Virus record (IMG/VR): IMGVR_UViG_3300028888_000051 | Coordinates: 163,384-227,383 of that record | Source: a virus | Lineage: Duplodnaviria > Heunggongvirae > Uroviricota > Caudoviricetes | Length of the DNA stretch: 64,000 nucleotides | Reading direction: 5' to 3' (one strand) | In this document: in pieces, positions 1-64,000 of the stretch | Position numbering within the stretch: position 1 is the stretch's first letter | Layout of the letters: each line of letters opens with the position of its first letter | Position numbers and translations under genes: made by a program | The notes under the pieces: generated by a model | What the model was told of the DNA's origin: nothing | The model's input: only the letters and a program-made list of their open reading frames with translations | Database searches by the model: none

Positions 1-14
1 ATAGTATAAATAAA

Positions 15-2039
15 ATGAGTCGTGAACAAGAAAAAGATGCACGTAGAATGAATGATATTAAATTAGTTAAAAATATTTTTGGTGATGGACCTAATATGGT
101 ATATAATGATTTACATTCTTATATGGGTCAATTTGCTAATAATGAAAAAGCATATAAAGATGCTATTGAACAATTAAAACAAAATAAAGCTGAAAAAAAT
201 AAGGAAAATACAGATAAAGAACAAACAAAAACAGAAGCTTTTGATGATAATCAATTAGATAATGATGAAGTATGGTATTTAGAATATCAAACTAATATTC
301 CGGGAGAAACTTCTTATCTAAATAAAGCTTGGAGAGAAGCTGATTTACTTTCTGATAATTTAGATCAAGCTGCTAAATTTATTTCTCGTGATAATGCAAT
401 GACTGAATTACAAGAATTATATGCATCTAAACAAACTTCTTTTCCATTTAAACCGATAATTGGAGGAGCTTTTGAAGAATGTGGAGCATGTGCTACAACA
501 AATGCGAGTTTAGGTTCAGCTGTACAATATGTTAGTAATAAGAAAAAAGAAGAAAGTTTCGATGAAGAAAAATTAACTGAAGATCAAAGACTTGATGTAA
601 AAGATCGCTCAAAATTAAACAAAGAACTAATTAAAATAGCTAATATTAAAGATTTTGCTGGTAACGTTATTGGCAAAGCAGGTAAAACATTCCAAGAATA
701 TGCTGATAATAATGAATTAGGCTTTAATTATGATGAAAACGGTAATATAATATTTAACCAAAATGATAAAACATTAAGAGTTGCGGATGAATTGGCTAAT
801 CGTAGAATAGCTTTAGATTATGTTACTAATCAACCAATAGGTATGATTGACACTATTGGTAAAGTAAGAGATTTACATGGTAAACAAATTGGCTATTCAG
901 ATACTCGTGAAGCTGCAAAAAATCGTGGTATAGATTTAGATAAGCTTGACATAATATCTACTCATGATGATAATTGGCAATATACACAAAAAGCAGGTTC
1001 ACATTGGCGTAATGATGCAAATGCTATAAAATTTATGGATAAAGAAGGTAACATTAGAGATAAATATGCAGATGCTTGGCAAACTATAGCGAAAGATAAT
1101 AAAAAATTAAGAGATAATCCAGAATTATTACAAACAATGTTTGGTGGTTATTTCGAAAAAGGACAAATCTTAGATCCAAAATCATTTAAACAGCGTGTAT
1201 TAGAAATAAATGATACTTTTGGATTAGAATTAAATCCTGATGAACCAATGATTCCAAGTCAAATGAAAGCAGGTGGAAAACAACAGCAGGAATTTTATAA
1301 ATGGCGTGATAATTACTATAAACCTTTATTTAATGCTTCTCGTAGAAAAAATAAAGCTGCTGATAAAATTAATGCTGATAGAGAAAATTTTAGTAAAGAA
1401 CAAGATGAGTGGAGAGCTTCAGCTAATGATCGTGCTGAACAAGAACAAAGTATTCAGTATTTTATAAATGATATGCAAGATGCTAATAAACAATTTATGG
1501 ATGGTAAAATAAGTGGAAAAGATTTAAAAAATAAATTTATGTCCATTGCCTCAAATGATGCTATTCCAACATATATTAAAAGTAAATTAGCTAAAGATAC
1601 TTATAATGCATTCGCTTCTTATGATGAAGATATGGCTGATATGTGGAAAGAATTGAATAATCAATATTTTACTCAACAAGAATCTGTATTAACTGAAGAT
1701 GATTCTCCTGCTGATTTTGCAGATGGTCCTATATCATCAAATATGACTGGAACTATATCAACTACAGATCAAACAATAGATCAAACAGATACAATTTCAG
1801 ATGGAATAGATGATTATGGATTAGAAGAACCTAATATGAGTGGAGGAGCCAGTTTCGGTGATATAAATATTAATGCTGGGCCAGGAGAAAATGATGAAGC
1901 TCCTATTCAATCTACTGAAAACAAAAGAATTATAGATGTATTAGTAAATGAAAATGATCCATCTCAAATTAAATTAAAAATAAAAGATATGGATACAAAT
2001 AAAATTGAATTAAAAGATTTATCTGAAATTGATGTTTAA
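15..2039 (+). CDS. hypothetical protein (674 aa), Asn/Asp/Glu/Lys-rich with acidic Thr/Asp-rich C-terminal part; possible virion or internal protein
   Basis: Long uninterrupted ORF with ATG at 15; ends 4 nt inside convergent ORF 2036..2410; no catalytic motif recognised by eye. Confidence 0.6.
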   Translation: MSREQEKDARRMNDIKLVKNIFGDGPNMVYNDLHSYMGQFANNEKAYKDAIEQLKQNKAEKNKENTDKEQTKTEAFDDNQLDNDEVWYLEYQTNIPGETSYLNKAWREADLLSDNLDQAAKFISRDNAMTELQELYASKQTSFPFKPIIGGAFEECGACATTNASLGSAVQYVSNKKKEESFDEEKLTEDQRLDVKDRSKLNKELIKIANIKDFAGNVIGKAGKTFQEYADNNELGFNYDENGNIIFNQNDKTLRVADELANRRIALDYVTNQPIGMIDTIGKVRDLHGKQIGYSDTREAAKNRGIDLDKLDIISTHDDNWQYTQKAGSHWRNDANAIKFMDKEGNIRDKYADAWQTIAKDNKKLRDNPELLQTMFGGYFEKGQILDPKSFKQRVLEINDTFGLELNPDEPMIPSQMKAGGKQQQEFYKWRDNYYKPLFNASRRKNKAADKINADRENFSKEQDEWRASANDRAEQEQSIQYFINDMQDANKQFMDGKISGKDLKNKFMSIASNDAIPTYIKSKLAKDTYNAFASYDEDMADMWKELNNQYFTQQESVLTEDDSPADFADGPISSNMTGTISTTDQTIDQTDTISDGIDDYGLEEPNMSGGASFGDININAGPGENDEAPIQSTENKRIIDVLVNENDPSQIKLKIKDMDTNKIELKDLSEIDV

Positions 2040-2410
2040 TCTTTTTTAGCTAATTTTTTATTTTCAATCATTTTAGTAAAAATAAATTTACCTATGTCTG
2101 CTGATAATCGGCAGACATATTCTTTCTGTAAACCAATCGTACTATTTGTTTTTAAATTTTTTATATAAAAATATCTAGAATTATAACTTAAATTAAACAC
2201 ATCTTTTTTATCATTTTTAATAAAATTAAATTCTAAAAGATCTTTTAACTTTTTATGTAAAATTAATAAATTTGTATAATTACCTATATGAAGTGTATAG
2301 TCTTTTTTACGTAAAGCGTAAGTATCGAATTTAACTATACTGTGTTTAGATTTATCAGCTTTAGTTTCAACTATACTAATATCATAATCTTTAGCTGCAG
2401 CCATTGTCAT
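2036..2410 (-). CDS. hypothetical protein (124 aa)
   Basis: ORF with AAAGGAG Shine-Dalgarno sequence (reverse strand of 2415-2425) and a TTCTATAT box about 30 nt upstream. Confidence 0.5.
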   Translation of the reverse strand: MTMAAAKDYDISIVETKADKSKHSIVKFDTYALRKKDYTLHIGNYTNLLILHKKLKDLLEFNFIKNDKKDVFNLSYNSRYFYIKNLKTNSTIGLQKEYVCRLSADIGKFIFTKMIENKKLAKKD

Positions 2411-2437
2411 ATTAAAATCTCCTTTTTAATTTCATCA

Positions 2438-2445
2438 TATAGAAT
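2438..2445 (-). promoter_or_regulatory. GTTCTA-type box (ATTCTATA on minus strand) upstream of 2036..2410
   Basis: Member of the recurrent TTCTA(T/A)A intergenic motif, about 30 nt from the start codon; coordinates by eye. Confidence 0.35.
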
Positions 2446-2587
2446 ATAAGTTTTAATAAAAAAGTAAATAATAATTTTTCCAAAGTTAAGAAATCGCCTA
2501 ACTACAAAGAATTTAGCTCGGCTAATCTTAGCTATACATTTTTTATTTTTAACAAAACAAAAAATATAATATAATAATATATAATTA

Positions 2588-2612
2588 ATAATATAATATA
2601 ATATAATATAAT
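2588..2612. repeat. (ATAAT)5 pentanucleotide microsatellite followed by an A8 run
   Basis: Five perfect tandem ATAAT units read directly in the 330-bp ORF-free divergent intergenic region 2411..2740. Confidence 0.8.
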
Positions 2613-2713
2613 AAAAAAAAACAAAAAATTATTTTAACTTTTGCATTAACACTAACTTTGGCTTTTTATTTTTAAAATTTTTTAAATTTAAATATTTATG
2701 TTTTTTTGAAATA

Positions 2714-2730
2714 AGTTCTAAATTCTAAAA
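2714..2730 (+). promoter_or_regulatory. tandem AGTTCTAAATTCTAAAA box immediately upstream of the RBS of 2741..3298
   Basis: Two overlapping TTCTAAA copies followed by GGAGA and ATG at 2741. Confidence 0.35.
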
Positions 2731-2740
2731 GGAGAAAATT

Positions 2741-3298
2741 ATGCAAATTTATGGTAATCCTAATTTATCTGATAAATTTTTTGTTTATTTAGAAGATAAT
2801 AGTATTAATTATGTAAGAGATTTTGAAACAGCTAAGGGTTATATTCAAAATCCAAATTATAAAAAATGGTTTGGAAAAACTTTATATTGTACAAATGAAG
2901 ATATAGTAAAAGCTTATGATGGTAAATTGTACTTAAAAAGCAAAGTTCCAGAAAATCCAAATGAAATAAAAATATATGATAATAAATCTTTTTTTATTAA
3001 TAATTGTAAAAAATATATTGAAAATACATTAAATGATTTGAGTATTGAATATGGTTATGTATCTTTTTATCAATTAATATCTTGGAAAGATTCAAAAATA
3101 TTAAAAAACAAACAATTAGCTGAAAAAATGTTAAATTATCGTGATAAATTATATAATTTCTATTCAAAAATATACAATAAACATAAAAAACAACTAGAAA
3201 ATACATCAGAATTATTAGATTTATCAAATATTTACACAGAATTTTTAGAAAATATTCCAAAATTTAAAAAAGTTAAAGAAAATGAAACAAACAATTAG
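2741..3298 (+). CDS. hypothetical protein (185 aa)
   Basis: ORF with strong AAAGGAGA RBS; overlaps the next gene by 17 nt. Confidence 0.55.
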   Translation: MQIYGNPNLSDKFFVYLEDNSINYVRDFETAKGYIQNPNYKKWFGKTLYCTNEDIVKAYDGKLYLKSKVPENPNEIKIYDNKSFFINNCKKYIENTLNDLSIEYGYVSFYQLISWKDSKILKNKQLAEKMLNYRDKLYNFYSKIYNKHKKQLENTSELLDLSNIYTEFLENIPKFKKVKENETNN

Positions 3299-4184
3299 AT
3301 TATATATAATACCTACTTATAAAAATCCTTATGTAGATGAATATTATCTATTTGATCAAAATAATAAAAATACACTAGATGTAGTATGGTTAGATAATGC
3401 TTTAATTGAATTAAAAAATAATTATAATATTTTACAAACAGAAATTTGTGGGGGAGAAATAACAGTATTATCTGATTTTTATTTTAATATTTTGTTTCAA
3501 TTAATAAAAATGAATTGTAATAAAATTATTGTATCTACAAATTTTATAGATTTTAATAAATCTATAATAAATCTTTGTGATATAATTAATGTAAAATATA
3601 ATTTTAATGGTTATAGTAAATATAAAACTATTGTTTATAACAATATAAAGGCAGCAATAGCTGAAAATAAAATTATTAATTTAAAATCACTAGATATATC
3701 TTGTAAAAACAATCATAAATTAATTATTGAAGACTTAAATAGATTAAAAATAAAATCTTGGGAAATTATTCCATATCATCAATCTATTTATTCAAAAGCT
3801 ATTCCATTAAATTATACTGAATATGAAGAATTAATAAGAAAATATTTATTTTCAGCAAAAGATATGAAGTTTGCTTTTCAAAATAAACTTCAATTAGATG
3901 AAATCTTACCAATAGATAACTATAATATTAAAAATATTTATATTACACCGAATAATAAATTTGCCATAACAGAATTTAACAAAAACAATAAATTTAAATT
4001 CGTTGAATATGATAATTTATCTAATTTACAGAAAAAAATAGAAGAAATGGAAAATTTACGTGATAATTTTTGTTATAATTGTGATTCTAAATTACGATGT
4101 CTAGCAAATAGATTAATAAATTTAAATTATACTGGTAAAAGTTGTAGTGGTTTTAAAGATTTAATAAAATATTATAACAAATAA
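3282..4184 (+). CDS. radical-SAM-like paralogue lacking the Cys triad (possible pseudo-enzyme)
   Basis: GGE motif (EICGGEIT) and the following STNF segment sit at the same distance from the N-terminus as in the four rSAM paralogues at 21.7-25.5 kb. CxxxCxxC is replaced by YKNPYVDE. Cys-rich C-terminus CYNCDSKLRC..SC. Confidence 0.35.
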   Translation: MKQTIRLYIIPTYKNPYVDEYYLFDQNNKNTLDVVWLDNALIELKNNYNILQTEICGGEITVLSDFYFNILFQLIKMNCNKIIVSTNFIDFNKSIINLCDIINVKYNFNGYSKYKTIVYNNIKAAIAENKIINLKSLDISCKNNHKLIIEDLNRLKIKSWEIIPYHQSIYSKAIPLNYTEYEELIRKYLFSAKDMKFAFQNKLQLDEILPIDNYNIKNIYITPNNKFAITEFNKNNKFKFVEYDNLSNLQKKIEEMENLRDNFCYNCDSKLRCLANRLINLNYTGKSCSGFKDLIKYYNK

Positions 4185-4205
4185 ATATCCTTATGGAGTA
4201 GATAG

Positions 4206-4772
4206 ATGAATTTTATGTCAGTAATTTTAGAAGAGCGGAAATTAACAGCAAAAGATACTAAAAAGTTTGGTTCAACTATAGAAAATTTAAAAAACATAAT
4301 AAAAAAAGAAAAAGTTAAAATTAGCAAAAATATTAAAAAAGTAGGTAATTCAATGTATTGTGTAAATGCTTTACCTTATATTGCAAGTACTAGAGATGTA
4401 TTAAAAAAACCAGATATTGTATGTTCTATACGTGTAAATTGGAAACAAAAATCATATATTGGTATGTCTACAAATGATATTATTAATGAATTAAAAGAAC
4501 AATGGTGTTGGTATACTTCTATTGTTGATGAAGAGCATAGTCGTAATAAATTTAAAAATAAAGATATTATTTGTGTTGTATTTGATTCAAAAGAACAAGC
4601 TGAAAAAAATATGGAAATTTTTAAAAAATTGTTTATGACAGCTATTGAACAAGATTGTGTAGAAGAATACAAAAAGTTTAAACAAAATCCAGATAAAAGA
4701 GTTCTTAGTTTTGATAAACTTGTAGATAATGCATATGAATTATACGAAAAAGTTGATAAAGGTGAATTATAA
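4206..4772 (+). CDS. hypothetical protein (188 aa)
   Basis: ORF preceded by GGAG; no motif recognised. Confidence 0.5.
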   Translation: MNFMSVILEERKLTAKDTKKFGSTIENLKNIIKKEKVKISKNIKKVGNSMYCVNALPYIASTRDVLKKPDIVCSIRVNWKQKSYIGMSTNDIINELKEQWCWYTSIVDEEHSRNKFKNKDIICVVFDSKEQAEKNMEIFKKLFMTAIEQDCVEEYKKFKQNPDKRVLSFDKLVDNAYELYEKVDKGEL

Positions 4773-4793
4773 TTTTAATTCAAGGAGATACTA

Positions 4794-5114
4794 ATGACAA
4801 AAGAAATTAAAATTTTAGTTAAAGGTAAATATGGTATTGGTAAAACTACATTTATAAATACTATACGAGATATTTTAAAAAAGAATAAAAAATTTAAAGA
4901 ATTATTTGAAGGTTATGAATTTGATGTTTATGAATTTACTACAGATGAAGAAAAAGAAAGTCAAGCGGCTACAAGTAAAAAATGGACCATTACAGAAGGT
5001 AAATTTGAAGAACAAGAATTTATGGTTGTAGCTTATAAAAAATCTTTTTTCAAAGGAATTTGGTTAGCTATAATTAAGATGTTTAAAGCAATTTTTAAAC
5101 TATTTATAAGATAA
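4794..5114 (+). CDS. small P-loop protein (106 aa) with hydrophobic C-terminus
   Basis: N-terminal Walker-A-like VKGKYGIGKTT; AAGGAGA RBS; C-terminal GIWLAIIKMFKAIFKLFI amphipathic/hydrophobic tail. Confidence 0.5.
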   Translation: MTKEIKILVKGKYGIGKTTFINTIRDILKKNKKFKELFEGYEFDVYEFTTDEEKESQAATSKKWTITEGKFEEQEFMVVAYKKSFFKGIWLAIIKMFKAIFKLFIR

Positions 5115-5115
5115 A

Positions 5116-5160
5116 TTGGAAATTTAAATAATATTTTTTGTTTATTTTAAGACTTCTATA
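5116..5160 (+). promoter_or_regulatory. bipartite TTGGAAA-N31-TTCTATA element upstream of the Rad50-like gene
   Basis: TGGAAA at 5117 and TTCTATA at 5154, the same 37-nt offset as at 8102/8139 and 20250/20287. Confidence 0.4.
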
Positions 5161-5195
5161 TTTGTGATAGTACAATTTAGAGGTCTTTTTATATT

Positions 5196-7061
5196 ATGAA
5201 ATTTAATATACGCCGGATAGAAATTGAAAATTTTAGAAGTATACAATCTAAGGTTACAATTAATATTAAACCTGGTCTATATTCTATTGAAGGTATAAAT
5301 AATGATGAAAAAACCAGTACGAATGGAGCGGGAAAATCTTCATTAATTTCAGCTTTATATTGGTGTTTAACTGGCAATGCTTTAACAAATGAAGCATTAG
5401 CCGATGATGTCATAAACGCTAAGGTTGGTAAGAATTGTAAAGTAAGTGTTTTTATTGAATCATTACAAGGTGATATAAAAATCACTAGGACAAGAGGAGA
5501 TTCTGAATTTGGTAATAATTTATTTCTTGAAATAGCAGATCAAGATTTAACTTGTCATAAAGTTGCGGATACTCAAACAAGAATTAATCAATTGTTTAAG
5601 ATTCCGTTTGATTTATTACATAGTACTATCATGATGACTCACGACATTAAGTCTGCTTTTTCTGAACTTACTCCACAACAACGTGTACAAACTTTAGAAA
5701 GTATACGTGATTATTCTATTTGGGATAAAGTTAGAGATGAAGCAAATAAAGATATCAAAATATATAACAAAGAAATACAGGAGCTTAATTTGAAATTAAG
5801 TAACATGAATGGTAGTAAGCAAACATATGAAAAAATGATTGCTGCTGCGGGAGAAAACTATAAAGTAGTTGTTAAATCTTTTGATAAAATCGAAATTGAT
5901 AATAAAATTAATAGTCTAATAGAAGAAAATAAAAACTATGCTATTGAAATAGCAAATTTAGAATCTGATATTAAGGAATTTAATAATTTTATTGAAAAAA
6001 ATACAGATAATTCTTTACAAAAAAGACTTAATGAGATTACTGATACTGCTAGCAATATTAAACTTTCACTTCAGAGTGCGGAATACGAACGGAAAGAGAA
6101 AGTAAAGGATATTGATATTATCAATGCTTGGTTTAAAAATGATAAATGTCCTACCTGCGGTCATTTATTGGATAGAACAGAAGAAGAAAAAGCTGTAAAA
6201 TCTAGCCATCGTGATGAATTAAATAAACAGCTCAATCTAATTGATGAAAAAGTAAAAAAATTAAATAATGATATTGCTTTAAAGCGAGAAGAGTGGGCAC
6301 AAGTAAATACTCAATTGAAGGTTAGTGAAAAAACTTTAACAGATTTTAGAGCTAAATTGAGTGAAAGTAATAATAAGATAAATATTCTTAAGAGTAAAGA
6401 GCTTGCAAATACGCGAGAGTTAGCTAAGCTTGAGTTAGAAAAAAATACTCACTCTTCTCAAGTAGATAAGTTAGACAAAGATATTATCTCTTATAAAAAA
6501 GAAATAGAGTCAATCTCAGCTGGCGAAGCTATCATCAATGAACAACTTAAGTTACTTGAAAATAAAAAAGAGTTATCTGATTACTTTTTTAAGTTACTTG
6601 GTAGTAAAGGTGAGTTAAGGCCTTATCTTTTAAAACAAGATATTTGTTATTTAAATAACTGTATGCAAACATATATACATCAATTTTTTGAAAATACTGA
6701 AGTTGAATTACGTTTAGAAGGTCCAAATATAGAGATTTTAATAAATAGTAATGGTATTAAGAAAAAAGTAACAAGCTTATCGGGTGGTGAAAAAAAGCGC
6801 CTTAATATTGCTATTCAACTTGGTCTATATGATTTAATACAAGCTACTTCACAAGTATGTTTTAATGTACTTTGGTTAGATGAAATTGAATCAGAATTAG
6901 ATCAAGCAGGTGTAAATCAATTAATTAATATAATTGAAGATAAATCTAATGATGCTGAAACTGTATTTTGGATTACAAATCATCCAAACGTTAAGGAAAG
7001 TATTACAAATAAAATTATATGTACTAAATCTTTAGGTGTAACAACTATTGAGGAGAGATAA
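5196..7061 (+). CDS. Rad50/SbcC-type recombination ATPase (T4 gp46-like)
   Basis: Walker A NGAGKSS; long coiled coil with central zinc hook CPTCGH; ABC signature LSGGEKKR; Walker B LWLDEIE. Confidence 0.9.
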   Translation: MKFNIRRIEIENFRSIQSKVTINIKPGLYSIEGINNDEKTSTNGAGKSSLISALYWCLTGNALTNEALADDVINAKVGKNCKVSVFIESLQGDIKITRTRGDSEFGNNLFLEIADQDLTCHKVADTQTRINQLFKIPFDLLHSTIMMTHDIKSAFSELTPQQRVQTLESIRDYSIWDKVRDEANKDIKIYNKEIQELNLKLSNMNGSKQTYEKMIAAAGENYKVVVKSFDKIEIDNKINSLIEENKNYAIEIANLESDIKEFNNFIEKNTDNSLQKRLNEITDTASNIKLSLQSAEYERKEKVKDIDIINAWFKNDKCPTCGHLLDRTEEEKAVKSSHRDELNKQLNLIDEKVKKLNNDIALKREEWAQVNTQLKVSEKTLTDFRAKLSESNNKINILKSKELANTRELAKLELEKNTHSSQVDKLDKDIISYKKEIESISAGEAIINEQLKLLENKKELSDYFFKLLGSKGELRPYLLKQDICYLNNCMQTYIHQFFENTEVELRLEGPNIEILINSNGIKKKVTSLSGGEKKRLNIAIQLGLYDLIQATSQVCFNVLWLDEIESELDQAGVNQLINIIEDKSNDAETVFWITNHPNVKESITNKIICTKSLGVTTIEER

Positions 7062-7064
7062 TTA

Positions 7065-8099
7065 ATGAAAATAATGGTTTTTGGAGATATACATTTTCAT
7101 AATTCACATCGTTTTTCAAATATTGAACCTCAAGGATATACAACTAGAGAAATTGAACAATATAATTGTGCAAATACATTAATTAAAATAGCCAAAGAAG
7201 AAAATATTGATAAAGTTGTATTTTTAGGTGATGCTTGGCAAGCTGTTGGAGATACAATTTCTGCTGAAACGCAATCAATTATGATTGAATTTTTTGCTCA
7301 ATTGAGAAGATATTTACCAAATTTAGCAGTAATTCTTGGTAATCATGATTTAATTAATAATGATCCAACTATAAATAAACTTAATTTTCTTAAATATATG
7401 CCTCCAATTGAATTTTTTTCAAAACCTGAGGTAAAAAATGAGTTTGTTTATATGCCTTATTGTTTAAATGACGATGAAGCTATTCGTTTTTTAGAAAATA
7501 TTTCAGAAAAACAAAATAAAATAGTTTTTTCACATTTAGAATTAGGAGGAATAAATTTGGGTAATGGTATTTTTACTCAAAAAGGCGTTCCATTAGATTT
7601 ACTTAAACAATTTAAAATGACTTTACAAGGACACTATCATTCAGGTGGAAGTTATGGTCATAAAATTCAAATAGCTGGTTCTACACAAAGGCTTTCTTTT
7701 AAAGATAAAGGTATTTCACGTAATAATATTATTATTTATAATACTGATACTGATAAAATTATTAGAAAAAGTTTTGAAAGTCCAGATTGGTTAGTATTTG
7801 ATGATGATAACATAGAGAATATTCTTAAAATAGACAATAATAATTACGTTAAGGTTGATTTAACCAGTGATATTTTATTAACATCTGAAATAAAAACTAA
7901 ATTAGAACAAGTAAAAAATAAAACAGTACATATAGATTTAACACGTATATCTATAAATAAACAAATTACAGAAGAAATATCAGAAAAAGAAGATAATTTA
8001 GATGTAATAAGAAAATTTATTATTAAATCTAATAATACAGATGATAAAAAAGAACAATTAATACAAGAAGGAGTAAGATTATTAAATAAAATTAGTTAA
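7065..8099 (+). CDS. Mre11/SbcD-type nuclease (T4 gp47-like)
   Basis: Calcineurin-like phosphoesterase motifs GDIH, LGDAW, GNHD, SHLE, GHYH; directly follows the Rad50-like gene. Confidence 0.9.
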   Translation: MKIMVFGDIHFHNSHRFSNIEPQGYTTREIEQYNCANTLIKIAKEENIDKVVFLGDAWQAVGDTISAETQSIMIEFFAQLRRYLPNLAVILGNHDLINNDPTINKLNFLKYMPPIEFFSKPEVKNEFVYMPYCLNDDEAIRFLENISEKQNKIVFSHLELGGINLGNGIFTQKGVPLDLLKQFKMTLQGHYHSGGSYGHKIQIAGSTQRLSFKDKGISRNNIIIYNTDTDKIIRKSFESPDWLVFDDDNIENILKIDNNNYVKVDLTSDILLTSEIKTKLEQVKNKTVHIDLTRISINKQITEEISEKEDNLDVIRKFIIKSNNTDDKKEQLIQEGVRLLNKIS

Positions 8100-8100
8100 A

Positions 8101-8145
8101 TTGGAAAATTTATTTAAATATTTTATGGATTATTTAACTTCTATA
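8101..8145 (+). promoter_or_regulatory. bipartite TTGGAAAA-N31-TTCTATA element upstream of the gp32-like gene
   Basis: Same spacing and sequence classes as 5116..5160. Confidence 0.4.
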
Positions 8146-8202
8146 AAATGTAAAGTTTAATTTTTTGAATATAAACATGTTTATTTAAAAGGAAAATGTA
8201 AA

Positions 8203-9027
8203 ATGGAAAAAAGTTATAATGAAGAATGGATGAAAGATATTTTAAGTAGGAGTAAAGAAGCAATGGATGATTCATCTGGTTCATATCCTTCAACTGAATG
8301 GGTACAATATAAAAAAGGTTTCAAAAAGAGTATTACTTTTAAATTGATGCCTGCAAATAGTAAAGAAAACAATGTTTTTAGTCATATAGTTGCTCAACAT
8401 TGGATTCAAACATCAGATGGTAAAACAAAAAGATTCGTTTGTCCAGAAGAAACTGTACATTTGAAAGGTCAACATGTAAAATGCCCAGTTTGTGAAGCTA
8501 AACGTAAATTAAAAGCATTAGGTTTTACTGATGAGCAATTGAGTGTTGAAGGTAAATTTGGTTTAGTACCTGTATTTGATCCTAAATTTACTTCTAATGC
8601 AAAAGTTGTAGTTCTTCAGTCTGATGAAAAACAAGATTGGGATAGAGCTCATATTTCTGTATTACAACAGAATGGTACTTTCATGACTGTTTGGTTAGCT
8701 CAAAAATATGCTAGTAACGAAATTCCTAATTTTACTGAATTAGCATCTAGTAATCCTATTAAATTTTCTCGTCCAACAGATTCAGGTAAATGGGAACGTG
8801 AATTTAGTTTTAATGTATTTAATCCTTCTAGTGATGTTTTAGCAAAATTAAAAGAAGAAAATGAAGCATTAACTTTACCTGATTTGTGGAAAATGCCTTC
8901 AGATCAAGAGTTTATTGAAATTAGTCAATTGATGGAAGATATGCAAAAAAATTATCTTGCTGCTAGAGATACAATGACTAATACTTCTACTGATACTTCT
9001 ACTGTAGAGGATGACATTCCATTCTAA
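8203..9027 (+). CDS. gp32-like single-stranded DNA-binding protein with bacterial-SSB-like DDIPF C-terminal tip
   Basis: Collinear with T4 gp32 by eye (ITFKLMPANSKEN..; zinc site H..C..CPVCEA). Acidic Thr/Ser/Asp tail ends in VEDDIPF. Confidence 0.8.
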   Translation: MEKSYNEEWMKDILSRSKEAMDDSSGSYPSTEWVQYKKGFKKSITFKLMPANSKENNVFSHIVAQHWIQTSDGKTKRFVCPEETVHLKGQHVKCPVCEAKRKLKALGFTDEQLSVEGKFGLVPVFDPKFTSNAKVVVLQSDEKQDWDRAHISVLQQNGTFMTVWLAQKYASNEIPNFTELASSNPIKFSRPTDSGKWEREFSFNVFNPSSDVLAKLKEENEALTLPDLWKMPSDQEFIEISQLMEDMQKNYLAARDTMTNTSTDTSTVEDDIPF

Positions 9028-9044
9028 GTCATCCTAATTGTGGT

Positions 9045-9088
9045 GGTGTGGCTGGTTTTTTACATGAGAGTTTCCTTCCAGCCACACC
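9045..9088 (+). promoter_or_regulatory. G+C-rich perfect 11-bp inverted repeat (GGTGTGGCTGG / CCAGCCACACC, 22-nt loop) abutting the RBS of the HNH gene
   Basis: Read directly; the 3' arm is followed immediately by AGAGGAA and ATG 9101; composition is atypical for this genome. Confidence 0.5.
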
Positions 9089-9100
9089 AGAGGAATTTAA

Positions 9101-9538
9101 ATGTTAAAAAAAGTACCTTTAAAAAATAAAAATAATCAATTGAAAAAAACACCTTTAAAATCTAATTCAAAAGGATTAAAGGTGAATTCTTTTTTAAAGA
9201 AAAATAAGGAAACAACACTTAATAATAATTCAGAATTAAATAAACAAAACGAAAAAGCAAAAAAGAAATGGGAAAAGGTTCGCAATCAAGTATTAGAACG
9301 AGATAATTATAAATGTGTGGTTTGTGGAAAACCTGCAACTCAAGTACATCATATTCATCTTAGAAGTAAACGTAAAGATTTATTATATGAAATGAATAAT
9401 TTAATAAGTTTATGTGATAGACATCATTTTCATAAAAGTAATGAAAAATATGAAGAACAAAATGAAGTTATTGCTAAAGCTAAACATATAACTATTGAAG
9501 AATTGTTAAAATTTGCAGAAACAAGAAGTGAGGAATAA
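9101..9538 (+). CDS. free-standing HNH endonuclease
   Basis: CVVCGKPATQVHHIHLRS...NNLISLCDRHH = CxxC + HNH core; basic Lys/Asn-rich N-terminus. Confidence 0.8.
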   Translation: MLKKVPLKNKNNQLKKTPLKSNSKGLKVNSFLKKNKETTLNNNSELNKQNEKAKKKWEKVRNQVLERDNYKCVVCGKPATQVHHIHLRSKRKDLLYEMNNLISLCDRHHFHKSNEKYEEQNEVIAKAKHITIEELLKFAETRSEE

Positions 9539-9541
9539 GTT

Positions 9542-9952
9542 ATGAAAGAAGTGATTGTTTGGAAAGATTTTCAAGAAAATCATAAATGTCAATTGAGATT
9601 GGTAGACAGTCATTATGGTTTAGGTACTTATTTCAAAACTTGGAAAGAAGGATATTACAGTACAATTAAAGGTATAAATGTAGATTTTATAGTCTATGTA
9701 TATACTGGATATCCTTGTGGAGCTTCAGAAAAACATTATTGTAAAGAAAAAGAAACTTATGAAAAATATTTAGGTAAATGTTACAGTATTGAAGAATTGT
9801 ATGAAGATGCTGAATCTTTCGGATTCAATAGAGAACAAGTAGATGCTTTTATAAGTCAAGAAGAAAAAAGATGGGTTTATGATGATAATGGTCGTTTAAT
9901 AGAATTTAATGATGGCTGGAGTTGGAATGCTAATCAATTAGAAAAGGAATAG
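9542..9952 (+). CDS. hypothetical protein (136 aa)
   Basis: Tightly packed ORF (3-nt spacer on both sides). Confidence 0.5.
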   Translation: MKEVIVWKDFQENHKCQLRLVDSHYGLGTYFKTWKEGYYSTIKGINVDFIVYVYTGYPCGASEKHYCKEKETYEKYLGKCYSIEELYEDAESFGFNREQVDAFISQEEKRWVYDDNGRLIEFNDGWSWNANQLEKE

Positions 9953-9955
9953 ATT

Positions 9956-10408
9956 ATGGAAGAGTTTGATATTGAAAAGGTAGAAGCTTTAGATTATGAA
10001 GCCATTAAACAACAATTATATCTTATTTTTAAAGAAGAGAAGGATGTAGTTGCTTTTGTAAATTTTTTACAAAATGTTCAAAAATTTGCTAGTTTATCTA
10101 CAGATAAGCGTCATATGAATCTTGTTAATCTTGCATATTTTCGTTCTCAAATTCAACTTTATGAAAAAAAGATTCAGTCTCTGATAGATAAAAAAAAGAA
10201 TGAACAAACACGAGCTGCTATTAAAAAAGCTAAAGGTATTGGTGAAAAATTAACAGAAAGTGTTATTTTATATCATACTGAAGAAAATGAAATATTAGAT
10301 AGTTTAAATGAATTACATAATCTTGTATATGCTTGGTCTTTATATATGAGTGATTTATACTTTATTTGTGGTCAAACTAATAAAAATTTGGGAGATTTAA
10401 ATATATAA
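9956..10408 (+). CDS. hypothetical protein (150 aa)
   Basis: Tightly packed ORF. Confidence 0.5.
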   Translation: MEEFDIEKVEALDYEAIKQQLYLIFKEEKDVVAFVNFLQNVQKFASLSTDKRHMNLVNLAYFRSQIQLYEKKIQSLIDKKKNEQTRAAIKKAKGIGEKLTESVILYHTEENEILDSLNELHNLVYAWSLYMSDLYFICGQTNKNLGDLNI

Positions 10409-10516
10409 GATTATTTACTATTTGGAAATTTAATTTCTCAATGATTTTACAAATTAAAGTTTTTAAATTAATTTATTATTCATAAGTGTATTTTAATAAA
10501 AAGGGAATTATCATAG

Positions 10517-11551
10517 ATGCTAAATGGAATTAAAAAAGCTAAAATTTCTAAGCGCACAAATAGAAAGCAAAATTTTAAAAAGTTTATAGAATCTAATTAT
10601 ACTGATATTCAAGCTTTTTTAAATGCATGTCATAATGATGAAGATTTGCTTATTTATACATGTCTTAAGCCAAATGAATTACAAGAAATTATTGAAAAAA
10701 TTAAACCATTAAAAACATTAGAAGAAAAGATAGATTATTTAGTTAATAATCAGCCAATTATGAATTCTGATCCAGAACGATTTGATAGATGTGTACAATC
10801 ACTTGTAATGTATCTTAAAGGATATATTGAATATAATGGATATAAATTAGCTAATTCTAATGGTAATTATGAAGACCAGGCAGCTGAATTTTATCTTAAA
10901 TATGTAAAAATTTGTAATTTTTATCGTACTCGTTGGTTTTATCCAGAAACATTAAAAAAAGCATCAACTGTACAATATAATCCAATGCTTTATAAAGAGT
11001 TTTTATATATTATAAGACTTTCTATTTCTGGTGATAGAAAGCATAAAGCTTTTTTAGCAACACAAGATGAAAATGCTTCAATTTTTAAATTATCACTTGA
11101 TTCTAAGATAGATGATGGTAAAGGTGAAAAAAGATTAGGAGATGTTGTTCCAGATACACAGCATAGTATTGAATATACTCAAAATATAACAGAAGTGAAT
11201 AATATTTTAACAAAAGCATTAAGATTAATTAAAGAATATCCAGATGCTGTAAAAAACTATAGTAAAATAAAAGAGTTTTACGAAAAACAAGATCCAATAG
11301 GATTTGATAAAAAAACAGTATTACTCGGAAAAATATTTTTATATAAAGCTGGTTTAGTCAGTCCAAAAATTTTACAATTTATAAAATCATTATCTTCAAC
11401 ATATAAATTAAGATATAATATTTCACAAGCACGTATTAATGCACAGATTCAAGAACAAAAGAAGATAATGACAGGAAAACCAATAAAAAAAGTAAAGACT
11501 GAAGATTTGACTTATAAAGAATTAATTTTTAAGAAAAGAGGAGAGCTATAA
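10517..11551 (+). CDS. hypothetical protein with sigma-70-like features (candidate phage sigma factor)
   Basis: YEDQAAEFYLKYVKICNFY resembles region 2.1/2.2. FKLSLDSKIDDGKGEKRLGDVVPD resembles the SLD..(acidic)..LGD..D linker before region 4. By-eye match only. Confidence 0.35.
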   Translation: MLNGIKKAKISKRTNRKQNFKKFIESNYTDIQAFLNACHNDEDLLIYTCLKPNELQEIIEKIKPLKTLEEKIDYLVNNQPIMNSDPERFDRCVQSLVMYLKGYIEYNGYKLANSNGNYEDQAAEFYLKYVKICNFYRTRWFYPETLKKASTVQYNPMLYKEFLYIIRLSISGDRKHKAFLATQDENASIFKLSLDSKIDDGKGEKRLGDVVPDTQHSIEYTQNITEVNNILTKALRLIKEYPDAVKNYSKIKEFYEKQDPIGFDKKTVLLGKIFLYKAGLVSPKILQFIKSLSSTYKLRYNISQARINAQIQEQKKIMTGKPIKKVKTEDLTYKELIFKKRGEL

Positions 11552-11552
11552 T

Positions 11553-12092
11553 ATGACTAAAGTAAATATGATTGTTGCTATTGGTCCAGATAATATAATT
11601 GGATATAGTAATAAATTAGCTTGGCATTCAAAAAAAGATCTTGAGCATTTTAAAAATATAACTTTAAATAGACCAGTAATATTTGGAACAACAACTTTTT
11701 TTGGTTTACCTAAATATCCATTACCAAATAGATTAAATATTGTATTAGATAATAGTGAATATAAAGTATTTAATATCAATGCCATAAATGATAATAAAGG
11801 TGGTTGGATTGAAGCAACTTCAGTTGAAAGTGCCTTAGAATTTTGTAAAAATTTTGATAATATATTTATTTGTGGAGGAGCATCTATTTATAAATATTGT
11901 TTAGAAAAAAATTTAATAGATTGTGCATATATAACAAAAGTGAATTGTAAATTAGAAAATAGAGATGATTATATAAAATTTCCATTTGATATTAATAGAT
12001 ATTTAAATTATGAAAAATGGGATGCTAAATTAGAAGAAACAGTTTTTGATGAAGAAATTCAATTAGAATTCTGGAAATATATTAAAAAATAA
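11553..12092 (+). CDS. folA: dihydrofolate reductase
   Basis: MIVAIGPDNIIGYSNKLAWHSKKDLEHFKNIT, IFGTTTF and ICGGASIYKY match DHFR signature regions. Confidence 0.85.
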   Translation: MTKVNMIVAIGPDNIIGYSNKLAWHSKKDLEHFKNITLNRPVIFGTTTFFGLPKYPLPNRLNIVLDNSEYKVFNINAINDNKGGWIEATSVESALEFCKNFDNIFICGGASIYKYCLEKNLIDCAYITKVNCKLENRDDYIKFPFDINRYLNYEKWDAKLEETVFDEEIQLEFWKYIKK

Positions 12093-12096
12093 TCTA

Positions 12097-12110
12097 TAAG
12101 TTCTAAATAA
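12097..12110 (+). promoter_or_regulatory. TAAGTTCTAAATAA box, copy 1
   Basis: 14-nt string identical to 12251..12264; lies just after the folA stop. Confidence 0.3.
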
Positions 12111-12132
12111 TGTCAATTGTTTTATAATTGAT

Positions 12133-12184
12133 AGAAGAGTAATTAAGGTTTCCCCCTCCTTTCCCTGATTACTCTTCTTTTTTA
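12133..12184 (+). terminator. rho-independent-type terminator after folA
   Basis: 11-bp perfect stem AGAAGAGTAAT/ATTACTCTTCT with a C-rich 24-nt loop, followed by a T-run. Confidence 0.6.
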
Positions 12185-12250
12185 TATTATTATAGTCTTA
12201 TATACAGTTATTTTTGCATAGTTTTCTTATTTAATCTAAAAATAATCTTC

Positions 12251-12264
12251 TAAGTTCTAAATAA
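12251..12264 (+). promoter_or_regulatory. TAAGTTCTAAATAA box, copy 2, upstream of 12300..13250
   Basis: Identical 14-mer, about 40 nt upstream of ATG 12300. Confidence 0.4.
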
Positions 12265-12299
12265 ACAAGTAACATTTATAAAATTTTAAGTATGTTAAA

Positions 12300-13250
12300 A
12301 TGATAGTTGGACAAAAAAGAATAATACATCGTTTTATACGACCAATAGCTGATTATGAAGAAGGTGGAATTTATTATAATCAAGTTATACCTATTGATAC
12401 ACAAGCTTATGCACATTATCCTAAAGAATATGGTAGAGATTATAATTTATGGTATGTATTTGGCGATGGTGTTCATACCTATACTGAAATTAGAGACGGT
12501 AAAGGTCTTGTTGATACAGCTAAAGAATATCCAATCTTTACACAAGAATATATAGAATCATTTGTTACGTTTGATAAATTATATGAAATACTAGATGAAG
12601 AACTCGTTGCCGAAAATATAAAATATCAAAATGAATATGATGATTATAAAAACGTTAAAGAAGGTTTAGATGCACTTCTTTATAAAGAGCCTATTGTTAC
12701 ATTATCTGGTGGTAACATATATGAAAAAGGAACTGTAGTAGATACAGTTAATTTAACTTGGGAAATAACAAAACCAGTTCGTTCACAAATATTGTTACCA
12801 GATATTGGAGATATAGATAGTAATTTAAGAGAATATACAATTGAAAATGCAAATATTTCTGAAGATACAACATTTAGTTTAATCGTAAACGATGGACAAA
12901 CAGCAACAATTGGTGAAACATCAATTATTTTTAAAAAATATATTTATTATGGTAGTTCAGCTACATTAAATTTAACGAATGAAGAAATATTAACTTTTTC
13001 AAAAAGTTTTGAAACAATTACAGAAAATTTAATAACTTTTGATTGTTCTGGTGGAAAGTATTTATATATAGTTATTCCAACAGAATATTTGAATAATATT
13101 ATACTTAAAATAAATGGATTTATTTTCAATGATGTTACAAAATCTGAAATAAATCTTATAAATGAAAGTGGATATGAATCAAGCTATGTGATTTTAAAAT
13201 CGAATAATATTCAAACATATAGTAATCTTAAAATGGAGTATTGTATATGA
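12300..13250 (+). CDS. putative tail/baseplate-associated structural protein (316 aa)
   Basis: Heads an operon ending in a tail fibre gene; overlaps the next ORF by 10 nt; no specific motif. Confidence 0.45.
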   Translation: MIVGQKRIIHRFIRPIADYEEGGIYYNQVIPIDTQAYAHYPKEYGRDYNLWYVFGDGVHTYTEIRDGKGLVDTAKEYPIFTQEYIESFVTFDKLYEILDEELVAENIKYQNEYDDYKNVKEGLDALLYKEPIVTLSGGNIYEKGTVVDTVNLTWEITKPVRSQILLPDIGDIDSNLREYTIENANISEDTTFSLIVNDGQTATIGETSIIFKKYIYYGSSATLNLTNEEILTFSKSFETITENLITFDCSGGKYLYIVIPTEYLNNIILKINGFIFNDVTKSEINLINESGYESSYVILKSNNIQTYSNLKMEYCI

Positions 13251-13696
13251 GTGATCTTTTGGGAACAAATATAGCAACCGGCATAGTTCCTTTTACTACA
13301 GAAGATGTATACCCTACACATTACTCTGAATATGGAAAAGGTGGCTGGAAACAAGTAGCTACAATAGTAGAACGAGATGCAATTTCATTAGAAAGACGTG
13401 AACTTGGAATGGTAGTATATGTTTTAGAGGAAAATAAAACTTATACACTAAAAGAAGGTCTATCAAATGAATATTGGGTTTTAATGATGCCAGTAAACAG
13501 CGGTGGTACATATATTCATACACAAGGTATTGCTTCTGCAACATGGGTTATTGAACACAATCTAGAAAAGTATCCTAGTATTACAGTAGTTACATCTTCT
13601 GGAACAATTGTTGAAGGAGATGTAGCATATAATAGTAAAAATGTTATCACCGTAACATTTAATGGAGCTTTTAAAGGAAAAGCCTACTTAAACTAA
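13241..13696 (+). CDS. putative tail-associated protein (151 aa)
   Basis: C-terminal W.IEHNL..YPSITVV...G..V.GDV.Y...N.ITV.F pattern common in phage fibre-adjacent beta-sandwich proteins (from memory). Confidence 0.45.
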   Translation: MYMSDLLGTNIATGIVPFTTEDVYPTHYSEYGKGGWKQVATIVERDAISLERRELGMVVYVLEENKTYTLKEGLSNEYWVLMMPVNSGGTYIHTQGIASATWVIEHNLEKYPSITVVTSSGTIVEGDVAYNSKNVITVTFNGAFKGKAYLN

Positions 13697-13755
13697 TTTA
13701 TTAATATTGTATGTGCAATATTAATTAAACTTAAACAAAATGGAGAAAAAGACAA

Positions 13756-15501
13756 ATGTCTAAAAAGTTTTTAGTTGATATTGACCTTAACGGTAATGAA
13801 TTGCAAAATGCCGTAATACAAAATCTGGCTTCTGCTCCTGAAAATCCAAAAGAAGGTCAACATTATTTTAATACTGTAGATGAGGTAGAATATTATTGGA
13901 ATGGCACACAGTGGATTAATGTTGCTGGTGATTATACATTTAAAAATGGTATTGAACAAGTTTCTGGCACACGTGATGTTCAGATTAAAGTAGCCACTGG
14001 TAATGCTGCTGGTAATATTGCAATTACTGCTAATACAGATGGTTTAGCGGCAACAGTTGCAGATGCTTCAACTACTACAAAGGGTATTATTGAAATAGCA
14101 ACTGATCAAGAAGCTGCTACAGGTACTAGTGAAGTTTTAGCAGTTAATCCAAAACAATTGGCAACAAAAGTTGATAAATTGACTTCTGGACCAACTGCCG
14201 GTACATATACTAAAGTAACAGTTAATAGTGAAGGTCAGGTTACTGCTGGTACAACTATTACCTTATCTGATGTTACTGATATCACTGCAACTGCTGCTGA
14301 AGTTAATATTTTAGATGGTATTACAGCAAATACATCTGAATTAAATATTTTAGATGGGGCCACTTTAACTACAACTGAATTAAACTATGTTGATGGTGTT
14401 ACTTCATCAATTCAAGATCAATTAGATAGCAAAGTTGCAAAAAATGCTGATATTACAGCTTCTACGACTGGTAAAACAATAATTACATATGATGCAAAAG
14501 GTCTTGTTACTGGTGGATCAGAAATTAGTATTGATAGCAATTCAACAAATTATTTAGAATTTGATACAATAAATCATAATATTAAAGCTAAAGTTGATAC
14601 TACAGTTACAGATCAATCAACCAAATTAGTAACATCTGGAGCAGTTTATACGGCTATTACAAATGCTTTAGTCGGTGGTGTTATTTATCAAGGTACTTGG
14701 GATATTACATCAGCTACTGATTTTTCTGGTATTACTCTTCCTGTTAAAAAAGGATATTTATATTATGTAATTGGTACAGGTCCTAAAACTATTGGTGGAA
14801 TCGAATGGAATGCTGGTGACTATTTATTAGTTAATGATGATGTTGATGTAGGTGGATCATTAAGTGGAAAAATTGAAAAAATTGATAACTCTGAAGCCGC
14901 TGATATTGTAAGATTAAATGCCATTCAAACTTTAACTAATAAAACAATTGATGCTGATGATAATATAATTTCTGATTTAACGACTACTAATTTAAAATCT
15001 GGTGTATTACAAACAAGTATTCGTGATGCTTTGACTGCAACTGATACTTCTTTGGCTTCAGAAAAAGCAATTCGCACAGAATTGGATACAAAACAAGATA
15101 AAGTTACTACAGCTGTTGAAAATAATTTAGCCATATGGAATGCTTCGGGTAATACAAAAGATTCAGGTAAAGCATTTGTAACAAGTATTGGTCCTTCTAG
15201 TGGAACTGGAGCAGCTACTGATAATCAAATTCCAACAGCTTTAGCTACTAGATCTGCAGTTGATACAGCGATAAGTAATAGTAAAACAACAATTAGTTGT
15301 CCAACATTAACTGCTTCTTCTGGTGTTGCTACATGGTCAATAACAGGTTTAGCAAGTGATCCTTATGCAATTACTATATTAGATTCATTAAATAATGAAG
15401 TTATTGCAGATATAACTTATGGAACTAAAGCAGCTACTATTATGTTTAATACAACAACAAATATTGAAGCTGATAGTTTTGTTGCAAAAATACTCATGTA
15501 A
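13756..15501 (+). CDS. tail fibre protein (581 aa)
   Basis: TTKGIIEIATDQEAATGTSEVLAVNPKQL fibre motif; triple (S/A)ELN(I/Y)(L/V)DG repeats; Thr/Ser/Gly/Ala-rich. Confidence 0.75.
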   Translation: MSKKFLVDIDLNGNELQNAVIQNLASAPENPKEGQHYFNTVDEVEYYWNGTQWINVAGDYTFKNGIEQVSGTRDVQIKVATGNAAGNIAITANTDGLAATVADASTTTKGIIEIATDQEAATGTSEVLAVNPKQLATKVDKLTSGPTAGTYTKVTVNSEGQVTAGTTITLSDVTDITATAAEVNILDGITANTSELNILDGATLTTTELNYVDGVTSSIQDQLDSKVAKNADITASTTGKTIITYDAKGLVTGGSEISIDSNSTNYLEFDTINHNIKAKVDTTVTDQSTKLVTSGAVYTAITNALVGGVIYQGTWDITSATDFSGITLPVKKGYLYYVIGTGPKTIGGIEWNAGDYLLVNDDVDVGGSLSGKIEKIDNSEAADIVRLNAIQTLTNKTIDADDNIISDLTTTNLKSGVLQTSIRDALTATDTSLASEKAIRTELDTKQDKVTTAVENNLAIWNASGNTKDSGKAFVTSIGPSSGTGAATDNQIPTALATRSAVDTAISNSKTTISCPTLTASSGVATWSITGLASDPYAITILDSLNNEVIADITYGTKAATIMFNTTTNIEADSFVAKILM

Positions 15502-15526
15502 GAGTAATCTTTGTTTTTGTTATTTC

Positions 15527-15556
15527 AAGAGAGTCATATTTCAGACTCTCTTTTTA
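15527..15556 (+). terminator. rho-independent-type terminator after the tail fibre gene
   Basis: Stem AAGAGAGTC/GACTCTCTT, 8-nt loop, T-run. Confidence 0.65.
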
Positions 15557-15567
15557 TTATAATATAA

Positions 15568-15586
15568 AAGTTCTATAAAATAAATA
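15568..15586 (+). promoter_or_regulatory. AAGTTCTATAAAATAAATA box upstream of the prohead protease gene
   Basis: GTTCTA box fused to a TATAAATA-like string; about 45 nt upstream of ATG 15627. Confidence 0.45.
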
Positions 15587-15626
15587 TGTTTAAACAGTTT
15601 TTAATTAATAAAATTAGGATCCTATA

Positions 15627-18611
15627 ATGTCAGAAAAACAATTACTTATCGAATCTTCTGATTTTAATCTTACTTGTAATTTATCAGAAAAAGACAGAGA
15701 AAATTTAACTGAATCTTTAAAAATTTCTGCAGGTAAACATGGTAATTTGATTGTCAAAAATATTCCATGTACAATACTTGATAGACGTAATCAAAATGGA
15801 CGTATATATCCTACAGCTTTAATGCAAAAAGCAATTAATGAAGCTATGCCAAAAATGAAAGCTAAAATGTTAGTGTGTTCTGCTTCTGAGCATCCTTCTG
15901 GAAGTTTTTGTGAACCAGCTAATATTTCACACGCTGTTATTAATGCATATATAAAAAATGTTGAAATTGAAGTTGAAGGTAAAAAAGAAAGACATAATGT
16001 ACTTTTTAATGATTGGGAAGTATTAAATGAAAAAAGTCAAGTTGCAGCTCATGTTCAGCAATTAATTTTATCTGGATTTGGTATAGGTACATCTATTCGT
16101 TCACTAGGTTCTTGTGATCCAGATGGTACAGTAACAGAATTAGAATATTTAGGAACTGATATTGTAGGACAACCTTCATCTTCTACTTATGTTAATATGC
16201 CAATTAATGAATCAGTAGAAGTAACAACAATTCCTTTAACAGAAACTTATGTTGTATCAGCTTCTGCTACAAATGTTGTAAGAGATTTAGATTCTGCATT
16301 AGCATTATCTCAACAAATTGATTCTGCTAATTTTGGTACTGTAAAAAAGACTTCTACAAAACTTGATTCTGAGGTTGATCCTAAAACGGGTGCAGAAACA
16401 ACAATGGTTACATTAGAAACTGAAACAGAAGATGAAGTATCAGAATTAGATCAAGCATTAATGATGGCTAAACAAGCCATGTTAAATGGAAAAGCTGATA
16501 TTGATTCTGTTACAATAGAAAATATTAAAGAAGAACAACCAAAAGAATCTGTTGAAAACAAAGATGATGAAAAAGCATTAAATGAAGAGAATAAAATAAC
16601 AGAAAATCATTTTGCTCCTTTACCTCATATTACTTCAATTACAAATCATATTTTATTGAATTATCCAAAAGAAAGCGAAGCTTATAAAGTAGCTTTACAT
16701 ATTCAAAATGATTTAATTACTAATAGATTAAAAGATAGACAAGCAGCTTTAGAAGAATTAAAAAAATATGTAGATATAACTAAAGACGAATATGTACCTG
16801 AATCTGTTATGAATGAAGTAGGTGTTGATAAGTTAATGGATGAAATTCGTAACATTATGTATAATGAAGGTTTGTCTCTTGAACAGGCTTGTCGTAAATA
16901 TTGTGAACATCATGAAAATATTCCATATGAATATGTATTGGAATATATGAGAACAAATCCAGTTACTGAATCAATTACAGAAGCTAAAGAAGAAAAGCAA
17001 GAAGATCCAAATGAAGGTAAGCAATATGTTTTGAAAACTTCTCAGGGTTTTGTTGCTATGGATGGTAATGCTATTTCATTTGTAGATAATCCTAAAGAAG
17101 CTATTCATTTTATTAAGGGTAAAGAAGAATCAGGAGTTGTTCATTTATCTGGAATTAATAAAATTCTTGAAACAATGGGTATATATGATGTACAAAAATA
17201 TTTTAAAAAAGGTACAACAGATATTTCCGCACCAAATGATATAAATATACAAAATGCCAAAAATGCAGGCATCGAAGTTAAAGAGTGTGGTAATATAGAT
17301 ATGCCAATGACTGAAGATAATGGCTCAAATACACGTTTTAAAGCTACTGTAAAAATTACTGATGAAAATGGAGAGTCTTCTGAAGATATTCCTGTTTCAG
17401 CAATTGATATGGAAGGTATTAATGCTGAAATTTCTAATCTTTATGATATGAAAAAACAAAAAGGTAATCCAGTTATCACTGTTACAGATACTACTTCTGG
17501 TCAACAATTTACATATAATCCAGAGTCTCGTCAAATTGAATTAATGAATATACAAACTGAAGCGAGTGGTGATTTAGAGCAAGATGGAAATAAACTTTCT
17601 ATGGAAATTGATGATAACAATAAAGTAGAAAAAGAATTTAATTCACCGGTACAAGCCGCAGTTGCAAAAGCAGGTATTGAAGCAGGCAAACTTGGTGGTG
17701 ATGTTCTTTTGAGTGAAGATGATGAAGATTCAGATACAGCTAAATGTGCATGGTGTGGTGAAGAATTTGAAAAATCTGCATTACGTAAAGAGAAAGATTT
17801 AGGTTATCTTTGTAACACTTGTGCAAAAGGAATTCAATCAAGAGAAGGTTCATTAACATTTGAAGAAGATTTAGCAAATGATCCACATATTTATAATCAA
17901 GGAAAAGATGAAATAGATAATGGTCAAGAACCTAATATGAATAAAATTGCGGATTCTATTCGCTATATTGCTAAAAAAACTGATTGCTCACTAAAAGATG
18001 CAATGGATATCTATGAAAAGATTACAGGTTTTAAATTTGATGAAAAAGATTCTATTTCAGAAGAAGTTCATAGACCAAATTATGAAGATATAGAACCAGG
18101 ATGGTATGCAGGAGCTCAAAATATTGGTGTTACTGGACCTTATGAATCAAAAGAAACATTGCTTGCAGATTTAGGTGAAGTAGCAGATAAAATTGATATT
18201 GAATATATTTCACCAGAAGATTTAGGGCTTGCTGCTGAATCATCTAAAATAGATGAAGTATTATATAATAAACCTAGTAAGGCTTCTGATCCATTAATTA
18301 AAACACCATTAGAAGAAGATGATGATGAATCTCCAGCGGTAAATATTTTATTTAAAAATATTGATTGGAATACTAAAGACTTTATGAATTCTATGATGGC
18401 TAATATGGAAAATGATGATCCTGTTAATATAGAAGATATAAAGTCAAAAGTAAAAGATTTACCAGATGAAGCAACTATTACTGTTAAAGTTAATGAAATA
18501 CCTTTATCTGATGATAGTTTACTTGAAAAATTTTTATTTGATAAACTTGGTAAAAAGTATGCCATGAAAGTAAATAATGCAGAAATGGCAAATATAAGTT
18601 GGGCAGTATAA
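15627..18611 (+). CDS. T4 gp21-like prohead core protease fused to a roughly 800-aa acidic extension
   Basis: N-terminus aligns by eye with T4 gp21 (MSEKQLLIES; NQNGRIYP; SASEHP; GTSIRSLGS). The remainder is Glu/Asp-rich with an internal CAWCG..CNTC zinc ribbon. Confidence 0.75.
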   Translation: MSEKQLLIESSDFNLTCNLSEKDRENLTESLKISAGKHGNLIVKNIPCTILDRRNQNGRIYPTALMQKAINEAMPKMKAKMLVCSASEHPSGSFCEPANISHAVINAYIKNVEIEVEGKKERHNVLFNDWEVLNEKSQVAAHVQQLILSGFGIGTSIRSLGSCDPDGTVTELEYLGTDIVGQPSSSTYVNMPINESVEVTTIPLTETYVVSASATNVVRDLDSALALSQQIDSANFGTVKKTSTKLDSEVDPKTGAETTMVTLETETEDEVSELDQALMMAKQAMLNGKADIDSVTIENIKEEQPKESVENKDDEKALNEENKITENHFAPLPHITSITNHILLNYPKESEAYKVALHIQNDLITNRLKDRQAALEELKKYVDITKDEYVPESVMNEVGVDKLMDEIRNIMYNEGLSLEQACRKYCEHHENIPYEYVLEYMRTNPVTESITEAKEEKQEDPNEGKQYVLKTSQGFVAMDGNAISFVDNPKEAIHFIKGKEESGVVHLSGINKILETMGIYDVQKYFKKGTTDISAPNDINIQNAKNAGIEVKECGNIDMPMTEDNGSNTRFKATVKITDENGESSEDIPVSAIDMEGINAEISNLYDMKKQKGNPVITVTDTTSGQQFTYNPESRQIELMNIQTEASGDLEQDGNKLSMEIDDNNKVEKEFNSPVQAAVAKAGIEAGKLGGDVLLSEDDEDSDTAKCAWCGEEFEKSALRKEKDLGYLCNTCAKGIQSREGSLTFEEDLANDPHIYNQGKDEIDNGQEPNMNKIADSIRYIAKKTDCSLKDAMDIYEKITGFKFDEKDSISEEVHRPNYEDIEPGWYAGAQNIGVTGPYESKETLLADLGEVADKIDIEYISPEDLGLAAESSKIDEVLYNKPSKASDPLIKTPLEEDDDESPAVNILFKNIDWNTKDFMNSMMANMENDDPVNIEDIKSKVKDLPDEATITVKVNEIPLSDDSLLEKFLFDKLGKKYAMKVNNAEMANISWAV

Positions 18612-18614
18612 AAC

Positions 18615-18625
18615 AGTTCTAATTT
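18615..18625 (+). promoter_or_regulatory. AGTTCTAATTT box upstream of the scaffold-like gene
   Basis: GTTCTA box about 50 nt upstream of ATG 18673. Confidence 0.35.
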
Positions 18626-18672
18626 AATAGTAAATAATTTTTATTAATCTAGATTTTAAGGAAAAACATATT

Positions 18673-19386
18673 ATGACAAAAGAAGAATTTTTACGTCTTT
18701 TAAGTGAATCTGAAGTTAAAAATGCTGAAGATACGCTTTCTAATATTGAAACAAAAGAAGTTAAAGATGTTGAGCCTGCTGAAGGTATTAAAGGTTTAGA
18801 TTCTGAATTACCTACACAGAAAGATATCGAAAAAGAAGTAGCAAAAGATGAGGGTCCGGTTGTTCCAGCTGATAAAGATGGTGTTTCTAAAAACGGTGGT
18901 GAATGTGACTGTTTAGAAGCTGGTAAAATTGAAGCAGAACGCAAAAAAGAAGATAATAGCATGAAAGATGTTATTAACGTTTCTAGTCGTAAAGTTGAAG
19001 AAAATAGTGAAGTAAGTAATGAATTGTTAGCTCAACTGAAAGAAGCTGCTGCTCGTGAAGAAGCTATGAAAAATCAAATTACTGAAATGAAAAAACTTTG
19101 TGAAGAAGCTTTATTAGCTCAAGAAGCAGACTTAGTAAAGACTCACGCAAAAGAAATGAAAAAAGTATTTGAAGCAGTAATTGCTGAAGGCGAAAAATTT
19201 GAAAAAACTTTAACTGAATCTTCTGCTAAAAATGAAAAATTATATAAGAAAGCTCAAAAGATGTATGAAAGCTCTGCAAAATTAAATAAAATTTTGTTAG
19301 AAGCAGTAAAGAAATCTCAACCTGAACAAAAAATGGTTCGTTATCAATCTGCTACTGCAAGAGCTATGGCTTCTTTGCGTAAGTAA
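18673..19386 (+). CDS. prohead scaffold-like protein (gp22-like, 237 aa)
   Basis: Highly charged Glu/Lys/Ala-rich predicted coiled coil directly after the prohead protease gene. Confidence 0.55.
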   Translation: MTKEEFLRLLSESEVKNAEDTLSNIETKEVKDVEPAEGIKGLDSELPTQKDIEKEVAKDEGPVVPADKDGVSKNGGECDCLEAGKIEAERKKEDNSMKDVINVSSRKVEENSEVSNELLAQLKEAAAREEAMKNQITEMKKLCEEALLAQEADLVKTHAKEMKKVFEAVIAEGEKFEKTLTESSAKNEKLYKKAQKMYESSAKLNKILLEAVKKSQPEQKMVRYQSATARAMASLRK

Positions 19387-19416
19387 TATATTAAATATAT
19401 TGCATTTTATTTTCTT

Positions 19417-19450
19417 AAAAAAGGATCGGTTATTTTATCGATCCTTTTTT
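19417..19450 (+). terminator. rho-independent terminator
   Basis: Stem AAAAAAGGATCG/CGATCCTTTTTT with a 10-nt loop; T-run. Confidence 0.75.
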
Positions 19451-19472
19451 AAACTAATTTAAGGTATAATGT

Positions 19473-20246
19473 ATGTTTATAAAAATAATTAAATTCATGT
19501 TTAGTTGGTTTAATAAAAAAGAAAAGATCGAAGAATCAAAACCTGTTGAAGTACAAGAAAAACAGGAATCAAAACCAATTACAGTATCAATTGAAAAAGA
19601 AAATGAAAAAATTAAATTAACATGGTTATTTTTACGTGAAACATTATATAAAGTTAATAATAATCTTAATAAGAATGATTGTGATTATTATTATGAAGCT
19701 TTAAATAAAATACTTCCTCAATATGAAATTAATACTAAACTCAGAGTTTGTCATTTTTTGGCACAAATTTTACATGAAAGTGGGCATTTAAAATATAAAT
19801 CTGAAAATTTAAATTATTCTGCGAAAGCTTTACGTTCTGTTTTTGGCAAATATTTTAAAACAGATGAAATCGCAAAAGCATATGAAAGAAAGCCAGAAAA
19901 AATTGCTAATAGAGTATATGCTAATCGCATGGGTAATCGTAATGAAGCGAGTGGTGATGGGTATAAATTTCGTGGGCGTGGACTTATTCAACTCACTGGA
20001 GCTAACAATTATAAGATTTGTGGACAAGATTTAGGTTTAGACTTAGTAAAAAATCCAGATTTAATTATATCTGATCCAGAAATTTGTGTAAAAACAGCTT
20101 GTTGGTTCTGGAATAAGAACAAATTAAATGAATTAGCAGATAAAGATGATATAAATGCTATAACAAAATGTATTAATGGTGGCTTAAATGGAATCGATGA
20201 TCGCCGTAAAATATTAAATTTAGCTAAAGATAAAATAAATATATAA
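19473..20246 (+). CDS. endolysin, glycoside hydrolase family 19 (chitinase-like lysozyme)
   Basis: FLAQILHESGHLKYKSENLNYS and YKFRGRGLIQLTGANNY are GH19/COG3179-type signatures. About 60-aa Lys/Glu-rich N-terminal extension. Confidence 0.8.
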   Translation: MFIKIIKFMFSWFNKKEKIEESKPVEVQEKQESKPITVSIEKENEKIKLTWLFLRETLYKVNNNLNKNDCDYYYEALNKILPQYEINTKLRVCHFLAQILHESGHLKYKSENLNYSAKALRSVFGKYFKTDEIAKAYERKPEKIANRVYANRMGNRNEASGDGYKFRGRGLIQLTGANNYKICGQDLGLDLVKNPDLIISDPEICVKTACWFWNKNKLNELADKDDINAITKCINGGLNGIDDRRKILNLAKDKINI

Positions 20247-20249
20247 AAA

Positions 20250-20294
20250 TGGAAAAATTTTGAGCTATTTTTTTAAAATATATAAATTCTAATA
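20250..20294 (+). promoter_or_regulatory. bipartite TGGAAAAA-N31-TTCTAAT element
   Basis: Same 37-nt offset as at 5117/5154 and 8102/8139. Confidence 0.35.
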
Positions 20295-20336
20295 TAGAGA
20301 AATAGTTTATGTATAATAAAGGAAATAATTATAACT

Positions 20337-20813
20337 ATGGCGAATAGATTTATACCAGATGATTATGATCATAATTTAGAAAACGAACTATTTGATGAAG
20401 AATGGTACACTAAAGTTTCTAATGCTATAAATTATACTTTTGACATATTAGAAAATAATAATAAAAGAATTGTTATCAATAAAGAAACTATTGCAAAAGC
20501 TATTATTGATTATAATATAGAAAAAAAACTCAGTGAAAATATTGATAATTTACCAATTCCTACTTTATTAGATTGGTCTAAAGCAAATAGTGTACAAATA
20601 TTTGATGAATTTGCTTCTATAGTATGTCTTTGTAATAAAAATGATAAATTTAAAAGACATGTTGTTAAAATAATATGTAATAATAATAAATCAGCTATCG
20701 AACAATTTAAATTTTGGGAAAAAGTTAATAATGAAGAAAAAAATAATACAATAATTTTAGATAAAATTCAAAAAAATAATACAATAATTTGTATTATCAA
20801 AAGAAGGACTTAA
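20337..20813 (+). CDS. hypothetical protein (158 aa)
   Basis: ORF downstream of the bipartite element. Confidence 0.5.
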   Translation: MANRFIPDDYDHNLENELFDEEWYTKVSNAINYTFDILENNNKRIVINKETIAKAIIDYNIEKKLSENIDNLPIPTLLDWSKANSVQIFDEFASIVCLCNKNDKFKRHVVKIICNNNKSAIEQFKFWEKVNNEEKNNTIILDKIQKNNTIICIIKRRT

Positions 20814-20818
20814 ATTTT

Positions 20819-21715
20819 ATGTCAAATGAATTAGTATTAAATTCAGAATGGACGCCTTTTTTAATAGAAAACAGAGCTTCTATTACATTTGATAAATTTT
20901 TAGATTTAATTAAACAATTAGATAACAATAGTTCACCAAATTTATGGACAAAATGGAAAAATTATGCTAATCAAGTAGTTATAGAAACACCAAATTACTA
21001 TTTTAAGTTATATGAAGATGATTATTTATGTGGTTCATTTTGGTCATTAATTCGCTCTACTTTAGGAGAGATATATACAAAATATTTTAATATTTTGTGG
21101 GATGTTAATATTATAAAGCAAAATAGTAAAATATATACACTCGAAAGACGTCAAAAATTAAATGTATGTATACCGAATTCAATTTTATATACTGATTTAC
21201 TTCTTAATTGGTCAAATACACTTAAAAAACTAGAAAATGAACTTTTATTATCAGAAATATGTCAACAACTTAAACCATATATTCCAGAATTAGCAGAACT
21301 TAAGTTGATACGTAATTGTATAAATAAATATGCAGATTATGCTATTACTGAAGATAATAATATTGTACTTTTAGATGATTCCGATTGGTTTATAGCTATG
21401 GTTGATAAAAACGGTAAATGGTTAAATTCAAAATTTAAAGGTTATAATATAATTTCTAGTTTAGGAGAAACAATTTTTGCTCCAGAGGGTTATTTTGATA
21501 AAGGAAATATAACTAAACATGAAGAATTTACAAATAAATGGCAAATTTATATGGAAAATATTAAAACTACAGAAATAGAAGGAATTTTATTTGATCAACG
21601 TGAACAAATGCTCAAAGATAATATATCTTTGATATTTAATCAAAAACTTTTGCCTAATCAAAATATAAAATCTTTTGATTCAGTAGGTGATTTACTTAAA
21701 ATTGGTTTTGAATAA
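20819..21715 (+). CDS. hypothetical protein (298 aa from the internal ATG)
   Basis: Track ORF starts at 20789 inside the upstream gene. ATG at 20819 (MSNELVL) follows the upstream stop and is the more likely start. The 3' end overlaps the convergent rSAM gene by 20 nt. Confidence 0.5.
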   Translation: MSNELVLNSEWTPFLIENRASITFDKFLDLIKQLDNNSSPNLWTKWKNYANQVVIETPNYYFKLYEDDYLCGSFWSLIRSTLGEIYTKYFNILWDVNIIKQNSKIYTLERRQKLNVCIPNSILYTDLLLNWSNTLKKLENELLLSEICQQLKPYIPELAELKLIRNCINKYADYAITEDNNIVLLDDSDWFIAMVDKNGKWLNSKFKGYNIISSLGETIFAPEGYFDKGNITKHEEFTNKWQIYMENIKTTEIEGILFDQREQMLKDNISLIFNQKLLPNQNIKSFDSVGDLLKIGFE

Positions 21716-22742
21716 ATTCTCTATCACAGATAACACATTCATCAGAATCTATATAGGCGCAATAATTTAGTTGATGTCCACATTTAGCTGTAAGAAATTC
21801 TAAGCAATTACCTTCTTTTTCATTTAATTCATTTCGTGTATGTTTATTTCTATGATTTAATTGCATACGATGATTATCATCTGATTCATTGAAATTTCTA
21901 TACAAATCATCTGCACGATAAATTATATTAAAAAGTTTATCATATAAACCTGGGCAATCTTCTTTAAATTTAATTAAAAATTTTAAAAAATCTTCTCTTT
22001 TTGGAAAAAAACCCGGTAATCTTTTTTCCATTAATTGTTTAGCTTCCATGTATTGTTCAATTTTTGATAAGTTTTCATGAATAGGTTTAATTCCACCTGG
22101 AGAAGGTTGTTTAAAAAACATAGAAGTATGATATTTATTCATAAAATCATTAAAAGAAAATTCACCATTCAGATATTTGGTAATTATATCTTGAGTTAAA
22201 ATGGTACAAGTGTTAAAATTTAATGTTGGATATTTTTCATGTAAATTTAACATGTTATTTGACCAATTTTCTTGCATTTTTGGTAAATGAAAACGACCGA
22301 TCGTATCATAAGATGTAACAAGCCATACTTGATTTATTAATTCTGGTTTTCCGGCTTGAATATACATTTTTTTCATAATATCCAAAGAAGTATATAAATC
22401 TTTTTGTGAACCTATTGTAAGGGTACACATAATCCATACTTCACGTATTTTACCTGAAATTTGTAATTCTGCAGTTTTTTGCATAAGATTAAAAAATTTA
22501 TTTTTGACTTCATCTACATCAAGTTGACCTTGAAAAAATTCTCCACCTATATAAGATACTGTGTTATATGGAATCATTTTTTTGTTATCAGATAAAAAAT
22601 TATAAGCATCATCAAGTGCCTTAATTTTTAATTCTGTTGGTGTAAAGCTATTACTGTTTGCATTATAACAAAATACACATTTTTGATTACATTGATGCCA
22701 TAATTCAAACTGTAAACTCTTTTTTTCATTTATATCCATCAT
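21696..22742 (-). CDS. radical SAM enzyme, paralogue D (348 aa)
   Basis: CNQKCVFC (CxxxCxxC) at residues 18-25; YIGGEFF; C-terminal CGHQLNYCAYIDSDECVICD. Confidence 0.8.
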   Translation of the reverse strand: MMDINEKKSLQFELWHQCNQKCVFCYNANSNSFTPTELKIKALDDAYNFLSDNKKMIPYNTVSYIGGEFFQGQLDVDEVKNKFFNLMQKTAELQISGKIREVWIMCTLTIGSQKDLYTSLDIMKKMYIQAGKPELINQVWLVTSYDTIGRFHLPKMQENWSNNMLNLHEKYPTLNFNTCTILTQDIITKYLNGEFSFNDFMNKYHTSMFFKQPSPGGIKPIHENLSKIEQYMEAKQLMEKRLPGFFPKREDFLKFLIKFKEDCPGLYDKLFNIIYRADDLYRNFNESDDNHRMQLNHRNKHTRNELNEKEGNCLEFLTAKCGHQLNYCAYIDSDECVICDREFIQNQF

Positions 22743-23659
22743 TAGTCTCCTATCATTTCTAAAAAGTTTTCAACATCACTTCTTGGATGTATGTTAGAAT
22801 CAAAATATCCATAATTGTTTTCATCACAATAGGTATTCTTTTTATTTTCTGAATTATGTCTATCATTCATAATATAAAAATCTTTATCGTCAAATGAAGA
22901 ATAACATGTATCACTATGATTTACAATATTTATAAAATTTTCTAAATCATCTTTTGTAAACATTTTTGTTTCATAAGTATATTGTAAAAATTTAAGAAAG
23001 GTTTCTCTTCTCGGAAAAAAATTAGATAAAATTTTATTTTCGAAATCTTCAACATTTTTACATAGATGACCATAACCAGTCATTGGTAGCATATAATTTG
23101 TAAAGCAATTATAATTTTCATTGAATTCTTTTAAATTTAAACGATTAGACAACACTGCTTCTAACATAGCTTGAGTAACAATCATTTCAACATGAAGTTT
23201 TAAATTTGGATAATTTTTATGTAAAAATAACATATTATTTTGCCAATTTTTTAAAGTGTTATTATTAAATCTACCAATTATATCCCAAGAAGTACAAATC
23301 ATAAATTGATTCTGAAAGTTCTTTATATATTCACAAAATTCTAATAATTCAGAATTATCATCAAACATTAAAGCTGTTGTAATAAGACAGCGTTTAGCTA
23401 TTCCCATTTTAATTTTATTTATAAAACAGTCTATAATTTTATAAAAGTATTTTTTAACTTCAGCTGTATCTATTTCACCATTAAAAAATTCTCCACCGAT
23501 TATACCAAAATCAGAATATTTATCAGCTTCTTTTGTATTAAGAATATCTAAAACTTTTTTCATACATTTAACTTTATCTCTATGTCTAGGTATACCGTTA
23601 TTATAGCAAAATTTACATCCAAATGAACATTGTTTCCATAATTCAAATTGTAAAAACAT
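22742..23659 (-). CDS. radical SAM enzyme, paralogue C (305 aa), C-terminal Cys module degenerate
   Basis: CSFGCKFC; IIGGEFF; C-terminus YCDENNYGYFDSN lacks the EC..CD part. Confidence 0.8.
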   Translation of the reverse strand: MFLQFELWKQCSFGCKFCYNNGIPRHRDKVKCMKKVLDILNTKEADKYSDFGIIGGEFFNGEIDTAEVKKYFYKIIDCFINKIKMGIAKRCLITTALMFDDNSELLEFCEYIKNFQNQFMICTSWDIIGRFNNNTLKNWQNNMLFLHKNYPNLKLHVEMIVTQAMLEAVLSNRLNLKEFNENYNCFTNYMLPMTGYGHLCKNVEDFENKILSNFFPRRETFLKFLQYTYETKMFTKDDLENFINIVNHSDTCYSSFDDKDFYIMNDRHNSENKKNTYCDENNYGYFDSNIHPRSDVENFLEMIGD

Positions 23660-23660
23660 A

Positions 23661-24584
23661 TTACTCTCCTAGTATAAGTAAATCACAAAGCATACATTCA
23701 TCTGAATCTGCATAACATCTATATAATTCACTATGACCACATTCGGTAATATTTTCTTTACCATCAGATAAAATTGGTTGTTGAGTTATATCATTATTTT
23801 TATTACGTAAACCAGTATATTTATAAATCGCCGAAGCGTTAGTTGAACTATACATATTAGTATATATCTGTGGAAAGTTTTCTTTCAAATATATACAAAA
23901 ATTAAGAAAATCTTCACGTTTGAAGAAAAAGTCATTTAATTTAAAACCAGAATGTATTGGATGAGGATATAAAAAACAAAAATTACATCCTTTTAGTTCT
24001 TCTTCTAAAAAATATTTAAAATCAAATTTGTTAGACATAATATCATCAATAAGATATTGAGTTAAAATCATTTGAACTCCAACTGCATAATTATATCTAT
24101 CTCTAAATTTTTTGATATTTTCTAAAGCTAATAATCTTTTTTCTTCTGAAGGATATCTATATTTTATATCATAAGAAAAATTTACATCTATAAATCGCAT
24201 GTCTCCTGTTTTTTCTTTGATTCTGTCTATAACACGAAATAAAAATGCTGGATCATACATTCCATTAGTTACAGTTGAATAGCGACATCTATAAGAAGTA
24301 CTAACTAATAATATTTTATTTATGATGTCATCTATTAAAAGCATAAATTCATCTTGTATATCTTTATCGGTTATAAAATACAATTCACCACCTAAAAGAG
24401 ATATACCATCAGCAAATTTATCTTTCCAATCAATATAATCCAAATTTTTTCTTATTTTATGTATTTCTTCAATAAGTCTAGATTTATCCCAAACTTCACG
24501 ATTTTTTCGTAAACAGAATTTACAGTTATTGTTACAATTTGGCCAAAGTGAATATTGATTCATATAATGTTTAATTTCTAACAT
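23661..24584 (-). CDS. radical SAM enzyme, paralogue B (307 aa)
   Basis: CNNNCKFC; LLGGELY; C-terminal CGHSELYRCYADSDECMLCD. Confidence 0.8.
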   Translation of the reverse strand: MLEIKHYMNQYSLWPNCNNNCKFCLRKNREVWDKSRLIEEIHKIRKNLDYIDWKDKFADGISLLGGELYFITDKDIQDEFMLLIDDIINKILLVSTSYRCRYSTVTNGMYDPAFLFRVIDRIKEKTGDMRFIDVNFSYDIKYRYPSEEKRLLALENIKKFRDRYNYAVGVQMILTQYLIDDIMSNKFDFKYFLEEELKGCNFCFLYPHPIHSGFKLNDFFFKREDFLNFCIYLKENFPQIYTNMYSSTNASAIYKYTGLRNKNNDITQQPILSDGKENITECGHSELYRCYADSDECMLCDLLILGE

Positions 24585-25451
24585 TTACATTTTCTCCATT
24601 ATTTCTTTTAGCACTTTACAATCACAAACAAAACATTCATTTGAATCAGAATAACATTTTTTAAAATTTTCTGAATGACCACATTTACTTTTATTTGATG
24701 AGATATCAACTAGTTTTCCATTTTCAGATTTTTGTAAAATAATATTTTGATTTAAAAGAAAATTATTACAATATTCTGTACCATAACCTGGAAGTTGTTC
24801 ATTAAGTTTTAGAATAGTTTTAAAAACAGTTTCTCTTGTTGGAGCTTTTATGTCTTTTCCAAATTTTATATAGGGTATTGTATTTACTTTAACGTTATAG
24901 TTATTTTCATACTCAGCTATGTTAAATTTTTCAGATAATACATCATTACAAAAACTTCTGGTTAAAATAATATTGACATATATAAGTAACTCAGGAAATA
25001 AATTTCTAATTTCAGTGAGATTAAAATAAAATTGTTTCATAGAAAAAGAATTAGAAAATCTTCCATCTCCATCACCAGAAGTAGTAAAATGTATTCTATT
25101 TTCTAATTTATAATCTTTTATCATATTTAATATTGGTAAAAGAAGTTCATGAATATCATATAAAATATTTGTATTAATATAACATAATTCAATTTCATTT
25201 TTTAACATTTTTTCACAAGTTAATTTGAATAATTTAAATAATTGTGAATTTATTATTGTATTTTTTTCTGCAAATATTTCACCACCAACGAATAGTATAT
25301 GTGTATCAGTTAAGTCTTTTACTGCATTATATATTAATTTTATCGATTCAAGTTGTTCTTCATGAGTTTGTTGTTTTTCTCTTTTTTGCCAGCAAAATTT
25401 ACAATTATTTGGACAATTATTCCAAAGAATGAATTCATGTATAGGTAACAT
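24585..25451 (-). CDS. radical SAM enzyme, paralogue A (288 aa)
   Basis: CPNNCKFC; FVGGEIF; C-terminal CGHSENFKKCYSDSNECFVCDC; first gene of the four-gene operon. Confidence 0.8.
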   Translation of the reverse strand: MLPIHEFILWNNCPNNCKFCWQKREKQQTHEEQLESIKLIYNAVKDLTDTHILFVGGEIFAEKNTIINSQLFKLFKLTCEKMLKNEIELCYINTNILYDIHELLLPILNMIKDYKLENRIHFTTSGDGDGRFSNSFSMKQFYFNLTEIRNLFPELLIYVNIILTRSFCNDVLSEKFNIAEYENNYNVKVNTIPYIKFGKDIKAPTRETVFKTILKLNEQLPGYGTEYCNNFLLNQNIILQKSENGKLVDISSNKSKCGHSENFKKCYSDSNECFVCDCKVLKEIMEKM

Positions 25452-25474
25452 TTTAACTCCTCTTTAATTTATAT

Positions 25475-25500
25475 TTTAGAACTGAAATGAGTTCTATATA
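25475..25500. promoter_or_regulatory. divergent pair of GTTCTA boxes (TTTTAGAAC ... GAGTTCTATATA)
   Basis: The minus-strand copy faces the rSAM operon (start 25451). The plus-strand copy lies about 30 nt before ATG 25526. Confidence 0.45.
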
Positions 25501-25525
25501 TCATATAAAAAATAAAGGAGAAGTT

Positions 25526-26029
25526 ATGGAAAATATTAAACAATTAACTAAAGATGAAAAAATAGAAAAATTACGTGCTTATATGAAAGGTGAAATTTTA
25601 GATAATGATTTAGCCTTTAATGTATTTTTATTATTGTGTCCACCAAAAAATTTTGGTCAAGATTTTTTTGAACATGAAAAAGTAATGTATTCATCTATTA
25701 TTGAAATATGCTCTATAACAGGTTTATTAAAACAAGATATGATTGATTTTTGTAGTCAATTATTAGGTATATATGAAGCTTGTTTTAGATATTGTGTACC
25801 AATTAAAACAGAAAAACAAGAAACTAATGTACCAGAACAATATTTAAAAATTTTTGCATTATTAGATTTTCAAAGAATAGCCAAATTGTATGAAAAATAT
25901 GAGGCAGCTAATATAAATTGTAAGTATGGAGATGCTTATAAAGTAATTTATCCGTTTATGAGACAGTTTAATTTCTATGAAGATTTAATGTGTGAAAACG
26001 GATTTGAATTTGGAGATAATTGTGACTAA
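25526..26029 (+). CDS. hypothetical protein (167 aa from the revised start)
   Basis: Track start 25487 lies inside the promoter-like box. ATG 25526 (MENIKQL) has an AAAGGAG RBS at the right distance. Confidence 0.55.
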   Translation: MENIKQLTKDEKIEKLRAYMKGEILDNDLAFNVFLLLCPPKNFGQDFFEHEKVMYSSIIEICSITGLLKQDMIDFCSQLLGIYEACFRYCVPIKTEKQETNVPEQYLKIFALLDFQRIAKLYEKYEAANINCKYGDAYKVIYPFMRQFNFYEDLMCENGFEFGDNCD

Positions 26030-26816
26030 TAGTACAACAAATATTGATTCTAATGAAAAAATAACTTATGCTGTATTAACAACAAAATTTTTAGAATGGT
26101 TAAAAGCAAGTTGTAAAAATATAGGTACAGCATATGCATCAGATGTACCAGATGCAATGAAAAGTACAACATATCATAAAGATTATACCGGTACTATATC
26201 TGTTCCAGCTGATTGTAAGCCAAAATCAGCAAGTAGAAACACAAATTATAAAATGAGTATGAATATAAATAATACTTCATTACCAAATAGTTTTCCATTA
26301 GTTACTATCTCTGATATTGAAACAGATTTCAATAATTTTATGCAAGCTAGAGGTATATATACTAAATCAGATACTCCAGTTATAGCAACTGGTTTATTGG
26401 CTTTTTGGAATAATGTTGCATCATTTTGTTCAGCACGTATATATAATGTAGCTGGATTAAATGCTACAAAGGCATTACGTATGTATAAAAAATTAGGAAA
26501 AACAGTAGCTGAAATACAAGCTGCAGATAGTGGAAATAATCCATATTATAAAAAAGTTTCTACTATGACTCAAGGGTTTGTTCCAAATTCTTCACAAGGT
26601 AATTGTTTTAATAAAAATGATGTTACAAAATTATTAGATGAATTAGAAACAATTATTGGAGAGACAAATAGATTATATACTGTCACGTATGTTTTTTCAA
26701 ATAGTTTATGGTCATCATCTTGCTGTTCAAGTTCTTGTTCTTCTAGTTCATCATCTAGCTCAAGTAGTAGTTCATCATCTAGTTCAATGTTTATAGGATA
26801 TATGAAATTATATTAA
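26022..26816 (+). CDS. hypothetical protein with Ser/Cys-rich C-terminal tail; paralogue of 27969..28670
   Basis: GTG at 26022 follows GGAGA and aligns its N-terminus with the paralogue. Shared blocks IETDFNNF and GLLAFWNNV. Tail WSSSCCSSSCS(16)MFIGYMKLY. Confidence 0.6.
   Translation: MTNSTTNIDSNEKITYAVLTTKFLEWLKASCKNIGTAYASDVPDAMKSTTYHKDYTGTISVPADCKPKSASRNTNYKMSMNINNTSLPNSFPLVTISDIETDFNNFMQARGIYTKSDTPVIATGLLAFWNNVASFCSARIYNVAGLNATKALRMYKKLGKTVAEIQAADSGNNPYYKKVSTMTQGFVPNSSQGNCFNKNDVTKLLDELETIIGETNRLYTVTYVFSNSLWSSSCCSSSCSSSSSSSSSSSSSSSSMFIGYMKLY
26744..26781 (+). repeat. two 15-nt direct repeats (TAGTTCATCATCTAG) within the poly-Ser coding tract
   Basis: Copies at about 26744-26758 and 26767-26781, read directly. 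Confidence 0.6.
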
Positions 26817-26879
26817 AAATATTCTTTAATTGCTATATATAAATTAAGTTCAATAATATAAATCATTGGAGTTTATATT

Positions 26880-27920
26880 ATGAAAGACAAAAATTTAATA
26901 ATTAAAGAATGGTTTGATATAGATGGTTTTTCAGTTAATGAATTACAAATATTAAAAGCTCATCGTCCAGAAGTAATAAAAAATTATAATATCGATTTAG
27001 AAAAATCAATGATAGATAGATTTTCTAAATTATTACCTTATAGTCATATAAATTATGGCACACATGAAATTTCTTTTTTTGAACATGCTACAGATATAAT
27101 AAATTGTTTATTTTCACAAAAAGTTGATGATAATACTTTAGTTATTGTATCTAATAATGAGCATGAAAATGTAATAAAAAATTATACACAATGCAAGAAT
27201 ATTTATGTTTTAGATTTTGATACTGAAATAATACCATGTAAATTAGATAATTTATATGCAGAATGCAGTAAATATAGAAAAGTATTTGTATATATAATAG
27301 GCACACAAGTTTCAAATGGAATAATTACACCACAATTATTTTTTGAAACATTAAAAACTTGGCTAGTATCAAATCAAAAAGAGCATGTAATGATAATTGA
27401 TGATGTGCATGGCTTATTTATAGTACCTAGAGATTATACTATATTTGATTACATCATTTATACATGTCATGCTTTAATTACACAATTTGATATGGGAATT
27501 TTAATTGCAAAGAGACCTTCTGAATTAGTAGGATATCATTATTTAAATTGGGGAATGGCTTATTTAGATGCTATAGAAATAATATTTAATCATTTAATAA
27601 AATTTTATAATTTCAAAAATATAATGTGCCAATATTTTGAAGAAGAAATTGCTGAAAAAAAGTTGACATTAAATTCTAATACAGCTCCACATATTTTTGC
27701 ACCAGAAATTCATAGACTTAGATTAAATAAAAATGATTTTGATGAGATATTTTATGAATTAAAAAAGTATGATATGCGTATTGAGGGAGGATTTGATGAA
27801 AATGGTAAATGTAATTCTAGATTATATCTTCGAATAAGAGAAGGGCAATACTTTACACATCCAGAAAGATTAATTCCAGGTTTAGAAATAGCTAAGTCAA
27901 TTTTTAGTACAATAGAATAA
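26880..27920 (+). CDS. class-V aminotransferase / cysteine-desulfurase-like fold protein, canonical PLP lysine apparently absent
   Basis: Ordered by-eye matches to NifS/IscS-type blocks: HRPEV, SNNEHENV, GTQVSNGIITP, IIDDVHG, YTCHA...GILIAKR (HA where HK is expected). Confidence 0.35.
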   Translation: MKDKNLIIKEWFDIDGFSVNELQILKAHRPEVIKNYNIDLEKSMIDRFSKLLPYSHINYGTHEISFFEHATDIINCLFSQKVDDNTLVIVSNNEHENVIKNYTQCKNIYVLDFDTEIIPCKLDNLYAECSKYRKVFVYIIGTQVSNGIITPQLFFETLKTWLVSNQKEHVMIIDDVHGLFIVPRDYTIFDYIIYTCHALITQFDMGILIAKRPSELVGYHYLNWGMAYLDAIEIIFNHLIKFYNFKNIMCQYFEEEIAEKKLTLNSNTAPHIFAPEIHRLRLNKNDFDEIFYELKKYDMRIEGGFDENGKCNSRLYLRIREGQYFTHPERLIPGLEIAKSIFSTIE

Positions 27921-27933
27921 AGTTCTAAATTTA
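27921..27933 (+). promoter_or_regulatory. AGTTCTAAATTTA box upstream of 27969..28670
   Basis: Starts right after the upstream stop codon, about 40 nt before the ATG. Confidence 0.4.
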
Positions 27934-27968
27934 TATTAATATAAACAAATAATTTTAATGGTAATATT

Positions 27969-28670
27969 ATGGCAATTGATCCTACAAATACACTTACATA
28001 TAATGAATTAAAAACTGATACTTTAAATTGGATAAAAACTATTCCACAAAATGTTGGTTCATATAAAAGTACTGTACATGCATCTTTAAGAGATCCAAAT
28101 TGGAGTAAAACATTAACTCAATATAATTATAATTGGGAATATAGATATACATATAATAAACAAGGAAATCCAACAAAAGCTGATAGATATCGTACACATA
28201 TTGATTTGATTGCCAAAATAAATACAGCTACAATTATTCCAGTAGTAACAGCAACACAAATTGAAACAGATTTTAATAATTTTTTAACTACAGCTAATAT
28301 TAATTCACGTTTAAATGGAATAGTTACAACATCTGGACTTTTAAATTTTTGGGATAATGTAGTATGTTTTTTATATAAACATTTGGTTAGTGTTTCTAGT
28401 AATGATGCACCAAATGGTGTTTTAATGTATTGGTCAACTTCAACATATAATTATAAATATGTTACTAAATTATCAGATAACTATACTACAGTACCAAGTG
28501 AAACAAAAATTACAGCACAAGATATGTTAGATATGTTAACCACATTAGAAGAAACTTATAATTTTGCACATCGAACACATATTGTTACTTATTCGATAAC
28601 AAAAACGACAACTGTTACAAAATTAGCTACTGGTGTTGCACCTGGTACTTATGAATCACCTGAATCATAA
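27969..28670 (+). CDS. hypothetical protein with Thr-rich C-terminal tail; paralogue of 26022..26816
   Basis: Shares IETDFNNF, GLLNFWDNV and the ..L..LE(E)T.....H/Y.VTY.. blocks; ends TKTTTVTKLATGVAPGTYESPES. Confidence 0.6.
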   Translation: MAIDPTNTLTYNELKTDTLNWIKTIPQNVGSYKSTVHASLRDPNWSKTLTQYNYNWEYRYTYNKQGNPTKADRYRTHIDLIAKINTATIIPVVTATQIETDFNNFLTTANINSRLNGIVTTSGLLNFWDNVVCFLYKHLVSVSSNDAPNGVLMYWSTSTYNYKYVTKLSDNYTTVPSETKITAQDMLDMLTTLEETYNFAHRTHIVTYSITKTTTVTKLATGVAPGTYESPES

Positions 28671-28674
28671 AATT

Positions 28675-29259
28675 TTAAAATTCTTTTGTTTGTAACCAGT
28701 GTTTTCTACAAACAGATTTATACACTATATTATCTTTTTCGATTCCTATAACTTTATTTGAAGTATCTGGTTTTCTATTTACATAACGTAAATGATGTGT
28801 TGCTTTATTTGTACAATCTGGTTTTTCACATAACATTTCTATTTCTTGTATTTCATCTGCAAATTCAATAAAAGCTTTTGTACCTTCAAAAAGATTTCCA
28901 TTAATATCATTTTTTAGACCATATGCAATAATATTTATATTTTGTTGTTCAATTAACTTTGAAATAAAAATTACATCATCACGAGTAAAAAATTGTGCTT
29001 CATCAATAATAATTATTTTATCATAATTTATATTGTTTAATTCATTTTCAAAATTTTCAATATAATAAGCAGGTATTTTTTCTTTAATCAGTCTAGAAGT
29101 AGTATATCCCCAACCTTTTTGATTTCCATCTCGTGTATCTATAACTGGTTTTATTATAATAGGATTCATGTTTTTATATTTGTACATTTGATATGTTTTT
29201 ATTGCATTTACTGATTTACCTGCATTCATACATCCATAATAAAACTTTAATTTTGTCAT
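28675..29259 (-). CDS. tdk: thymidine kinase
   Basis: P-loop YGCMNAGKS; IIIDEAQFF; C-terminal zinc-site pattern C..C...H / C..H typical of type II TK. Confidence 0.85.
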   Translation of the reverse strand: MTKLKFYYGCMNAGKSVNAIKTYQMYKYKNMNPIIIKPVIDTRDGNQKGWGYTTSRLIKEKIPAYYIENFENELNNINYDKIIIIDEAQFFTRDDVIFISKLIEQQNINIIAYGLKNDINGNLFEGTKAFIEFADEIQEIEMLCEKPDCTNKATHHLRYVNRKPDTSNKVIGIEKDNIVYKSVCRKHWLQTKEF

Positions 29260-29280
29260 TTTAAAATTATCCTAATAAAA

Positions 29281-29324
29281 AATAAACACGCATATATAGA
29301 ATTCCTATAATACACGTGTTTATT
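29281..29324 (-). terminator. 10-bp perfect inverted repeat (AATAAACACG/CGTGTTTATT) with U-run on the minus strand; the loop carries an ATTCTATAT box
   Basis: Lies between the end of 29363..30163 and the start of tdk. The loop contains the TTCTATA motif about 35-43 nt from the tdk ATG. Confidence 0.5.
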
Positions 29325-29362
29325 AAAAAATTAAAAGTCAAGAGACAAGTTTTGTTTAACAC

Positions 29363-30163
29363 CTAAGAAAATAACTTTACAAGCTTTTGCCAGAATGTAT
29401 CTGGATTTTTAACTTTTGCAACTATTACCTCTTCTTTTTTATTTTTAATAATAGATTGGCCAGAGAGTAAATAGTTTTTAAGATCATCATACTCAGCATT
29501 ATACCTCGCTTTATATTCTGGATACTTGATCTTTCTATATGTATATAATTTTTCTAAAAATTTTTCTTTCGTAAGAATATTTTTATTAAAACATATACTT
29601 TGGAAGATTTTATAAGCACCACCTTGTCCATGTTGTATAATAGTAGACTTAACTGCTGCTTGAATAGCATTATCTTCAGAAGCCCAAGATGTTAATTTAT
29701 TAAAATTACTATTGCCGTTTTTATCCATACGAATATAAACAGGAATTATTTCTTTTTTTAATAAAAAATTATCATATGAATTTCTAAAAGATTTTTCAGT
29801 AGCTATTTTCTTCCATATATTTATAAAATTTTTATTACCAGCATATGCAGCTCTATAACCACCTGCTTGTATTAATATATCATAATACTTATAATTATTA
29901 TCTTTTAAATATGTTAAAAAGAAATCAAAAGTAGATGGTAAATTGTTCTTTCTCCAAGTAGATATTTGCCACTTTCCATAAGAATAACCACCATATCCAT
30001 CCTTACTTATTGCTTGATACCCTAATTTACCACATTCATATTTTGCTACAATATCATGCTTTGTATGAAGAGCATCATAATTTGTTTTGGCTTGAACTGT
30101 TACTATATTTCCAAAAATAACTAAAGTTATATAATAACTTAACCAAAAGATTTGTTTAATCAT
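29363..30163 (-). CDS. secreted protein, possibly lysozyme-like glycoside hydrolase
   Basis: N-terminal signal peptide (hydrophobic core, VQA cleavage-like site). DGYGGYSYGKWQIS resembles muramidase/VgrG3-type motifs (weak, from memory). Confidence 0.35.
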   Translation of the reverse strand: MIKQIFWLSYYITLVIFGNIVTVQAKTNYDALHTKHDIVAKYECGKLGYQAISKDGYGGYSYGKWQISTWRKNNLPSTFDFFLTYLKDNNYKYYDILIQAGGYRAAYAGNKNFINIWKKIATEKSFRNSYDNFLLKKEIIPVYIRMDKNGNSNFNKLTSWASEDNAIQAAVKSTIIQHGQGGAYKIFQSICFNKNILTKEKFLEKLYTYRKIKYPEYKARYNAEYDDLKNYLLSGQSIIKNKKEEVIVAKVKNPDTFWQKLVKLFS

Positions 30164-30233
30164 ATCTTAAATCCTAGTATCACTTGCCTCTTAGTTTGCT
30201 TGTTCAACTATTTTCATCAATAAAGATTAACTT

Positions 30234-30246
30234 TATATAGAACTAT
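30234..30246 (-). promoter_or_regulatory. AAATAGTTCTATA box (minus strand) upstream of 29363..30163
   Basis: GTTCTA box about 75 nt from the start codon. Confidence 0.3.
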
Positions 30247-30336
30247 TTAAAATTAATGTAAAGCCTTAAGTTAAAAAAACTATATTTTGTAAATAGTTAT
30301 CTAGAAACAAACTCTTATATATTTCTAAATAAAAAT

Positions 30337-30348
30337 AAGTTCTATAAA
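30337..30348 (+). promoter_or_regulatory. AAGTTCTATAAA box (preceded by TTTCTAAAT) upstream of the fibre cassette
   Basis: Two adjacent TTCTA motifs at about 30322 and 30340; 105-130 nt before ATG 30454. Confidence 0.3.
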
Positions 30349-30453
30349 TCAATGATTAATTTATTTAATTTCAATTTATTCATAGCTAAAAATTTATTTA
30401 TTATAAAATAATTAGTTAAATATAACTTTAACTTAAAGGATAAAATAATTACC

Positions 30454-31914
30454 ATGAGTACTACTGATACAGATGTTCAAAATTTAGTTGTTAATAAACT
30501 TACTCTTTCAAAATATACAGAATTAAAAAAAGCGGGTACAGTAAGTGCAACTGAATCTTATGAAATTACAGATATTGATTCAAAGATTTTAGATTTTTAT
30601 GGTACGTGTACTACAGCCGCAGGAACACAAGCTAAGGTAGTTACTTGTCCCGGATTTATTTTACAAGAAGGTATATCAATAAGAGTTAAATTTACAAATA
30701 ATCAAGATTATAATGGTGTACCTACTTTAAACGTTAATGGAACAGGAGCAAAAAATATTGTATCAAAGTCTGGTACAAATGCATTTAGATATTGTTGGAT
30801 GGCAGGTGAAGTTGTTGCTTTTACTTATGATGGTACAAATTGGATTATGCAAGATGGTGGAATTGCAACAACTACATATTATGGTACAACAAGATTACAA
30901 ACTTCTACAACTTCTACTAGTACAAGTTTAGCAGCAACTCCAGCTTCAATAAACAATTTAGTTCAAAATATGATTGAACCATATGATATTTATTCTACTT
31001 CAAGTACTTATGCTATTGGTGATAGAGTAAGATATAATAACAATGCTTGGGAATGTAATACAGCTATTAGTACAGCAGAAGCCTGGACTCAAGCTCATTG
31101 GACAATGTTAGATCCTATCCAAATACAATTGGATGATAAACAAGAAACACTTACTTCTGGTACAAATATAAAAACAATTAATGGTAATTCAATATTAGGT
31201 TCTGGAAATTTAATTATTGAAGGAACTGGAGGTAATGCTACTTGGGGTAGTATTAATGGTACTATTTCTAATCAAACGGACTTAGTTCATTCTGTTGCTG
31301 GAGCAATAAATAGTTATTGTGCAACAAATGGATCAACAAATGATAAACCATACAAAAAAATTGCTGAATGGATATTAACTGGAACATATCAATCAGTTAT
31401 TGTACCTTTTTTATATTGTTTTACAAATGTCGATGCAGCAAGTGCTTTATATTTAGGAAAAATAAATTCAAGGGTTGATGCAACTGCTGGTACTTCAAGT
31501 CAAGCAACTTCGAATATTGTATTGGAAACTTTTCCAATTGATATTCAAAATGAAAAAATTACTTTTTATTTATTATCTAAAAATAATACACCAAGTGCAG
31601 ATAGTGTTACCTATCAATTATGGATTTACATTAATAATACATATAGAGGTGTAGCAATTTTACCATTACGACAAGGAACAGGAGGATCAGGATATAATAT
31701 TTCTAATATTACATGGGGTAATAATTTAGTAGAAGCTAGTGCTTTACCTAGTGAATATGTTGCAAAAAGTCAAACATTAGCTTCTTTACATGCTTTAACT
31801 CCTACCACCAGTGATAATTCTACTAACGTGGCAACAACAGCTTTTGTAAAAAATCAAGGGTATTTATCTACGATGACATATGATTCATCTACAGAAACTT
31901 TAGCTTGGAGTTAA
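30454..31914 (+). CDS. tail fibre protein (486 aa)
   Basis: Thr/Ser/Gly/Asn-rich; conserved TSDNSTNVATTAFV motif near the C-terminus. Confidence 0.7.
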   Translation: MSTTDTDVQNLVVNKLTLSKYTELKKAGTVSATESYEITDIDSKILDFYGTCTTAAGTQAKVVTCPGFILQEGISIRVKFTNNQDYNGVPTLNVNGTGAKNIVSKSGTNAFRYCWMAGEVVAFTYDGTNWIMQDGGIATTTYYGTTRLQTSTTSTSTSLAATPASINNLVQNMIEPYDIYSTSSTYAIGDRVRYNNNAWECNTAISTAEAWTQAHWTMLDPIQIQLDDKQETLTSGTNIKTINGNSILGSGNLIIEGTGGNATWGSINGTISNQTDLVHSVAGAINSYCATNGSTNDKPYKKIAEWILTGTYQSVIVPFLYCFTNVDAASALYLGKINSRVDATAGTSSQATSNIVLETFPIDIQNEKITFYLLSKNNTPSADSVTYQLWIYINNTYRGVAILPLRQGTGGSGYNISNITWGNNLVEASALPSEYVAKSQTLASLHALTPTTSDNSTNVATTAFVKNQGYLSTMTYDSSTETLAWS

Positions 31915-31921
31915 AATATGA

Positions 31922-33181
31922 ATGTATAAATCAAGTTTTATTGGTATTTTAAGAAATTTACCACAGAATTTTACTCCAAATATCATTTGTGAATCTGCTA
32001 GTACAGAAGTACCTTATATTTTTGATTATACTGCAAATTATACAGATAATAATTGTTGGGATATTACATTAAATGTAAGACAAGATACTACTAATGCTAT
32101 TAATACCTCAACACCAATCTGGGGGCCGTTTACATTTATTATTACTGCAACAAATTATGCTCCCGCAATTTTAACTAGTTCAACGTATGAAGGAGTTTTT
32201 GATATTAAAATGGAACAATATGTTACAAGAATTTTAAATGAAAAAACTAATACTGGATATGTAATAAAAGACACAGAAGCTAGAAATAATATTACTACAT
32301 TAGATAGTAATGCAGTACATAAAACTGGTAATGAAACCATTAGTGGGACTAAGACATTTACCGATTCTATAGCGTCCCACAGTGGAGTTGATGAAACAAG
32401 CAGTTCTGCACAAGAAAAAGACTTTATTAAATTATACGATAATCAAACCAATACCGGATTTATTAGACAATATTGGTCGACAACACAAAACCAATTAAGA
32501 ATTAGAAATTTAGCAAGACACGGTGAAGCTGCAGGGGCTTGGGGAGATATACAGCAGATAATTGATGCTAACGGGAATTATAGAGTAAATATTGATTGTG
32601 CCGGAACATTAACCAATATGGCTCTCACAAGTGCTACAGGTAGCTCAACCGCCACTGATGTACCTACAAAAGGATGGGTAAATAACCCTGCTACAAGTAC
32701 GAATGTCGTGCATAGAACTGGTAATGAAACTATTGGCGGACAAAAAACTTTTACAGCTCAAGTTACTAAAACAAATAGCTCGACTGGAGCAGATACAATT
32801 TTTGTAAATAAAAATACAGCAATAACAAAAGGAACAGCTCCTAGTACAAATGTTGAATCAAGATGGAGATTAACAGATTCTTCTTCTGGAGATAGTAATT
32901 CTGCTTTGATAGCAGGTGTAGATTTTCAATATGATACAAGTAATAGAACATCTGCTTTTTTACAAGTAGGTAAACCAGAAGCAGGTTCAACAAGTACTGC
33001 CCGTATGGGTATTTTTTATCCAGCTACAGGTAATCCATATACAGAAGCTCCAACTCCTGCAACTTCTGATAACTCAACAAAAATAGCAACAACAGCATTT
33101 GTAAATAGTCACATACAGCAAGTAAGTGCACTTCCTGCTTCTCCGCTTTCTAATGTTTTATATGTAATACCAGAGGAATAG
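31922..33181 (+). CDS. tail fibre protein (419 aa)
   Basis: Two copies of (A/V)VH(K/R)TGNETI(S/G)G.KTFT; PTPATSDNSTKIATTAFVNS near the C-terminus. Confidence 0.7.
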   Translation: MYKSSFIGILRNLPQNFTPNIICESASTEVPYIFDYTANYTDNNCWDITLNVRQDTTNAINTSTPIWGPFTFIITATNYAPAILTSSTYEGVFDIKMEQYVTRILNEKTNTGYVIKDTEARNNITTLDSNAVHKTGNETISGTKTFTDSIASHSGVDETSSSAQEKDFIKLYDNQTNTGFIRQYWSTTQNQLRIRNLARHGEAAGAWGDIQQIIDANGNYRVNIDCAGTLTNMALTSATGSSTATDVPTKGWVNNPATSTNVVHRTGNETIGGQKTFTAQVTKTNSSTGADTIFVNKNTAITKGTAPSTNVESRWRLTDSSSGDSNSALIAGVDFQYDTSNRTSAFLQVGKPEAGSTSTARMGIFYPATGNPYTEAPTPATSDNSTKIATTAFVNSHIQQVSALPASPLSNVLYVIPEE

Positions 33182-33184
33182 AAG

Positions 33185-33847
33185 ATGCCAGTATATTTCG
33201 GAAACAGTAATAAAATAAAAGAAATGTATTATGGAAGGACTAAGATAAAAGAAGCTTATTATGGTTCTACGTTAGTTTATAAGAGTACACATTATAAACC
33301 AAATGAGGTAATCTATGAATCATCAACAGCTGGAAGCACTACACTTAATTTATTAGATAATGGTAAATATGAAGTCATTTGTATTGCAGGCGGAGGTGGT
33401 GGTAAGCAATTTAAATATGGTTCTGATATTACTGATCCAATAATTAATTACGGTGGTGGTTCAGGTTCTGGATTTGATTGTATTTTACAATTAACAAGTG
33501 GAAGTTATACAGTGACTGTAGGTGCAGCAGGTGTTAGAAATACGGATCACTCAACAACTTCATCTGGTTCTGGTGGCAATTCACGATTTGGAACATCTTA
33601 TGCTTATGGTGGAGGTGGTGGTAAATATAATGCAGTTGGACCAAAAGGAGAGGCTCCAAGTATAACTTACACAATAATATCTACTACTTTTAATAAAGCC
33701 GGTAATAACGGAACTAGAGATGTTGGTTCGACTGCCGCAGGTGGTGCTTCTGTTTATGATAATACAGCAACCGGCTATGGTGCAGGTGGTAGAAGCAATC
33801 AAAATGGCCATGCAGGTTATGTAAAAGTTATTTATAAAGGAAGTTAA
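33185..33847 (+). CDS. glycine-rich fibre-associated protein (220 aa)
   Basis: GGGGGK, GGGSGSG and GGGGGK runs ending in GHAGYVKVIYKG, a pattern seen in phage glycine-rich tail proteins. Confidence 0.55.
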   Translation: MPVYFGNSNKIKEMYYGRTKIKEAYYGSTLVYKSTHYKPNEVIYESSTAGSTTLNLLDNGKYEVICIAGGGGGKQFKYGSDITDPIINYGGGSGSGFDCILQLTSGSYTVTVGAAGVRNTDHSTTSSGSGGNSRFGTSYAYGGGGGKYNAVGPKGEAPSITYTIISTTFNKAGNNGTRDVGSTAAGGASVYDNTATGYGAGGRSNQNGHAGYVKVIYKGS

Positions 33848-33936
33848 ACAATTGTAAAAAAGTATATCAAAAGATTGTGTTTAATATACAAAAAACAGTG
33901 GATAGAAAACTAAAAAGTTTTAAGGATTTTTAATAA

Positions 33937-34911
33937 ATGGCCAATTATGTTAGTAAATTTTTAAATAATGATATAGAATATACATTAAAAGATTCGAACG
34001 CCGTTCATAAAACAGGTGATGAAAGTATTGCAGGTGATAAAACTTTTACTGGGTATATTAAAGGTCAAGCAGCTAATTATACAAACCATGCGATGAAACT
34101 CGGCACTAATGGTGTCGATTATATGGATTTCTATGAGTATGGCGGTTTATGGAATTTCTACAAGTCGAGAAGCGGAACTAATACCCTAGTGGCTAAGATT
34201 GCAGAATTGACAACTTCTACAAATGATGAAACGCTTGCTACCACAAATTGGGTTAATAGTAAAGGCTATGCATTAGATAGCGATGTTGTTAAAACTAGTG
34301 GTAGTCAGACCGTTGACGGGATTAAGAATTTTACAAGTGGTATTAATATAGGTGATTCAACAGAATACAGAGCACAACTTTACAAATTATCTGGAGGTTC
34401 TGGCAACCTTGCACTTGCAATTAATAAACAAGATAATTCTGGTTGGTTATCAAGCATAGTGTTGAATAAAGATGGAACAATCAATATCAATCCAAGCACT
34501 AGCGTAACCGCTCCAACACCTGCAACAAGCGACAACTCTACTAAAATTGCAACAACAGCATTTGTAAATAGTAGAGTACAAAATCTTTCTTGTGATTTTT
34601 CCTCTACTGGAAAAACGACACTATCTTTAGCTCTTAATACCCCATACGCCTTTGCTGTAAGTGGTTATCTAGTTATTACCATAAACGTAAAAGGGCAAAC
34701 AGACCCTACTGTTACTGTGTTAATGTCAAACACCAGTAATGCTTCTTCATCTTCATTTAAAGTGTGTAGTATAAGTAGTAATGGTGGAACGGCAGAACAC
34801 AATAATATACCGTTTTCAATATATGTAGAAAAAGGGCAGAGTATATATCTACATAAAACTGGTGGTGGTTCTGCTACTGTGGAAGACGCTTTTATTTTCG
34901 CAACAAGATAG
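33937..34911 (+). CDS. tail fibre protein (324 aa), G+C-richer module
   Basis: AVHKTGDESIAGDKTFTG and APTPATSDNSTKIATTAFVNS motifs followed by a distinct roughly 115-aa C-terminal domain. Confidence 0.7.
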   Translation: MANYVSKFLNNDIEYTLKDSNAVHKTGDESIAGDKTFTGYIKGQAANYTNHAMKLGTNGVDYMDFYEYGGLWNFYKSRSGTNTLVAKIAELTTSTNDETLATTNWVNSKGYALDSDVVKTSGSQTVDGIKNFTSGINIGDSTEYRAQLYKLSGGSGNLALAINKQDNSGWLSSIVLNKDGTININPSTSVTAPTPATSDNSTKIATTAFVNSRVQNLSCDFSSTGKTTLSLALNTPYAFAVSGYLVITINVKGQTDPTVTVLMSNTSNASSSSFKVCSISSNGGTAEHNNIPFSIYVEKGQSIYLHKTGGGSATVEDAFIFATR

Positions 34912-34921
34912 GAGATTTTAA

Positions 34922-35536
34922 ATGATAGAAGAAATTTTAGAAGAAAAATCACCAAAAGAGCAAGGGGAAGAAAAGCTTGCTAAAATGCTTGAACAACACC
35001 CCGAACTTAAAAACTATGCAAAGTTTATGGTGAATGATGAAGGCGAAATTGTATATAAAGTAATCATAGAGCCTAGTAAATTTGACATCGCCTTTGATGA
35101 TTATTTCTTTTTGAAAAATCACCCAGAAGATGAAAATGCTAAGTTTATTGATGACTTTTATGAATACGTTTACAACCTTGTATCTAAGTGGTGTGAAGAG
35201 AATAAGGATTATACTATTGACTGTTGGCAAAACCACTACACTGTTCGCAAGAGTGATGAGGTTGAAAAAATCCATTATGAGTCTATGAGTGAAGATGAGA
35301 AAAAATCATATGATGAAAGAAAACTACAAGAAAAGATAGATTCTAAACGTGCTGAACGTGATAATTTACTCACTATGGTTGTTGACCCAATTGTTACAAA
35401 TCCACTACGTTGGGAAGAACTTTCAGACGCTGAGAAGTCAAAATATCGTGCTTATCGGTTGTATTTATTAGATATTCCACAGCAAGAGGAATTTCCTGAT
35501 ATTGAGATTAAGTCTTTCGAGGAGTTTAACGCATGA
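34922..35536 (+). CDS. tail fibre assembly chaperone (Tfa-like)
   Basis: C-terminal RDNLLTMVVDPIVTNPLRWEELSDAEKSKYRAYRLYLLDIPQQEEFPD matches the lambda/P2/Mu Tfa pattern; immediately follows a fibre gene. Confidence 0.6.
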   Translation: MIEEILEEKSPKEQGEEKLAKMLEQHPELKNYAKFMVNDEGEIVYKVIIEPSKFDIAFDDYFFLKNHPEDENAKFIDDFYEYVYNLVSKWCEENKDYTIDCWQNHYTVRKSDEVEKIHYESMSEDEKKSYDERKLQEKIDSKRAERDNLLTMVVDPIVTNPLRWEELSDAEKSKYRAYRLYLLDIPQQEEFPDIEIKSFEEFNA

Positions 35537-36171
35537 TTTGGTTATACAGTATTATAAGTGCACTTACTTTTAGAATAAGAGGCGGGTTAAGAATACTATT
35601 TACAGATAAGAAATTTCCTCTATGCAAATGGTGGTTTGCAACAGCTTTTGCTACATTAGCTTGGTTTTTGAAATATAATAATTTTACTTTTGAAAGTTTT
35701 AATTATTGGTTAGTGTTATTAATAGCAAGTAGATTATCTACACAAATGGCTGGTTGGGGTGAATATTGTGGTTGTGTACTTGGTATAGGCAAACCTAATC
35801 CAGAAAGAAAAGACTTCCCTAAAGTAGATGATTTTCTAGACAATCTTAAATGGGATGCTCATGATATTAAAATATGGAAATGGACAATTCATATTCCAGC
35901 TTTTAATTTATTAGATCATCCTATTTTATTCGGATGGTTAGGCTTATCAGCTAGAGGTTTATATTTATCATTTATTATTGGATTAGCCTTAAATTCTGTA
36001 ATATTTATGCTTTGTGGAATTATGATGGGTACAATTTATTGGTTATGTGGATTATTTGCACGCAAAGTACTAAAGAAAATGGATAAAACAGGATGGAATA
36101 TTTCTGAATGGGTATTTGGAGGTTATCTTGGCTTATTCTTATATATTTGTATTAAAATAACTATATTTTAA
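35533..36171 (+). CDS. polytopic membrane protein (212 aa)
   Basis: Five or six hydrophobic segments; 4-nt overlap with the tfa-like gene. Confidence 0.55.
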   Translation: MIWLYSIISALTFRIRGGLRILFTDKKFPLCKWWFATAFATLAWFLKYNNFTFESFNYWLVLLIASRLSTQMAGWGEYCGCVLGIGKPNPERKDFPKVDDFLDNLKWDAHDIKIWKWTIHIPAFNLLDHPILFGWLGLSARGLYLSFIIGLALNSVIFMLCGIMMGTIYWLCGLFARKVLKKMDKTGWNISEWVFGGYLGLFLYICIKITIF

Positions 36172-36199
36172 ATCTGTTAGTATTAATTATATATAAAAT

Positions 36200-36226
36200 A
36201 AAAGGTACTCATAGTAAGTACCTTTT
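36200..36226. terminator. bidirectional terminator between convergent operons
   Basis: Stem AAAAGGTACT/AGTACCTTTT, 7-nt loop, A-run before and T-run after. Confidence 0.75.
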
Positions 36227-36250
36227 ATTATTTTTATCTATTAAAATTTT

Positions 36251-37018
36251 TTATTTTACACTGTTTATAAATGGAATTGGAGCTGAGCCATAAATATTTA
36301 CTGGTAATTTTCCATCCCATTTTTGTACAGCTTCATAAGCAACTAAATTTTGATTTTTACTTAGGGCTTCAGAACGAATAGCCATTGACTTAGCCTCTGC
36401 TTCAGCAGCAAGAACTTTTTGTTTAGCTTCTTCTTGGACTTCAGCTGTTCTATTCCTTGCTTCTTCAGCCTTTTGTGTTGCTACAACTTTAGCTTCAATT
36501 GCTCTTTCAAAAGCATCTGTATATTCAATATTATTTAAAGAAACTGAACTTATTTTTATATAAAAAGCTGTCAAAGTTGTATTTAAATCTCTTTTAATTT
36601 CATCTGTAGCTTTTTCACGATTAGCAACAAGATTTGCAGCATCCCATTTACCAATCACATCTTTAACAACAGCCTCAGCATTAGGACGTAATACTTTTTC
36701 TTCATAATTTTTACCAATTTCACGATGTAAATTAATAATATTATCTAAATCAAGACGATAATTGAGAGTAATTTTCATATTAGCCGTTTGAATATCTTTT
36801 GTATAGGTCTCTATTTCCATTGTATATTTTTGAGTTTTACCTTCATATTCAATTACATTACCACCAAATGGCATATAAAAATATAAACCTTCTTCTAATG
36901 GCTTTTCTGAAGTAATTTCACCCCACATTGTCTTCAAACCACGATTACCTGTATCAATTTGCTCACCACATCCAGTTAATGAGCAAACAATAAATAAAAC
37001 AGTAAAAATTTTTTTCAT
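36251..37018 (-). CDS. SPFH/band-7 (prohibitin-like) lipoprotein
   Basis: Lipobox SLTGC after a signal peptide; SPFH core; Ala/Glu-rich coiled coil QKAEEARNRTAEVQEEAKQKVLAAEAEAK; WDGKLP ending typical of the prohibitin/HflKC class. Confidence 0.8.
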   Translation of the reverse strand: MKKIFTVLFIVCSLTGCGEQIDTGNRGLKTMWGEITSEKPLEEGLYFYMPFGGNVIEYEGKTQKYTMEIETYTKDIQTANMKITLNYRLDLDNIINLHREIGKNYEEKVLRPNAEAVVKDVIGKWDAANLVANREKATDEIKRDLNTTLTAFYIKISSVSLNNIEYTDAFERAIEAKVVATQKAEEARNRTAEVQEEAKQKVLAAEAEAKSMAIRSEALSKNQNLVAYEAVQKWDGKLPVNIYGSAPIPFINSVK

Positions 37019-37034
37019 TTGTATCCCCTTTAAT

Positions 37035-37229
37035 TTATTTATCTTTTTGTGAATAAAGTTTATTTATTATCTTTTTTCTACCATTACTAGTTAAAAATAA
37101 TATTGGTGAAAAAAGAATAATAAGTAATTTTGTTTTTGGTTTAAACATTCGATTAAATTGCATAATAATTATAAATGCCCATATTGTAATAAAATAAGCA
37201 CATAAAATACGTAAAATTAAAATACTCAT
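37035..37229 (-). CDS. small membrane protein (64 aa, two hydrophobic segments)
   Basis: Sits directly upstream of the SPFH gene in the same operon. Confidence 0.5.
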   Translation of the reverse strand: MSILILRILCAYFITIWAFIIIMQFNRMFKPKTKLLIILFSPILFLTSNGRKKIINKLYSQKDK

Positions 37230-37244
37230 TTATTATTTTCTCCT

Positions 37245-37871
37245 TTAAAATCCAGTAGCAACTAAAACTAAAGCATTTTCTTTAACTTCAACTGGTATTT
37301 CACCAATTGTATGATATTTAAGTGTATGTAATTCATAATAAGCATTAAATTTTCTTTCAGCAATTACATGATAACCGTTAATTGTTTCAAATGTTGCTTT
37401 ATAATATTTATCACAAAGATTAATAACTTTATCTAATAAAGCTTTACTTTTACTATCTATATCAAATAACCAATATCTACTCTTTTTATCAGAAGAAGTA
37501 TCTTTCATACAATTACTTGTTAATAATTTTGCATAATTTTTTGCTGAAAATTCAATTCTTTGATTACATAAAGCTGGATCTAATAATTTAGTTATATCAT
37601 CACGTAAAGTAACCATAGATTTAATATATGATTTTCTATCAGTACACATATAAAGTCTACATTTATTATCTTCTATTACTTTTTTCATTTCAGGTATGTA
37701 CCAATATAAATCTTTAATACTAGATATTACCCAAGTTTGTATGATTTTACTTTCTTTTTCTAAATAAATTTTTGGATCATCTTTTCTACGCTTTAAAGCA
37801 ATAAAAAAGTAATAAGAATGACCAATATTGTATTTCATTATGAAATCTAATTTATCAAAGTTATTAATCAT
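37245..37871 (-). CDS. hypothetical protein (208 aa) with DxD and G-Y-H motifs
   Basis: YWLFDIDSK ... TINGYHVIA is reminiscent of AEP primase-polymerase motifs I/II; unverified. Confidence 0.45.
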   Translation of the reverse strand: MINNFDKLDFIMKYNIGHSYYFFIALKRRKDDPKIYLEKESKIIQTWVISSIKDLYWYIPEMKKVIEDNKCRLYMCTDRKSYIKSMVTLRDDITKLLDPALCNQRIEFSAKNYAKLLTSNCMKDTSSDKKSRYWLFDIDSKSKALLDKVINLCDKYYKATFETINGYHVIAERKFNAYYELHTLKYHTIGEIPVEVKENALVLVATGF

Positions 37872-37882
37872 TAAAGGTCTCT

Positions 37883-38470
37883 TTATTGATGGTTTTTAAC
37901 TATTTCATCAGTAACACCATAATCAATTGCTTCTTCTGCTGACATCCAAAAATCACGTTCACAATCTTTTTTAACTTGATTAATATCTTTATTTGTAGCA
38001 TTAGCGATCATTTGCATTAACATATCTTGTAATCTGCTAACTTCTTCTAATGTAATTTTCATATCATGAACATTTGCTTGCATACCACTACTAACAGAAT
38101 GAAGCATATATCTAGCATGAGGCATTATTTTACGCATACCTTTTGTACCAGATAATGCAATCATAGCATCCATAGAGGCAACTTCACCTGATACAATAGT
38201 TGATACAGGACATGAAATCATATTCATAGTATCAATAATCTGTAAACCAGCTGTTACACTTCCACCTGGTCCACTAACAATCATTGTAATAGGTTTATCT
38301 TTATCTTCTGCTTCTAAATATAAAAGTTGAGCAACAACACTTTCGGCTAATTCATCATCAACTTTACCACAACATAAAATTAATCTATCACGAATTAATC
38401 TTGAAGTAATATCAACTTGACGTTCGTTACCATTAGAATCTTTATAAATAACTGATGGAATTCCTATCAT
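37883..38470 (-). CDS. clpP: ATP-dependent Clp protease proteolytic subunit
   Basis: GPGGSVTAGLQIIDTM, GEVASMDAM (catalytic Ser context), MLHSVSSG (His) and WMSAEEAIDYGVTDEI are collinear with ClpP. Confidence 0.85.
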   Translation of the reverse strand: MIGIPSVIYKDSNGNERQVDITSRLIRDRLILCCGKVDDELAESVVAQLLYLEAEDKDKPITMIVSGPGGSVTAGLQIIDTMNMISCPVSTIVSGEVASMDAMIALSGTKGMRKIMPHARYMLHSVSSGMQANVHDMKITLEEVSRLQDMLMQMIANATNKDINQVKKDCERDFWMSAEEAIDYGVTDEIVKNHQ

Positions 38471-38491
38471 TTTATATATTTTCCTTTCTTT

Positions 38492-39310
38492 TTAATTTGC
38501 TTTGAAACATCTTTTATTAAAACCTTTAGGCATAAGACCTTTATAAAAATTTTCACCTATGTGAGTTTTTTTACCATGTTTTACTATAGAATCAATTGTA
38601 CCATTTGATATATAATATTCACAAGGTGTTTGTTCATGTGTAACATACATCTTAACTAATTTATGAGTTAAAAATTGCATAGTACTCCAAAGAGATACAC
38701 ATTTATAAACACTTCCGCCGCCTTTACCGGCTTCACGACGAGCTCTGTTTTTAACTCCTCCTGATTCACAAAAGTATTGTACTTTAATTTTCCATTCGCC
38801 TTTTTCATTTAAACTAAATACTTCACCGTCTTCTCGTATTACATATTTAGTTTTTTTACCAACATAGGCTAAAATCGTGTGTTTTAAACCATTTATTGTA
38901 AAGCAATCCACTACACTAATATTATTATATTTTGTAGTTTGATGTCCAGTATATTTATTCAATTTAACGGTTTCTATTTCACCTGTTTCTTTATCAGTTA
39001 TTTTTTTGTTAATAACATATTTAATATCTAATGTATCATGTTCAGTGTTATTAATATCTTTTTTATCTTTTTGATAAATAAGACATGCATATACACCGTT
39101 ATCTATTTCTATATATGAAAAATTAATACGTTTATCCCAAGATGTAATAATTTTTCTTAAATCTTCTAAAAATTGTTCTCGCTCAATCTGAGAAAAAGTT
39201 ATAAAAGATATACCAGGAACTAACCAATCTTTGGAATTAATTTTAATTTCATGAGCAAAAGTATCTTTACCTAAATTAGTTAAAATTAAGTCTCTCAAAT
39301 CTCGTTGCAT
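38492..39310 (-). CDS. hypothetical protein (272 aa); C-terminal part weakly HNH_3/AP2-like
   Basis: SVYKCVSLWSTMQFLTHKLVKMYV resembles the Y..V.L....F.VH.LV pattern of homing-endonuclease DNA-binding modules (weak). Confidence 0.45.
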   Translation of the reverse strand: MQRDLRDLILTNLGKDTFAHEIKINSKDWLVPGISFITFSQIEREQFLEDLRKIITSWDKRINFSYIEIDNGVYACLIYQKDKKDINNTEHDTLDIKYVINKKITDKETGEIETVKLNKYTGHQTTKYNNISVVDCFTINGLKHTILAYVGKKTKYVIREDGEVFSLNEKGEWKIKVQYFCESGGVKNRARREAGKGGGSVYKCVSLWSTMQFLTHKLVKMYVTHEQTPCEYYISNGTIDSIVKHGKKTHIGENFYKGLMPKGFNKRCFKAN

Positions 39311-39365
39311 TTAAAATTCCTTTCTTAATTAAATTAAACTATGTATTTAATATAGTATTTAATTT

Positions 39366-39782
39366 TTATTTTGTAAAGCCGTTAAATGTTATTTTATCAT
39401 TTTTATATAGCATTAAATATTGTTGTTTAGCTAATAAAAGATTTTCATTGTCTTCTTCAGTTGCTTGTTTAGTAGAAAGATTAATATTTAATAATTTTTT
39501 AATATTTCTAATATATCTATCTTCTTCCAATCGTAAATTTATCCATCTTTCTTCATCTGTAGAAAAAATACAAACAATTTCATTATCTGTCTTATTATTA
39601 AATCTAACATTTTTTATAAAGCTTAAAGCTCTTTTTATACCAAATATATGTCCTTCAGATTCTTCCGTATTTACTACTCTAAAAGCTGATTGAAAACATA
39701 TTTCATTATTTTCATTAAGCATTACTATACCAACATCATTACTCGTATAATGTTTATTTATTGCTGTATATATTTTTAACAT
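39366..39782 (-). CDS. hypothetical protein (138 aa), possibly a degenerate RNase H-like fold
   Basis: MLKIYTAIN..VGIVM..EESEGHIFGIKRAL loosely follows the RNase HI order, but the first catalytic Asp position is Ala. Confidence 0.4.
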   Translation of the reverse strand: MLKIYTAINKHYTSNDVGIVMLNENNEICFQSAFRVVNTEESEGHIFGIKRALSFIKNVRFNNKTDNEIVCIFSTDEERWINLRLEEDRYIRNIKKLLNINLSTKQATEEDNENLLLAKQQYLMLYKNDKITFNGFTK

Positions 39783-39849
39783 ATGATTAATTCCTATAAT
39801 TAATTGATATAATTAATATAAATATATACTTTAGATAGTAAAGCCATTT

Positions 39850-40407
39850 TTAAATATTATTTTCTTGTAATTTAAATAATGTGTAATATTCTATTGGATT
39901 ATCATGACCATAAAAATATAATATATTAAAAGATTTATCTTTTCTTATTCCTTTTAGTCCTTCGTATTTATAGCCATAATAATCTGTTAACTTTTTATCT
40001 ATTTCAGAGGTCATAAGATCATCAGTTAAAACTAAAAAATTTTTTATTATTTTGGCATCAGATAAGTATTCTTTATCTTTAACATAAGAGCTTAAACATA
40101 TCATATAAGCTTCTACTGGAATTTGCATTTGTTGTATTTCTTTTATAATTATTGGATCATTGATTATAAAACTATCAAAATTAACAAATTCTATAGATTC
40201 TTTTAATTTTTTATATGAAGAAGATTCTGCGAGGGCAGTGTCTATCCATGGTTCAGTATCTCCTTTCACACAATTAAACATTTGAAAAGCTACAGAATTT
40301 TTGTAATAACCAACGTCAATCCATTCATAGTCTTTTTGTAAAGGAAAATGTTCTTTTAACCATTTAATGCCATTTAAACCAAAAGTTTTTTCATTTAGAG
40401 AATACAT
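39850..40407 (-). CDS. hypothetical protein (185 aa)
   Basis: ORF in the minus-strand operon; overlaps the upstream gene by 17 nt. Confidence 0.5.
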   Translation of the reverse strand: MYSLNEKTFGLNGIKWLKEHFPLQKDYEWIDVGYYKNSVAFQMFNCVKGDTEPWIDTALAESSSYKKLKESIEFVNFDSFIINDPIIIKEIQQMQIPVEAYMICLSSYVKDKEYLSDAKIIKNFLVLTDDLMTSEIDKKLTDYYGYKYEGLKGIRKDKSFNILYFYGHDNPIEYYTLFKLQENNI

Positions 40408-40981
40408 CTATTTCTCCAGCTAATTTGAGATAAGTATATATTTCTTTAGCGTTATCTGTAAAATTGAAATGAGTATATTTTGAATTTTTTGTAAAACTTA
40501 TACCTGCTTTTGATAATTTATCAATTATAATATCATTTAAAATATTATTTTTAATACAAATTTTTTTAAATGCTACTTGTGGAAGTTTTAAATTACCTAT
40601 TTTATTATCAGGTGTTTTATATGTATAAATTAAATATACTATATAATTAAGTATAATATGTTTATAAGTGTCTGTATCTATTTTACGTTTTCTAAAATAA
40701 TTTATTAAAGAAGGTTTAAATTCATAATATTGTTCATTTATATTACTAAAAGTTTCAATTTTTAGTTGTTTATAATACTTTTTATTTATTGTTTGAAATA
40801 ATTTTTCATTAAAAATTCTAAAATAAAATCTATTATACTTATTATCTATTGTTTCAAATGATGATATTTCAAAAAATTCATTTTTCTGTAATAAATATTT
40901 ATATTTTCGCTCTAAATATTTCAGAGCTAATACATATATATTTGATATTTCTAAATTTACGTGTAACATTTTTACTCTCAT
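40391..40981 (-). CDS. hypothetical protein (196 aa)
   Basis: ORF in the minus-strand operon downstream of glyA. Confidence 0.5.
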   Translation of the reverse strand: MRVKMLHVNLEISNIYVLALKYLERKYKYLLQKNEFFEISSFETIDNKYNRFYFRIFNEKLFQTINKKYYKQLKIETFSNINEQYYEFKPSLINYFRKRKIDTDTYKHIILNYIVYLIYTYKTPDNKIGNLKLPQVAFKKICIKNNILNDIIIDKLSKAGISFTKNSKYTHFNFTDNAKEIYTYLKLAGEIDVFSK

Positions 40982-41027
40982 TAATTAAATGTATTATAAC
41001 AAAATAATCAATGAGAGTAAAACCTTT

Positions 41028-42377
41028 TTAAGCTATAATATTATCTGGTCCATTATTAATTGATAAATCATATTTTTGTTTATAAAAAGGACCTACTTTA
41101 TTTAGCATTTTTTTAACCGTAGAGTGAATACTTTCATTTTCTAAATCAATTATGCCTTCAGGAACCTCTTGCTTACCACGAAGTAAAATACGAGCAATAA
41201 GTTGACCTAATTCAAAGCACATAGATTCATCAAAACCCCGAGTTGTAATCGCTGGAGTACCAATTCTAATTGCAGAAGATTCAGATGGTTTAGTATCACC
41301 CGGCATCATGTTTTTATTACAAATAATATGATATGATGTTAATAAGTCTTCAGCCTGTTTACCATTTATACCAGAATTTCTAAGGTCTACTAATACCATA
41401 TGATTTTCTGAGCCATTACTAATGAATCCTATTTTATTTTCTTTATCGAAATCTCTTATACCATTGATAAGTGCTTGCATATTACAATATACTTGTTCTA
41501 TATAATCTTTAAATTCTGGTTTGAGAGCTTCAATAAAACATTGTGCTTTAGCAGCAACAAGTGCTTCATTTGGACCACCTTGAATTTTTGGAAAACACCC
41601 ACTGTTAATTTTACTACAAAGTTTTTGGTCATTCCAAAGAATTATACCACCACGAGGTCCTCTTAAAGTTTTGTGTGTTGTAGAAGTGATCACATCACAC
41701 CATTTAGTTGGATCATATTTATCTTTCCATAAATGAGCAGCAATAAATCCCATTACATGAGCTGAATCAGACATAAGATAACATTTTGTTTCTTCATCCC
41801 TACCAAGATTATATACATCTACCAATTTCCTTATATATTCATAATTAATTCGTTTAGAATAAGCTGAAGCTCCAACAACTAACATTCTTGGATGATATTG
41901 AAGTAATTTTTGTTTAATTTCTTCATAATTCAATTCACCATTTTCATCAAGACCATAATATACAGGATTATATATATGACCTGTTAATGAAGCTTTAGAG
42001 TAGTGTGTCAAATGTCCGCCATATTCTATGCCCATTCCAAGTACTGTATCACCTGGTTTTAAAAGACCTGCATATACAGCTTGATTAGCCTGAGAGCCAG
42101 AATGAGGTTGAACACAAGCAAAATTTACATTAAATAATTCTTTAGCTTTTTCTATAGCATAATTTTCTACTTCATTTATTACTTCACATCCAGCATAATG
42201 ACGTCCCTGTTTAGAAACTTCATTTGGAAATCCTTCTGCATACTTTACAGATAAATGACTTCCCAAAAGATCAAGAATATCTTGACTTGGATAGTTTTCT
42301 GAAGCTATTAATTCAATACCATCATTAAGACGATTTGTCTCTTTGCTTTCTAATTGTTGTAATTTTTGATCAATCAT
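41028..42377 (-). CDS. glyA: serine hydroxymethyltransferase
   Basis: LIASENY, YAEGFP, VQPHSGSQAN, GGHLTH and TTHKTLRGPRGG (PLP-Lys context) are all present in order. Confidence 0.95.
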   Translation of the reverse strand: MIDQKLQQLESKETNRLNDGIELIASENYPSQDILDLLGSHLSVKYAEGFPNEVSKQGRHYAGCEVINEVENYAIEKAKELFNVNFACVQPHSGSQANQAVYAGLLKPGDTVLGMGIEYGGHLTHYSKASLTGHIYNPVYYGLDENGELNYEEIKQKLLQYHPRMLVVGASAYSKRINYEYIRKLVDVYNLGRDEETKCYLMSDSAHVMGFIAAHLWKDKYDPTKWCDVITSTTHKTLRGPRGGIILWNDQKLCSKINSGCFPKIQGGPNEALVAAKAQCFIEALKPEFKDYIEQVYCNMQALINGIRDFDKENKIGFISNGSENHMVLVDLRNSGINGKQAEDLLTSYHIICNKNMMPGDTKPSESSAIRIGTPAITTRGFDESMCFELGQLIARILLRGKQEVPEGIIDLENESIHSTVKKMLNKVGPFYKQKYDLSINNGPDNIIA

Positions 42378-42391
42378 TTATATCTCCTTTT

Positions 42392-42493
42392 CTATTTTCT
42401 TAAATACGTATACCATAACAATAATCCACAAGCACATGATAAACATAATGCTAGAACAAATATTCCTAAGTTATTTGTTATATCTTCTATCAT
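42392..42493 (-). CDS. small membrane peptide (33 aa), not in the ORF track
   Basis: Hand translation MIEDITNNLGIFVLALCLSCACGLLLWYTYLRK. ATGA start/stop overlap with the upstream small ORF; ends 15 nt before glyA. Confidence 0.35.
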   Translation of the reverse strand: MIEDITNNLGIFVLALCLSCACGLLLWYTYLRK

Positions 42494-42618
42494 TCTTCTT
42501 TTATATTTAAATCAATATCATCATTTTCAATTAACTCTTTAATACGTCTGGCAATAGTATATCTACCATATCCTAATACTCTATCTATAATAATATTTAT
42601 GTTATATCTTTTAGTCAT
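42490..42618 (-). CDS. small protein (42 aa), possible helix-turn-helix, not in the ORF track
   Basis: Hand translation MTKRYNINIIIDRVLGYGRYTIARRIKELIENDDIDLNIKEE; 8-nt overlap with 42611..42826. Confidence 0.35.
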   Translation of the reverse strand: MTKRYNINIIIDRVLGYGRYTIARRIKELIENDDIDLNIKEE

Positions 42619-42826
42619 TTAGAACTCTATCTTCTATTAGAGTATTTTTTAATTTATTAAGCTCTTGTTTTAGTTCATCTAAAGTCAAATTTTTATCATT
42701 AGTCATATTAATTCTACCAAGATGCTTATACCAAGTGATTAACAAACCTGTTTCAGTGTCTAAAATGTAAAAATCATCCTCATATCTAGTTAAAATAAAC
42801 TCATAACTATTATACCCAGATGTCAA
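42611..42826 (-). CDS. hypothetical protein (71 aa), TTG start
   Basis: The TTG start overlaps the TGA stop of the upstream 34-aa ORF (TTGA), consistent with translational coupling. Confidence 0.45.
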   Translation of the reverse strand: MTSGYNSYEFILTRYEDDFYILDTETGLLITWYKHLGRINMTNDKNLTLDELKQELNKLKNTLIEDRVLND

Positions 42827-42927
42827 TAAATCAAAAGTTTACCATATTGTTCATTTGTAAATACTTCATTAAAAGTATTACAAAAATCTTCTCTTTCAAA
42901 ATGATACTGTTCCATGCTATCAAACAT
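42823..42927 (-). CDS. small protein (34 aa), not in the ORF track
   Basis: Hand translation MFDSMEQYHFEREDFCNTFNEVFTNEQYGKLLIY; AAGGAAG RBS right after the stop of the QueC-like gene. Confidence 0.35.
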   Translation of the reverse strand: MFDSMEQYHFEREDFCNTFNEVFTNEQYGKLLIY

Positions 42928-42943
42928 TATTTTCTTCCTTTCA

Positions 42944-43663
42944 TCATAAAGCGAAAAATTCCCACTTCTTCTTTTTACAATACTCTAATGCACTATTATG
43001 TAAATTGCAAGAAGAACAATTGTTACATGGTTTTTTATCAACACAACCTGGAGATTGACAATATGAACAATATTTTAATATTTTATGCTCATGTAAATAC
43101 CACAAAATATATTTCTTTTCAACCCACTCAAATGGTAAATATAAACTAGCATTAGCTTTACTCATTGAGTTTATAGTTTCAAAAAGATTATTAAATTTAT
43201 CTATAAAGTGCCATATATCATCATTTTTTATATATCCACATGAGATTAAACGGTTATTACCCCTAATTAAATTCGATATCATACTTAAAAACAATTGTGG
43301 CTGACTAATACCTCCTCCATTACAATAATCATCACAATCACCATTTTCTTTAATTTCAAATGTAATGTGATTAACTAATATTTTTTGCTTTTTAAATATC
43401 TTAAGTAATTGTTTTTGAGCAATTATATCAGCAGGATAACTTCCGAATCGGTCATAATTTATAGAAACAAGATTGATAGTTTTATGGAACTTTTCCCACA
43501 AATATAATACTAAAGCTGTAGAATCACATCCACCACTCCATAAAACAAAAATGTCTGAAATATTTTCTGGTATTTTTATATAATTACTATACAAATCATT
43601 TACCCAATTAAAAAATTCTGAACCGATTATATCTTCTCGTATATCCATGACTTTCCTATTCAA
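42944..43663 (-). CDS. QueC-like PP-loop ATP pyrophosphatase (7-cyano-7-deazaguanine synthase family, divergent)
   Basis: SGGCDS PP-loop motif near the N-terminus. C-terminal Cys cluster CSYCQSPGC...CNNCSSCNLH sits where QueC has its zinc site. Length 239 aa. Confidence 0.5.
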   Translation of the reverse strand: MNRKVMDIREDIIGSEFFNWVNDLYSNYIKIPENISDIFVLWSGGCDSTALVLYLWEKFHKTINLVSINYDRFGSYPADIIAQKQLLKIFKKQKILVNHITFEIKENGDCDDYCNGGGISQPQLFLSMISNLIRGNNRLISCGYIKNDDIWHFIDKFNNLFETINSMSKANASLYLPFEWVEKKYILWYLHEHKILKYCSYCQSPGCVDKKPCNNCSSCNLHNSALEYCKKKKWEFFAL

Positions 43664-43750
43664 TATTAATCTTTTTCTTTTGTTTCAAATCAACCGTGTT
43701 TTAAAGCAAATTTACTAAAAGTAATTAGAATATTTTGTGTTAGTATTTCT

Positions 43751-43996
43751 TCATTCTCTATCTTTATGGACTGCTTTTATTGCTTGGTTATATAACCACT
43801 CTTTATAGCCATCTATACTCATCGAATAAAAGTTTCCTAGACGAGTATTTATAGAGTATTGTTTATTGTTATACTTAAAAGATACATCTATTCCTTTATT
43901 TAAATCTTCCCAAGTTGCATTATCAGGAATAGCATCCCAAAAACTATCAATGATGTTGTAGATTTGAAAGTGTTCATCTTCGTAGTCTTTAGTCAT
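43751..43996 (-). CDS. hypothetical protein (81 aa)
   Basis: Member of the minus-strand chain of small ORFs; 4-nt overlap with the upstream ORF. Confidence 0.45.
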   Translation of the reverse strand: MTKDYEDEHFQIYNIIDSFWDAIPDNATWEDLNKGIDVSFKYNNKQYSINTRLGNFYSMSIDGYKEWLYNQAIKAVHKDRE

Positions 43997-44199
43997 TTCA
44001 ATACCTCATCTATTTTGGTTAAAAGTTCTGCTTTGTTTTTAAAAATATCTACATACCAACAAACTGGTCTTCTACACTCTTTCAGAAGTTCTTTGAGCTG
44101 TTTGTTTTCTAAAATAATTTTATCAATATCCTTTATAATAATAGTTCGTTTAAGTTGTGATTCTTTAAGTATTGCCATATAATCATCTACATCAGTCAT
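43993..44199 (-). CDS. hypothetical protein (68 aa)
   Basis: Member of the small-ORF chain. Confidence 0.45.
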   Translation of the reverse strand: MTDVDDYMAILKESQLKRTIIIKDIDKIILENKQLKELLKECRRPVCWYVDIFKNKAELLTKIDEVLK

Positions 44200-44230
44200 T
44201 CTTCATTCTCCAAACGTGCTTTTAAAATAT

Positions 44231-44533
44231 TTAATCCTTATCTAAAAATTTCTTTTCTGTTTGCATTCTTTCTGGAATTATTTTCCATAATTTATTAATC
44301 GCATACGAAGTAAATGCATCAATAACTTTAGCAGTTTGCTTTTTAGTATCAATGACATAAATATCATCTTTTATTTTTACGTATAAAATATTTTCATTAG
44401 TCATTTCATATATAAAGTATCCTTTTTTAAGATATCCTAAAGCTTCTTCAAAATTTACGGTAAAATTAAAATCTATTTTTAGATCATTACCCCAAATAAG
44501 AACTTTAAATAACCACCAAAATAATTTAATCAT
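44231..44533 (-). CDS. hypothetical protein (100 aa)
   Basis: Member of the small-ORF chain; 8-nt overlap with the upstream ORF. Confidence 0.45.
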   Translation of the reverse strand: MIKLFWWLFKVLIWGNDLKIDFNFTVNFEEALGYLKKGYFIYEMTNENILYVKIKDDIYVIDTKKQTAKVIDAFTSYAINKLWKIIPERMQTEKKFLDKD

Positions 44534-44951
44534 CTTGTTTGTCCTTTATATGTGTGATTGATATGCTCCAACCTTTATTTTCTAATTCGACATGATAACT
44601 TTCCCAATATTCTCTATCTGTTTCACGAGTCGATTTATCAGTAATTTTTCCTTTTAATACATTATCATTAATAAGTATTTCTATATTATCATTCAGATTC
44701 ATTTGTTTTAACTCCAACATTACTTCATTTTGAATATTATTAACATCAGTCTCGTTTTCAAAGATTTCGGTAGATTGATTTATTTTTTCTTTTAACTCAT
44801 TATTTTCTTCTTTTAATTCTTTTATTTCATTTTTCTCTTTTGTACAAGAACAATTACTATGACCAATTGTATATCCTAAAAGGAAACCTGCATTTGCATT
44901 AAAAGAAATTGTCATCAAAACTGTTAAAGTTATTAATAGTTTAATCATCAT
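44526..44951 (-). CDS. secreted coiled-coil protein (141 aa)
   Basis: Signal peptide MMIKLLITLTVLMTISFNANA followed by a Glu/Lys/Asn-rich helix. Confidence 0.5.
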   Translation of the reverse strand: MMIKLLITLTVLMTISFNANAGFLLGYTIGHSNCSCTKEKNEIKELKEENNELKEKINQSTEIFENETDVNNIQNEVMLELKQMNLNDNIEILINDNVLKGKITDKSTRETDREYWESYHVELENKGWSISITHIKDKQDD

Positions 44952-45325
44952 CTATTTCTTTCAATCCTATTAGCTAGCTTCTTGATTTCTTTGCATACAT
45001 CATCATAATTTATACTTTTACTTTTTAAACACAAAATCAAGTAGTCTTGATTTCTATTAATATTGTTTTCTATTTCGAAACGCCAATTATAAAAGGGATT
45101 TAAGTAATTAAAACAAAAATCACGTATAATATCTAAATTCTTAACAGCCATATAGATTTCACATGGTGTTTTTCCATGTCCACAACAACACGAAAGTGTT
45201 TTTATACCACTCAATGTATTTAAAATAAAAATTAAATTATGTAATTCTTTATCTATTTCTTTATAAGGAATATTTATATTATCTATTTTATCAAATTCTA
45301 TTTTTTGCATAATATTAATCCTCAA
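44948..45325 (-). CDS. hypothetical Cys-cluster protein (125 aa)
   Basis: LSCCCGHGKTPC motif; 4-nt overlap with the downstream ORF. Confidence 0.45.
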   Translation of the reverse strand: MRINIMQKIEFDKIDNINIPYKEIDKELHNLIFILNTLSGIKTLSCCCGHGKTPCEIYMAVKNLDIIRDFCFNYLNPFYNWRFEIENNINRNQDYLILCLKSKSINYDDVCKEIKKLANRIERNR

Positions 45326-45551
45326 ACCAACAACCTGTTTCTTCAGCTAATTCTAAAAATCTTTTTGTTATTTTTAAAGCTTTTTTCACTTCTAATACAT
45401 CATATTCATTAGCTAGAATTTCCTCAGGATGTAAGGATTCTTCTGTTTGATATATCATTTGCTCAACACTACAAACTTTAAATGGAATAATTTGGCCAAG
45501 CTCTTCATTATATCCAATATTTTCTTTTAACTTATATTCATCTTCTAACAT
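45315..45551 (-). CDS. small acidic protein (78 aa)
   Basis: Glu-rich; 1-nt overlap with the upstream ORF. Confidence 0.45.
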   Translation of the reverse strand: MLEDEYKLKENIGYNEELGQIIPFKVCSVEQMIYQTEESLHPEEILANEYDVLEVKKALKITKRFLELAEETGCWFED

Positions 45552-45832
45552 TATTTCACCTCACAAGAAATCGGTTTGCCATTAAAATCCAAATTATTCG
45601 CTAATCTTGAAGCCCCTTCTATATATTCTTTTCCATCAATACAAACTATTTTATATTGATACATAGAATTTGTTTTAAGATATTCTATTTTTTCTTGACA
45701 TTTAGAATCATTTGTATGAGCACATGGATTATCACAACCTGTTATCAATAAACATATAAATAATATTCCGATAAAAATATTATCGAACCATCCATATTTT
45801 AGTCTTTTTCTTAAATATTCTTCATTGAACAT
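45551..45832 (-). CDS. putative lipoprotein (93 aa)
   Basis: Hydrophobic segment ending in lipobox LITGC. Confidence 0.5.
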   Translation of the reverse strand: MFNEEYLRKRLKYGWFDNIFIGILFICLLITGCDNPCAHTNDSKCQEKIEYLKTNSMYQYKIVCIDGKEYIEGASRLANNLDFNGKPISCEVK

Positions 45833-46049
45833 TTTCTAATTCCTTTTCAATAAATTCGTCACAAGCTCTTTTCATATGAAACTGACTTCTTTTATTAGTT
45901 GGTAAATATACAATTTCATCGTCTTTTATAACAAACATTATTGTTTTATTTATACCTATATCTAATTTATGCTTAGGAATAGTATAGTATATCTTATAAC
46001 CTTCTTTTTCACTTAATAGATCAAATATTAGCTTTTGTTGAAGATTCAT
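45822..46049 (-). CDS. hypothetical protein (75 aa)
   Basis: Member of the small-ORF chain; abuts the upstream ORF. Confidence 0.45.
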   Translation of the reverse strand: MNLQQKLIFDLLSEKEGYKIYYTIPKHKLDIGINKTIMFVIKDDEIVYLPTNKRSQFHMKRACDEFIEKELENVQ

Positions 46050-46262
46050 TTATTCATCCCTATATCTTAAACGGTTATAATCAATCCATTTACTGTTTTC
46101 TTGTTTAACCATACAGCCTTGAATCGGTCCATATGACCATTCCATTTCTTGCATAATAGCTTTAGATTTACATTTATAGGCATTAAACCCTACGGTAAAA
46201 GCAGAAAATATTATTAAACATATTATTGTAACAATTACTACTATCCATTCATCTTTATCCAT
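46050..46262 (-). CDS. small membrane protein (70 aa)
   Basis: One N-terminal transmembrane segment WIVVIVTIICLIIFSAFTVGF. Confidence 0.5.
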   Translation of the reverse strand: MDKDEWIVVIVTIICLIIFSAFTVGFNAYKCKSKAIMQEMEWSYGPIQGCMVKQENSKWIDYNRLRYRDE

Positions 46263-46272
46263 TTTATTTCTC

Positions 46273-46800
46273 CTAAGTTATATTTAAGTGATCTATAAAT
46301 GGCCAATCTTCATTATCGTATGTGATAACAAATGGCCAATTTAAAAGCATACCAATACGTTTTATTGGAAATTCTTTTTGTAATTCATCAAAAATTAATT
46401 GATTCTTTTTGTGTACTTTATTTAAATAATACCACCATTCTTGTGGCAACCACATTCTAGCATTAGGCATTGTAACTCTTGTATCATCTTCAAACAAATA
46501 ATGATCTCTATCAAAATACAAACCCATTTTATCATAGGATGTATGTCCTTTAGTATCTGTATAAGGTAAATGTATACAAAGTTCTGGTCTAATATTAGAA
46601 TATTCTTTTATAATAACAATATGACCTTTTACTTTTAAATTATCTAAAAATCTTTTTATTTGTTCGATTAAAAGATGACAAGCTATTTTACGAGCATCTA
46701 TAATATGATGTTCTTCCCAGTCCCAATCTTTTTGTTTACCAGCATATTTTAAAGCATTTTCATATATTTCTTTTGCTGCTATTTCATTATATTGACTCAT
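46273..46800 (-). CDS. hypothetical protein (175 aa)
   Basis: Member of the minus-strand chain. Confidence 0.5.
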   Translation of the reverse strand: MSQYNEIAAKEIYENALKYAGKQKDWDWEEHHIIDARKIACHLLIEQIKRFLDNLKVKGHIVIIKEYSNIRPELCIHLPYTDTKGHTSYDKMGLYFDRDHYLFEDDTRVTMPNARMWLPQEWWYYLNKVHKKNQLIFDELQKEFPIKRIGMLLNWPFVITYDNEDWPFIDHLNIT

Positions 46801-46803
46801 ATC

Positions 46804-47268
46804 TTAAAATCCTCTTTCATTAAAATATGTTATCAGCTTTTCCCACACTTCATCAGATTCCGTATTGTCATCATTTAAATCAAATGTTATTTTTCTTATT
46901 TCCTCTATATCCAAAGCGTTTATATCACAAGGATTATATGAACAAATACCATAATTGATTTCTTCTTTTCTTGTATATGCTTGTCTTATTGGTTTAAATT
47001 CTTCATAAGTAAGAAATTTTAATTTAAATCCATTTCTATCTACAAAACAATCCTTTTCAGCACTCCACTCAGCTTTCTTTGTTTCATACCTTGTAAACCA
47101 ACTTTCACTTCTAAATCCATTCCATTTATGAGAAAAATCAAATGTTTCATAATATTCATGATCTATTAATAGACTTTTAGGCATAACTGGAATTACAAAA
47201 CATTCTTCTTTAGTAATATGATTTTTCTTTTTATATTCAATATATTTGTTTTTTAACCATTTAAACAT
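46804..47268 (-). CDS. hypothetical protein (154 aa)
   Basis: Member of the minus-strand chain; 1-nt overlap with the upstream ORF. Confidence 0.5.
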   Translation of the reverse strand: MFKWLKNKYIEYKKKNHITKEECFVIPVMPKSLLIDHEYYETFDFSHKWNGFRSESWFTRYETKKAEWSAEKDCFVDRNGFKLKFLTYEEFKPIRQAYTRKEEINYGICSYNPCDINALDIEEIRKITFDLNDDNTESDEVWEKLITYFNERGF

Positions 47269-47684
47269 TATTCTTTATCCTTGTTTTCTTTAATGTTCAT
47301 GTCTTTTTCGGTTAAAATGATCATTTTTCCATTTTCTGGACTAATTTGCAATACAGCTTGTCTGATGATACAATCGTTACCTAAACTTTGCGGAATATTA
47401 TACCACCAGTCAATAACGCTTTGACAATCTTCTTCATCAAAATCTCTCAAATCACCAAATAAAGCAATAGTTCGCATATAATCAGAAGCGTCATCATCAG
47501 CTCTATCTATGAACTCTATATCAATACTTCCTTCTGATCCTGTTGGTAAATTACCATTATCATTTGGATGATACCAAGTATTTCTCACAAAGATTTTAGA
47601 GAAATCAGTTTTGCTGTTTGGTTGTAAAATCATTTTCATATCGTCTACTCTGATACAGCCTGTAATATGTGTCCAAATGCTCAT
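47268..47684 (-). CDS. hypothetical protein (138 aa)
   Basis: Member of the minus-strand chain; 1-nt overlap with the upstream ORF. Confidence 0.5.
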   Translation of the reverse strand: MSIWTHITGCIRVDDMKMILQPNSKTDFSKIFVRNTWYHPNDNGNLPTGSEGSIDIEFIDRADDDASDYMRTIALFGDLRDFDEEDCQSVIDWWYNIPQSLGNDCIIRQAVLQISPENGKMIILTEKDMNIKENKDKE

Positions 47685-48028
47685 TATTTTGTTTCCTTAT
47701 ATCCTTCAAAATTCCAAAAATCTATCATATTTTCACCATGTAAATATTCAATAGCAAATTTAGGAAAGTGACACCAAGTATTGTCATCAAGCATAATGGC
47801 TATGTCATTCTCATCACTTCTTTTTCTTGCAAACAATTTTGAAGATTCACACCAACCAATTATTTTGCTCTTTATAAATTCCTTGTTTTCGTACATATCA
47901 TAAAAATTTGTACAAAATTCACGATTCCAATTTTCAAAAAGAAATTTATTACTTGATAATTTCGGAATACTATTACTCATACTTTTACTTTCAAATGTGA
48001 TAAAATATACATAACATGTATAATTCAA
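47684..48028 (-). CDS. hypothetical protein (114 aa), first gene of the minus-strand chain
   Basis: Faces the 350-bp divergent intergenic region 48029..48380. Confidence 0.5.
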   Translation of the reverse strand: MNYTCYVYFITFESKSMSNSIPKLSSNKFLFENWNREFCTNFYDMYENKEFIKSKIIGWCESSKLFARKRSDENDIAIMLDDNTWCHFPKFAIEYLHGENMIDFWNFEGYKETK

Positions 48029-48302
48029 ACATACTTTCTATAAGTCCAGCCATACATAAAGCTCCTGAATCTTTTATGATTTCTTTAAATCCAAAAGATT
48101 TTAGCCATAAATTTACCATTAAAACTAAAAATCCAATCATTAAAAACCTTACAAATGTGAATAATTTACTTTTAAATACAAAATATAATAAACATTTTGA
48201 ATTGTAAAACCATATTTTAATAAAAGTTTTATTTATGATATGAATATATTAAGAGGTCAAAAATAATACTTAAAATTTTTTAAAATATTATTATAATTAA
48301 CT

Positions 48303-48312
48303 GGTTCTAATT
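48303..48312 (+). promoter_or_regulatory. GGTTCTAATT box upstream of 48381..48791
   Basis: GTTCTA box about 70 nt upstream of the ATG. Confidence 0.3.
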
Positions 48313-48380
48313 AATAGTTATCAAGTTCCACTAATTTAATATTTCTATTTTATTTAACATTTAACTATTAAGATATAAAA

Positions 48381-48791
48381 ATGGATATAACAAATAAACC
48401 AAAATTAGATCCAGAGATAAAAGTAGAATTATTAATAAAATTAGCTTTTGGTATATCAATGGATGAATTAGCAAAAGAATATGATTTAACTCGTGCTAAA
48501 ATAATAAATTTACGTAAAAACAATTATTTAATGTATAATGATTTTTTAGAGCATTGGAAAATTGATAAAGAGGTAGCAGTATTAGGTCTAGTGCCAAAAT
48601 ATGAAAGAGCTTTATCTATTGTCAAAAAATTTTATAAAAATAAAATAAAAATAATATCTATTAATGATATTCTATATAATAATAAACCTTGTACTATGAA
48701 TAATATTATAGATATGGCTGATGAAATTCTTAAAAAAGATGATATTAATAATTTTAAATCAATGTCTATAAATTTAAAAAACAATTATTAA
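48381..48791 (+). CDS. putative helix-turn-helix DNA-binding protein (136 aa)
   Basis: N-terminal LIKLAFGISMDELAKEYDLTRAKIINLRKN resembles an HTH (sigma region 4 / small-terminase-like). Confidence 0.45.
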   Translation: MDITNKPKLDPEIKVELLIKLAFGISMDELAKEYDLTRAKIINLRKNNYLMYNDFLEHWKIDKEVAVLGLVPKYERALSIVKKFYKNKIKIISINDILYNNKPCTMNNIIDMADEILKKDDINNFKSMSINLKNNY

Positions 48792-48815
48792 AAATTAAAA
48801 AAGGAGAAAACTATA

Positions 48816-49232
48816 ATGTCTATTTCAGTAAAAAATGTAGACTTAACAGAAACAGAATATAATTCAGAATTAGACTGGGCAGCAGATAAAGGATATTGGA
48901 TGAATATGCTTGGTGGTATTCGTTATGATTATATTAGACACAAATATATCATGGCACCAATTAAATATTCTGATGTATCTCTTGAAGGAGAATCTATTAA
49001 ATTTGCTTCTGGACAGGAATTTCAAGTAATTTATGCATGTTTAGCAGCTGAATATAAAAATAAAAAAGAAGTAAGAGATGCTTGGTGGGAAAGGGCTCAA
49101 AAAGTTGTTGAAGATTTTAAAGAACAACAAAAAATTCAATCACATATTGATTCAACTAATACTGATTTGAAAAAATTACGTAAAGAAGGGGCTCTTTTAG
49201 ATAAAGAAGATATAACTGACGGAATGGAATAA
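48816..49232 (+). CDS. hypothetical protein (138 aa)
   Basis: AAGGAGAA RBS; tightly packed operon. Confidence 0.5.
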   Translation: MSISVKNVDLTETEYNSELDWAADKGYWMNMLGGIRYDYIRHKYIMAPIKYSDVSLEGESIKFASGQEFQVIYACLAAEYKNKKEVRDAWWERAQKVVEDFKEQQKIQSHIDSTNTDLKKLRKEGALLDKEDITDGME

Positions 49233-49234
49233 TA

Positions 49235-49522
49235 ATGGTGGCAACAGCAGGTAAAGTAAAATCGATATCAGAAGATACAGGTTTATCAGAAGCCAATGTT
49301 GCTGCTGTATTATATTTATATCTTACATATTGTCTTCAGGAAGCTTTGATTGATGGACAAACAAGAACATTATTTGGTACACTTAAAATTAATCAAAATA
49401 ATCGTTTTGAATTAGAAACCGATAAGCAAGGTCTTATTGATTTAATAGATAAACGAGATATCAAATTAATTTATAAAATAGCTGAAAATGGACCAGATGC
49501 TTCAATATTTGGAAATTTATAA
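49235..49522 (+). CDS. hypothetical protein (95 aa), possibly HU/IHF-like
   Basis: ISEDTGLSEANVAAVL...EALIDGQTRTLFGTLKI follows the HU N-terminal helix-helix-strand pattern, but the Arg/Pro beta-arm is not evident. Confidence 0.3.
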   Translation: MVATAGKVKSISEDTGLSEANVAAVLYLYLTYCLQEALIDGQTRTLFGTLKINQNNRFELETDKQGLIDLIDKRDIKLIYKIAENGPDASIFGNL

Positions 49523-49761
49523 TGCCAAAAGTATATTCAAATAAGCATATTGAAGAAGATATTAAAAATTTAATTGAAGAAACATTTAATACTTGCTTAT
49601 CTAATAGAGAAGAAATATACTGGTTAATTACTTTATTGCGTGGATTTATGAAAGTACCAAACAAAAATACAAAATTAACTCCAGATAATATGCAATTAAA
49701 TAAATGGCAATATGAAATGACTCCAATTATTGAGAGTTTCATGAAAAAGTGGAAGTTGTAA
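49522..49761 (+). CDS. hypothetical protein (79 aa)
   Basis: ATGA-type overlap with the upstream ORF. Confidence 0.45.
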   Translation: MPKVYSNKHIEEDIKNLIEETFNTCLSNREEIYWLITLLRGFMKVPNKNTKLTPDNMQLNKWQYEMTPIIESFMKKWKL

Positions 49762-50253
49762 ATGGCTGAGCATAAAAAAAGAGGCACATATGAATTAACA
49801 TCTGAAGAATTAGCATCATCTGAAATGGTATTTATTGCCTGTACTTTATTAGAAAGTCGTGGTTATCCAGGATTTATGGAAATGCTAAATGTTTTGGACA
49901 ATCCTTCACTTGTAATAAAATTAATTCGTCTTTTTTATGGTATGACTATAAAATTTCCATCGATACAAGAATTTCAAGATTGTCTAAAAGCTTCAGAATA
50001 TATATTTACAGATTTTCATAAAAAAGTAAATGACATGCTTGTTGTAAAACCACTAGATATACGTAATCATATGCATATAACAGAGGAAGAAGAAGATAAA
50101 TTACTAAAATTATTTGATGAATGGGTACTTTATATGCATAAAGCTGGTTATCCAATTGAAAAATTGATGCATATTAATAGAAATATAACAAAAAAACGTA
50201 TTGAATCAGTTGTAACAGGTAAAAGAGCAAAAAAGAGTAAAAAGATTAGCTAG
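49762..50253 (+). CDS. hypothetical protein (163 aa)
   Basis: Abuts the upstream ORF; basic C-terminus. Confidence 0.5.
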   Translation: MAEHKKRGTYELTSEELASSEMVFIACTLLESRGYPGFMEMLNVLDNPSLVIKLIRLFYGMTIKFPSIQEFQDCLKASEYIFTDFHKKVNDMLVVKPLDIRNHMHITEEEEDKLLKLFDEWVLYMHKAGYPIEKLMHINRNITKKRIESVVTGKRAKKSKKIS

Positions 50254-50264
50254 TTCTATAATAT
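50251..50264 (+). promoter_or_regulatory. TAGTTCTATAATAT box overlapping the stop codon of 49762..50253
   Basis: About 30 nt upstream of ATG 50290. Confidence 0.4.
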
Positions 50265-50289
50265 AGTTTAAAATTTAAGGATATATACA

Positions 50290-50967
50290 ATGGATTTTAA
50301 AGATACTCCTAAGATTTGGGTTGAAGATACAAATGAAAATGAAATATATGATAATACAACTCAACTTATGCCAATAGAAGAGACTATTCCTTTGCCCACT
50401 ATTCAAGAACAGCATGATATGTTAGCAGAAAGTACATTATCTGAAGAAGATAAGGGAATTTTAGGTGGTATAATTGAGGTTAATAAAGTTTGTCAATTGT
50501 TAGACCAAATTAAAATGGCTGAAACCGCTGATAAACGTCAAGCAGTATTAAATGTATATGCTGAAAATTTTATAATGTCTCATTTACGTAATAATATAAG
50601 AGCAGAAACACTTAAAGATAAATTATTACAAAGATTAGCAGATCATATTGATGATTTAGATTTAGAATTAACTTCTAGAATTTTCTTAGATCTACAACAA
50701 ACTATGGCTCCAGATGTTGCAATTATGAATGCTCGTTCACAAGGAGACAGTGGTATGAATGCTGCAATGGGTAATGGACCGAGTATTAATTTAACAGTTA
50801 ATAATGCAACTACTGAAGGTGCTAGTATAACTAATAATACATTAGCTGTAAATAATAATCCACAACAATTAAAAGACGTTACATCATTAAATTATGCTAT
50901 GAAAAATATGCAAAAAATTCAAATGCCTAGACAAAAATCTGAGCTTATAATAAATCAAAATGAATAA
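50290..50967 (+). CDS. hypothetical protein (225 aa)
   Basis: AAGGA RBS; acidic N-terminus, Asn-rich C-terminus. Confidence 0.5.
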   Translation: MDFKDTPKIWVEDTNENEIYDNTTQLMPIEETIPLPTIQEQHDMLAESTLSEEDKGILGGIIEVNKVCQLLDQIKMAETADKRQAVLNVYAENFIMSHLRNNIRAETLKDKLLQRLADHIDDLDLELTSRIFLDLQQTMAPDVAIMNARSQGDSGMNAAMGNGPSINLTVNNATTEGASITNNTLAVNNNPQQLKDVTSLNYAMKNMQKIQMPRQKSELIINQNE

Positions 50968-50991
50968 ATTTGTTAACGAAAGGAAAATATT

Positions 50992-51210
50992 ATGTATGAA
51001 AAATTAATAGATCTTAAAGATAATTTTTTATTTTGTATTGCAACTACATTTGTTGGAATTTTAATTATGATAATAGCTAGTGTTATTATAATTATAACAC
51101 TTCCAATGTATTATTTATTTTGGATAAATCCAGTATTTGAAATTTATCAAAATTTAATTTGGAAAATATATGATATATTATTTCAAATTGGATCAGATGA
51201 TGAAATTTAA
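50992..51210 (+). CDS. small membrane protein (72 aa, two hydrophobic segments); holin-like topology
   Basis: FLFCIATTFVGILIMIIASVIIIITLPMYYLFWINPVF; AAAGGAAA RBS. Confidence 0.45.
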   Translation: MYEKLIDLKDNFLFCIATTFVGILIMIIASVIIIITLPMYYLFWINPVFEIYQNLIWKIYDILFQIGSDDEI

Positions 51211-54200
51211 ATTAAGTCTTGCAATTCTTCAGAAGATTGATCTATAAAATTTGAATAATCATTTACTTTTTCTTTTATTTGATTAGAAGAAATATATTCA
51301 TATTGCGGAAAATCTGAATAATTAAGCTGTGCATTATATATAAAACCAACAATTACATCAGCTAAATCTTTTAATTCAGTAGTTCGAGTTACTTTTCCTC
51401 TATCAAAAACAAGAGCCGATAATTCTTTTCTGAGTTTTGGACATATTCCTACTTTTACCTGTCCTAATTCCATTAAAGTAGATGCATTAACATAAGGTTC
51501 AAGTTTTATATCGACTGAAACTTTATTTACTACTTCGAAACATCCCGATTTAGCTAAATTTTGTTGAAAAATTTCTCCATTCCATTGATCGCTTGATACT
51601 GTATGAATTAGCATATTACGTTCAATTACTAAATTTATTAAAAAAGTTTCTATTGCATGTATATCTATTTTATTTCTTGCATTCACAGCTATAAGTAAAT
51701 CAACTACATATATTGTTTCATTTTCTTTTTTATTTTCATTATAACGCCATTCTTTATGACCAATACATATACCAGCATCACATTGTCCAGAATCACCACC
51801 TCCTGCTAAATCTACATGACAATAACGTTTTGCAAAAGGAGCTCTTTTAAATATCCATCTACCATCTGTTAATTGTTCCCATAAATTATATTCATCTAGT
51901 AAAGCTAATATATCATTATTATCACTTATATCAGCTTTAATATTAAATTCTGGAGGCAATTCAGCATCTTCAATTTTTGATATATCTTTAAAGACTGTAC
52001 TGTTATCTACAGTTGTCATTCCTGCAATATCTTGAATAGACTGATCTAATTGTAATTCAAATTTTTCTTTATATACAGTTGGAACATTTATTACTTCACA
52101 TCCAATGGGTGGTATATAATTTCCATCTTCTAAAGCTTTCAATTCACCAGGATCGGTAAATATTTTAGAAGGAATTGAGCCATTACCAACAAGAACAGGA
52201 AATGTAGAGCCATCACCTAAAAACTCAGGATCTTCTTTAACTTCCCAAAGCCGAGGCATAAGAATAAGAATAGATGGATCATTTTTTGGCAATCGACGTA
52301 TGTATTCACCAATAGGACTATTTGTTGTACGAGCTGATGATACAACTGACTGAAATACTAAAGGACTTCCTTGAAAACGTGAACTAAAACGATTATCAAC
52401 TGAATTAAGAAGTGCCAAAGCTTCATCTACACCTTTTTCATTGATCTCATCCATAAAGCTATTTACTATATTCAAACCTATAGTATGAGTTATACCTGAA
52501 CCAGATGTAATAATAATATTGTCTGGAAAATATATCGTGCCTGTCGATTTTTCCACATTAAATGGTATTGGACAATGTGGATCCGATAAATCAAAATTTT
52601 CAAAAGATTGCATTCGCATAACTCTTTGAAAACACGGCATTGTTTCCATAAGTTTAACAAATGGTAATAAATTTGTTTCATAAACTTGTTTTAAAGTCAT
52701 AGAAATAATAACATTTGCTATTGTTGCATCACTATCTATATTAAATACTGCTCTAGGATAACGTAAACATAATATACGATATAAAACATATAAAAAAGCT
52801 TTACGAGCAATTGTTGACTTACCACAATTATGTGCAATTATACCAGCCTTTAAAGCAAAATTATGATTTTTTTCTGTAGTTATATCATAAACTTGTTGTT
52901 TACCTATATATTCTATAGAAATTATTTTATGATTGTATATTTTTTTACGCTTGTAATTTTCTTTAGCCCCTAAAGTAGGATCATACCAAGGCTCTCTTGT
53001 ATGAATAAATGCTAATAATTCAATGTATTTTTGATTTTCTTTTCCATGGAATCTTGCAATAGTAGCTAATACTTGTTTAGCCAATATAATTGCTTTTTCT
53101 TCAGGACTTTTGTTGGCTTTTAAATTACGCATATTTTCAGCCATTTTTTTAGAAATATTTCTAGCCTTTTCTGTTTTATTTCTTTCTATTAAAGTTTTAC
53201 TTGCTCTTTGTCTATATTCTTCACTATGTGGACCATTCCAACCGGCAAGCGAAGCTTTTCTTTGGTGTTCTGAATCTTGATGTAGTTTATTCCATCCAAT
53301 TTTTCTTTTTGCTTCTATCTCTTCATAATCTAAGCGAGCTTTATAGGTAATATGACTTTTTATTCCTTTTTGTCTTCTGTATTCTTTAAATTCATCACCT
53401 CTAATTGAAGCATTATATTCTTTCCATCTTCTACCTCCAACTTTAGCGTGATATTCCCAATGATATTTGTGAGGTATAATAGCTAAATTTTGAGGTCTAT
53501 CATCTAATTTATTAAAATTTTTATGGTGAACAACTTGTCCAGTTTTATATAAAGTTTTCCATTTACCTACTATTTGATATCTTTTTTCCCATTTTTCAGT
53601 AGTATTATTTTTTATTTGAATATATCCTTTATCACTAATTTTTGAATAATAAGGCATCATAGATTCACCAGATTTTAATCCAGTATCTATACTTTTCCAT
53701 TTATTTTTTCTTGTTAAAAATCTATGATCTGATGTACATTTAATTATTTCACCATTGTCTAAAGTTATTTTATACACATCTTTTATACCACTACAAAATA
53801 CATTAATTATCTTATCTGGTTCCCAAGTTTTATTAAATGTATTAAATGATAATACCCATTCATTATTATAATTATTAAGTAATTCATAAATTGTTTTATT
53901 ACCATTTAAAGTAGCTACTATCGTATCACCGGTTAAGCAACCAATACTTCCACCAAATATAGTTTTTCTTACTGGTGAGCCTTCCCTAAACATATATTCA
54001 AGTTGTTGTCGCCAATAAGGATATAATGTAGCATTACTATTATACATATAAAATTTACCAGATAAAAATTCTTCAATATTAGGCATAGGTCGTCTATATA
54101 AAAGATTATCAATTTGATCTGTTAAATCAGAATCCTGATTTGTTAATGTCAAATATAAAGCAATACGTTTTTGTATTTCTTGTTGCTTTTTAAATTCATC

Positions 54201-54344
54201 TGGCATATAATGCTCTTCATAATATGCTAAAATGTCTATAAAATCTTGTGACATAATAACATTTTGAAGTTCATTTGCATTATTAAATGAAACTATTGGA
54301 AGATTTTCTAATTTTTTTGCAATATCAGTAGGAAGTTGTTCCAT
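51207..54344 (-). CDS. terL: terminase large subunit, interrupted by an intein in the Walker A motif
   Basis: The exteins join to FGGSIG|CGKST (P-loop). Walker B-like SFMDEINE. Nuclease-domain pattern CHVDLAGGGD...DAGICIGH. Confidence 0.85.
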   Translation of the reverse strand: MEQLPTDIAKKLENLPIVSFNNANELQNVIMSQDFIDILAYYEEHYMPDEFKKQQEIQKRIALYLTLTNQDSDLTDQIDNLLYRRPMPNIEEFLSGKFYMYNSNATLYPYWRQQLEYMFREGSPVRKTIFGGSIGCLTGDTIVATLNGNKTIYELLNNYNNEWVLSFNTFNKTWEPDKIINVFCSGIKDVYKITLDNGEIIKCTSDHRFLTRKNKWKSIDTGLKSGESMMPYYSKISDKGYIQIKNNTTEKWEKRYQIVGKWKTLYKTGQVVHHKNFNKLDDRPQNLAIIPHKYHWEYHAKVGGRRWKEYNASIRGDEFKEYRRQKGIKSHITYKARLDYEEIEAKRKIGWNKLHQDSEHQRKASLAGWNGPHSEEYRQRASKTLIERNKTEKARNISKKMAENMRNLKANKSPEEKAIILAKQVLATIARFHGKENQKYIELLAFIHTREPWYDPTLGAKENYKRKKIYNHKIISIEYIGKQQVYDITTEKNHNFALKAGIIAHNCGKSTIARKAFLYVLYRILCLRYPRAVFNIDSDATIANVIISMTLKQVYETNLLPFVKLMETMPCFQRVMRMQSFENFDLSDPHCPIPFNVEKSTGTIYFPDNIIITSGSGITHTIGLNIVNSFMDEINEKGVDEALALLNSVDNRFSSRFQGSPLVFQSVVSSARTTNSPIGEYIRRLPKNDPSILILMPRLWEVKEDPEFLGDGSTFPVLVGNGSIPSKIFTDPGELKALEDGNYIPPIGCEVINVPTVYKEKFELQLDQSIQDIAGMTTVDNSTVFKDISKIEDAELPPEFNIKADISDNNDILALLDEYNLWEQLTDGRWIFKRAPFAKRYCHVDLAGGGDSGQCDAGICIGHKEWRYNENKKENETIYVVDLLIAVNARNKIDIHAIETFLINLVIERNMLIHTVSSDQWNGEIFQQNLAKSGCFEVVNKVSVDIKLEPYVNASTLMELGQVKVGICPKLRKELSALVFDRGKVTRTTELKDLADVIVGFIYNAQLNYSDFPQYEYISSNQIKEKVNDYSNFIDQSSEELQDLI
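52827..53939 (-). mobile_element. class-1 intein (371 aa) with HNH endonuclease domain
   Basis: Starts CLTGDTIV; block B CTSDHRF; HNH core VVHHKNFNKLDDRPQNLAIIPHKYHWEYH; ends VYDITTEKNHNFALKAGIIAHN followed by the +1 Cys. Coordinates derived from residues 136-506 of the track ORF. Confidence 0.8.
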
Positions 54345-54380
54345 TAATGTAATTATCCCTCTAAACTTTTTTAGATATTA

Positions 54381-54390
54381 TATAGAACAT
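54381..54390 (-). promoter_or_regulatory. ATGTTCTATA box (minus strand) upstream of terL
   Basis: About 40 nt from the terL start at 54344. Confidence 0.4.
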
Positions 54391-54410
54391 AATCAAAAGT
54401 AAATATATAA

Positions 54411-54476
54411 AGTTCTATTTAAAATAGAAAAGTATTAACAGAAAAAAGAACTTAAAATAGCATTGTTCTAATTTAT
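54411..54476 (+). promoter_or_regulatory. two GTTCTA boxes (AGTTCTATTTAAAATAG and TTGTTCTAATTTATAAAG) upstream of the tail tube gene
   Basis: At about 54411 and 54464; ATG at 54527. Confidence 0.4.
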
Positions 54477-54526
54477 AAAGAATTAATCCCCTATTAAGAC
54501 ATTATATTTATAAGGAATAATAACAC

Positions 54527-55084
54527 ATGTTAAAGCCATTAAGTGCCGTTAGAAATCTTAAAGACCCATTAAAACAATTTGTATGTAACTTTAGTTTAGC
54601 ATTTCCGGCAAATAGCCCATTAAATCAATATATTGATACAGAAGATCTTATTTTACGTGCAACTAGTTATGGTTTACCAGGTTTTAAAGCTGATGAAACA
54701 GTAGTTACTTGGTCTGGTTTTGAAAGACATTATGGTGGTAAACAAACACGTCAAGGTAGTTGGCAATGTACAATTGTTGAAGTATGGGATGCTCGTATTA
54801 CAGAAATATTTAAACAATGGTTTAATGCATACCATCGTTATAAAGAAGGTACAATCGCATTATTAGAATCATATACAGGTACAGTTAATTTAGCATTAGT
54901 TGATCCTGATGTATATGATCCAAAACCAGATGGAATTGGTAAATATGATTTACGTTTATATGACGTATTTCCTGTATCTTGTGATATGCCAACTATTGAC
55001 GCTTCTAGTTCAGAGACTATTAATATTAATATTAATTTGAATTACAACTACTTCTTAGCAGGCAGTGAAATAGATGGTCAATAA
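54527..55084 (+). CDS. tail tube protein (T4 gp19-like)
   Basis: Pattern F.CNFSL..P......L.LRA.S..LPG......V.W.G......G...R.G.W..T..E.WD..I...F..W.N resembles the gp19 family (from memory); size 185 aa. Confidence 0.5.
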   Translation: MLKPLSAVRNLKDPLKQFVCNFSLAFPANSPLNQYIDTEDLILRATSYGLPGFKADETVVTWSGFERHYGGKQTRQGSWQCTIVEVWDARITEIFKQWFNAYHRYKEGTIALLESYTGTVNLALVDPDVYDPKPDGIGKYDLRLYDVFPVSCDMPTIDASSSETINININLNYNYFLAGSEIDGQ

Positions 55085-55114
55085 TTAGACTTTTACATTT
55101 TGTTATTCTTTTTG

Positions 55115-55145
55115 AGGGACTTGAAATATAGTCCCTTATTTATTT
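55115..55145 (+). terminator. rho-independent-type terminator after the tail tube gene
   Basis: Stem AGGGACT/AGTCCCT, 8-nt loop, T-rich tail. Confidence 0.6.
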
Positions 55146-55149
55146 TTAC

Positions 55150-55161
55150 GGTTTTACATTT
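55150..55161 (+). repeat. GGTTTTACATTT direct repeat, left copy
   Basis: Identical 12-mer at 57170..57181; a related CTTTTACATTTT at 55090..55101. Confidence 0.6.
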
Positions 55162-55170
55162 TTTATATTT

Positions 55171-55189
55171 AGTTCTATTATATATAAAG
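55171..55189 (+). promoter_or_regulatory. AGTTCTATTATATATAAAG box upstream of the homing-endonuclease-like gene
   Basis: About 40 nt upstream of ATG 55218. Confidence 0.4.
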
Positions 55190-55217
55190 TTTAAATTAAT
55201 ATTGATAAAGTGAGAAT

Positions 55218-57167
55218 ATGAAAAATATTTGTAAAAATTGCGGCAAAGAATATGAATTTGAACCAAAGCATGGAACCTATAAATTTAAGTATTGTTCTCA
55301 AGAATGTAAACATGCCTTTGCGAAAAAAGATGAAGAACCACAATATAGGATTTGTGAATATTGTGGTAAAGAATATTGGTGGAGTAATTCGTTTAAAAAT
55401 TATAAAGAATATGTACATATAGATACAAAACGTTTTTGTTCTGCTGAGTGTAGTAAAAATTATAAAAAAGAAAAAATTAAACAAACATGTTTAAAAAAAT
55501 ATGGTGTTGAATATATTTCACAAACTGCAGATGTTAAAGAAAAAATGAAAAATGCATGGAAAAATAAATCAGAAAAAGAATTAAAATTGCGTCAAGAAAG
55601 TAGAAAGCAAACTAATTTAAAAAAATATGGTGTTGAACATGTATCTAAATTATCTGAAATTAAAGAAAAAGTAAAGCAAACAAATTTAAAAAAATTTGGT
55701 GCTGAATTTTATACACAAACAGATGAATATAAAGAAAAATATAAACAAACCAATCTTAAAAAGTATGGTGTAGAGCATTGTTCACAAGTACCAAAAATAG
55801 CAGAAAAAATAAAAAATAGTCTATTAAATAAATCTAAAGAAGAATGGGTTAAAATTATAGATAAGAGAAAGCATACTAATTTAGAGAAGTATGGTACAGA
55901 AAGTGCTTCTCAGAATAATGATATAAAACAAAAAGTAAAACAAACTAATTTAAAAAAATTTGGAAACGAAATAGCAATTCAATCAGATATTATACAATCT
56001 AAAATTAAACAAAATAATCTTGAAAAATATGGTGTAAAATATAGTATAGCATCTAATGAAGTACAAGAAAAAATTCGTACTACAAATTTGAAAAGATATA
56101 ATTATGAATATCCATTTCAATCTGAAGAATTAAGAAAAATTATGGAAGAAAATAGAAAAAAGACGAATCTTAAAAAATATGGTACAGAAAACATTAGTCA
56201 AGTTAAAGAATTTAAAGAAAAAGCAAAAAATACATGTTTGAAGAAATATGGTGTACCATATAATTGTATGACTGAAAATTGTTTAGAAGTAGGACATAGT
56301 ACTATATCTAAAATAAATTTGGCTTTTAAAAATAAATTAGATAAATTAAATATTCAAAATAAACTAGAATTTCATATTGATAAATGGAGTTATGATTTTT
56401 TATGTAATGATAAGTTTTTAATTGAAATTAATCCTAGCTATACACATAATTCATCTAATACTAAAAAACGATTGGAATTTATGAAGCCAAAAGATAAATA
56501 CTATCATTTTAACAAAACTAAATTAGCTTATGAAAATGGTTATCAGTGTATTCATATATGGGATTGGGATGATAAAGAAAAAATTTTAAATATACTTGTT
56601 GATAAAAAGAAAATATATGCTAGAAAATTAATATTAAAAAATGTATCAAATGAAGAATGTAATGAGTTTTTAAATTCATATCATTTACAAAATACATGTA
56701 AAGGACAAACTATTAGATTAGGTTTATATAAAGATAATGAATTGATACAATTAATGACATTTGGAAAAGCGAGATATACAAAAAATTATGAATATGAATT
56801 ATTAAGATTATGTACAAAAGCAGAATATAAAGTTATCGGAGGAGCAGAAAAATTATTTAAACATTTTTTAATTATATATAATCCAAAATCTATAATTTCT
56901 TATTGTGATAATTCAAAATTTTCAGGAGAAGTATACAAAAGATTAAATATGAATTTGAAAGATTATGGAACACCAAGAAAGCATTGGTATCATATAGAAA
57001 AAAATAAACATATTACAGAAGCACTTTTACTTCAAAGAGGTTATTCACAATTACACGGTGATAAAGAACATATAAAAGGTGAAAATAATGAAAAACTGAT
57101 GTTAGAAGCAGGATATGTAGAAATATATGATTCTGGTCAAAGTACATATGTTTGGCATAAAAACTAA
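55218..57167 (+). CDS. free-standing homing-endonuclease-like protein (649 aa): two Zn ribbons, ten tandem repeats, nuclease-like core, C-terminal domain
   Basis: CKNCG..CSQEC and CEYCG..CSAEC. Ten copies of K.TNLKKYG.E..SQ...(I/V)KEK.KQ. YDFLCNDKFLIEINPSYTHN resembles the DUF559/Vsr-like PD-(D/E)xK core. ARKL..KNVS..E...FL..YHLQ tail. Confidence 0.55.
   Translation: MKNICKNCGKEYEFEPKHGTYKFKYCSQECKHAFAKKDEEPQYRICEYCGKEYWWSNSFKNYKEYVHIDTKRFCSAECSKNYKKEKIKQTCLKKYGVEYISQTADVKEKMKNAWKNKSEKELKLRQESRKQTNLKKYGVEHVSKLSEIKEKVKQTNLKKFGAEFYTQTDEYKEKYKQTNLKKYGVEHCSQVPKIAEKIKNSLLNKSKEEWVKIIDKRKHTNLEKYGTESASQNNDIKQKVKQTNLKKFGNEIAIQSDIIQSKIKQNNLEKYGVKYSIASNEVQEKIRTTNLKRYNYEYPFQSEELRKIMEENRKKTNLKKYGTENISQVKEFKEKAKNTCLKKYGVPYNCMTENCLEVGHSTISKINLAFKNKLDKLNIQNKLEFHIDKWSYDFLCNDKFLIEINPSYTHNSSNTKKRLEFMKPKDKYYHFNKTKLAYENGYQCIHIWDWDDKEKILNILVDKKKIYARKLILKNVSNEECNEFLNSYHLQNTCKGQTIRLGLYKDNELIQLMTFGKARYTKNYEYELLRLCTKAEYKVIGGAEKLFKHFLIIYNPKSIISYCDNSKFSGEVYKRLNMNLKDYGTPRKHWYHIEKNKHITEALLLQRGYSQLHGDKEHIKGENNEKLMLEAGYVEIYDSGQSTYVWHKN
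55476..56282 (+). repeat. ten tandem coding repeats of about 23-43 codons inside 55218..57167
   Basis: Repeat cores TCLKKYGVEY, TNLKKYGVEH, TNLKKFGAEF, TNLKKYGVEH, TNLEKYGTES, TNLKKFGNEI, NNLEKYGVKY, TNLKRYNYEY, TNLKKYGTEN, TCLKKYGVPY. Confidence 0.8.
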
Positions 57168-57169
57168 AA

Positions 57170-57190
57170 GGTTTTACATTTCTATATAAA
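57170..57190 (+). promoter_or_regulatory. GGTTTTACATTT right repeat copy fused to a TTCTATATAAA box upstream of 57233..57601
   Basis: 12-mer identical to 55150..55161; the box is about 45 nt from ATG 57233. Confidence 0.45.
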
Positions 57191-57232
57191 TGATATATAT
57201 TTAATTAAGTATTAAATAGTGGCAAATATAAT

Positions 57233-57601
57233 ATGAATAGAATATATAATCTTGTACGTGATGATTTTAATTTAAATGATAGTAGTATTTTGTGTAGGCA
57301 AAGTACTTTATTTTGTATCTTAGAAGAAATAGCTACTAATGATTATTTTTCTGCTAAAGAATTTTTTATTAAACCTCAGGATGGTTATTATGGAAGTCGT
57401 GTCACATTAAGAAGAGAATCATGGGGTTATAAAATAGCAATAAAGCATAGTACTTTACCAGAAGATCCAACACAAACGTATAGACTTTATATGACTAGAA
57501 AAGAAATCGTAGAATTATATACATATTTTAAGTTATTTAATTTAAAAGTTATTAATCTTATTAATCATATTCATATTAATACTAGAGAGGCATATTTTTA
57601 A
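57233..57601 (+). CDS. hypothetical protein (122 aa)
   Basis: ORF following the promoter-like box; 1-nt overlap with the next gene. Confidence 0.5.
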   Translation: MNRIYNLVRDDFNLNDSSILCRQSTLFCILEEIATNDYFSAKEFFIKPQDGYYGSRVTLRRESWGYKIAIKHSTLPEDPTQTYRLYMTRKEIVELYTYFKLFNLKVINLINHIHINTREAYF

Positions 57602-58440
57602 TGAAAAATTTAAGAGAAATTGCTAATGATATAGCTGATAATCTAGGCATTTTAAGACCGACAGATAAACTTTTAAACAAAAATAGTTTATGGTATGATG
57701 TTTTATATAATACTTTAAAAACTTTAAATAAAGAATTTTCTGAAGAACTTGAATATTCTGAAACTATTGTTTTTGATAGTGAAACTTTTGAAGAAAAATG
57801 TATATTAGAAAAAGAAACAGATTATCCAGTTTTTGATGAATATTTATGTTTTTTATGTGGAATATATTTTTATTTACGTTATACAGCTCAGCCTTATGCT
57901 AAAGCTTGGGCTGAATATAATAATGAATTAGAAAAAAGAAAAGGTCCAAAAAAGCTTTGCTTGCAAGAAAATCATCTCTATAAGCATGGTACTAAACTTT
58001 ATTATGTTTCAGAATGGACATCTGGTAATGAAAAGGAGCTTGATGTTGAGGTATTTGAACAATGTAAGAAACCAAATGAAAATATTTATGAAGATACATT
58101 GTTTGATGATGATGTACAAATTAAAAGTGTTGAAGATTTTGAAAAATATATTGGAGACAGAAAGCTTGTTGATTTAGGTTTACTTGAAAATACAGTATAT
58201 AAATTCAAAGAGGTTCCAGGATTTGGACGTTGTACAAATAAAGTGCTTGTATATACATGTAGTTATGATAAAGATGATCTATGGAGAGCAAAATTAGAAA
58301 AACAAGAAATGCTTGAAATATTAGAAAAATGTAAACCTTTAATTACATCATATATTCAAGAGCTTTATTCAAAAAATGATGTGAATTATAAAGATTGGGA
58401 AAACGTACTTAAGGAGATAAATAAATGGATAAAAAAATAA
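57601..58440 (+). CDS. hypothetical protein (279 aa)
   Basis: Operon member. Confidence 0.5.
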   Translation: MKNLREIANDIADNLGILRPTDKLLNKNSLWYDVLYNTLKTLNKEFSEELEYSETIVFDSETFEEKCILEKETDYPVFDEYLCFLCGIYFYLRYTAQPYAKAWAEYNNELEKRKGPKKLCLQENHLYKHGTKLYYVSEWTSGNEKELDVEVFEQCKKPNENIYEDTLFDDDVQIKSVEDFEKYIGDRKLVDLGLLENTVYKFKEVPGFGRCTNKVLVYTCSYDKDDLWRAKLEKQEMLEILEKCKPLITSYIQELYSKNDVNYKDWENVLKEINKWIKK

Positions 58441-58856
58441 ATGTATGGATGTCTCCAAAGTGTGGTGAAAATTGTTCAATATCAATTAATAATAGTATAT
58501 TGTTTACATTATATGATCCTAAAGAAATGTTTTTAATTAATTTAGCTAATATAATTGAAATGAAAAATAATAATAAAGAACAAGAAATTAAAGATAATAC
58601 AATAATTACTCTTCAAAATATTAAAGATGATATACAAATAAAATATTGGTTATTAAATGAAGATAACAATATAGCAACAGCTTTTGTTGAAATGGTAATT
58701 AAACAAAAAAATTATAATGAACTTTATGATATGTATAGTTTATTTAAAATGAATAAAAATTATATAAATAAATATATAAATATTATAGAATCTGATAATT
58801 TTAAATATAATGAATTAAGACGGTTATTTCAAAATGGATGTCTTATTTTAAATTGA
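58425..58856 (+). CDS. hypothetical protein (143 aa)
   Basis: Operon member; 16-nt overlap with the upstream gene. Confidence 0.5.
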   Translation: MDKKINVWMSPKCGENCSISINNSILFTLYDPKEMFLINLANIIEMKNNNKEQEIKDNTIITLQNIKDDIQIKYWLLNEDNNIATAFVEMVIKQKNYNELYDMYSLFKMNKNYINKYINIIESDNFKYNELRRLFQNGCLILN

Positions 58857-58866
58857 GTTCTATGAA
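58855..58866 (+). promoter_or_regulatory. GAGTTCTATGAA box overlapping the stop of 58425..58856
   Basis: About 30 nt upstream of ATG 58893. Confidence 0.35.
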
Positions 58867-58892
58867 AAGTTAGTTAAGTTAAGGGTGATAAA

Positions 58893-59129
58893 ATGACAGA
58901 ACAAGAAGAAATTGAAGAAAAAATTAAACAAACAGCTATTAGAAATAATTTTGATTTATCTGATAATTTACATAAAATTGCTAAAGGTAAATTAATGTTT
59001 TTTGGAACAAAAATGTGGATGAAATGTCCATGTGATCCAGATAGTGATAGAGCTTGTATAAGTAAACATTGTAAACAAGATATTGAAAATGATGGTATTT
59101 GTCATTGTCAGTTATATAAAAAAAGATAA
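58893..59129 (+). CDS. small Cys-rich protein resembling the ferredoxin-thioredoxin reductase catalytic subunit
   Basis: CPC-x8-C-x4-C-x9-CHC-x-LY compares with the FTR CPC...CPC...CHC.LF arrangement (from memory). Confidence 0.4.
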   Translation: MTEQEEIEEKIKQTAIRNNFDLSDNLHKIAKGKLMFFGTKMWMKCPCDPDSDRACISKHCKQDIENDGICHCQLYKKR

Positions 59130-59155
59130 CTGATTAGAGTGTTATTTTTTATAAA

Positions 59156-59200
59156 TGGAAAAATAATTCAGTAGAATATTTTTATTACTTTTATTCTATA
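59156..59200 (+). promoter_or_regulatory. TGGAAAAATAATT ... GTAGAATA hairpin ... TTCTATATAAT element upstream of recA
   Basis: Shares ATAAATGGAAAAATAATT and GTAGAAT with the element at 60971..61034. Weak 7-bp stem TAGAATA/TATTCTA. Confidence 0.4.
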
Positions 59201-59231
59201 TAATACTTTTAATTATAAAAAGGAAATTAAA

Positions 59232-60326
59232 ATGGCTAAAAAAATAGAAAAAAAAGTTCAAAAGGAAAATTCTCGTGTAACTTCAGCATTATCATTACTT
59301 CGTAAAAAATTTGGTGATGATGCAGCAATGACTTTTAATGACATAGGTGTTACAAAAGTAGATGTAATTCCTTCTGGTTCTTTAAAATTAGACAAGATAT
59401 TAGGAATTGGTGGATGGCCACGTGGCAGAGTTACGCTTTTATGGGGTGATTATAGTTCTGGTAAATCAACGATATGTTTACAAGCCGTAGCTAATGCACA
59501 AAAAGAAAATTTAGTTTGTGCTTATGTTGATATGGAACATGCTTTAGATCCTATTTATGCTGAAGCACTAGGTTGTGATATGTCTGAATTAATTTTACTT
59601 CAACCAGATGGTGGTGAACAAGCACTAGAAGCTATTAAATTATTAGCACAAGAAAAAGCAGCTGATTTAATTATTCTTGATTCAATTGTTGCATGTGTAC
59701 CAGCAAGTGAATTAGATGGTGAATTATCTGATATGAATATTGGACGTCAAGCAAAGTTATTTAGTTCATTTTTTAAACAAGTTACTCCAGCACTTGAAAT
59801 AGCAAATTGTGCTTTAATTTGTACAAATCAAGTTCGCCAAGCTCCAGGTAAATATGGAGATGCATCTGTTTTACCTTGTGGAGAAGCTCAAAAATTCTTT
59901 GCTTCTATTATTTGCCGTACTCGTAGACAACAATCTCAAAAAGAAGAAAGTAAAGAAGGTGATATTATTGCAAATCAAATTAGTGTAACTACAGAAAAGA
60001 ATAAATTGGCCCCTCCATTCAGAAAAGCAGAATTAATGATTTATTATGGTAAAGGTTTTTCAGCAGATAATGAAATGTTAGATTTAGCTGTAGAATTTGG
60101 TATATTAACAAAAGCTGGAGCATTTTATAAATATAAAGGAGAAACTATTGGACAAGGATCTGCTAAAACTAAAATTTGGTTAGAAGAACATAAAGATATT
60201 AAAAATAATATAATGGAACAAGTTAAAGAAATTCTTATGAAGCCTAATAATGAAAAAATGATTTTAGAAAAAGAAGCAGAGTCAGAGTTAAATTATGATC
60301 CGGATACAGGTGAAATAATAGAATAA
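59232..60326 (+). CDS. recA: RecA recombinase (bacterial type)
   Basis: IPSGSLKLDKILGIGGWPRGRVTLLWGDYSSGKSTICLQ, AYVDMEHALDPIYAEALG, LIILDSIVA and CTNQVRQ are collinear with bacterial RecA. Confidence 0.9.
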   Translation: MAKKIEKKVQKENSRVTSALSLLRKKFGDDAAMTFNDIGVTKVDVIPSGSLKLDKILGIGGWPRGRVTLLWGDYSSGKSTICLQAVANAQKENLVCAYVDMEHALDPIYAEALGCDMSELILLQPDGGEQALEAIKLLAQEKAADLIILDSIVACVPASELDGELSDMNIGRQAKLFSSFFKQVTPALEIANCALICTNQVRQAPGKYGDASVLPCGEAQKFFASIICRTRRQQSQKEESKEGDIIANQISVTTEKNKLAPPFRKAELMIYYGKGFSADNEMLDLAVEFGILTKAGAFYKYKGETIGQGSAKTKIWLEEHKDIKNNIMEQVKEILMKPNNEKMILEKEAESELNYDPDTGEIIE

Positions 60327-60337
60327 GGAGAAATAAA

Positions 60338-60706
60338 ATGCTAGAATTTTTAAAAAAATTGTTAAGAATTGGCGAAAAATGTTATTGTGAAGGTATATGT
60401 CATTGTAAAAAGATTACATGTGATGGTCCAGATTTAGAAGAAGATTTTGATGAAACAATTACACGTAAAGATTATAAAATTACTATACCTTATAGTATAA
60501 ATGCAGAATTAAAAAAAGAAGGTATTTCGATTTCAGCTACAAAATATAATGGAAAACCTTCGTGTGTACAAATGTTTAAAGTAGTTGATGGAAAAGTAAA
60601 ATACATCGGTACATTAAAAACATATATGAACGTTAAATCTTTTAAAGATAACAACGTTTGTAATTTTAGTCGTGAAAACTTAATTTATAAAGAAAAGGAA
60701 AATTAA
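60338..60706 (+). CDS. hypothetical Cys-rich protein (122 aa)
   Basis: N-terminal CYCEGICHCKKITC cluster; lies between recA and the gapR-like gene. Confidence 0.5.
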   Translation: MLEFLKKLLRIGEKCYCEGICHCKKITCDGPDLEEDFDETITRKDYKITIPYSINAELKKEGISISATKYNGKPSCVQMFKVVDGKVKYIGTLKTYMNVKSFKDNNVCNFSRENLIYKEKEN

Positions 60707-60707
60707 A

Positions 60708-60965
60708 ATGACAGAACAAGTAGATGTTGAAGTCGGTGGTTTAAATACTGAAAGATTAAAATCTATTATTGAACGTATAGAAAATGTAGATAATGAGATT
60801 AATGCATTAAAAGAAGATAGAAAAGGTATAATGCTTGAAGCAAAATCTGCAGGTTTTGATACAAAAGCTATTACCCATGTTATTAAACAAAGAAAAAAGA
60901 ATAAAGCACAGCGAGATGAAGAGGAATTAGTTTTCGAAACCTATGAAAGAGCTGTTGGTTTATAA
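60708..60965 (+). CDS. gapR: GapR-like (DUF2312/UPF0335) DNA-binding protein
   Basis: LKSIIERIENVDNEINALKEDRKGIMLEAKSAGFDTKAITHVIKQRKKNKAQRDEEELVFETYERAVG is collinear with Caulobacter GapR as I recall it. Confidence 0.75.
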   Translation: MTEQVDVEVGGLNTERLKSIIERIENVDNEINALKEDRKGIMLEAKSAGFDTKAITHVIKQRKKNKAQRDEEELVFETYERAVGL

Positions 60966-60976
60966 TACATTATAAA

Positions 60977-61030
60977 TGGAAAAATAATTTAAATAATTTA
61001 GTAGAATCCATATAAAGTATGGATTCTATT
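60977..61030 (+). promoter_or_regulatory. TGGAAAAATAATT ... hairpin ... TTCTATTTTTATATTTA element upstream of polB
   Basis: Shares an 18-nt string with 59151..59168. The TTCTA box forms the 3' arm of the hairpin at 61002..61028. Confidence 0.4.
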
Positions 61031-61034
61031 TTTA
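61002..61034 (+). terminator. hairpin with T-run after the gapR-like gene
   Basis: Perfect 11-bp stem TAGAATCCATA/TATGGATTCTA, loop TAAAG, then TTTTT. Confidence 0.55.
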
Positions 61035-61059
61035 TATTTAAGTTAAAGGAGTCAATTTA

Positions 61060-64000
61060 ATGGAAAATATTATAAAGAATAGAAGTAAAGATGAATATAT
61101 TTGTACACTTGGTCCAAAATTATTATTAATTGCACTTAAACCTTTAGATAATGATAAAAAAGAAATATTTGATTCAATACAAGGTATTGAATATTTGAGT
61201 AATTGTTTCAAAAGTAAGTTTAAATCCGCAGAAACTCATGTTACATATTTATTAGATACTGATTCTAATTCTAATTTATTTCAAAATGGTTTTTATGATA
61301 TATTCAATTATTACAATAAAAAAGGTACTTTTGATCCTAAACAATTTATGATAGGATTTATAGGTCAAAAGTCTTTTGATGAATTCAAATATAAGTCTGA
61401 CTCCCTTGTATTTGATGGGGTATATAGTGTAGGGCTTCGTGAAATTACTTCAAGCATAAGAATTTATATATCTGGAATTAATGGAAATAAAGATTTTTAT
61501 GCTCCCTACATTATATTACCTGATGTAACTGAAGATTTTTCTAAAACTAATGTTTTATTAGATAATACAAAAATAGCCCAATCTATAACTACTTCACCAT
61601 ATAGTACAACAAAAGAAGTAATTGATCATTTTAAATTATTAATTGAAAAATATAATGCAGGTGATATAAAAGGGTTTAGATTTAATTCAAAAATAAATTT
61701 TGATTTACCTAAACCGAAAACCGAATATTTCAAAGTATATGATTATGGTACAACACATGAATTAGTTTATTGTCCTTCTGATATTATTTGTGAAAATGAT
61801 ACTTTAGAATTAAAAAATGAATTTAAAAAAAGTTTAATTGAATTATTTAAAACTGTACCAATTTGTGGAGATGATATAGAAAAAACACTTAGTTTATATA
61901 AATTTCCTGGACATGAACAAATAAAAATTGTTGAAGAAAAAGATATTATTCCTGATCCATATGAAATTATATTAGATAGACCTTATTTTAAAATCGTAGG
62001 AAGCAGAAATGGTACTCCTTCTAATTGGTATACTAAATGGAGAAATGAAGTATTCTATGGCTTAAATTTAGACAAAAAAACAATAAAGCGCGAAGGATAT
62101 GACGATAGTTTAAAATATGAATGGATTTATGATATAGAGGTTTTTAAAAATGATTGGCTGTTTGTTGCAAAATCAATAGATGGCGAAAGTAAAGTTGTTT
62201 GCTGGAATGATCCTATAAATTTAGCTAAATGGATTAAAAATAAAATTTTGATTGGTTTTAATAATGCTGGATATGATGATGCTGTTATTCATCATGCATT
62301 AGTTTATCCATATGCTGTAAAGGGTGCTTTAACAGTTAAAGAATTTTCTGATTTAATGATTTATGATGAATTAGATAATGTAAAAAGACGTCCTGAAATA
62401 AGAGAAGAATTTAAAAATCAAAGATTAGTTTTTGATCCTCCATTTTTGTCATGGGATTTAAGTTTTCATATGCCATTTGATATTAGACGTAATTCATTAA
62501 AAAAACTTACAATGTCTATACTCAATAAACGGAATTATGATTCAAATGTACCATTTGATACTCCTAGACCACTAACTAAAGAAGAGCGTAAAGAAGTAGA
62601 AAAGTATTGCGAAATGGACGTTGATAACACTCGTGATTTATTTTTACCAGATCCAGAAGATGTTAAGAAAAAAGAAGAAAATCCAAAATATAAAATGAGA
62701 GAATTTGCAAGAGATTCTTATGATATTAAATGGAATTTGATTGTTGAATATAAAATGACTGCAAAAACTCTTATTACAAAATCTTCATCTTTTGCTGGAA
62801 AAGTGTTATGTGGAGAAGACGCTAAACCAAATCTTCAAAATACCTTTAAGCTAGTAGATGGCAAAAGACAATATTATCTTATTCCAGAAATGGCATATAA
62901 AGAATTAGAAGGAACACCTGTTTTAAATTTTTATATTAAACATCAAAGTAATCCAGATTATATAAAAGAAAAATTTGAATATTATATGGGAGGAAATGAT
63001 GAAAGTCATAAATATCAATTTGGTTTTGGTGGACTTCATCAAGCTTTAGTTAATTTTGGATCTACTAATCTTTGTAATTTTGATGTAGCTAGCTTATATC
63101 CATCATTACTTATTCAATATAATCTAATGTCACGAGGTGCAGAAAAAAATCCAGATTCTTATAAAGAAGTGTATCATACACGTATAGCAGCTAAACATGA
63201 AGGTAAAACATTATTAAATCTTGGTTTAAAATTAGTATTAAATGGTGCTATAGGAGCAATGTTAAGTAACTATAATCCATTATATGATACTTGGTCTAAT
63301 TCGAGCATTTGTGTACATGGACAATTACTTTTATTTATTCTTTGCAAGCGTCTTTATGAAGCAGGATTTAATATTGTTCAAACTAATACAGATGGTATTA
63401 TGGTAGAGCGTAGAGAAGATATAGACTTTATGCCAATTTGTAAAAAATGGGAAGAAGAAACAAGACTTGTTCTCGAATATGATGACATTGCGATTTTACA
63501 ACAAAATAATGTTAACAACTATTATTGTCAATTTACAAATGGAAAGGTTAAGTCTAAAGGTTTTTATTTATCAAATGAAAAATATGGTAAAGCAACAAGT
63601 ATTATTCTTTGTAATATGGTAACAGGTAAACCATTATTAGAAGGAACAGAACCTAGAGACTATGTAATTTATAAACGTCATAGTATTGGTGAAATTTATG
63701 ATGGAAAAACTAATCAAAAATTAGAAGGTCGTAGTTTAGCATTTGTTGTTGGTTATCCAGAAGATTCTAGAACACAATCTTATTATAGTCGTAGTCGTAA
63801 TGAAAGAGAAGTAGTTAAAAAAGATGAAAATGGAAAAGCTATAGTAGATGAAAATGGAAATAATGTAATGGAAACAATAAATAGTATTTCTAAAATTAAT
63901 GGTTTTACTGAACATATGCTTTTGGTAGATGATACAAATACATTAACTTTTGATGAAATTAACACAAAAGAATATATAAATTTTGCTAAAAACTTACTTG
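61060..64000 (+). CDS. polB: family-B DNA polymerase with a roughly 345-aa extra N-terminal region (3'-truncated by the window edge; absent from the ORF track)
   Basis: Hand translation from ATG 61060 (RBS AAAGGAG) stays open to 64000. ExoI YDIEVF (codons 357-362), ExoII GFNNAGYDD, ExoIII YCEMDVDNT, motif A DVASLYPS, motif B KLVLNGAIGAM, motif C QTNTDGIMV. Confidence 0.85.
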   Translation, partial: MENIIKNRSKDEYICTLGPKLLLIALKPLDNDKKEIFDSIQGIEYLSNCFKSKFKSAETHVTYLLDTDSNSNLFQNGFYDIFNYYNKKGTFDPKQFMIGFIGQKSFDEFKYKSDSLVFDGVYSVGLREITSSIRIYISGINGNKDFYAPYIILPDVTEDFSKTNVLLDNTKIAQSITTSPYSTTKEVIDHFKLLIEKYNAGDIKGFRFNSKINFDLPKPKTEYFKVYDYGTTHELVYCPSDIICENDTLELKNEFKKSLIELFKTVPICGDDIEKTLSLYKFPGHEQIKIVEEKDIIPDPYEIILDRPYFKIVGSRNGTPSNWYTKWRNEVFYGLNLDKKTIKREGYDDSLKYEWIYDIEVFKNDWLFVAKSIDGESKVVCWNDPINLAKWIKNKILIGFNNAGYDDAVIHHALVYPYAVKGALTVKEFSDLMIYDELDNVKRRPEIREEFKNQRLVFDPPFLSWDLSFHMPFDIRRNSLKKLTMSILNKRNYDSNVPFDTPRPLTKEERKEVEKYCEMDVDNTRDLFLPDPEDVKKKEENPKYKMREFARDSYDIKWNLIVEYKMTAKTLITKSSSFAGKVLCGEDAKPNLQNTFKLVDGKRQYYLIPEMAYKELEGTPVLNFYIKHQSNPDYIKEKFEYYMGGNDESHKYQFGFGGLHQALVNFGSTNLCNFDVASLYPSLLIQYNLMSRGAEKNPDSYKEVYHTRIAAKHEGKTLLNLGLKLVLNGAIGAMLSNYNPLYDTWSNSSICVHGQLLLFILCKRLYEAGFNIVQTNTDGIMVERREDIDFMPICKKWEEETRLVLEYDDIAILQQNNVNNYYCQFTNGKVKSKGFYLSNEKYGKATSIILCNMVTGKPLLEGTEPRDYVIYKRHSIGEIYDGKTNQKLEGRSLAFVVGYPEDSRTQSYYSRSRNEREVVKKDENGKAIVDENGNNVMETINSISKINGFTEHMLLVDDTNTLTFDEINTKEYINFAKNLL

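Follow-up and report, generated by a model that had tools for sequence, protein, structure and literature searches.

Prohead proteases of the T4 lineage are enzymes of some 200–270 residues with short, self-removed tails. In the 64,000-nucleotide stretch of phage DNA analysed here (the window), a protease of this kind heads a chain of 994 residues and ~111 kDa, in which ~800 residues follow the catalytic domain, and a literature search found no description of extended proteases of this kind. What purpose might so large an extension serve? At a probability of about 0.6, we favor a model in which the protein is a pro-protease that processes itself, and in which its enlarged C-terminal part would load core or cargo domains into the prohead; its cleavage, its targeting and the fate of its pieces are the conditional parts of this model. 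We regard the 994-residue protease as an enlarged form of something already known and not as a new principle.

The N-terminus is confirmed as a T4 gp21-type (MEROPS S77) prohead protease, as a preliminary description of the locus had read it by eye. PHROG 207, "head maturation protease", matches this region with an E value of 1.3e-11, and the family profile aligns with T4 gp21 in hhalign at a probability of 91.9% (E 7e-7), spanning T4 residues 2–177. The best Foldseek match in the PDB is the T4 gp21 structure 5JBL (E 7e-6, TM 0.67–0.69), three chains of which are the only PDB matches with E < 0.001 for the full model; a profile search of PDB sequences likewise returned 5JBL alone, weakly. Identity to T4 gp21 is ~21–25%, tblastn with the protease matched 211 phage gp21 genes, and Pfam PF03420 is weak on the query (16.2 bits against a cut-off of 27), with a precomputed match in 11 of the 120 listed homologues. 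The His/Ser/Asp triad of T4 gp21 (PMC5694885) aligns with H89, S156, and D178, which are invariant in 70 sequences, and the two contexts singled out earlier, SASEHP and GTSIRSLGS, do hold the catalytic His and Ser. The proteins also have in common their fold, the LLIE9 activation site, an [I/V]-x-E↓S motif ending the catalytic domain (ITE↓S in T4), and a small helical acidic gene directly downstream. They differ in what follows the catalytic domain: T4 gp21 has 212 residues and a tail of ~25, whereas here ~800 residues carry ~8 folded domains.

Table 1. Features of the protease locus, in window coordinates. Arrows mark presumed cleavage positions; fractions are family members carrying the element.
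Feature	Position	Strand	Observations
Terminator-like hairpin closing the upstream fibre-like gene	15527..15552	+	Sole terminator-like site in 15300–19600
Shine-Dalgarno-like AGGA	15616..15619	+	7 nt ahead of ATG
Whole ORF, putative 994-aa pro-protease polyprotein	15627..18611	+	994 codons plus stop, uninterrupted
L-I-E9, predicted N-terminal self-cleavage (activation) site	15645..15653	+	E9 invariant, 99% conserved; LLIE9 aligned to T4 LLIE9
L-T-E29↓S, second N-terminal motif	15705..15713	+	L27 and E29 invariant
S77 protease domain, residues 30–195, 18.1 kDa	15714..16211	+	PHROG, hhalign, and Foldseek matches
Catalytic H89	15891–15893	+	Aligned to T4 H85
Catalytic S156	16092–16094	+	Aligned to T4 S140
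Catalytic D178	16158–16160	+	Aligned to T4 D166
Linker with I-N-E195↓S and L-T-E206↓T, predicted C-terminal boundary of mature protease	16203..16244	+	pLDDT < 50 at 196–205
D2, residues 206–301, beta-alpha-beta-beta-alpha-beta	16242..16529	+	Many invariant columns
Linker with I-K-E302 and L-N-E320↓E	16524..16586	+	Both motifs family-conserved; pLDDT < 50 at 302–332
Variable slot 1, helical hA (333–385) and hB (399–445)	16623..16961	+	
V-P-E392↓S between hA and hB	16794–16802	+	
I-T-E452↓A ahead of D4	16974..16982	+	95% conserved; in low-confidence linker 446–459
D4, residues 460–528, small beta-rich domain plus one helix	17004..17210	+	120/120
M-T-E563↓D, end of D4–D5 linker	17307..17315	+	E563 100% conserved
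D5, residues 568–696, alpha/beta domain	17328..17714	+	120/120
L-S-E697↓D after D5	17709..17717	+	91% conserved; in linker 697–702
Predicted zinc-ribbon cassette, residues 703–745, CAWCG-x18-CNTC plus I-x-S-R-E/G tail	17733..17861	+	
hC, residues 753–810, helical cassette	17883..18056	+	4/120, column occupancy 0.02
D7, residues 821–868, small beta-beta-alpha-beta domain (PGWY...G..GP)	18087..18230	+	109/120
I-D-E877↓V in D7–D8 linker	18249..18257	+	E877 invariant; linker 869–901 pLDDT < 50
D8, residues 902–994, conserved C-terminal alpha/beta domain	18330..18608	+	
Downstream 237-aa gene, acidic N-terminal half, helical C-terminal half	18673..19386	+	Scaffold candidate by position

The extension is as acidic as first described, with 20% Asp plus Glu and a pI of 4.4. 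In the AlphaFold model of the protein (pTM 0.29, mean pLDDT 70) it has the appearance of beads on a string, folded blocks being divided by 11 segments of pLDDT < 50 that together make up 20% of the chain; in the D4–D5 linker, residues 529–567, pLDDT falls to ~30. Structure prediction for residues 200–994, proposed as a check in the preliminary description, returned about eight small acidic globular domains joined by flexible, disordered linkers. More than 120 homologues of 675–1330 residues, forming 38 clusters at 50% identity and lying on metagenomic contigs of up to 263 kb, retain the fusion. The order D2-D4-D5-D7-D8 is constant across the family, and on these alignments the predicted architecture is a constant backbone of these five domains with cassettes swapped in two hypervariable slots. 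D2 is the most conserved region after the protease, with which it forms a unit common to the sister families (residues ~200–320 in their 13 representatives); by tblastn it had no match in 50,697 phage records.

For none of the extension domains did Pfam, a profile search of the PDB or Foldseek find a recognizable function or fold relative. Pfam gave no domain above threshold on residues 200–994 and PHROGs gave just one 48-residue match of unknown function, neither detecting an effector or enzymatic domain, while Foldseek against BFVD returned other proteases and nothing on the extension domains. Weak Foldseek matches of D2 to PII and CutA (E 0.03–0.2) were set aside as a functional clue, these ferredoxin-like matches having E values of 0.03 or worse. 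No paralogue of any module was found elsewhere in the window. Core, scaffold or cargo roles for these domains are suggested by analogy, as is the candidacy of D8 as the prohead-targeting end, for which the model is the C-terminal propeptide of SPN3US gp245 (PMC7411985).

The two slots vary widely among homologues, from 5 to 477 residues in slot 1 and from 2 to 277 in slot 2. Cassette hA is rare (5 of 120 members), hB is more common (52 of 120), and hC is almost unique to the query phage. A close relative, P0002, is 96–97% identical to the query outside slot 1 but lacks hA and has another cassette instead, both gain and loss being bounded precisely by a tandem pair of motifs, VTE↓S and (V/I)TE↓A. 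The internal zinc ribbon noted in the preliminary description is present, with CAWCG...CNTC at residues 707–732 (nucleotides 17745–17822), but it varies within the family, being found in 92 of 120 members, at one of three positions (slot 1, slot 2, or between D7 and D8). Its four Cys residues are invariant in 85 diverse, unrelated carriers and residues 704–729 are modelled as short strands, so that the CxxC...CxxC element would appear to be a real C4 zinc ribbon, for which no curated Pfam family was found at threshold. The same ribbon forms stand-alone proteins of 53–81 residues and occurs in many unrelated proteins, and from this distribution of sequences we take it to be a mobile accessory cassette. 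Among ten zinc-ribbon proteins scanned on what are short contigs, P0202 was the only head protease, one of another family. A widespread module of ~50 residues is thereby flagged.

Evidence on processing comes from the placement of [LIVM]-x-Glu motifs, which are presumed cut sites on the assumption of T4-like specificity (the phiKZ and SPN3US relatives favor Ser, Ala or Gly, not Leu or Ile, at P3). A search for L/I-x-E motifs had been proposed at the outset, and the raw count gave nothing, with 31 [LIVM]-x-E against 25.5 ± 4.2 expected (p = 0.11). As this total is not significant it was dropped in favor of tests of placement and conservation, which alone carry weight. Nearly every linker holds such a motif, and ten of the 12 family-conserved motifs lie in linkers or within one residue of them (hypergeometric p ~ 5e-6), linker bounds here being those of a model of moderate confidence, with a mean pLDDT of 70. 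In the query, linkers hold 15 motifs where 6.1 are expected from linker composition (p = 0.002), and folded parts hold 9 against 14.2 expected; D5 has none. A point against the reading is that linkers are Glu-rich, so that such motifs arise in them more easily. Control tripeptides ([LIVM]-x-D, -K, -N and others) are more rarely conserved, and then inside folded blocks only. Outside the family, 13 representatives of the sister families, with otherwise unrelated extensions, still have the motifs at residues 9, 29, 195, 206, and 320, the E29 motif as an LKE↓S counterpart and the E320 motif as L-x-E↓E, and those at E195 and E206 are each 99% conserved in the family itself. The preliminary description had proposed a self-processed fused polyprotein; of this the fusion stands and the conserved linker motifs lend comparative support, while the processing itself we infer.

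In the model that we favor, the extension, probably through its constant domains and C-terminal D8, would take the still inactive enzyme into the prohead core as this assembles, and the 237-residue scaffold-like protein would enter alongside it. Activation of T4 gp21 involves the loss of nine N-terminal residues (PMC9958956), and here too the protease would shed its own first nine residues, then free itself at E195/E206 and go on to cut the linkers. The expected products are a mature protease of ~18 kDa (18.1 kDa as calculated) and pieces of ~7–20 kDa, all of them acidic with pI values of 4.2–5.8. With the conserved sites in the linkers and none in the domains, cleavage would yield whole folded domains and not shredded ones; they may then remain in the head as internal proteins or leave as DNA enters. 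Precedent exists for parts of this scheme, as C-terminal autocleavage is known for T4 gp21, phiKZ gp175, 201phi2-1 gp268, and SPN3US gp245, with a core-targeting role proposed for the propeptide (PMC7411985, PMC9026906, PMC5694885), and all four proteases cut after Glu (PMC9026906, PMC5694885). In gp175, gp268, and gp245, as predicted here, a C-terminal region undergoes autocleavage after Glu; in those proteins this has been shown, their propeptide is of ~64 residues without folded domains, and their motif is A/S/G-x-E in place of L/I/V/M-x-E.

A sharper version of this model can be offered tentatively. The cassettes, and perhaps the constant domains, may be internal proteins that the protease carries to the capsid, that are set free in the head and that are injected with the DNA and directed at the host, possibly as anti-defence factors or DNA mimics, by analogy with T4 IPI*/Alt and with the "polyvalent proteins". 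The two hypervariable slots, with cassette turnover even between 96%-identical phages, are consistent with such a role, as are the small size and acidity of all pieces and the restriction of conserved cut sites to linkers, which would free domains whole. Against it, searches of the extension turned up no effector or enzymatic domain, and the constant D2-D4-D5-D7-D8 order is more suggestive of a structural role than of diversifying cargo. Of the T4 internal proteins, those retained with the DNA are mostly basic, whereas the pieces here are acidic. The release of packaged multi-domain proteins by embedded peptidases is a proposed and described concept (PMC5512222). As in polyvalent proteins, many domains are joined in one virion-associated chain with an embedded peptidase, here the N-terminal protease, and the gene lies among virion genes. 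Polyvalent proteins, however, are defined by recognizable effector or enzymatic domains, of which none is detectable here, and in the passages drawn on here their embedded peptidases are zincin-like MPTase domains (PMC5512222), where in the present case the peptidase is the head-maturation protease itself. If this somewhat doubtful sub-case were to hold, the head protease could act as a vehicle for expression, packaging, and processing, by which any cassette set between two [LIVM]-x-Glu linkers might reach every capsid at protease stoichiometry, be cut free and be injected with the genome. The slots would then perhaps act as a payload compartment, open to evolution, for small acidic proteins aimed at the host, for example anti-defence factors or the zinc-ribbon module, conceivably used by a large clade of uncultivated phages of ~230–260 kb.

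It is less probable that the extension is itself the main scaffold, fused to its protease and destroyed or expelled at maturation, with an internal start perhaps yielding it as a separate product too. Herpesvirus UL26, lambda C/Nu3, and P2 gpO each link an N-terminal assembly protease to a C-terminal module that serves assembly and that self-cleavage releases; in these systems the module is itself the scaffold, and nested in-frame starts allow it to be made separately as well. The covalent link of an N-terminal assembly protease to a C-terminal region is common to these systems and ours, and the extension is acidic, as scaffolds are. Certain annotated relatives also lean this way: phage phiXF1 of Xanthomonas, the closest cultured relative (40% identity in the protease, 474-residue CDS), has an extension of ~290 residues that is coiled-coil-like by eye, although basic unlike that of the query, and entries of Tenacibaculum phages PTm1 (564 residues) and pT24 (527 residues) are named "prohead core scaffolding protein and protease". 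Together with A0A8S5L6X1 (1074 residues, "prohead core protein serine protease") the latter are public long S77-type entries with long C-terminal extensions; for these three and phiXF1 the literature yielded annotation and no analysis of the extension. The AlphaFold model, however, shows small alpha/beta and helical globules, modular in arrangement, and not an elongated helical scaffold. None of 29 internal in-frame ATGs has a Shine-Dalgarno-like site at 4–12 nucleotides (background 5%), in contrast to the nested starts of UL26/UL26.5 and lambda C/Nu3, and no excess of internal promoter signal was found inside the ORF. The protease transcription unit begins at the hairpin that closes the upstream gene, and no terminator-like site separates the protease gene from its downstream neighbor. 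For the T4 late-promoter motif TATAAATA there are 39 occurrences where 32 are expected, none of them upstream of the protease gene. By hhalign the family profile has no similarity to T4 gp22, gp67 or gp68 (probabilities 0.06–0.4%, a range that includes the downstream gene against gp22).

The gp22 position is, moreover, occupied by the separate, more conserved and helical 237-residue gene, which is syntenic in three diverged loci at 63–69% identity. The preliminary description was correct in seeing a separate gene here, but its gp22-like label has no support from homology: comparison with T4 gp22 gave a BLASTP E value of 0.75 and an hhalign probability of 0.06%, and no Pfam or PHROG match was found. 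It is a candidate scaffold on grounds of position, size, and composition. Two motifs are conserved in its product, L-x-E↓S close to the N-terminus and [LM]-x-E↓[SA] around residue 182.

We regard it as very improbable that the 994-residue protein works intact, for instance as a protease anchored to a structure inside the head, with its motifs conserved for other reasons such as binding. Such a reading would sit well with the unenriched motif total and with the comparative nature of the case for cleavage; it does not readily account for a hydrophobic P3 and a Glu P1 conserved in otherwise divergent disordered linkers across family and sister families, for cassette boundaries that match the motifs, or for the removal of the C-terminal region in all characterized relatives. 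That a sequencing or assembly error fused two or more genes, a possibility raised by 208- and 812-residue pieces from one cluster on a single 9.5-kb contig, is already refuted, as these pieces are 97–98% identical to parts of an intact 1330-residue protein on six other contigs, and the frameshift or split envisaged as a check on the intact ORF is countered by the identical protein in independent assemblies, the >120 full-length homologues and the sister families that keep the fusion. The identical 994-residue protein (P0001) was recovered in independent ENA, Logan, and JGI assemblies, with one contig of 227 kb. Candidates for an extension in a separate gene were also rejected: P0123/P0126 are broken pieces of a 97–98%-identical copy of an intact gene, and P0160, P0165–P0167, P0174, and P0180, which start or stop mid-domain, were judged truncated gene calls.

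What is new here is a clade of large uncultivated phages in which the protease carries ~500–1100 extra residues, laid out as an unchanging backbone of small domains and a set of interchangeable cassettes, each flanked by a presumed cut site. If the proposed self-processing is true, the protein content of the capsid interior could be expanded and swapped through simple in-frame insertion, which would offer a ready-made natural way of getting foreign proteins into large capsids, and the predicted cleavage sites could be checked directly in metaproteomes. As to genomic setting, neither a portal nor a gp23-type capsid gene was found within the window, where T4 portal, capsid, and tail proteins had no tblastn match. 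The neighbors in the window are fibre-like genes and an endolysin; the related locus L006 has a Portal_T4 gene at a distance of 8 kb upstream.

The N-terminus of the 994-aa protein is a T4-type prohead protease. Residues 5-249 match PHROG 207 'head maturation protease' (E 1.3e-11), the Pfam S77 match is weak when taken alone (16 bits, below the cut-off of 27), and a tblastn search with residues 1-205 recovers gp21 genes in 211 phage records, KVP40 and nt-1 among them. Comparison of a 70-homologue profile with T4 gp21 by hhalign aligned T4 residues 2-177 (91.9%, E 7e-7), and the only significant PDB matches to the AlphaFold model were three chains of 5JBL, T4 gp21 itself (E 7e-6, TM 0.67-0.69). 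The catalytic triad of T4 gp21 is His/Ser/Asp (PMC5694885). H89, S156 and D178 are invariant within the family and align with T4 H85, S140 and D166, and the SASEHP (His) and GTSIRSLGS (Ser) contexts picked out in the preliminary description are thus correct. The N-terminal sequence MSEKQLLIE↓S (arrows mark presumed cuts) has MNEPQLLIE↓T as its T4 counterpart, where loss of the nine N-terminal residues frees the active site (PMC9958956).

The fusion of this protease to a long extension is real and widespread. A word-indexed search gave 321 matches, the best 120 of which are proteins of 675-1330 aa on contigs of up to 263 kb, and the single ORF originally proposed, a gp21-like protease followed by a long extension, is kept in these best 120 of 321 matches. 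When residues 206-994, the extension without the protease, served as query in an exhaustive HMMER search, the matches fell into three tiers: 38 clusters at 50% identity (E <=1e-30), in which every protein is long and the matched region sits internally, where expected; proteins of 497-1118 aa with only the constant domain D2 in common, at their own residues ~200-320; and about 100 proteins in which the similarity is confined to the zinc ribbon. The same protease N-terminus recurs in all 13 of the D2 proteins tested (E 1e-47 to 1e-59), with unrelated extensions beyond D2. Apparent 'split' versions of protease and extension were also considered; some are broken copies of intact genes, and others were judged from their sequences to be truncated gene calls.

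The full-length AlphaFold model, made with a 70-sequence alignment (mean pLDDT 70, pTM 0.29), resembles beads on a string. Family comparison defines a constant backbone, Protease-D2-[slot 1]-D4-D5-[slot 2]-D7-D8, in which the hypervariable slots 1 and 2 range among homologues from 5 to 477 aa and from 2 to 277 aa, respectively, and residues 761-815 are almost confined to this phage. The acidic character first ascribed to the extension is borne out (20% D+E, pI 4.4). It has no match above threshold in Pfam or PHROGs and no similarity to T4 gp22, gp67 or gp68; a sequence-profile search of the PDB returned gp21 only and nothing for the extension domains, and D2 has no match among 50,697 phage records. 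For the extension, Foldseek gave ferredoxin-like matches only, all short of significance, and their topology points to D2 as the probable source. In several homologues the D4-D5 linker (equivalent to ~17211-17327) holds a 40-50-residue Gly/Ala-rich hydrophobic stretch, e.g. EEGLLGGTVGAAAGGAIGGAVAGPLGALSGAASGYSLGS, that resembles a glycine zipper or a membrane-active segment; the window protein has no such stretch in this linker.

Features of the window, the 994-aa protein and its closest cultured relative (window positions unless marked)
Feature	Position	Strand	Description
Terminator-like hairpin	15527-15552		5' of protease gene; sole such hairpin in region
Ribosome-binding site AGGA	7 nt 5' of protease start	+	sequence
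Protease gene	15627-18611	+	one unbroken ORF, 994 codons
Protease	residues 30-195		S77 catalytic domain
D2	residues 206-301		beta-alpha-beta-beta-alpha-beta
hA, hB	residues 333-385, 399-445		helical cassettes
D4	residues 460-528		small, beta-rich
D5	residues 568-696		alpha/beta domain
Zinc ribbon	residues 703-745		CxxC...CxxC cassette
hC	residues 753-810		helical cassette
D7	residues 821-868		small, beta-beta-alpha-beta
D8	residues 902-994		alpha/beta, C-terminal
Low-confidence linkers	residues 1-19, 196-205, 302-332, 386-399, 446-459, 529-567, 641-648, 697-702, 811-820, 869-888, 890-901		model
Zinc-ribbon module	17733-17861		~50 residues, CxWC[GN]...EKDLGxxCxxC..I[EK]SRG..L.FE
237-aa gene	18673-19386		next after protease; acidic N-terminal half, helical C-terminal half
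GH19-type endolysin	19473-20246	+	directly after protease and scaffold-like gene pair
Replication/recombination and metabolic genes	5196-9027, 11553-12092, 24585-25451, 41028-42377		replication/recombination genes T4-like
1045-aa ORF	51207-54344	-	large terminase subunit match only at residues ~464-577
649-aa homing/HNH endonuclease	55218-57167	+	PHROG 3339, E 2.5e-88; near terminase-like gene
phiXF1_160	L007 4605-6029 (PP475461.1, Xanthomonas phage phiXF1)		474-aa CDS, annotated 'hypothetical protein'

Of the best 120 of 321 matches, 92 carry the zinc ribbon (CxWCG...EKDLGxxCxxC), sometimes in two copies; it occupies slot 1, slot 2 or the D7-D8 interval. The module is widespread among very acidic proteins that lack annotation (P0162-P0266, 53-937 aa; median 23% D+E), where an acidic run often precedes it, and it also occurs as stand-alone mini-proteins of 53-81 aa. 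One carrier, P0202, is a head-maturation protease of a different family (PF09979) with the ribbon in its C-terminal extension.

A raw count of the T4-type cleavage signature, [LIVM]xE, is uninformative (31 observed, 25.5 +/- 4.2 expected). Motifs with [LIVM] at P3 and Glu at P1 kept in at least ~80% of the 120 homologues lie at E9, E29, E72, E195, E206, E302, E320, E392, E452, E563, E697 and E877; 10 of these 12 are in, or at most one residue from, the predicted linkers, which make up 20% of the chain (p~5e-6), and 8 of the 11 linkers contain one. Control tripeptides are conserved less often, and within folded blocks. The query linkers hold 15 motifs where their composition predicts 6.1 (p = 0.002), and the folded parts 9 where 14.2 are expected. 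Moreover, the motifs at 9, 29, 195, 206 and 320 are kept in sister families in which the surrounding linker sequence has diverged. The near-identical homologue P0002 (96-97% identity over residues 1-327 and 450-994) is without hA and has a new ~110-residue cassette precisely between VTE↓S and (V/I)TE↓A; exchange thus involves whole cassettes with a motif at either end. Cuts at the conserved sites would yield a protease of 18.1 kDa (residues 30-195), and the other pieces, which are acidic, would measure 7-20 kDa.

In gp21, gp175, gp268 and gp245 the C-terminal pro-region is a short tail removed by autocleavage, and a role in directing the enzyme to the prohead core has been proposed for it (PMC7411985, PMC9026906, PMC5694885). 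We propose, with a probability of about 0.6, that the 994-aa protein is a self-processed pro-protease in which this pro-region would be enlarged into an array of modules, either core or cargo domains, freed by cuts at the linker sites. The narrower form of this model, in which the protein is a cargo carrier, is possible but rather unlikely.

A classical nested protease-scaffold is a distinctly doubtful alternative, weakened by the lack of internal start signals and by the globular architecture of the extension. Judged by position only, the separate 237-aa protein is a plausible scaffold. Three diverged loci keep its gene in synteny, with 63-69% identity against ~40% for the proteases, and the protein has two conserved motifs, L-x-E↓S and [LM]-x-E↓[SA]. 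The preliminary description had called this gene gp22-like, a label that homology does not support: the protein has no similarity to T4 gp22 and no family match. Set beside the conserved linker motifs, a multi-domain protein left uncleaved is highly improbable. The 994-codon ORF is far above chance expectation because stop codons are frequent at the ~25% G+C of the window, the identical protein occurs in independent ENA, Logan and JGI assemblies (one copy on a 227-kb contig), and an artefact is barely credible. No terminator was found between the protease gene and the next gene. An antisense, Ser-rich ORF of 141 aa within the protease gene (18140-18565, minus strand) most likely just reflects the Glu/Asp-rich sense strand and is not a gene.

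The joining of a protease to a self-removed assembly module is a known principle; new as variations on it are the scale, a domain-and-linker design in which the cut motifs are conserved, and the turnover of cassettes. Public data and cultured phages already contain long S77 entries (PTm1 564 aa, pT24 527 aa, phiXF1 474 aa), and no analysis of them was found in the searched literature. Among cultured phages, phiXF1 encodes the nearest relative of the protease (40% identity); this protein starts MSRKLLIE, has a basic extension of ~290 residues that by eye resembles a coiled coil, and is apparently a protease-scaffold fusion not annotated as such.

Fibre-like genes lie 5' of the protease gene. 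The window yielded neither a portal nor a capsid gene; in one related locus (L006) there is a T4-type portal 8 kb upstream. The adjoining of a lysis gene to head-assembly genes is an unusual, conserved placement. A related locus has a muramidase in the endolysin's position.

Elsewhere in the window, the 1045-aa ORF has HNH-endonuclease-like stretches at residues ~235-312, related loci encode 814-827-aa proteins with Intein_splicing matches, and the ORF is possibly a terminase split by an intein or by insertion of a homing endonuclease. The replication and metabolic genes include an SbcC/SbcD-like nuclease (gp46/47 type), dihydrofolate reductase and serine hydroxymethyltransferase, with weak gp32-like and radical-SAM matches, a set that would fit a distant T4-like jumbo phage (~227 kb, ~25% G+C).

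Follow-up and report, generated by a model that had tools for sequence, protein, structure and literature searches.

The cassette described here is carried by an uncultured gut jumbo phage and has the look of a protein-tailoring system of a kind not described before. With slightly more confidence than doubt, we read it as a system for RiPP-like maturation, acting on the Ser/Cys tail of a protein that is probably virion-associated. In the window (the whole 64-kb stretch of DNA that was analyzed), four tandem radical-SAM (rSAM) paralogues on the minus strand (21696–25451) face an operon encoding two paralogous proteins and a NifS-like protein, and every open reading frame named in the first-pass annotation is present where it had been placed. 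That annotation had proposed a phage-borne tailoring module with multiple rSAM enzymes, which is supported here. The reading as a maturation system draws its support from the co-occurrence of the cassette genes across deep divergence, the duplication of whole cassettes, the fusion of a neighboring protein (p308) to an rSAM enzyme, the presence of the PLP-like gene within rSAM arrays in several lineages, selection on the tail at the protein level, the conservation of four rSAM orthogroups, the recruitment of tailoring enzymes, the resemblance to YydG and CteB, and the tail-gene context.

Composition and conservation of the cassette

The four rSAM genes, rS1 (24585–25451, 288 aa), rS2 (23661–24584, 307 aa), rS3 (22742–23659, 305 aa), and rS4 (21696–22742, 348 aa), are, as noted at first pass, spaced by 0, 1, and −1 nt and mutual paralogues; their identity is 24–27%. 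Convergent with rS4 is p308 (20819–21715, plus strand), an orphan of ~300 aa. The divergent plus-strand operon is led by p180 (25526–26029), a helical orphan protein, followed by the Ser/Cys-tailed protein (26022–26816), a PLP-fold protein lacking the Schiff-base lysine (26880–27920), and a tail-less paralogue of the tailed protein (27969–28670), equivalent to the "short" partner of other lineages. The p180 start is likely ATG 25526, which matches the start in the relative; the intergenic spacer is then 74 nt long. It contains the inverted repeat TAGAAC-N8-GTTCTA (25477–25496), a candidate operator or promoter element that has its sole match in the window here (0.05 expected), the arms being identical in the related locus L001 with three of the eight spacer bases changed.

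When the window is set beside about 50 related loci on jumbo-phage contigs of gut and rumen origin, a conserved cassette emerges, made up of p180, the Ser/Cys-tailed protein, usually its tail-less paralogue, and rS1–rS4, often joined by the lysine-less PLP-fold protein and the neighboring p308. The tailed family lies beside the rSAM array in 22 of the 27 IMG/VR loci and in every well-covered metagenome and MAG lineage, a strongly positive answer on co-occurrence. Three of the five exceptions (L024, L041, and L045) are loci cut by a contig end; another (L036) has p180 without the tailed gene, and the last (L042) carries a tail-less copy. No tailed gene was seen within the DNA fetched for L014 and L020. 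The window/L001 lineage, L005–7, L008, L011, L013, L015, L016, and L017 share one gene order, namely p180, tailed protein, (short paralogue), rSAM array. This order is also seen in 22 of the 27 IMG/VR loci and in L049. Orthologues in co-occurring cassettes share 30–60% identity, and the cassette persists through inversions (e.g., window versus L008). Moreover, L013, L023, L034, and L046 each carry more than one whole cassette in a single genome, every copy with its own precursor pair, p180, and rSAMs. As all the loci belong to related jumbo phages, the adjacency may in part be inherited synteny. The cassette families have no detectable relative in 50,697 GenBank phage records (by tblastn, rS4 and the PLP-like protein gave no match at E ≤ 1, and rS1 none at E ≤ 1e-3), and none reaches the threshold of any characterized family.

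The p180 family (helical, ~170–250 aa) adjoins tailed genes in 23 of the 27 IMG/VR loci and in other lineages. It has no invariant catalytic-looking residue and no match in Pfam, PHROG, or PDB, and is a candidate adaptor or chaperone. The p308 protein is probably part of the module: homologues lie inside the cassettes of L015, L023, L032, L034, and L049, and in L016 homologues are fused, as the N-terminal half, to an rS4-type rSAM, giving proteins of 740 and 694 aa. Residues K47, K63, E139, D173, and D187 are invariant in the p308 family, which finds no sequence match in Pfam or PDB.

The enzymes and the Ser/Cys-tailed protein

In all four rSAMs the CxxxCxxC motif falls within residues 11–25 and GGE is invariant, in line with the first-pass description; in rS4, for example, CNQKCVFC (residues 18–25) and GGEFF are accompanied by a C-terminal CGH...C..C site. 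The C-terminal Cys module reported for three of the four enzymes is indeed present, but what was taken for its decay in 22742–23659 is an orthogroup trait: rS3 keeps CSFGCKFC and GGEFF, and the whole rS3 orthogroup lacks the CxH..CxxC site in every lineage examined. Across the wider family, only the C, H, C, and C of CxH...CxxC are conserved, the second Cys being variable. The four enzymes represent four ancient orthogroups, conserved everywhere and often duplicated, among which rS2 is the most conserved (41–82% identity) and rS4 is found in all lineages (36–65% identity), often duplicated. Four conserved orthogroups, one always without CxH..CxxC, point to four non-redundant roles. rS4 matches PHROG 1802, "radical SAM domain-containing protein" (E 4e-7), while rS2 matches Pfam PF04055 at E 1e-4, under the gathering score, and rS1 at 28.2 bits (cutoff 29.5), with precomputed PF04055 hits for rS1 homologues. 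Among solved structures, a PDB sequence search with the four-paralogue profile comes closest to YydG, a peptide epimerase (E 9e-6, ~170 residues covered); with a deeper profile this match is lost and viperin-like matches appear instead, covering only the N-terminal 60 residues. One homologue has been named by its database source after the SCIFF maturase CteB. The window's rSAMs lack the RRE and SPASM/twitch domains that peptide maturases usually have.

The protein encoded by 26880–27920 is of fold type I and NifS/class-V-like. It has no Pfam hit. Its AlphaFold2 model (pLDDT 94.7) finds KBL, NifS, and AEP transaminase as the best Foldseek matches in PDB (E about 1e-13), and the fold match together with the family alignment bears out the earlier description of a NifS-like fold with HA in place of HK. 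The PLP-lysine position is occupied by A, S, V, or I in all 44 family members, whereas the residues that stack on PLP, hydrogen-bond to it, and bind its phosphate are retained, including T71, H95, D174, T195, and H197. As the family has neither the PLP lysine nor any conserved Cys, the suggested role in Fe–S loading as a cysteine desulfurase is very unlikely. The gene lies within the rSAM array in L005–7, L013 (two copies), and L049 (three copies), but such a gene is seen within 10 kb in only 13 of the 27 IMG/VR loci.

The tailed protein (264 aa, GTG start) consists of a ~230-aa globular domain followed by a 25-residue tract, SSSCCSSSCS(16) (residues 231–255; 26712–26786), and a C-terminal motif, MFIGYMKLY (26787–26813). 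AlphaFold2 predicts an ordered core with a disordered tail, and the N-domain has no fold match in PDB or BFVD. Both serine codon boxes, TCN and AGY, are used in the tract, which is therefore not a slipped trinucleotide repeat, and the same holds for 38 of 38 distinct tracts. Among 89 unique tails, the tracts are 10–35 residues long (median 21) and hold only eight non-Ser/Cys residues in total; Ser and Cys swap freely, and some tracts have no Cys. The terminal motif fits the family consensus Φ-F-I-[A/G/V]-Y-M-[K/N/D/R]-[L/I]-COOH (F in 75, I in 82, Y in 73, and M in 61 of the 89; third position Ala in 56, Gly in 20, and Val in 12), a differing end, WTIIHQDLSLL, being found in L049. The purity of the tract, the conserved terminal motif, and the use of both codon boxes indicate that the tail is under protein-level selection. 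The claimed paralogy of 26022–26816 and 27969–28670 holds (BLASTP 6e-18, 27% identity), but the Thr-rich tail of the latter, also seen at first as a possible substrate, is not a conserved substrate-like feature, since the paralogue is tail-less elsewhere. In P0146, a fused relative, the T-x-V-A-P...SPE segment links to a Gly-rich domain; the Thr-rich end is a linker remnant. The fused forms of the short paralogue, with their Gly-rich or beta-rich distal domains, and the tail-fibre/baseplate gene context suggest a location on the virion surface, and from these neighbors and fusions we infer that the tailed protein is probably virion-associated.

Proposed maturation and its alternatives

In the predicted scheme, the substrate would be the product of 26022–26816, whose ~230-aa globular domain would act as a very large leader and, probably, as a virion-attachment domain, with the 25-residue Ser/Cys tract proposed as the core. 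The terminal Φ-FI[AG]YMxΦ-COOH strand may be a docking or "follower" element, a handle by which the enzymes or the p180 adaptor would hold the tail. Each of rS1–rS4 would cleave SAM reductively to a 5'-deoxyadenosyl radical, which would abstract hydrogen from Cα or Cβ of Ser or Cys in the tract. The free interchange of Ser and Cys and the occurrence of Cys-less tracts favor a chemistry that treats the two residues alike, such as formylglycine-type carbonyl oxidation or Cα epimerization, and make an obligatory Cys thioether less likely. The lysine-less PLP-fold protein, with non-covalently held PMP or PLP, may then act on a carbonyl intermediate, taking alcohol through carbonyl to amine.

Further decoration of the tail may take place in other lineages, where enzymes have been recruited into co-directional clusters. 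A true SPASM rSAM (TIGR04085, 29.4 bits; cutoff 27), which over its full length matches an anaerobic sulfatase maturase best (2e-14) and HxsB and PapB next, is found in the cassettes of seven lineages and NodU-like O-carbamoyltransferases in at least eight; a MiaB/RimO-family enzyme and GT2 glycosyltransferases with DegT have also been recruited. Such genes are typical of peptide or protein tailoring and count in favor of a maturation system. Against it stand the missing RRE and SPASM/twitch domains of the window's rSAMs, the shift from YydG to viperin-like matches, the loci with no tailed or PLP-like gene nearby, and the fact that no protease or exporter was seen.

Alternatively, the rSAMs and the PLP-fold protein may act not on protein but in the synthesis of an unusual sugar or another small donor, much as DesII/DesI, BtrN/BtrS, or the lysine-less PMP dehydratases ColD/E1 do. 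The tail would then be a mere acceptor, to which separate transferases add sugars (O- or S-linked) or carbamoyl groups. Genes for GT2, an NDP-sugar 4,6-dehydratase, DegT aminotransferase, and two carbamoyltransferases alternate with the rSAM genes of L020, their stops and starts overlapping, and the L048 cluster combines DegT, two GT2, and a carbamoyltransferase with two Ser/Cys-tailed genes; in both, DegT is present and no PLP-like gene is seen within the DNA fetched. The known lysine-less fold-type-I enzymes ColD and E1 act on keto-sugars, and both Ser and Cys are glycosylation sites in glycocins. Nevertheless, a Pfam or PHROGs scan of every ORF in the window of at least 200 aa except 18673–19386 and 33185–33847 revealed neither a glycosyltransferase nor a nucleotide-sugar enzyme, and sugar enzymes like those of L020 were recognized by similarity in no other locus save L048. 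Furthermore, the recruited SPASM and RimO-like enzymes point to peptide or protein substrates, and the PLP-like fold is nearest to NifS, AEP transaminase, and KBL, not to DegT. We regard a donor pathway as unlikely.

Still less probable, in our estimation, is nucleotide or DNA chemistry, in which the array together with the PLP-fold protein would produce a modified nucleotide, hypermodify the phage DNA, or yield viperin-like chain terminators, with the tailed proteins as unrelated structural neighbors. An rSAM and a PLP enzyme form a known DNA-hypermodification pair, as in phage M6 (PMC8989533), tdk adjoins the cassette, SHMT and a QueC-like fragment are encoded in the window, and the weak best matches of the deeper profile are viperin-like. 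However, the link to tdk raised in the first-pass annotation is limited to the window/L001 lineage, the viperin matches span just the generic CxxxCxxC-to-GGE segment, far under cutoffs, and neither a 5-hmdU kinase nor an aGPT-pyrophosphorylase was seen. The M6 PLP enzymes keep the lysine that the cassette's family never has, and nucleotide chemistry would leave both the duplication together with precursor genes and the conserved tail unexplained.

Finally, that the small rSAMs are glycyl-radical-type activases acting on the terminal F-I-G-Y-M motif, or make or repair a cofactor or metallocluster for host or phage, is highly improbable: one homologue is named "organic radical activating enzyme" by JGI, there are weak matches to NrdG and to the PHROG "anaerobic RNR small subunit", and the I-G-Y of the window's motif is reminiscent of glycyl-radical sites, but the NrdG matches (E 0.005–0.03) are far under cutoffs, the variable third motif position cannot hold a conserved glycyl radical, L049 carries its own NrdD and activase elsewhere, and four conserved orthogroups are unexpected for an activase.

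Comparison with known systems

The cassette, read as a maturation system, is worth comparing with several characterized enzymes. Its PLP-like protein shares fold type I and the PLP-contacting residues with NifS/IscS but, lacking a conserved catalytic Cys, is not a desulfurase. ColD and E1, both PMP enzymes, likewise lack the Schiff-base lysine, which in the cassette's family is replaced by A/S/V/I and not by His. The anaerobic sulfatase-maturing enzymes (AtsB and anSME) are rSAMs that oxidize either Ser or Cys to formylglycine, a chemistry that would account for the way Ser and Cys replace each other freely in the tract, and the accessory SPASM rSAM, compared over its full length, matches anSME best. 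However, the C/S-x-P/A-x-R sulfatase motif is missing from the proposed target, the window's rSAMs are without the two auxiliary SPASM clusters, and the scores (39–53 bits) are far under the equivalog cutoff of 349. YydG and PoyD are epimerases acting iteratively on the peptide backbone; besides the loss of the YydG match with the deeper profile, TIGR04078 is not matched by the window's proteins, and in the known systems a single epimerase suffices.

Among phages, thymidine hypermodification in M6 involves an rSAM isomerase and a PLP decarboxylase (gp53 and gp52) (PMC8989533), and thus also a phage-encoded rSAM beside a PLP-fold enzyme, but no precursor-like protein, and it needs the kinase and pyrophosphorylase mentioned above. 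Campylobacter phages CP220 and CPt10, like the cassette's phage from an anaerobic or microaerobic gut niche, have 11 and 12 rSAM genes of unknown role, respectively, partly in a module of five (PMC2853527); the earlier remark on many rSAM genes in such phages was right, but they are not detectable relatives, as rS1, rS4, and the PLP-like protein gave no tblastn match in the 50,697 phage records at the cutoffs stated above.

In gene arrangement the cassette also resembles SCIFF/CteB, the PapB ranthipeptides, the CXXX-repeat systems, and HxsABCD, in which rSAM genes also adjoin a gene with a short low-complexity Cys/Ser segment; a SPASM maturase of this type is the one recruited in seven lineages, and in the His-Xaa-Ser system (HXS) two rSAMs work with a small partner protein to mature a full-size protein (PMC13128918). 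The window's four rSAMs, lacking SPASM/twitch and RRE, match none of these families at threshold. In contrast to all of them, the cassette has four conserved rSAM orthogroups rather than one or two, its proposed target is a poly-Ser/Cys tract that extends a ~200-aa orphan domain at the C-terminus and closes with a hydrophobic motif, and it is encoded by phages, beside tail genes.

A gene cassette shared by gut and rumen jumbo phages

The Ser/Cys-tailed protein of the window (26022–26816 (+), GTG start) is encoded in a compact cassette with a helical orphan protein, p180 (25526–26029 (+)), a paralogue of the tailed protein (27969–28670 (+); BLASTP 6e-18), and the four tandem radical SAM (rSAM) genes rS1–rS4; all of the genes listed in the first-pass annotation were recovered by an ORF scan of the window. 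When HMMs for the four families were run across all fetched loci, the same p180/tailed/rSAM cassette was found in 22 of the 27 IMG/VR loci. The five exceptions comprise three loci cut by a contig end (L024, L041, and L045), one with p180 and no tailed gene (L036), and one with a tail-less copy only (L042). The order p180, Ser/Cys-tailed gene, (short paralogue), rSAM array is kept in the window/L001 lineage, in a ~290-kb human-gut phage (L005–L007), and in L008, L011, L013, L015, L016, and L017, and the cassette is also present in L049, a 298.6-kb relative, with an alternative terminal motif on the tailed protein. The genes are usually co-directional, with ends that overlap or nearly abut; in the window, an inversion has made the cassette divergent with adjacency retained. 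The 74-nt divergent spacer between rS1 and p180 carries an inverted repeat, TAGAAC-N8-GTTCTA (25477–25496), which is unique in the window (0.05 expected) and of which the arms are kept, with an altered inner spacer, in a 72%-identical relative.

Entire cassettes, that is, the precursor pair, p180, and the rSAM set, are duplicated within single genomes in L013, L023, L034, and L046. The gene of the NifS-like (PLP-like) protein lies inside the rSAM array in L005–L007, L013 (two copies), and L049 (three copies), and within 10 kb of the cassette in 13 of the 27 IMG/VR loci. The orphan gene p308 (20819–21715 (+)), convergent with rS4 in the window, has homologues inside the cassettes of five other lineages and, in L016, is fused to rSAM domains as the N-terminal half of two proteins, and hence probably belongs to the module; a kinase-like nature of p308 is only a lead. 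Among the cassette genes, none was recognised as encoding a protease or a transporter, and Pfam, PHROGs, NCBIfam, and PADLOC gave no match for the tailed proteins, p180, p308, or the PLP-like protein. Sequence-profile searches of the PDB left p180 unmatched and gave chance-level matches only for the tailed family and p308 (E 0.87 and 1.7, respectively). The neighbour of p308, p158 (20337–20813 (+)), has cassette-flanking homologues solely in L001, L008–L010, and L043, and a 185-aa protein encoded 20 kb from the module (2741–3298 (+)) shares 34% identity with a ~175-aa protein within two cassettes (L013, 4738–5265; L023, 18314–18832). The stretch with the lowest G+C content of the window (2001–4000; 17.9% vs about 25%) contains a divergent gene pair.

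The source genome is that of a large tailed phage. With a G+C content of ~25%, the window encodes SbcCD, a prohead protease fusion, tail and baseplate proteins, terminase, a GH19 lysin, thymidine kinase (tdk), ClpP, an SPFH/Band-7 protein, a DUF7487 protein, and RecA (the last four being assigned to 36251–38470 (−), 55218–57167 (+), and 59232–60326 (+)), as well as a full-length serine hydroxymethyltransferase (SHMT; 41028–42377 (−)). A 239-aa protein encoded near SHMT (42944–43663 (−)) matches QueC over its C-terminal third only (36.8 bits) and may hint at a 7-deazaguanine or folate-linked pathway. A 1045-aa ORF (51207–54344 (−)) combines a terminase large-subunit signal at aa 464–577 with HNH endonuclease signals at aa 265–312, and an intein or homing endonuclease may have split a terminase here. 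The phage has no near relatives among the 50,697 GenBank phage records: megablast of the region gave zero matches, the closest SbcC is 28.6% identical, and no record was matched in tblastn searches with rS1 (E ≤ 1e-3) or with rS4 and the PLP-like protein (both E ≤ 1). Metagenomes of gut, rumen, and pig are the sole source of rSAM homologues, and the contigs that carry them reach about 290 kb; the rSAM profile retrieves 585 protein clusters, and one rSAM cluster by itself recurs on more than 100 contigs from human-gut phage genomes of ~290 kb. When 185,579 species genomes were scanned, the family was found solely on contigs of metagenome-assembled genomes with mutually inconsistent taxonomy, several of them 245–283 kb long and labelled 'Bacilli' or 'uncultured bacterium', which we read as mis-binned phages.

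Four radical SAM orthogroups

The rSAM genes rS1 (24585–25451, 288 aa), rS2 (23661–24584, 307 aa), rS3 (22742–23659, 305 aa), and rS4 (21696–22742, 348 aa), all on the minus strand, are separated by 0, +1, and −1 nt, and their products share 24–27% pairwise identity. In each, the CxxxCxxC motif, the ligand of the [4Fe–4S] cluster, lies within residues 11–25 and is invariant in a 38-sequence alignment, and the SAM-binding GGE motif varies neither among the four nor in the alignment. The Pfam Radical_SAM model (PF04055) scores 28.2 bits with rS1, against a gathering threshold of 29.5, and lower with rS2–rS4. A profile of the four sequences matches the peptide epimerase YydG (E 9e-6, about 170 residues), and the 38-sequence profile instead matches viperin-like enzymes (1e-4) over the first ~60 residues. 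These motifs and profile matches to solved rSAM enzymes place rS1–rS4, as judged from sequence, in the radical SAM superfamily.

No characterised rSAM family was reached at threshold by rS1–rS4 in the NCBIfam, PADLOC, and profile searches, and the NCBIfam matches to PapB, viperin, NrdG, CofG, and QueE were all sub-threshold and mostly confined to the cluster-to-GGE segment. Viperin/pVip was rejected since the match covers the first ~60 residues, not the full length with the C-terminal nucleotide-binding extension, and reaches 16–25 bits against a cutoff of 180; the pVip matches of the rSAMs in PADLOC were likewise weak. Glycyl-radical activating enzymes (NrdG/PflA) were excluded with NrdG E values of 0.005–0.03 (13–16 bits, cutoffs 126–131), and 7-carboxy-7-deazaguanine synthase (QueE) with rS1 as the sole match (E 0.084, 12.5 bits, cutoff 300). 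An anaerobic sulfatase maturase (anSME) was also set aside, as TIGR03942 is unmatched by the window's proteins and the tail has no C/S-x-P/A-x-R motif. The C-terminal Cys-rich SPASM/twitch domain (CX2CX5CX3C and partners), which holds auxiliary [4Fe–4S] clusters in peptide maturases, is absent from the rSAMs of the window, which leave TIGR04085 unmatched, and they have no N-terminal PqqD-like RiPP recognition element, for which there is no room because the cluster motif begins at residue 11–18. Three of the four proteins, rS3 being the one without, end in a CGH-x-C-x-DS-x-C-x2-C module. Because the Cys, His, Cys, and Cys are its sole invariant residues in the wider alignment, this module has the appearance of a small metal site of the CxH...CxxC type rather than of a SPASM or twitch domain.

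When each rSAM ORF of the related loci was classified against the four of the window, the ORFs fell into four clean orthogroups, all of which are present in every well-covered lineage, with identities to the window's copies of 30–72% (rS1), 41–82% (rS2), 31–57% (rS3), and 36–65% (rS4). Their retention across such divergence argues for four non-redundant roles. The CxH..CxxC site is missing from the whole rS3 orthogroup, and what had been described as a decayed module in rS3 is therefore an old family trait. Duplications are lineage-specific, as in the ~290-kb human-gut phage with three rS4 copies, and the rS4 clusters also include double rSAM fusions 670 aa in length.

The Ser/Cys tail and a lysine-less PLP-fold protein

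The tailed family comprises 36 clusters in a word-indexed search and 439 cluster representatives in an exhaustive profile search, and each phage lineage typically has a tandem pair, consisting of a tailed member of 200–270 aa and a partner of about 180–190 aa. The longer member carries a Ser/Cys tract followed by a short hydrophobic motif, and the shorter one is tail-less or has another C-terminal domain. Among 89 unique tails, the tract is 10–35 residues long (median 21), contains 0–8 Cys residues (median 3) enriched in its first fifth, and includes only 8 residues other than Ser or Cys in total. The terminal motif is Φ-F-I-[A/G/V]-Y-M-[K/N/D/R]-[L/I] (F in 75, I in 82, Y in 73, and M in 61 of the 89; A 56, G 20, V 12), and the protein ends 0–3 residues past it; a minority of tails have the alternative terminus [W/L]-T-I-[V/I]-H-Q-D-L-S-[L/M]-L. 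TCN and AGY serine codons are mixed in all 38 distinct tract DNAs, which rules out the tract as an artefact of a slipped simple repeat and points to selection at the protein level. Tract length and Cys pattern vary, the terminal motif is conserved, and rSAM arrays are adjacent in nearly all loci, a combination that fits the precursor of a RiPP system in the broad sense.

In several phages, the tail-less paralogue continues into a Gly-rich or beta-rich distal domain, and the cassette is located among tail-fibre and baseplate genes; taken together, these features suggest that the tailed protein may be on the virion surface. As for the 'Thr tail' ascribed to the paralogue 27969–28670 in the first-pass annotation, its T-rich...GVAPG..SPE segment corresponds to the linker to the Gly-rich domain in the relative P0146, and from this likeness it is read as a linker remnant, not as a second core. 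The Gly-rich C-domains of fused tail-less paralogues (P0146, P0294, P0298, P0312, and P0321) end in G-Y-[VI]-K-I, which resembles the G-Y-M-K-L at Ser/Cys tail ends; the tail may be a mimic or a derivative of that domain's last strand.

The NifS-like protein (26880–27920 (+)), of a family of 115 metagenomic clusters, has no direct sequence match in the PDB. Its AlphaFold2 model, built from a 44-sequence alignment (pLDDT 94.7), is best matched by KBL, NifS, and AEP transaminase in Foldseek (E about 1e-13, TM 0.6–0.67), and its profile gives weak matches in the correct register to the NifS-like structures 4ixo and 1ecx; the modelled fold thus places the protein firmly in PLP fold type I. Kept are H95, which stacks on PLP, D174 (N1), H/Q177 (O3'), and T195 and H197 flanking the lysine site. 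At the Schiff-base lysine position itself (198), the 44 sequences have Ala (31), Ser (8), Val (3), or Ile (2), and never Lys, so that the (S/T)-x-H-K motif of NifS/IscS is not found in the family. An alignment of the profile with single sequences of DegT and of the window's SHMT by hhalign, an insensitive comparison (probability 0.2), sets the H-K of SHMT over the H-A of the family. No column has Cys in ≥60% of the 44 sequences, and the region around C311 of the window's protein is deleted in 36 of them. With neither a Schiff-base lysine nor a catalytic Cys, the protein is excluded as a cysteine desulfurase, and the proposal that it supports Fe–S loading is abandoned, the lysine being never present and the catalytic Cys loop not conserved. 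The protein may instead use PMP or PLP held non-covalently to act on a carbonyl substrate, or its role may be purely structural.

Proposed function and relation to known systems

With slightly better than even confidence, we regard the cassette as a RiPP-like protein-maturation system. The analysis shows the gene families and their motifs, the fold, the conservation, and the co-occurrence, duplication, and fusion of the genes; every chemical step is inferred. The globular domain of the tailed protein would serve as a very large leader and, probably, as a means of attachment to the virion, the Ser/Cys tract would be the core, and the terminal strand may be a handle for the enzymes or p180. The rS1–rS4 enzymes are predicted to abstract hydrogen from Cα or Cβ of the tract residues. 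Some tracts are Cys-less and Ser and Cys are freely swapped, making an obligatory Cys thioether unlikely; by analogy to anSMEs, formylglycine-type oxidation, or else epimerisation, either of which could proceed alike on Ser and Cys, would fit better. A lysine-less PLP-fold partner would be expected for a PMP-type reaction on a carbonyl.

Other lineages add accessory enzymes. The accessory rSAM of L023 and L028 is a true SPASM protein (TIGR04085, 29.4 bits vs a cutoff of 27), with anSME as the best full-length match (2e-14) and HxsB and PapB next; some cassettes have also recruited a MiaB/RimO-family enzyme, and NodU-like carbamoyltransferases are found in cassettes of at least eight lineages. 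In two loci of rumen and gut lineages (L020, 368–12292; L048, 1761–15632), rSAM genes are interleaved with those for GT2 glycosyltransferases, DegT, and carbamoyltransferases, with an NDP-sugar 4,6-dehydratase too in L020. The whole has the look of a variable tailoring cluster around a constant precursor. In L049 (1–20678; P0134 and P0140), a 606-aa protein was observed that carries two rSAM domains in tandem, along with the three PLP-like paralogues and an acetyltransferase in the cassette, NrdD and its activase being encoded nearby.

A new kind of polymeric post-translational modification of a virion protein is a doubtful but far-reaching possibility, in which the rSAMs would turn the poly-Ser/Cys tail into a non-proteinogenic run, a chemically unique appendage. 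The 10–35-residue tail would be converted iteratively by the rSAM set, for example to formylglycine, which the lysine-less PMP-type enzyme might aminate to 2,3-diaminopropionate; carbamoylation, glycosylation, or methylthiolation, depending on the lineage, could come next, leaving the phage particle with a charged or cross-linked appendage. If so, this would be the first RiPP-like pathway within phage morphogenesis and would define four new functional rSAM families. We also think it unlikely that the cassette is a pathway to a sugar or small molecule that the tail merely accepts, for which the interleaved L020 and L048 clusters are the main support. A role in nucleotide or DNA modification has a precedent in the rSAM and PLP pairing of phage M6 (PMC8989533) and is improbable here: the PLP enzymes of M6 keep their lysine (PMC8989533), the precursor genes are left unexplained, and the proximity to tdk that had linked the rSAM module to a nucleotide pathway is restricted to one lineage. 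A radical activase or cofactor role is very improbable, as the Gly position of the terminal motif is mostly Ala, and the remaining probability falls to inherited synteny with no functional link or to some other explanation.

The interest of the cassette rests on its being widespread, unassigned, and directly testable: none of the 50,697 deposited phage records contains it, and no description of it was found within the literature searched (gut jumbo phages and radical SAM; polyserine rSAM targets). Should the tail be the substrate of the maturation system, phages would tailor their own, probably structural, proteins by radical chemistry, and a function would be provided for four new rSAM orthogroups and a lysine-less PLP-fold family. 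One precursor and four to six enzymes would then make a compact system for enzymology, with a core of Ser and Cys only that mass spectrometry can readily track. The cassette could also be relevant to the resistance of gut phage particles to their environment, or to their adherence to it.

Among phages, the statement in the first-pass annotation that Campylobacter phages carry multi-copy rSAM genes with no assigned function proved correct, CP220 and CPt10 having 11–12 such genes of unknown role (PMC2853527); a relationship to the present cassette is not detectable by tblastn of rS1, rS4, and the PLP-like protein. The closest kind of system is that of rSAM maturases with low-complexity targets (SCIFF, ranthipeptides, CXXX repeats, and His-Xaa-Ser), of which the His-Xaa-Ser system, characterised recently, matures a full-size protein by two rSAMs and a small partner (PMC13128918). 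In contrast to these, the cassette described here is phage-encoded, employs four conserved non-SPASM orthogroups and a lysine-less PLP-fold component, and has as its proposed target a poly-Ser/Cys tail with a terminal motif, borne on an orphan domain.

Follow-up and report, generated by a model that had tools for sequence, protein, structure and literature searches.

The window, a stretch of 64,000 nucleotides from a Caudoviricetes virus record in IMG/VR, encodes a tailed protein, here called T, surrounded by small genes of unassigned family and by radical-SAM enzymes (Table 1). T starts with GTG at position 26022, in agreement with the N-termini of its homologues, and this start overlaps the stop of the upstream ORF, p180, by 8 nt. 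A Trp codon at 26709 directly precedes the Ser/Cys tract, which consists of SSSCCSSSC followed by 16 Ser and is encoded by a mixture of TCA, TCT, AGT, AGC, TGT, and TGC codons; a TAA stop at 26814..26816 closes the gene. Both the sequence and the ORF list bear out the sequence-only reading of this locus, which had described the Ser/Cys tail, its mixed serine codons, and the terminal MFIGYMKLY. Ser and Cys together account for 8.1% of residues, giving a probability of about 5e-28 for a 25-residue run at a given site, and the runner-up among the ORFs of the window reaches 6 residues. In an AF2 model, the tail is disordered, with pLDDT below 40. No match to T was found in Pfam, PHROGs, NCBIfam, or PADLOC.

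Table 1 Genes and features of the tailed-protein locus, in order of position in the window
Feature	Position	Strand	Remarks
p158 and p308	20337..21715	+	Accessory genes; next to the cassette in a subset of phages
Radical-SAM orthogroup D, 348 aa	21696..22742	-	C18/C22/C25; C321, H323, C336, C339
Radical-SAM orthogroup C, 305 aa	22742..23659	-	C-terminal Cys/His motif absent
Radical-SAM orthogroup B, 307 aa	23661..24584	-	Best conserved among the four enzymes
Radical-SAM orthogroup A, 288 aa	24585..25451	-	CX3CX2C at C13/C17/C20; PF04055 at E = 2.5e-6
p180	25487..26029	+	Directly upstream of T, stop overlapping the T start; found in all 27 well-flanked loci
Tailed protein T, 264 aa	26022..26816	+	N-terminal domain of ~225 aa without recognised fold, then Ser/Cys tail
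Pure Ser/Cys tract, 25 residues	26712..26786	+	From sequence and ORF list; proposed modified core of T
C-terminal motif MFIGYMKLY	26787..26813	+	Family consensus x-F-I-[AG]-Y-M-[KNDRE]-[LI] at the extreme C-terminus
p346	26880..27920	+	Class-V-aminotransferase-like (PF00266), no conserved Lys
Paralogue of T	27969..28670	+	Thr-rich tail, no Ser/Cys tail; 27% identity to T, E = 6e-18

The same reading had placed two 15-nt direct repeats in the tract. The repeat exists, with its first copy at 26744 as given and the second at 26768 rather than 26767, and it extends to 20 nt at 95% identity. The 15-nt exact core is not significantly longer than in codon shuffles of the tract (shuffle mean 11.4 nt, P = 0.089). 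The repeat is a by-product of low-complexity coding. The tract DNA also has weak 12- and 15-nt periodicities.

The paralogue of T carries its Thr-rich tail, TKTTTVTKLATGVAPGTYESPES, at the position equivalent to the tail of T, as had been noted from the sequence. The orthologue of this paralogue in a related phage (P0007) has a glycine-rich end that resembles the Gly_rich_2 protein of the window and gave no Pfam match, and three other family members are fusions of the N-terminal domain with Gly_rich_2. Tailed and tailless paralogues are usually paired within one cassette, and a scan for phages carrying tailless members alone returned only partners of known cassettes. Fusions to fibre-type Gly-rich domains and a position between head and baseplate genes argue for T being a structural protein.

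Architecture of the tail across the family

Family members were collected with a profile of the N-terminal domain of T that excluded the tail, yielding 273 protein clusters. Most full-length members end in 10–36 Ser/Cys residues followed by an octapeptide, x-F-I-[AG]-Y-M-x-[LI], and all 75 distinct tailed ORFs in the surveyed loci carry a T-type N-terminal domain. Among 137 distinct tails, the tract measures 10–36 residues with a median of 23, and 135 tails contain Cys. A survey of 81 proteins found only 10 residues other than Ser or Cys within the tracts. Cys is enriched at the start of the tract, where the first Cys occupies position 0–1 in 88 of the 137 tails (about 35 expected), and is rare in the last three positions, next to the octapeptide (17 versus about 50 expected). 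Its placement is non-random, and Cys is no neutral stand-in for Ser.

The octapeptide is the best-conserved part of the tail, even where the N-terminal domains are only 25–35% identical to that of the window protein. Phe is found at its position in 65 of 79 tails, Ile in 63 of 79, Tyr in 61 of 79, and Met in 57 of 78, and, of 79 tails, 42 have Ala at the Gly position, 19 have Gly, and 9 have Val. The segment that follows the tract is exactly 8 residues long in 82 of the 137 tails. On the opposite side, the residue at −1 of the tract varies (T, N, F, A, Y, V), and no conserved cleavage motif precedes the tract. We propose that the C-terminal motif of T is a docking or recognition element; comparative genomics lends support to the earlier suggestion that the hydrophobic end resembles a recognition tag.

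Because the same architecture recurs in most full-length members retrieved with the tail-free profile, and because residues other than Ser and Cys are few while codons from the two Ser families are intermixed, the tail is taken to be under selection at the amino-acid level. It is the hallmark of a family of phage proteins from gut and rumen for which no earlier description was found. The isosteric pair Ser and Cys, together with the exclusion of Thr, Gly, and Ala, points to chemistry on a primary beta-carbon rather than to mere flexibility.

Codon order and tract length also bear on the idea, raised in the sequence-only reading, that the tract is a contingency locus in which slippage or recombination switches tail length or reading frame. 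The imperfect 20-nt repeat, the weak periodicities, and a tract length of 10 to 36 residues among distant homologues speak in its favour. Against this, codons are scrambled, with no single-codon run longer than 4 in 27 distinct tracts, the repeat stays within shuffle expectation, and the C-terminal motif is in frame in all 137 tails. Close relatives barely differ in tract length: in one 90% cluster, all 12 distinct full-length sequences share an identical 23-residue tract, and in a second cluster, five of six tracts are identical and the remaining one is a single residue shorter. With 17 of 18 close relatives identical, the proposal fails in the very comparison by which the earlier reading had suggested to judge it. 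We rejected a simple-sequence contingency locus as largely refuted and scarcely credible.

A cassette with four radical-SAM orthogroups

The four neighbouring ORFs on the minus strand (21696..25451), correctly flagged earlier as radical-SAM-like, have the CX3CX2C motif early in a partial TIM barrel, as in the radical SAM superfamily, and gave weak PF04055 and PF13353 matches. The motif begins at residue 11–18 in all four; the stretch before it is too short for an RRE (PqqD-like) domain, and none was found. Orthogroup A is distinct across loci and carries a C-terminal motif, C257-x-H259...C273-x2-C276-D. Orthogroups A, B, and D keep such a Cys3-His(+Cys) motif, with 3–4 Cys and one His conserved and none in C, which would fit either a metal site or an auxiliary cluster. 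None of the four enzymes has the complete 7-Cys motif of SPASM domains, and SPASM-family models of NCBIfam and Pfam match only their first ~60–170 residues or nothing. The predicted model of the orthogroup B enzyme (rSAM_B; pLDDT 94.3) is structurally closest to anSMEcpe, an enzyme that oxidises peptidyl Ser or Cys. The next fold matches include the peptide maturases ChlB, SkfB, SuiB, CteB, and EpeE, together with the non-peptide enzymes viperin, GDGT-MAS, and HemN. A prokaryotic viperin (pVip) assignment was rejected, given that only residues ~4–70 match, at 17–25 bits versus a cut-off of 180.

All 18 IMG/VR loci found via the tail carry the arrangement p180-T-(paralogue)-A-C-B-D, with p346 optional. 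In 27 well-flanked loci, defined as non-redundant and with at least 6 kb on each side, the genes form a packed cassette of p180, the tailed protein, the paralogue, and three (5 loci) or all four (22 loci) radical-SAM orthogroups. The reverse search, starting from rSAM_B, covered 28 loci; in 27 of them a tailed ORF lies no more than 10 kb away, and the sole exception is cut by a contig end. The tailed gene and the four orthogroups are thus locked together in both search directions, and comparative genomics supports the earlier suggestion that the tail is a substrate region for the neighbouring enzymes. The cassette spans 5–8 kb in phages of 38–314 kb, is duplicated as a whole in one phage, and is preserved as a unit where the N-terminal domains of T are only about 25–35% identical to the window protein. 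It has no conserved protease, exporter, or nucleotide-modification genes, and no sulfatase was found among the neighbouring proteins scanned. The alignment of p180 contains no catalytic motif, and neither p180 nor p158 and p308 matched a family in Pfam, PHROGs, NCBIfam, or PADLOC; we propose p180 as a candidate chaperone or adaptor.

The p346 gene, present in 18 of the 27 well-flanked loci and missing within 10 kb in about a third of cassettes, encodes a class-V-aminotransferase-like protein. One of 13 p346 members passes the PF00266 gathering score (24.9 bits versus 21.5; profile positions 71–192), and two of 13 match with E below 1. No Lys is conserved at 85% or more, and the conserved motif reads T-x-H-A, as against the Schiff-base lysine motif S-x-H-K of class-V aminotransferases and cysteine desulfurases. 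A non-significant hhalign alignment with the SHMT of the window places the Ala of T-x-H-A opposite the PLP lysine. Profile and single-sequence searches gave no PDB match, and a profile search of 5.8 billion proteins returned only in-family proteins without a Pfam label and no bridge to canonical aminotransferases.

Two rival readings give the tail a different role. The tail could be an O-glycosylated or otherwise host-modified Ser-rich linker, since serine-rich tracts are common glycosylation sites, or its [AG]-Y could be a glycyl-radical-type site activated by NrdG/PflA-like enzymes, as the F-I-G-Y of the window tail and weak matches of the radical-SAM enzymes to NrdG-type activase models might suggest. 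No glycosyltransferase match was obtained for p180, T, the paralogue, the four radical-SAM enzymes, p346, p308, or p158, and the glycosylated linker considered in the sequence-only reading is unsupported; an 8-residue C-terminus offers no domain to be linked. The resemblance of F-I-G-Y to RVxGY was likewise rejected: the distribution of Ala, Gly, and Val over the Gly position leaves no obligatory glycyl radical site, and the protein has neither an RVxG[FWY] context nor a glycyl-radical-enzyme fold. We regard either version as very improbable.

A second reading treats the tail as an unmodified, flexible polyserine tether whose terminal short beta-strand docks into a partner by strand complementation, for instance the tailless paralogue or a Gly-rich fibre protein, while the radical-SAM enzymes are merely co-transcribed and act on DNA, a nucleotide, or a cofactor. 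It would fit the disordered tail in the AF2 model, the usual pairing of tailed and tailless paralogues, the fusion of some N-terminal domains to Gly_rich_2 fibre-type domains, the resemblance of the G-Y-V-K-I ends of those domains to the tail end [AG]-Y-M-K-[IL], and the presence of viperin among the top fold matches of rSAM_B. A plain linker would nevertheless tolerate Gly, Thr, Ala, Pro, and Asn, which are almost absent from the tracts, and the near-universal, positionally biased Cys is left unexplained. The two-way, operon-tight coupling with four radical-SAM orthogroups and the block duplication would be coincidence, and conserved nucleotide-modification genes are missing from the cassette. 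We consider such a tether unlikely. Some carbohydrate-active enzymes do have nearly pure polyserine linkers, which counts against a substrate role of the tail. Those bacterial linkers share with the T tract long, nearly pure Ser runs and mixed codons, but they join two folded domains and have neither patterned Cys nor a link to radical-SAM genes, whereas the T tract ends in a C-terminal 8-residue motif.

The tail as a candidate radical-SAM substrate

The reading we favour, and hold to be moderately likely, casts the tail as the segment ('core') on which a phage-encoded, RiPP-like cassette for protein maturation acts. RiPP precursors are encoded beside their tailoring enzymes and carry a recognition region separate from the modified core; for T, co-localisation holds in both search directions, and a conserved candidate recognition motif is present. 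Gene neighbourhood and fold similarity are the basis on which we infer a substrate role for T, a docking role for the octapeptide, the kind of chemistry, and a virion location. T would be made together with p180 from the overlapping genes, and the C-terminal octapeptide, possibly held by p180, would dock the tail onto radical-SAM enzymes A, B, C, and D. Radical chemistry by these enzymes would then target the CH2-OH and CH2-SH groups along the tract, most likely as oxidation of the beta-carbon in the manner of anSMEs; instead of this, or in addition, the N-terminally placed Cys could form thioether cross-links with the Ser run. The modified product may be acted on by p346, and the modified tail would probably stay on a virion- or tail-fibre-associated domain. 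Several observations sit uneasily with a substrate role. The enzymes lack the full SPASM motif and an N-terminal RRE domain, four conserved orthogroups exceed the need of modifying a single homopolymer, and the tailless paralogues share the cassette, such that the N-terminal domain rather than the tail could tie T to the enzymes.

A true RiPP would differ from the substrate reading in the fate of the tail: the 225-residue N-terminal domain would be an oversized leader, and the modified tail of ~33 residues would be cleaved and released as a small bioactive peptide that might act like a bacteriocin, serve as a signal, or be the precursor of a cofactor. Paralogues that share an N-terminal region and differ at their C-terminal ends recall proteusin and NHLP precursor families, and the fold neighbours of rSAM_B include RiPP maturases. 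A released product is nonetheless decidedly unlikely, as the cassette has no conserved protease or exporter, the variable −1 residue leaves no cleavage motif, and the Gly-rich fibre-type fusions and the location between head and baseplate genes favour a structural protein.

Known radical-SAM systems provide partial parallels for a maturation cassette acting on T. The anSMEs (anSMEcpe, AtsB) modify one residue of a folded enzyme, the sulfatase Cys or Ser within (C/S)-x-(P/A)-x-R, whereas the target here would be a homopolymer-like tract without Pro/Ala-x-Arg context, served by four paralogous enzymes instead of one. They also have a full SPASM domain with two auxiliary [4Fe-4S] clusters and a 7-Cys motif, compared with the short C-terminal Cys3-His(+Cys) motif of the enzymes described here. 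In sactipeptide and ranthipeptide systems (SCIFF; AlbA, SkfB, CteB, PapB), a neighbouring radical-SAM enzyme introduces cross-links into ribosomal peptides that contain Cys, with donor Cys on the N-terminal side and acceptors on the C-terminal side, matching the distribution of Cys in the tail, and SkfB and CteB are among the top fold matches of rSAM_B. Their precursors, however, are short peptides with N-terminal leaders, and their maturases combine a SPASM or twitch domain with an N-terminal RRE domain for recognition, an RRE that enzymes A–D lack; their acceptors and spacers are diverse, while the T tract offers Ser only; and their ring topology needs a fixed spacing that tracts of 10 to 36 residues would not give.

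Proteusins such as polytheonamide (PoyA, with a large NHLP leader, and the iterative radical-SAM epimerase PoyD) resemble T in a large conserved N-terminal region with a C-terminal core, in paralogous precursors with different cores, and in the many iterative modifications along one stretch that we propose here. The N-terminal domain of T is, by contrast, unrelated to NHLP or Nif11 (no Pfam match), and the present system is phage-encoded with an apparently structural substrate, given the fibre-domain fusions. PQQ and mycofactocin loci (PqqA/PqqD/PqqE; MftA/MftB/MftC) likewise combine a peptide, an adjacent small chaperone, a role for which p180 is the candidate here, and a radical-SAM enzyme, and have a conserved Tyr near the C-terminus of the substrate. 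Yet p180 has no detectable similarity to PqqD or MftB, the substrate would be a 264-residue protein, and downstream cofactor-processing enzymes are missing. In the BtrN-type route to 2-deoxystreptamine, an alcohol is converted anaerobically to a carbonyl by a radical-SAM dehydrogenase and then to an amine by a fold-type-I aminotransferase. By analogy only, this is a possible logic for pairing the radical-SAM enzymes with p346, although BtrN-type enzymes act on a small sugar rather than a protein, and p346 lacks a conserved lysine and is missing from about one-third of cassettes.

A bolder version, which we consider unlikely, is that essentially all Ser and Cys residues of the tract are oxidised at the beta-carbon to formylglycine and are then cross-linked or, with the lysine-less p346, aminated to 2,3-diaminopropionate, forming a radical-SAM-built appendage of a tail-fibre-associated virion protein. 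The neutral polyserine would thereby become either a reactive polyaldehyde or a polycation, with a function in adsorption or in penetration of the envelope.

Significance for phages of anaerobic habitats

Neither T nor rSAM_B gave a nucleotide or protein match in 50,697 INPHARED records of isolated phages, and 185,579 bacterial species genomes contained only one locus, located on a 'Bacilli bacterium' MAG contig of 249 kb. Together with the BppL-type baseplate proteins, this MAG hints at a Gram-positive host. A full-text literature search found no description of a Ser/Cys tail with a four-radical-SAM cassette, and no annotation describing the system was found; a paper on Fusobacterium phage FNU1 reportedly mentions radical SAM. 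We know of no earlier radical-SAM post-translational modification of a phage structural protein, and to our knowledge iterative Ser/Cys chemistry would be new.

Bacteria are well known to mature ribosomal peptides with radical-SAM enzymes; no paper was found that describes a dedicated four-radical-SAM cassette locked to a Ser/Cys-only protein tail, as seen here in many large phages of gut and rumen. The proposal can be tested directly: about 8 kb of DNA hold the putative substrate, its candidate recognition motif, and every candidate enzyme. If the tail is modified, it would represent a new class of radical-SAM substrate, processed iteratively on a homopolymer-like tract with a C-terminal recognition motif, and a new route to virion chemistry beyond the reach of the genetic code. 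The cassette is kept as a 5–8 kb unit despite the divergence of the T domain and must therefore matter for infection in anaerobic habitats.

The Ser/Cys tail and its conservation

The sequence and the ORF list confirm that the protein termed T here closes with a Ser/Cys-only tract followed by MFIGYMKLY, as the sequence-only reading had proposed. Ser plus Cys account for 8.1% of residues, giving a 25-residue run at a given site a probability of ~5e-28, and such runs reach 6 residues at most in all other ORFs of the window. The mixed codons described earlier are six in number, in scrambled order. The 15-nt direct repeat is present, with its copies at 26744 and 26768 (not 26767, as first placed), and lengthens to 20 nt if 95% identity is allowed; shuffles of the same codons give an exact core of 11.4 nt on average (P = 0.089). 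The downstream ORF whose Thr-rich tail occupies the matching position is indeed a paralogue (27% identity, E = 6e-18), and the neighbouring radical-SAM enzymes mentioned in that reading correspond to four radical-SAM-like ORFs on the minus strand (21696..25451).

Features of the window (empty cells, strand not given)
Feature	Position	Strand	Remark
SbcC/SbcD-like nuclease subunits and RecA	5196..8099, 59232..60326		
Fused prohead protease	15627..18611		head-morphogenesis gene; 994 aa
Cell-wall hydrolase candidate	19473..20246		
Radical-SAM D	21696..22742	-	
Radical-SAM C	22742..23659	-	
Radical-SAM B	23661..24584	-	
Radical-SAM A	24585..25451	-	
p180	25487..26029		upstream ORF of T
T	26022..26816	+	GTG start, same as homologue N-termini; 8-nt overlap with the upstream stop codon
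Trp	26709	+	last residue before the tract
Ser/Cys-only tract	26712..26786	+	25 residues: SSSCCSSSC, then 16 Ser
MFIGYMKLY	26787..26813	+	after the tract; TAA stop next
p346	26880..27920		
Paralogue of T	27969..28670		
Thymidine kinase-like ORF	28675..29259	-	
Cell-wall hydrolase candidate	29363..30163	-	
Fibre-like ORFs	30454..31914, 31922..33181, 33937..34911		consecutive
Gly_rich_2-type ORF	33185..33847		PF21722
Serine hydroxymethyltransferase	41028..42377	-	PF00464, E = 2e-111
Intein-containing ORF	51207..54344	-	1045 aa; PF14890, E = 1.7e-22; HNH_3 endonuclease inside

The Ser/Cys tail is a hallmark of the family and no local accident. All six close homologues (39–61% identical), found in metagenomes of the pig gut and elsewhere, carry it, with a length of 23–25 residues and the ending [MIA]FI[GV]YMKL. 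A profile of the N-terminal domain only, with the tail removed, was searched against 1.84 billion cluster representatives and retrieved 273 proteins at E <= 1e-3, 122 of them at <= 1e-10. A Ser/Cys tract lies within the last 60 residues of 81 of 154 family sequences examined, and in 78 of these 81 it is followed by a C-terminal end of 5–12 residues with the consensus x-F-I-[AG]-Y-M-[KNDRE]-[LI], hereafter the octapeptide. Only 10 residues in the 81 tracts are neither Ser nor Cys (7 Thr, 2 Asn, and 1 Pro). The remaining members stop right after the domain, resemble the window paralogue in having a tail that is Thr-rich or variable, or continue into a fused Gly_rich_2 domain (PF21722).

Pooling proteins and loci gave 137 distinct tails, whose tracts span 10–36 residues (median 23, interquartile range 19–24) and contain Cys in 135 cases. 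Cys follows a positional rule: the first one occupies tract position 0 or 1 in 88/137 tails, versus ~35 expected at random, and the three positions adjoining the hydrophobic end are depleted, with 17 Cys observed versus ~50 expected.

The proposal that the tract is prone to slippage is contradicted by codon scrambling, by fixed length among close relatives, and by retention of the octapeptide in frame in every sequence compared; the direct repeat itself falls within shuffle expectation. Across 27 distinct tracts, the longest single-codon run is 4, and both Ser codon families occur throughout (317 TCN and 193 AGY). Comparing tract length among relatives, the check suggested with that proposal, revealed constancy within close clusters but for one single-residue difference: at 90% identity, one cluster has an identical 23-residue tract in all 12 distinct full-length sequences from different samples, and another has the same tract in five of six, the sixth being one residue shorter. 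Length does vary among distant homologues, which reflects slow evolutionary drift, not contingency switching. A slippage locus is the least probable reading of all.

A fixed cassette in uncultivated phages

T resides in a fixed cassette. Scanning IMG/VR with the tail pattern identified 18 loci on 17 contigs of 38–314 kb, all of which encode T, a p180 homologue, and members of four distinct radical-SAM orthogroups (A–D), some with extra copies; a second family member, tailless or tailed, is usual, and a p346 homologue is frequent. A scan of JGI metagenomes contributed a further 38 loci, in assemblies from rumen and human gut. The tailed ORFs of the cassette loci, 75 distinct ones, all belong to the N-terminal domain family. 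Coupling was counted within 10 kb of T in 27 non-redundant loci flanked on each side by 6 kb or more: 22 have all four radical-SAM orthogroups and five have three, p180 is present in 27/27, and p346 in 18/27. Where fewer orthogroups are present, the contig is short or truncated. Genes usually run p180, T, paralogue, A, C, p346, B, and D, with gaps below 150 nt. The reverse search of IMG/VR, starting from the orthogroup B protein (rSAM_B), found 28 loci, 27 of which have a tailed ORF no more than 10 kb away; in the remaining one, the contig end interrupts the locus. In one phage, the whole unit of T, tailless paralogue, p180, and radical-SAM genes occurs twice in tandem (L044 and L082, the latter on IMGVR_UViG_3300045988_157480, 170 kb).

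Uncultivated phages account for essentially all occurrences of the system. None of 50,697 deposited phage genomes gave a match, and 185,579 species genomes yielded one locus, L027, on a 249-kb contig annotated 'MAG: Bacilli bacterium' (JAZNQD010000009.1) that carries two tailed genes and the full cassette. This contig possibly belongs to a jumbo phage that was binned together with the host, in which case Bacilli would be tentatively indicated as the host group.

Cassette enzymes, partners, and neighboring genes

All four radical-SAM orthogroups retain a CX3CX2C motif at residues 11–25, a GGE-type motif, and a (T/S)-S-x-D-x3-R motif. A C-terminal C-G-H...C-x2-C-D motif is kept in A, B, and D, with one further Cys beyond it in B, and is missing from C. 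Family library models cover just the first ~60–170 residues, far under family thresholds, and among 774 clusters of rSAM_B homologues, three of those listed are named 'hypothetical protein' and the rest are nameless. AlphaFold2, given an alignment of 38 sequences, models rSAM_B with confidence (pLDDT 94.3, pTM 0.91). Its top fold match is anSME, followed by ChlB (14.0), viperin (13.7), SkfB (13.5), GDGT-MAS (13.4), HemN (13.2), SuiB (13.0), CteB (12.9), MoaA, BlsE, and EpeE/YydG. The model places rSAM_B in a neighborhood of SPASM- or twitch-type, mostly peptide-modifying enzymes, where Z differences are too small to pick a single chemistry.

The p346 protein has motifs with the spacing of fold-type-I PLP enzymes and is tentatively assigned as a PLP-like protein of this type (PF00266). 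Of 13 p346 members, one scores above the PF00266 gathering threshold, over profile positions 71–192; the family has no conserved lysine and T-x-H-A where S-x-H-K is expected (partly from a non-significant alignment). Neither a recognizable family nor a catalytic motif was found for p180, and no fold relative was detected for the N-terminal domain of T, whose model is only moderate in quality.

We infer a virion association, probably with the fibres, for the T family. Three members are Gly_rich_2 fusions, one of which (in L100) occupies the paralogue slot of the cassette; in L099, from a related phage, the window paralogue corresponds to the orthologue P0007, which has a similar glycine-rich end with no Pfam hit. 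The window cassette lies between head-morphogenesis genes and baseplate/fibre genes with BppL_N domains.

The protease gene product matches a head maturation protease (phrog_207) over its first ~250 residues, the rest being a long C-terminal extension (1330 aa in total in the L001 homologue); PHROGs and Pfam recognized no major capsid protein in the window. The three fibre-like ORFs have the motif P-(T)-P-A-T-S-D-N-S-T-(K/N)-(I/V)-A-T-T-A-F-V in common, with BppL_N (PF18338) in two and a CBM_5_12 module in one, which suggests modular, Gram-positive-type receptor-binding proteins. Of the hydrolase candidates on either side of the cassette, one is GH19-like (homologues annotated PF00182) and the other VgrG3-like_C lysozyme-type (PF21277). 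Replication and recombination genes of a kind typical for large lytic phages encode the SbcC/SbcD-like subunits, RecA, and a putative thymidine kinase, the last judged by eye from P-loop and Cys motifs only. Serine hydroxymethyltransferase is also found in the related phage (L099 2276..3652). The phage encoding the homologue P0003 has a 375-aa reverse transcriptase (RVT_1; L002 11455..12582 and L003 11418..12545, both minus strand) ~2 kb downstream of the tailed gene and near a Gp53-like_C protein; this may be a diversity-generating retroelement.

The tail as a putative enzyme substrate

The reading we favor, with moderate confidence, is that the tail is a substrate of the radical-SAM enzymes, based on its Ser/Cys-only make-up, the Cys positional rule, the invariant octapeptide, and the two-way coupling to four orthogroups. 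The octapeptide, possibly with p180, would dock the tail, and the four enzymes would act on the tract. Ser and Cys both have a primary β-carbon carrying a heteroatom, and the almost complete absence of Thr, Gly, and Ala suggests that the chemistry requires precisely this group. A precedent exists in the anSME enzymes, which abstract a β-hydrogen from Ser or Cys to generate formylglycine and which also head the fold matches. Sactipeptide-like thioether bridging is likewise compatible with where Cys occurs: would-be donors lie at the N-terminal edge of the tract, and the Ser run close to the C-terminus is free of Cys. Alternatively, tract Cys could hold the substrate on an auxiliary cluster. Any particular product is considerably less probable than the substrate role itself.

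An unmodified tether with a docking strand, unlikely in our judgment, would agree with the predicted disorder of the tail, the pairing of T with its paralogue, and a tail end resembling the G-Y-V-K-I ends of Gly-rich fibre domains, but leaves compositional purity, the Cys rule, and radical-SAM coupling unexplained. The window Gly_rich_2-type ORF, P0007, P0013, and P0152 end in G-x-G-Y-(V/I)-K-(I/V), resembling the [AG]-Y-M-K-[IL] end of tailed proteins. Because GGY (Gly) is one base from AGY (Ser) and TGY (Cys), the tail could have arisen as what is left of such a domain. Release of the tail as a RiPP with an oversized leader is less probable again; no conserved protease, exporter, or cleavage motif was found. 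A glycosylation or glycyl-radical site is very improbable: nothing was found in favor of the glycosylated linker raised by the sequence-only reading, and the evidence contradicts a glycyl-radical site.

In its working, the cassette comes closest to radical-SAM RiPP and protein maturation by anSME, sactipeptide and ranthipeptide synthases, and iterative proteusin enzymes. It lies outside these families; a SPASM motif, an RRE domain, a sulfatase motif, and a short leader-core precursor were all absent. A full-text literature search found no description of this system, and no database names its proteins. The cassette is carried by phages and combines four radical-SAM enzymes with a probable structural protein whose Ser/Cys homopolymer-like tail is, at odds slightly better than even, their substrate. 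Strongly conserved and chemically unexplained, the system occurs widely among phages of the gut and rumen and lends itself to direct testing.
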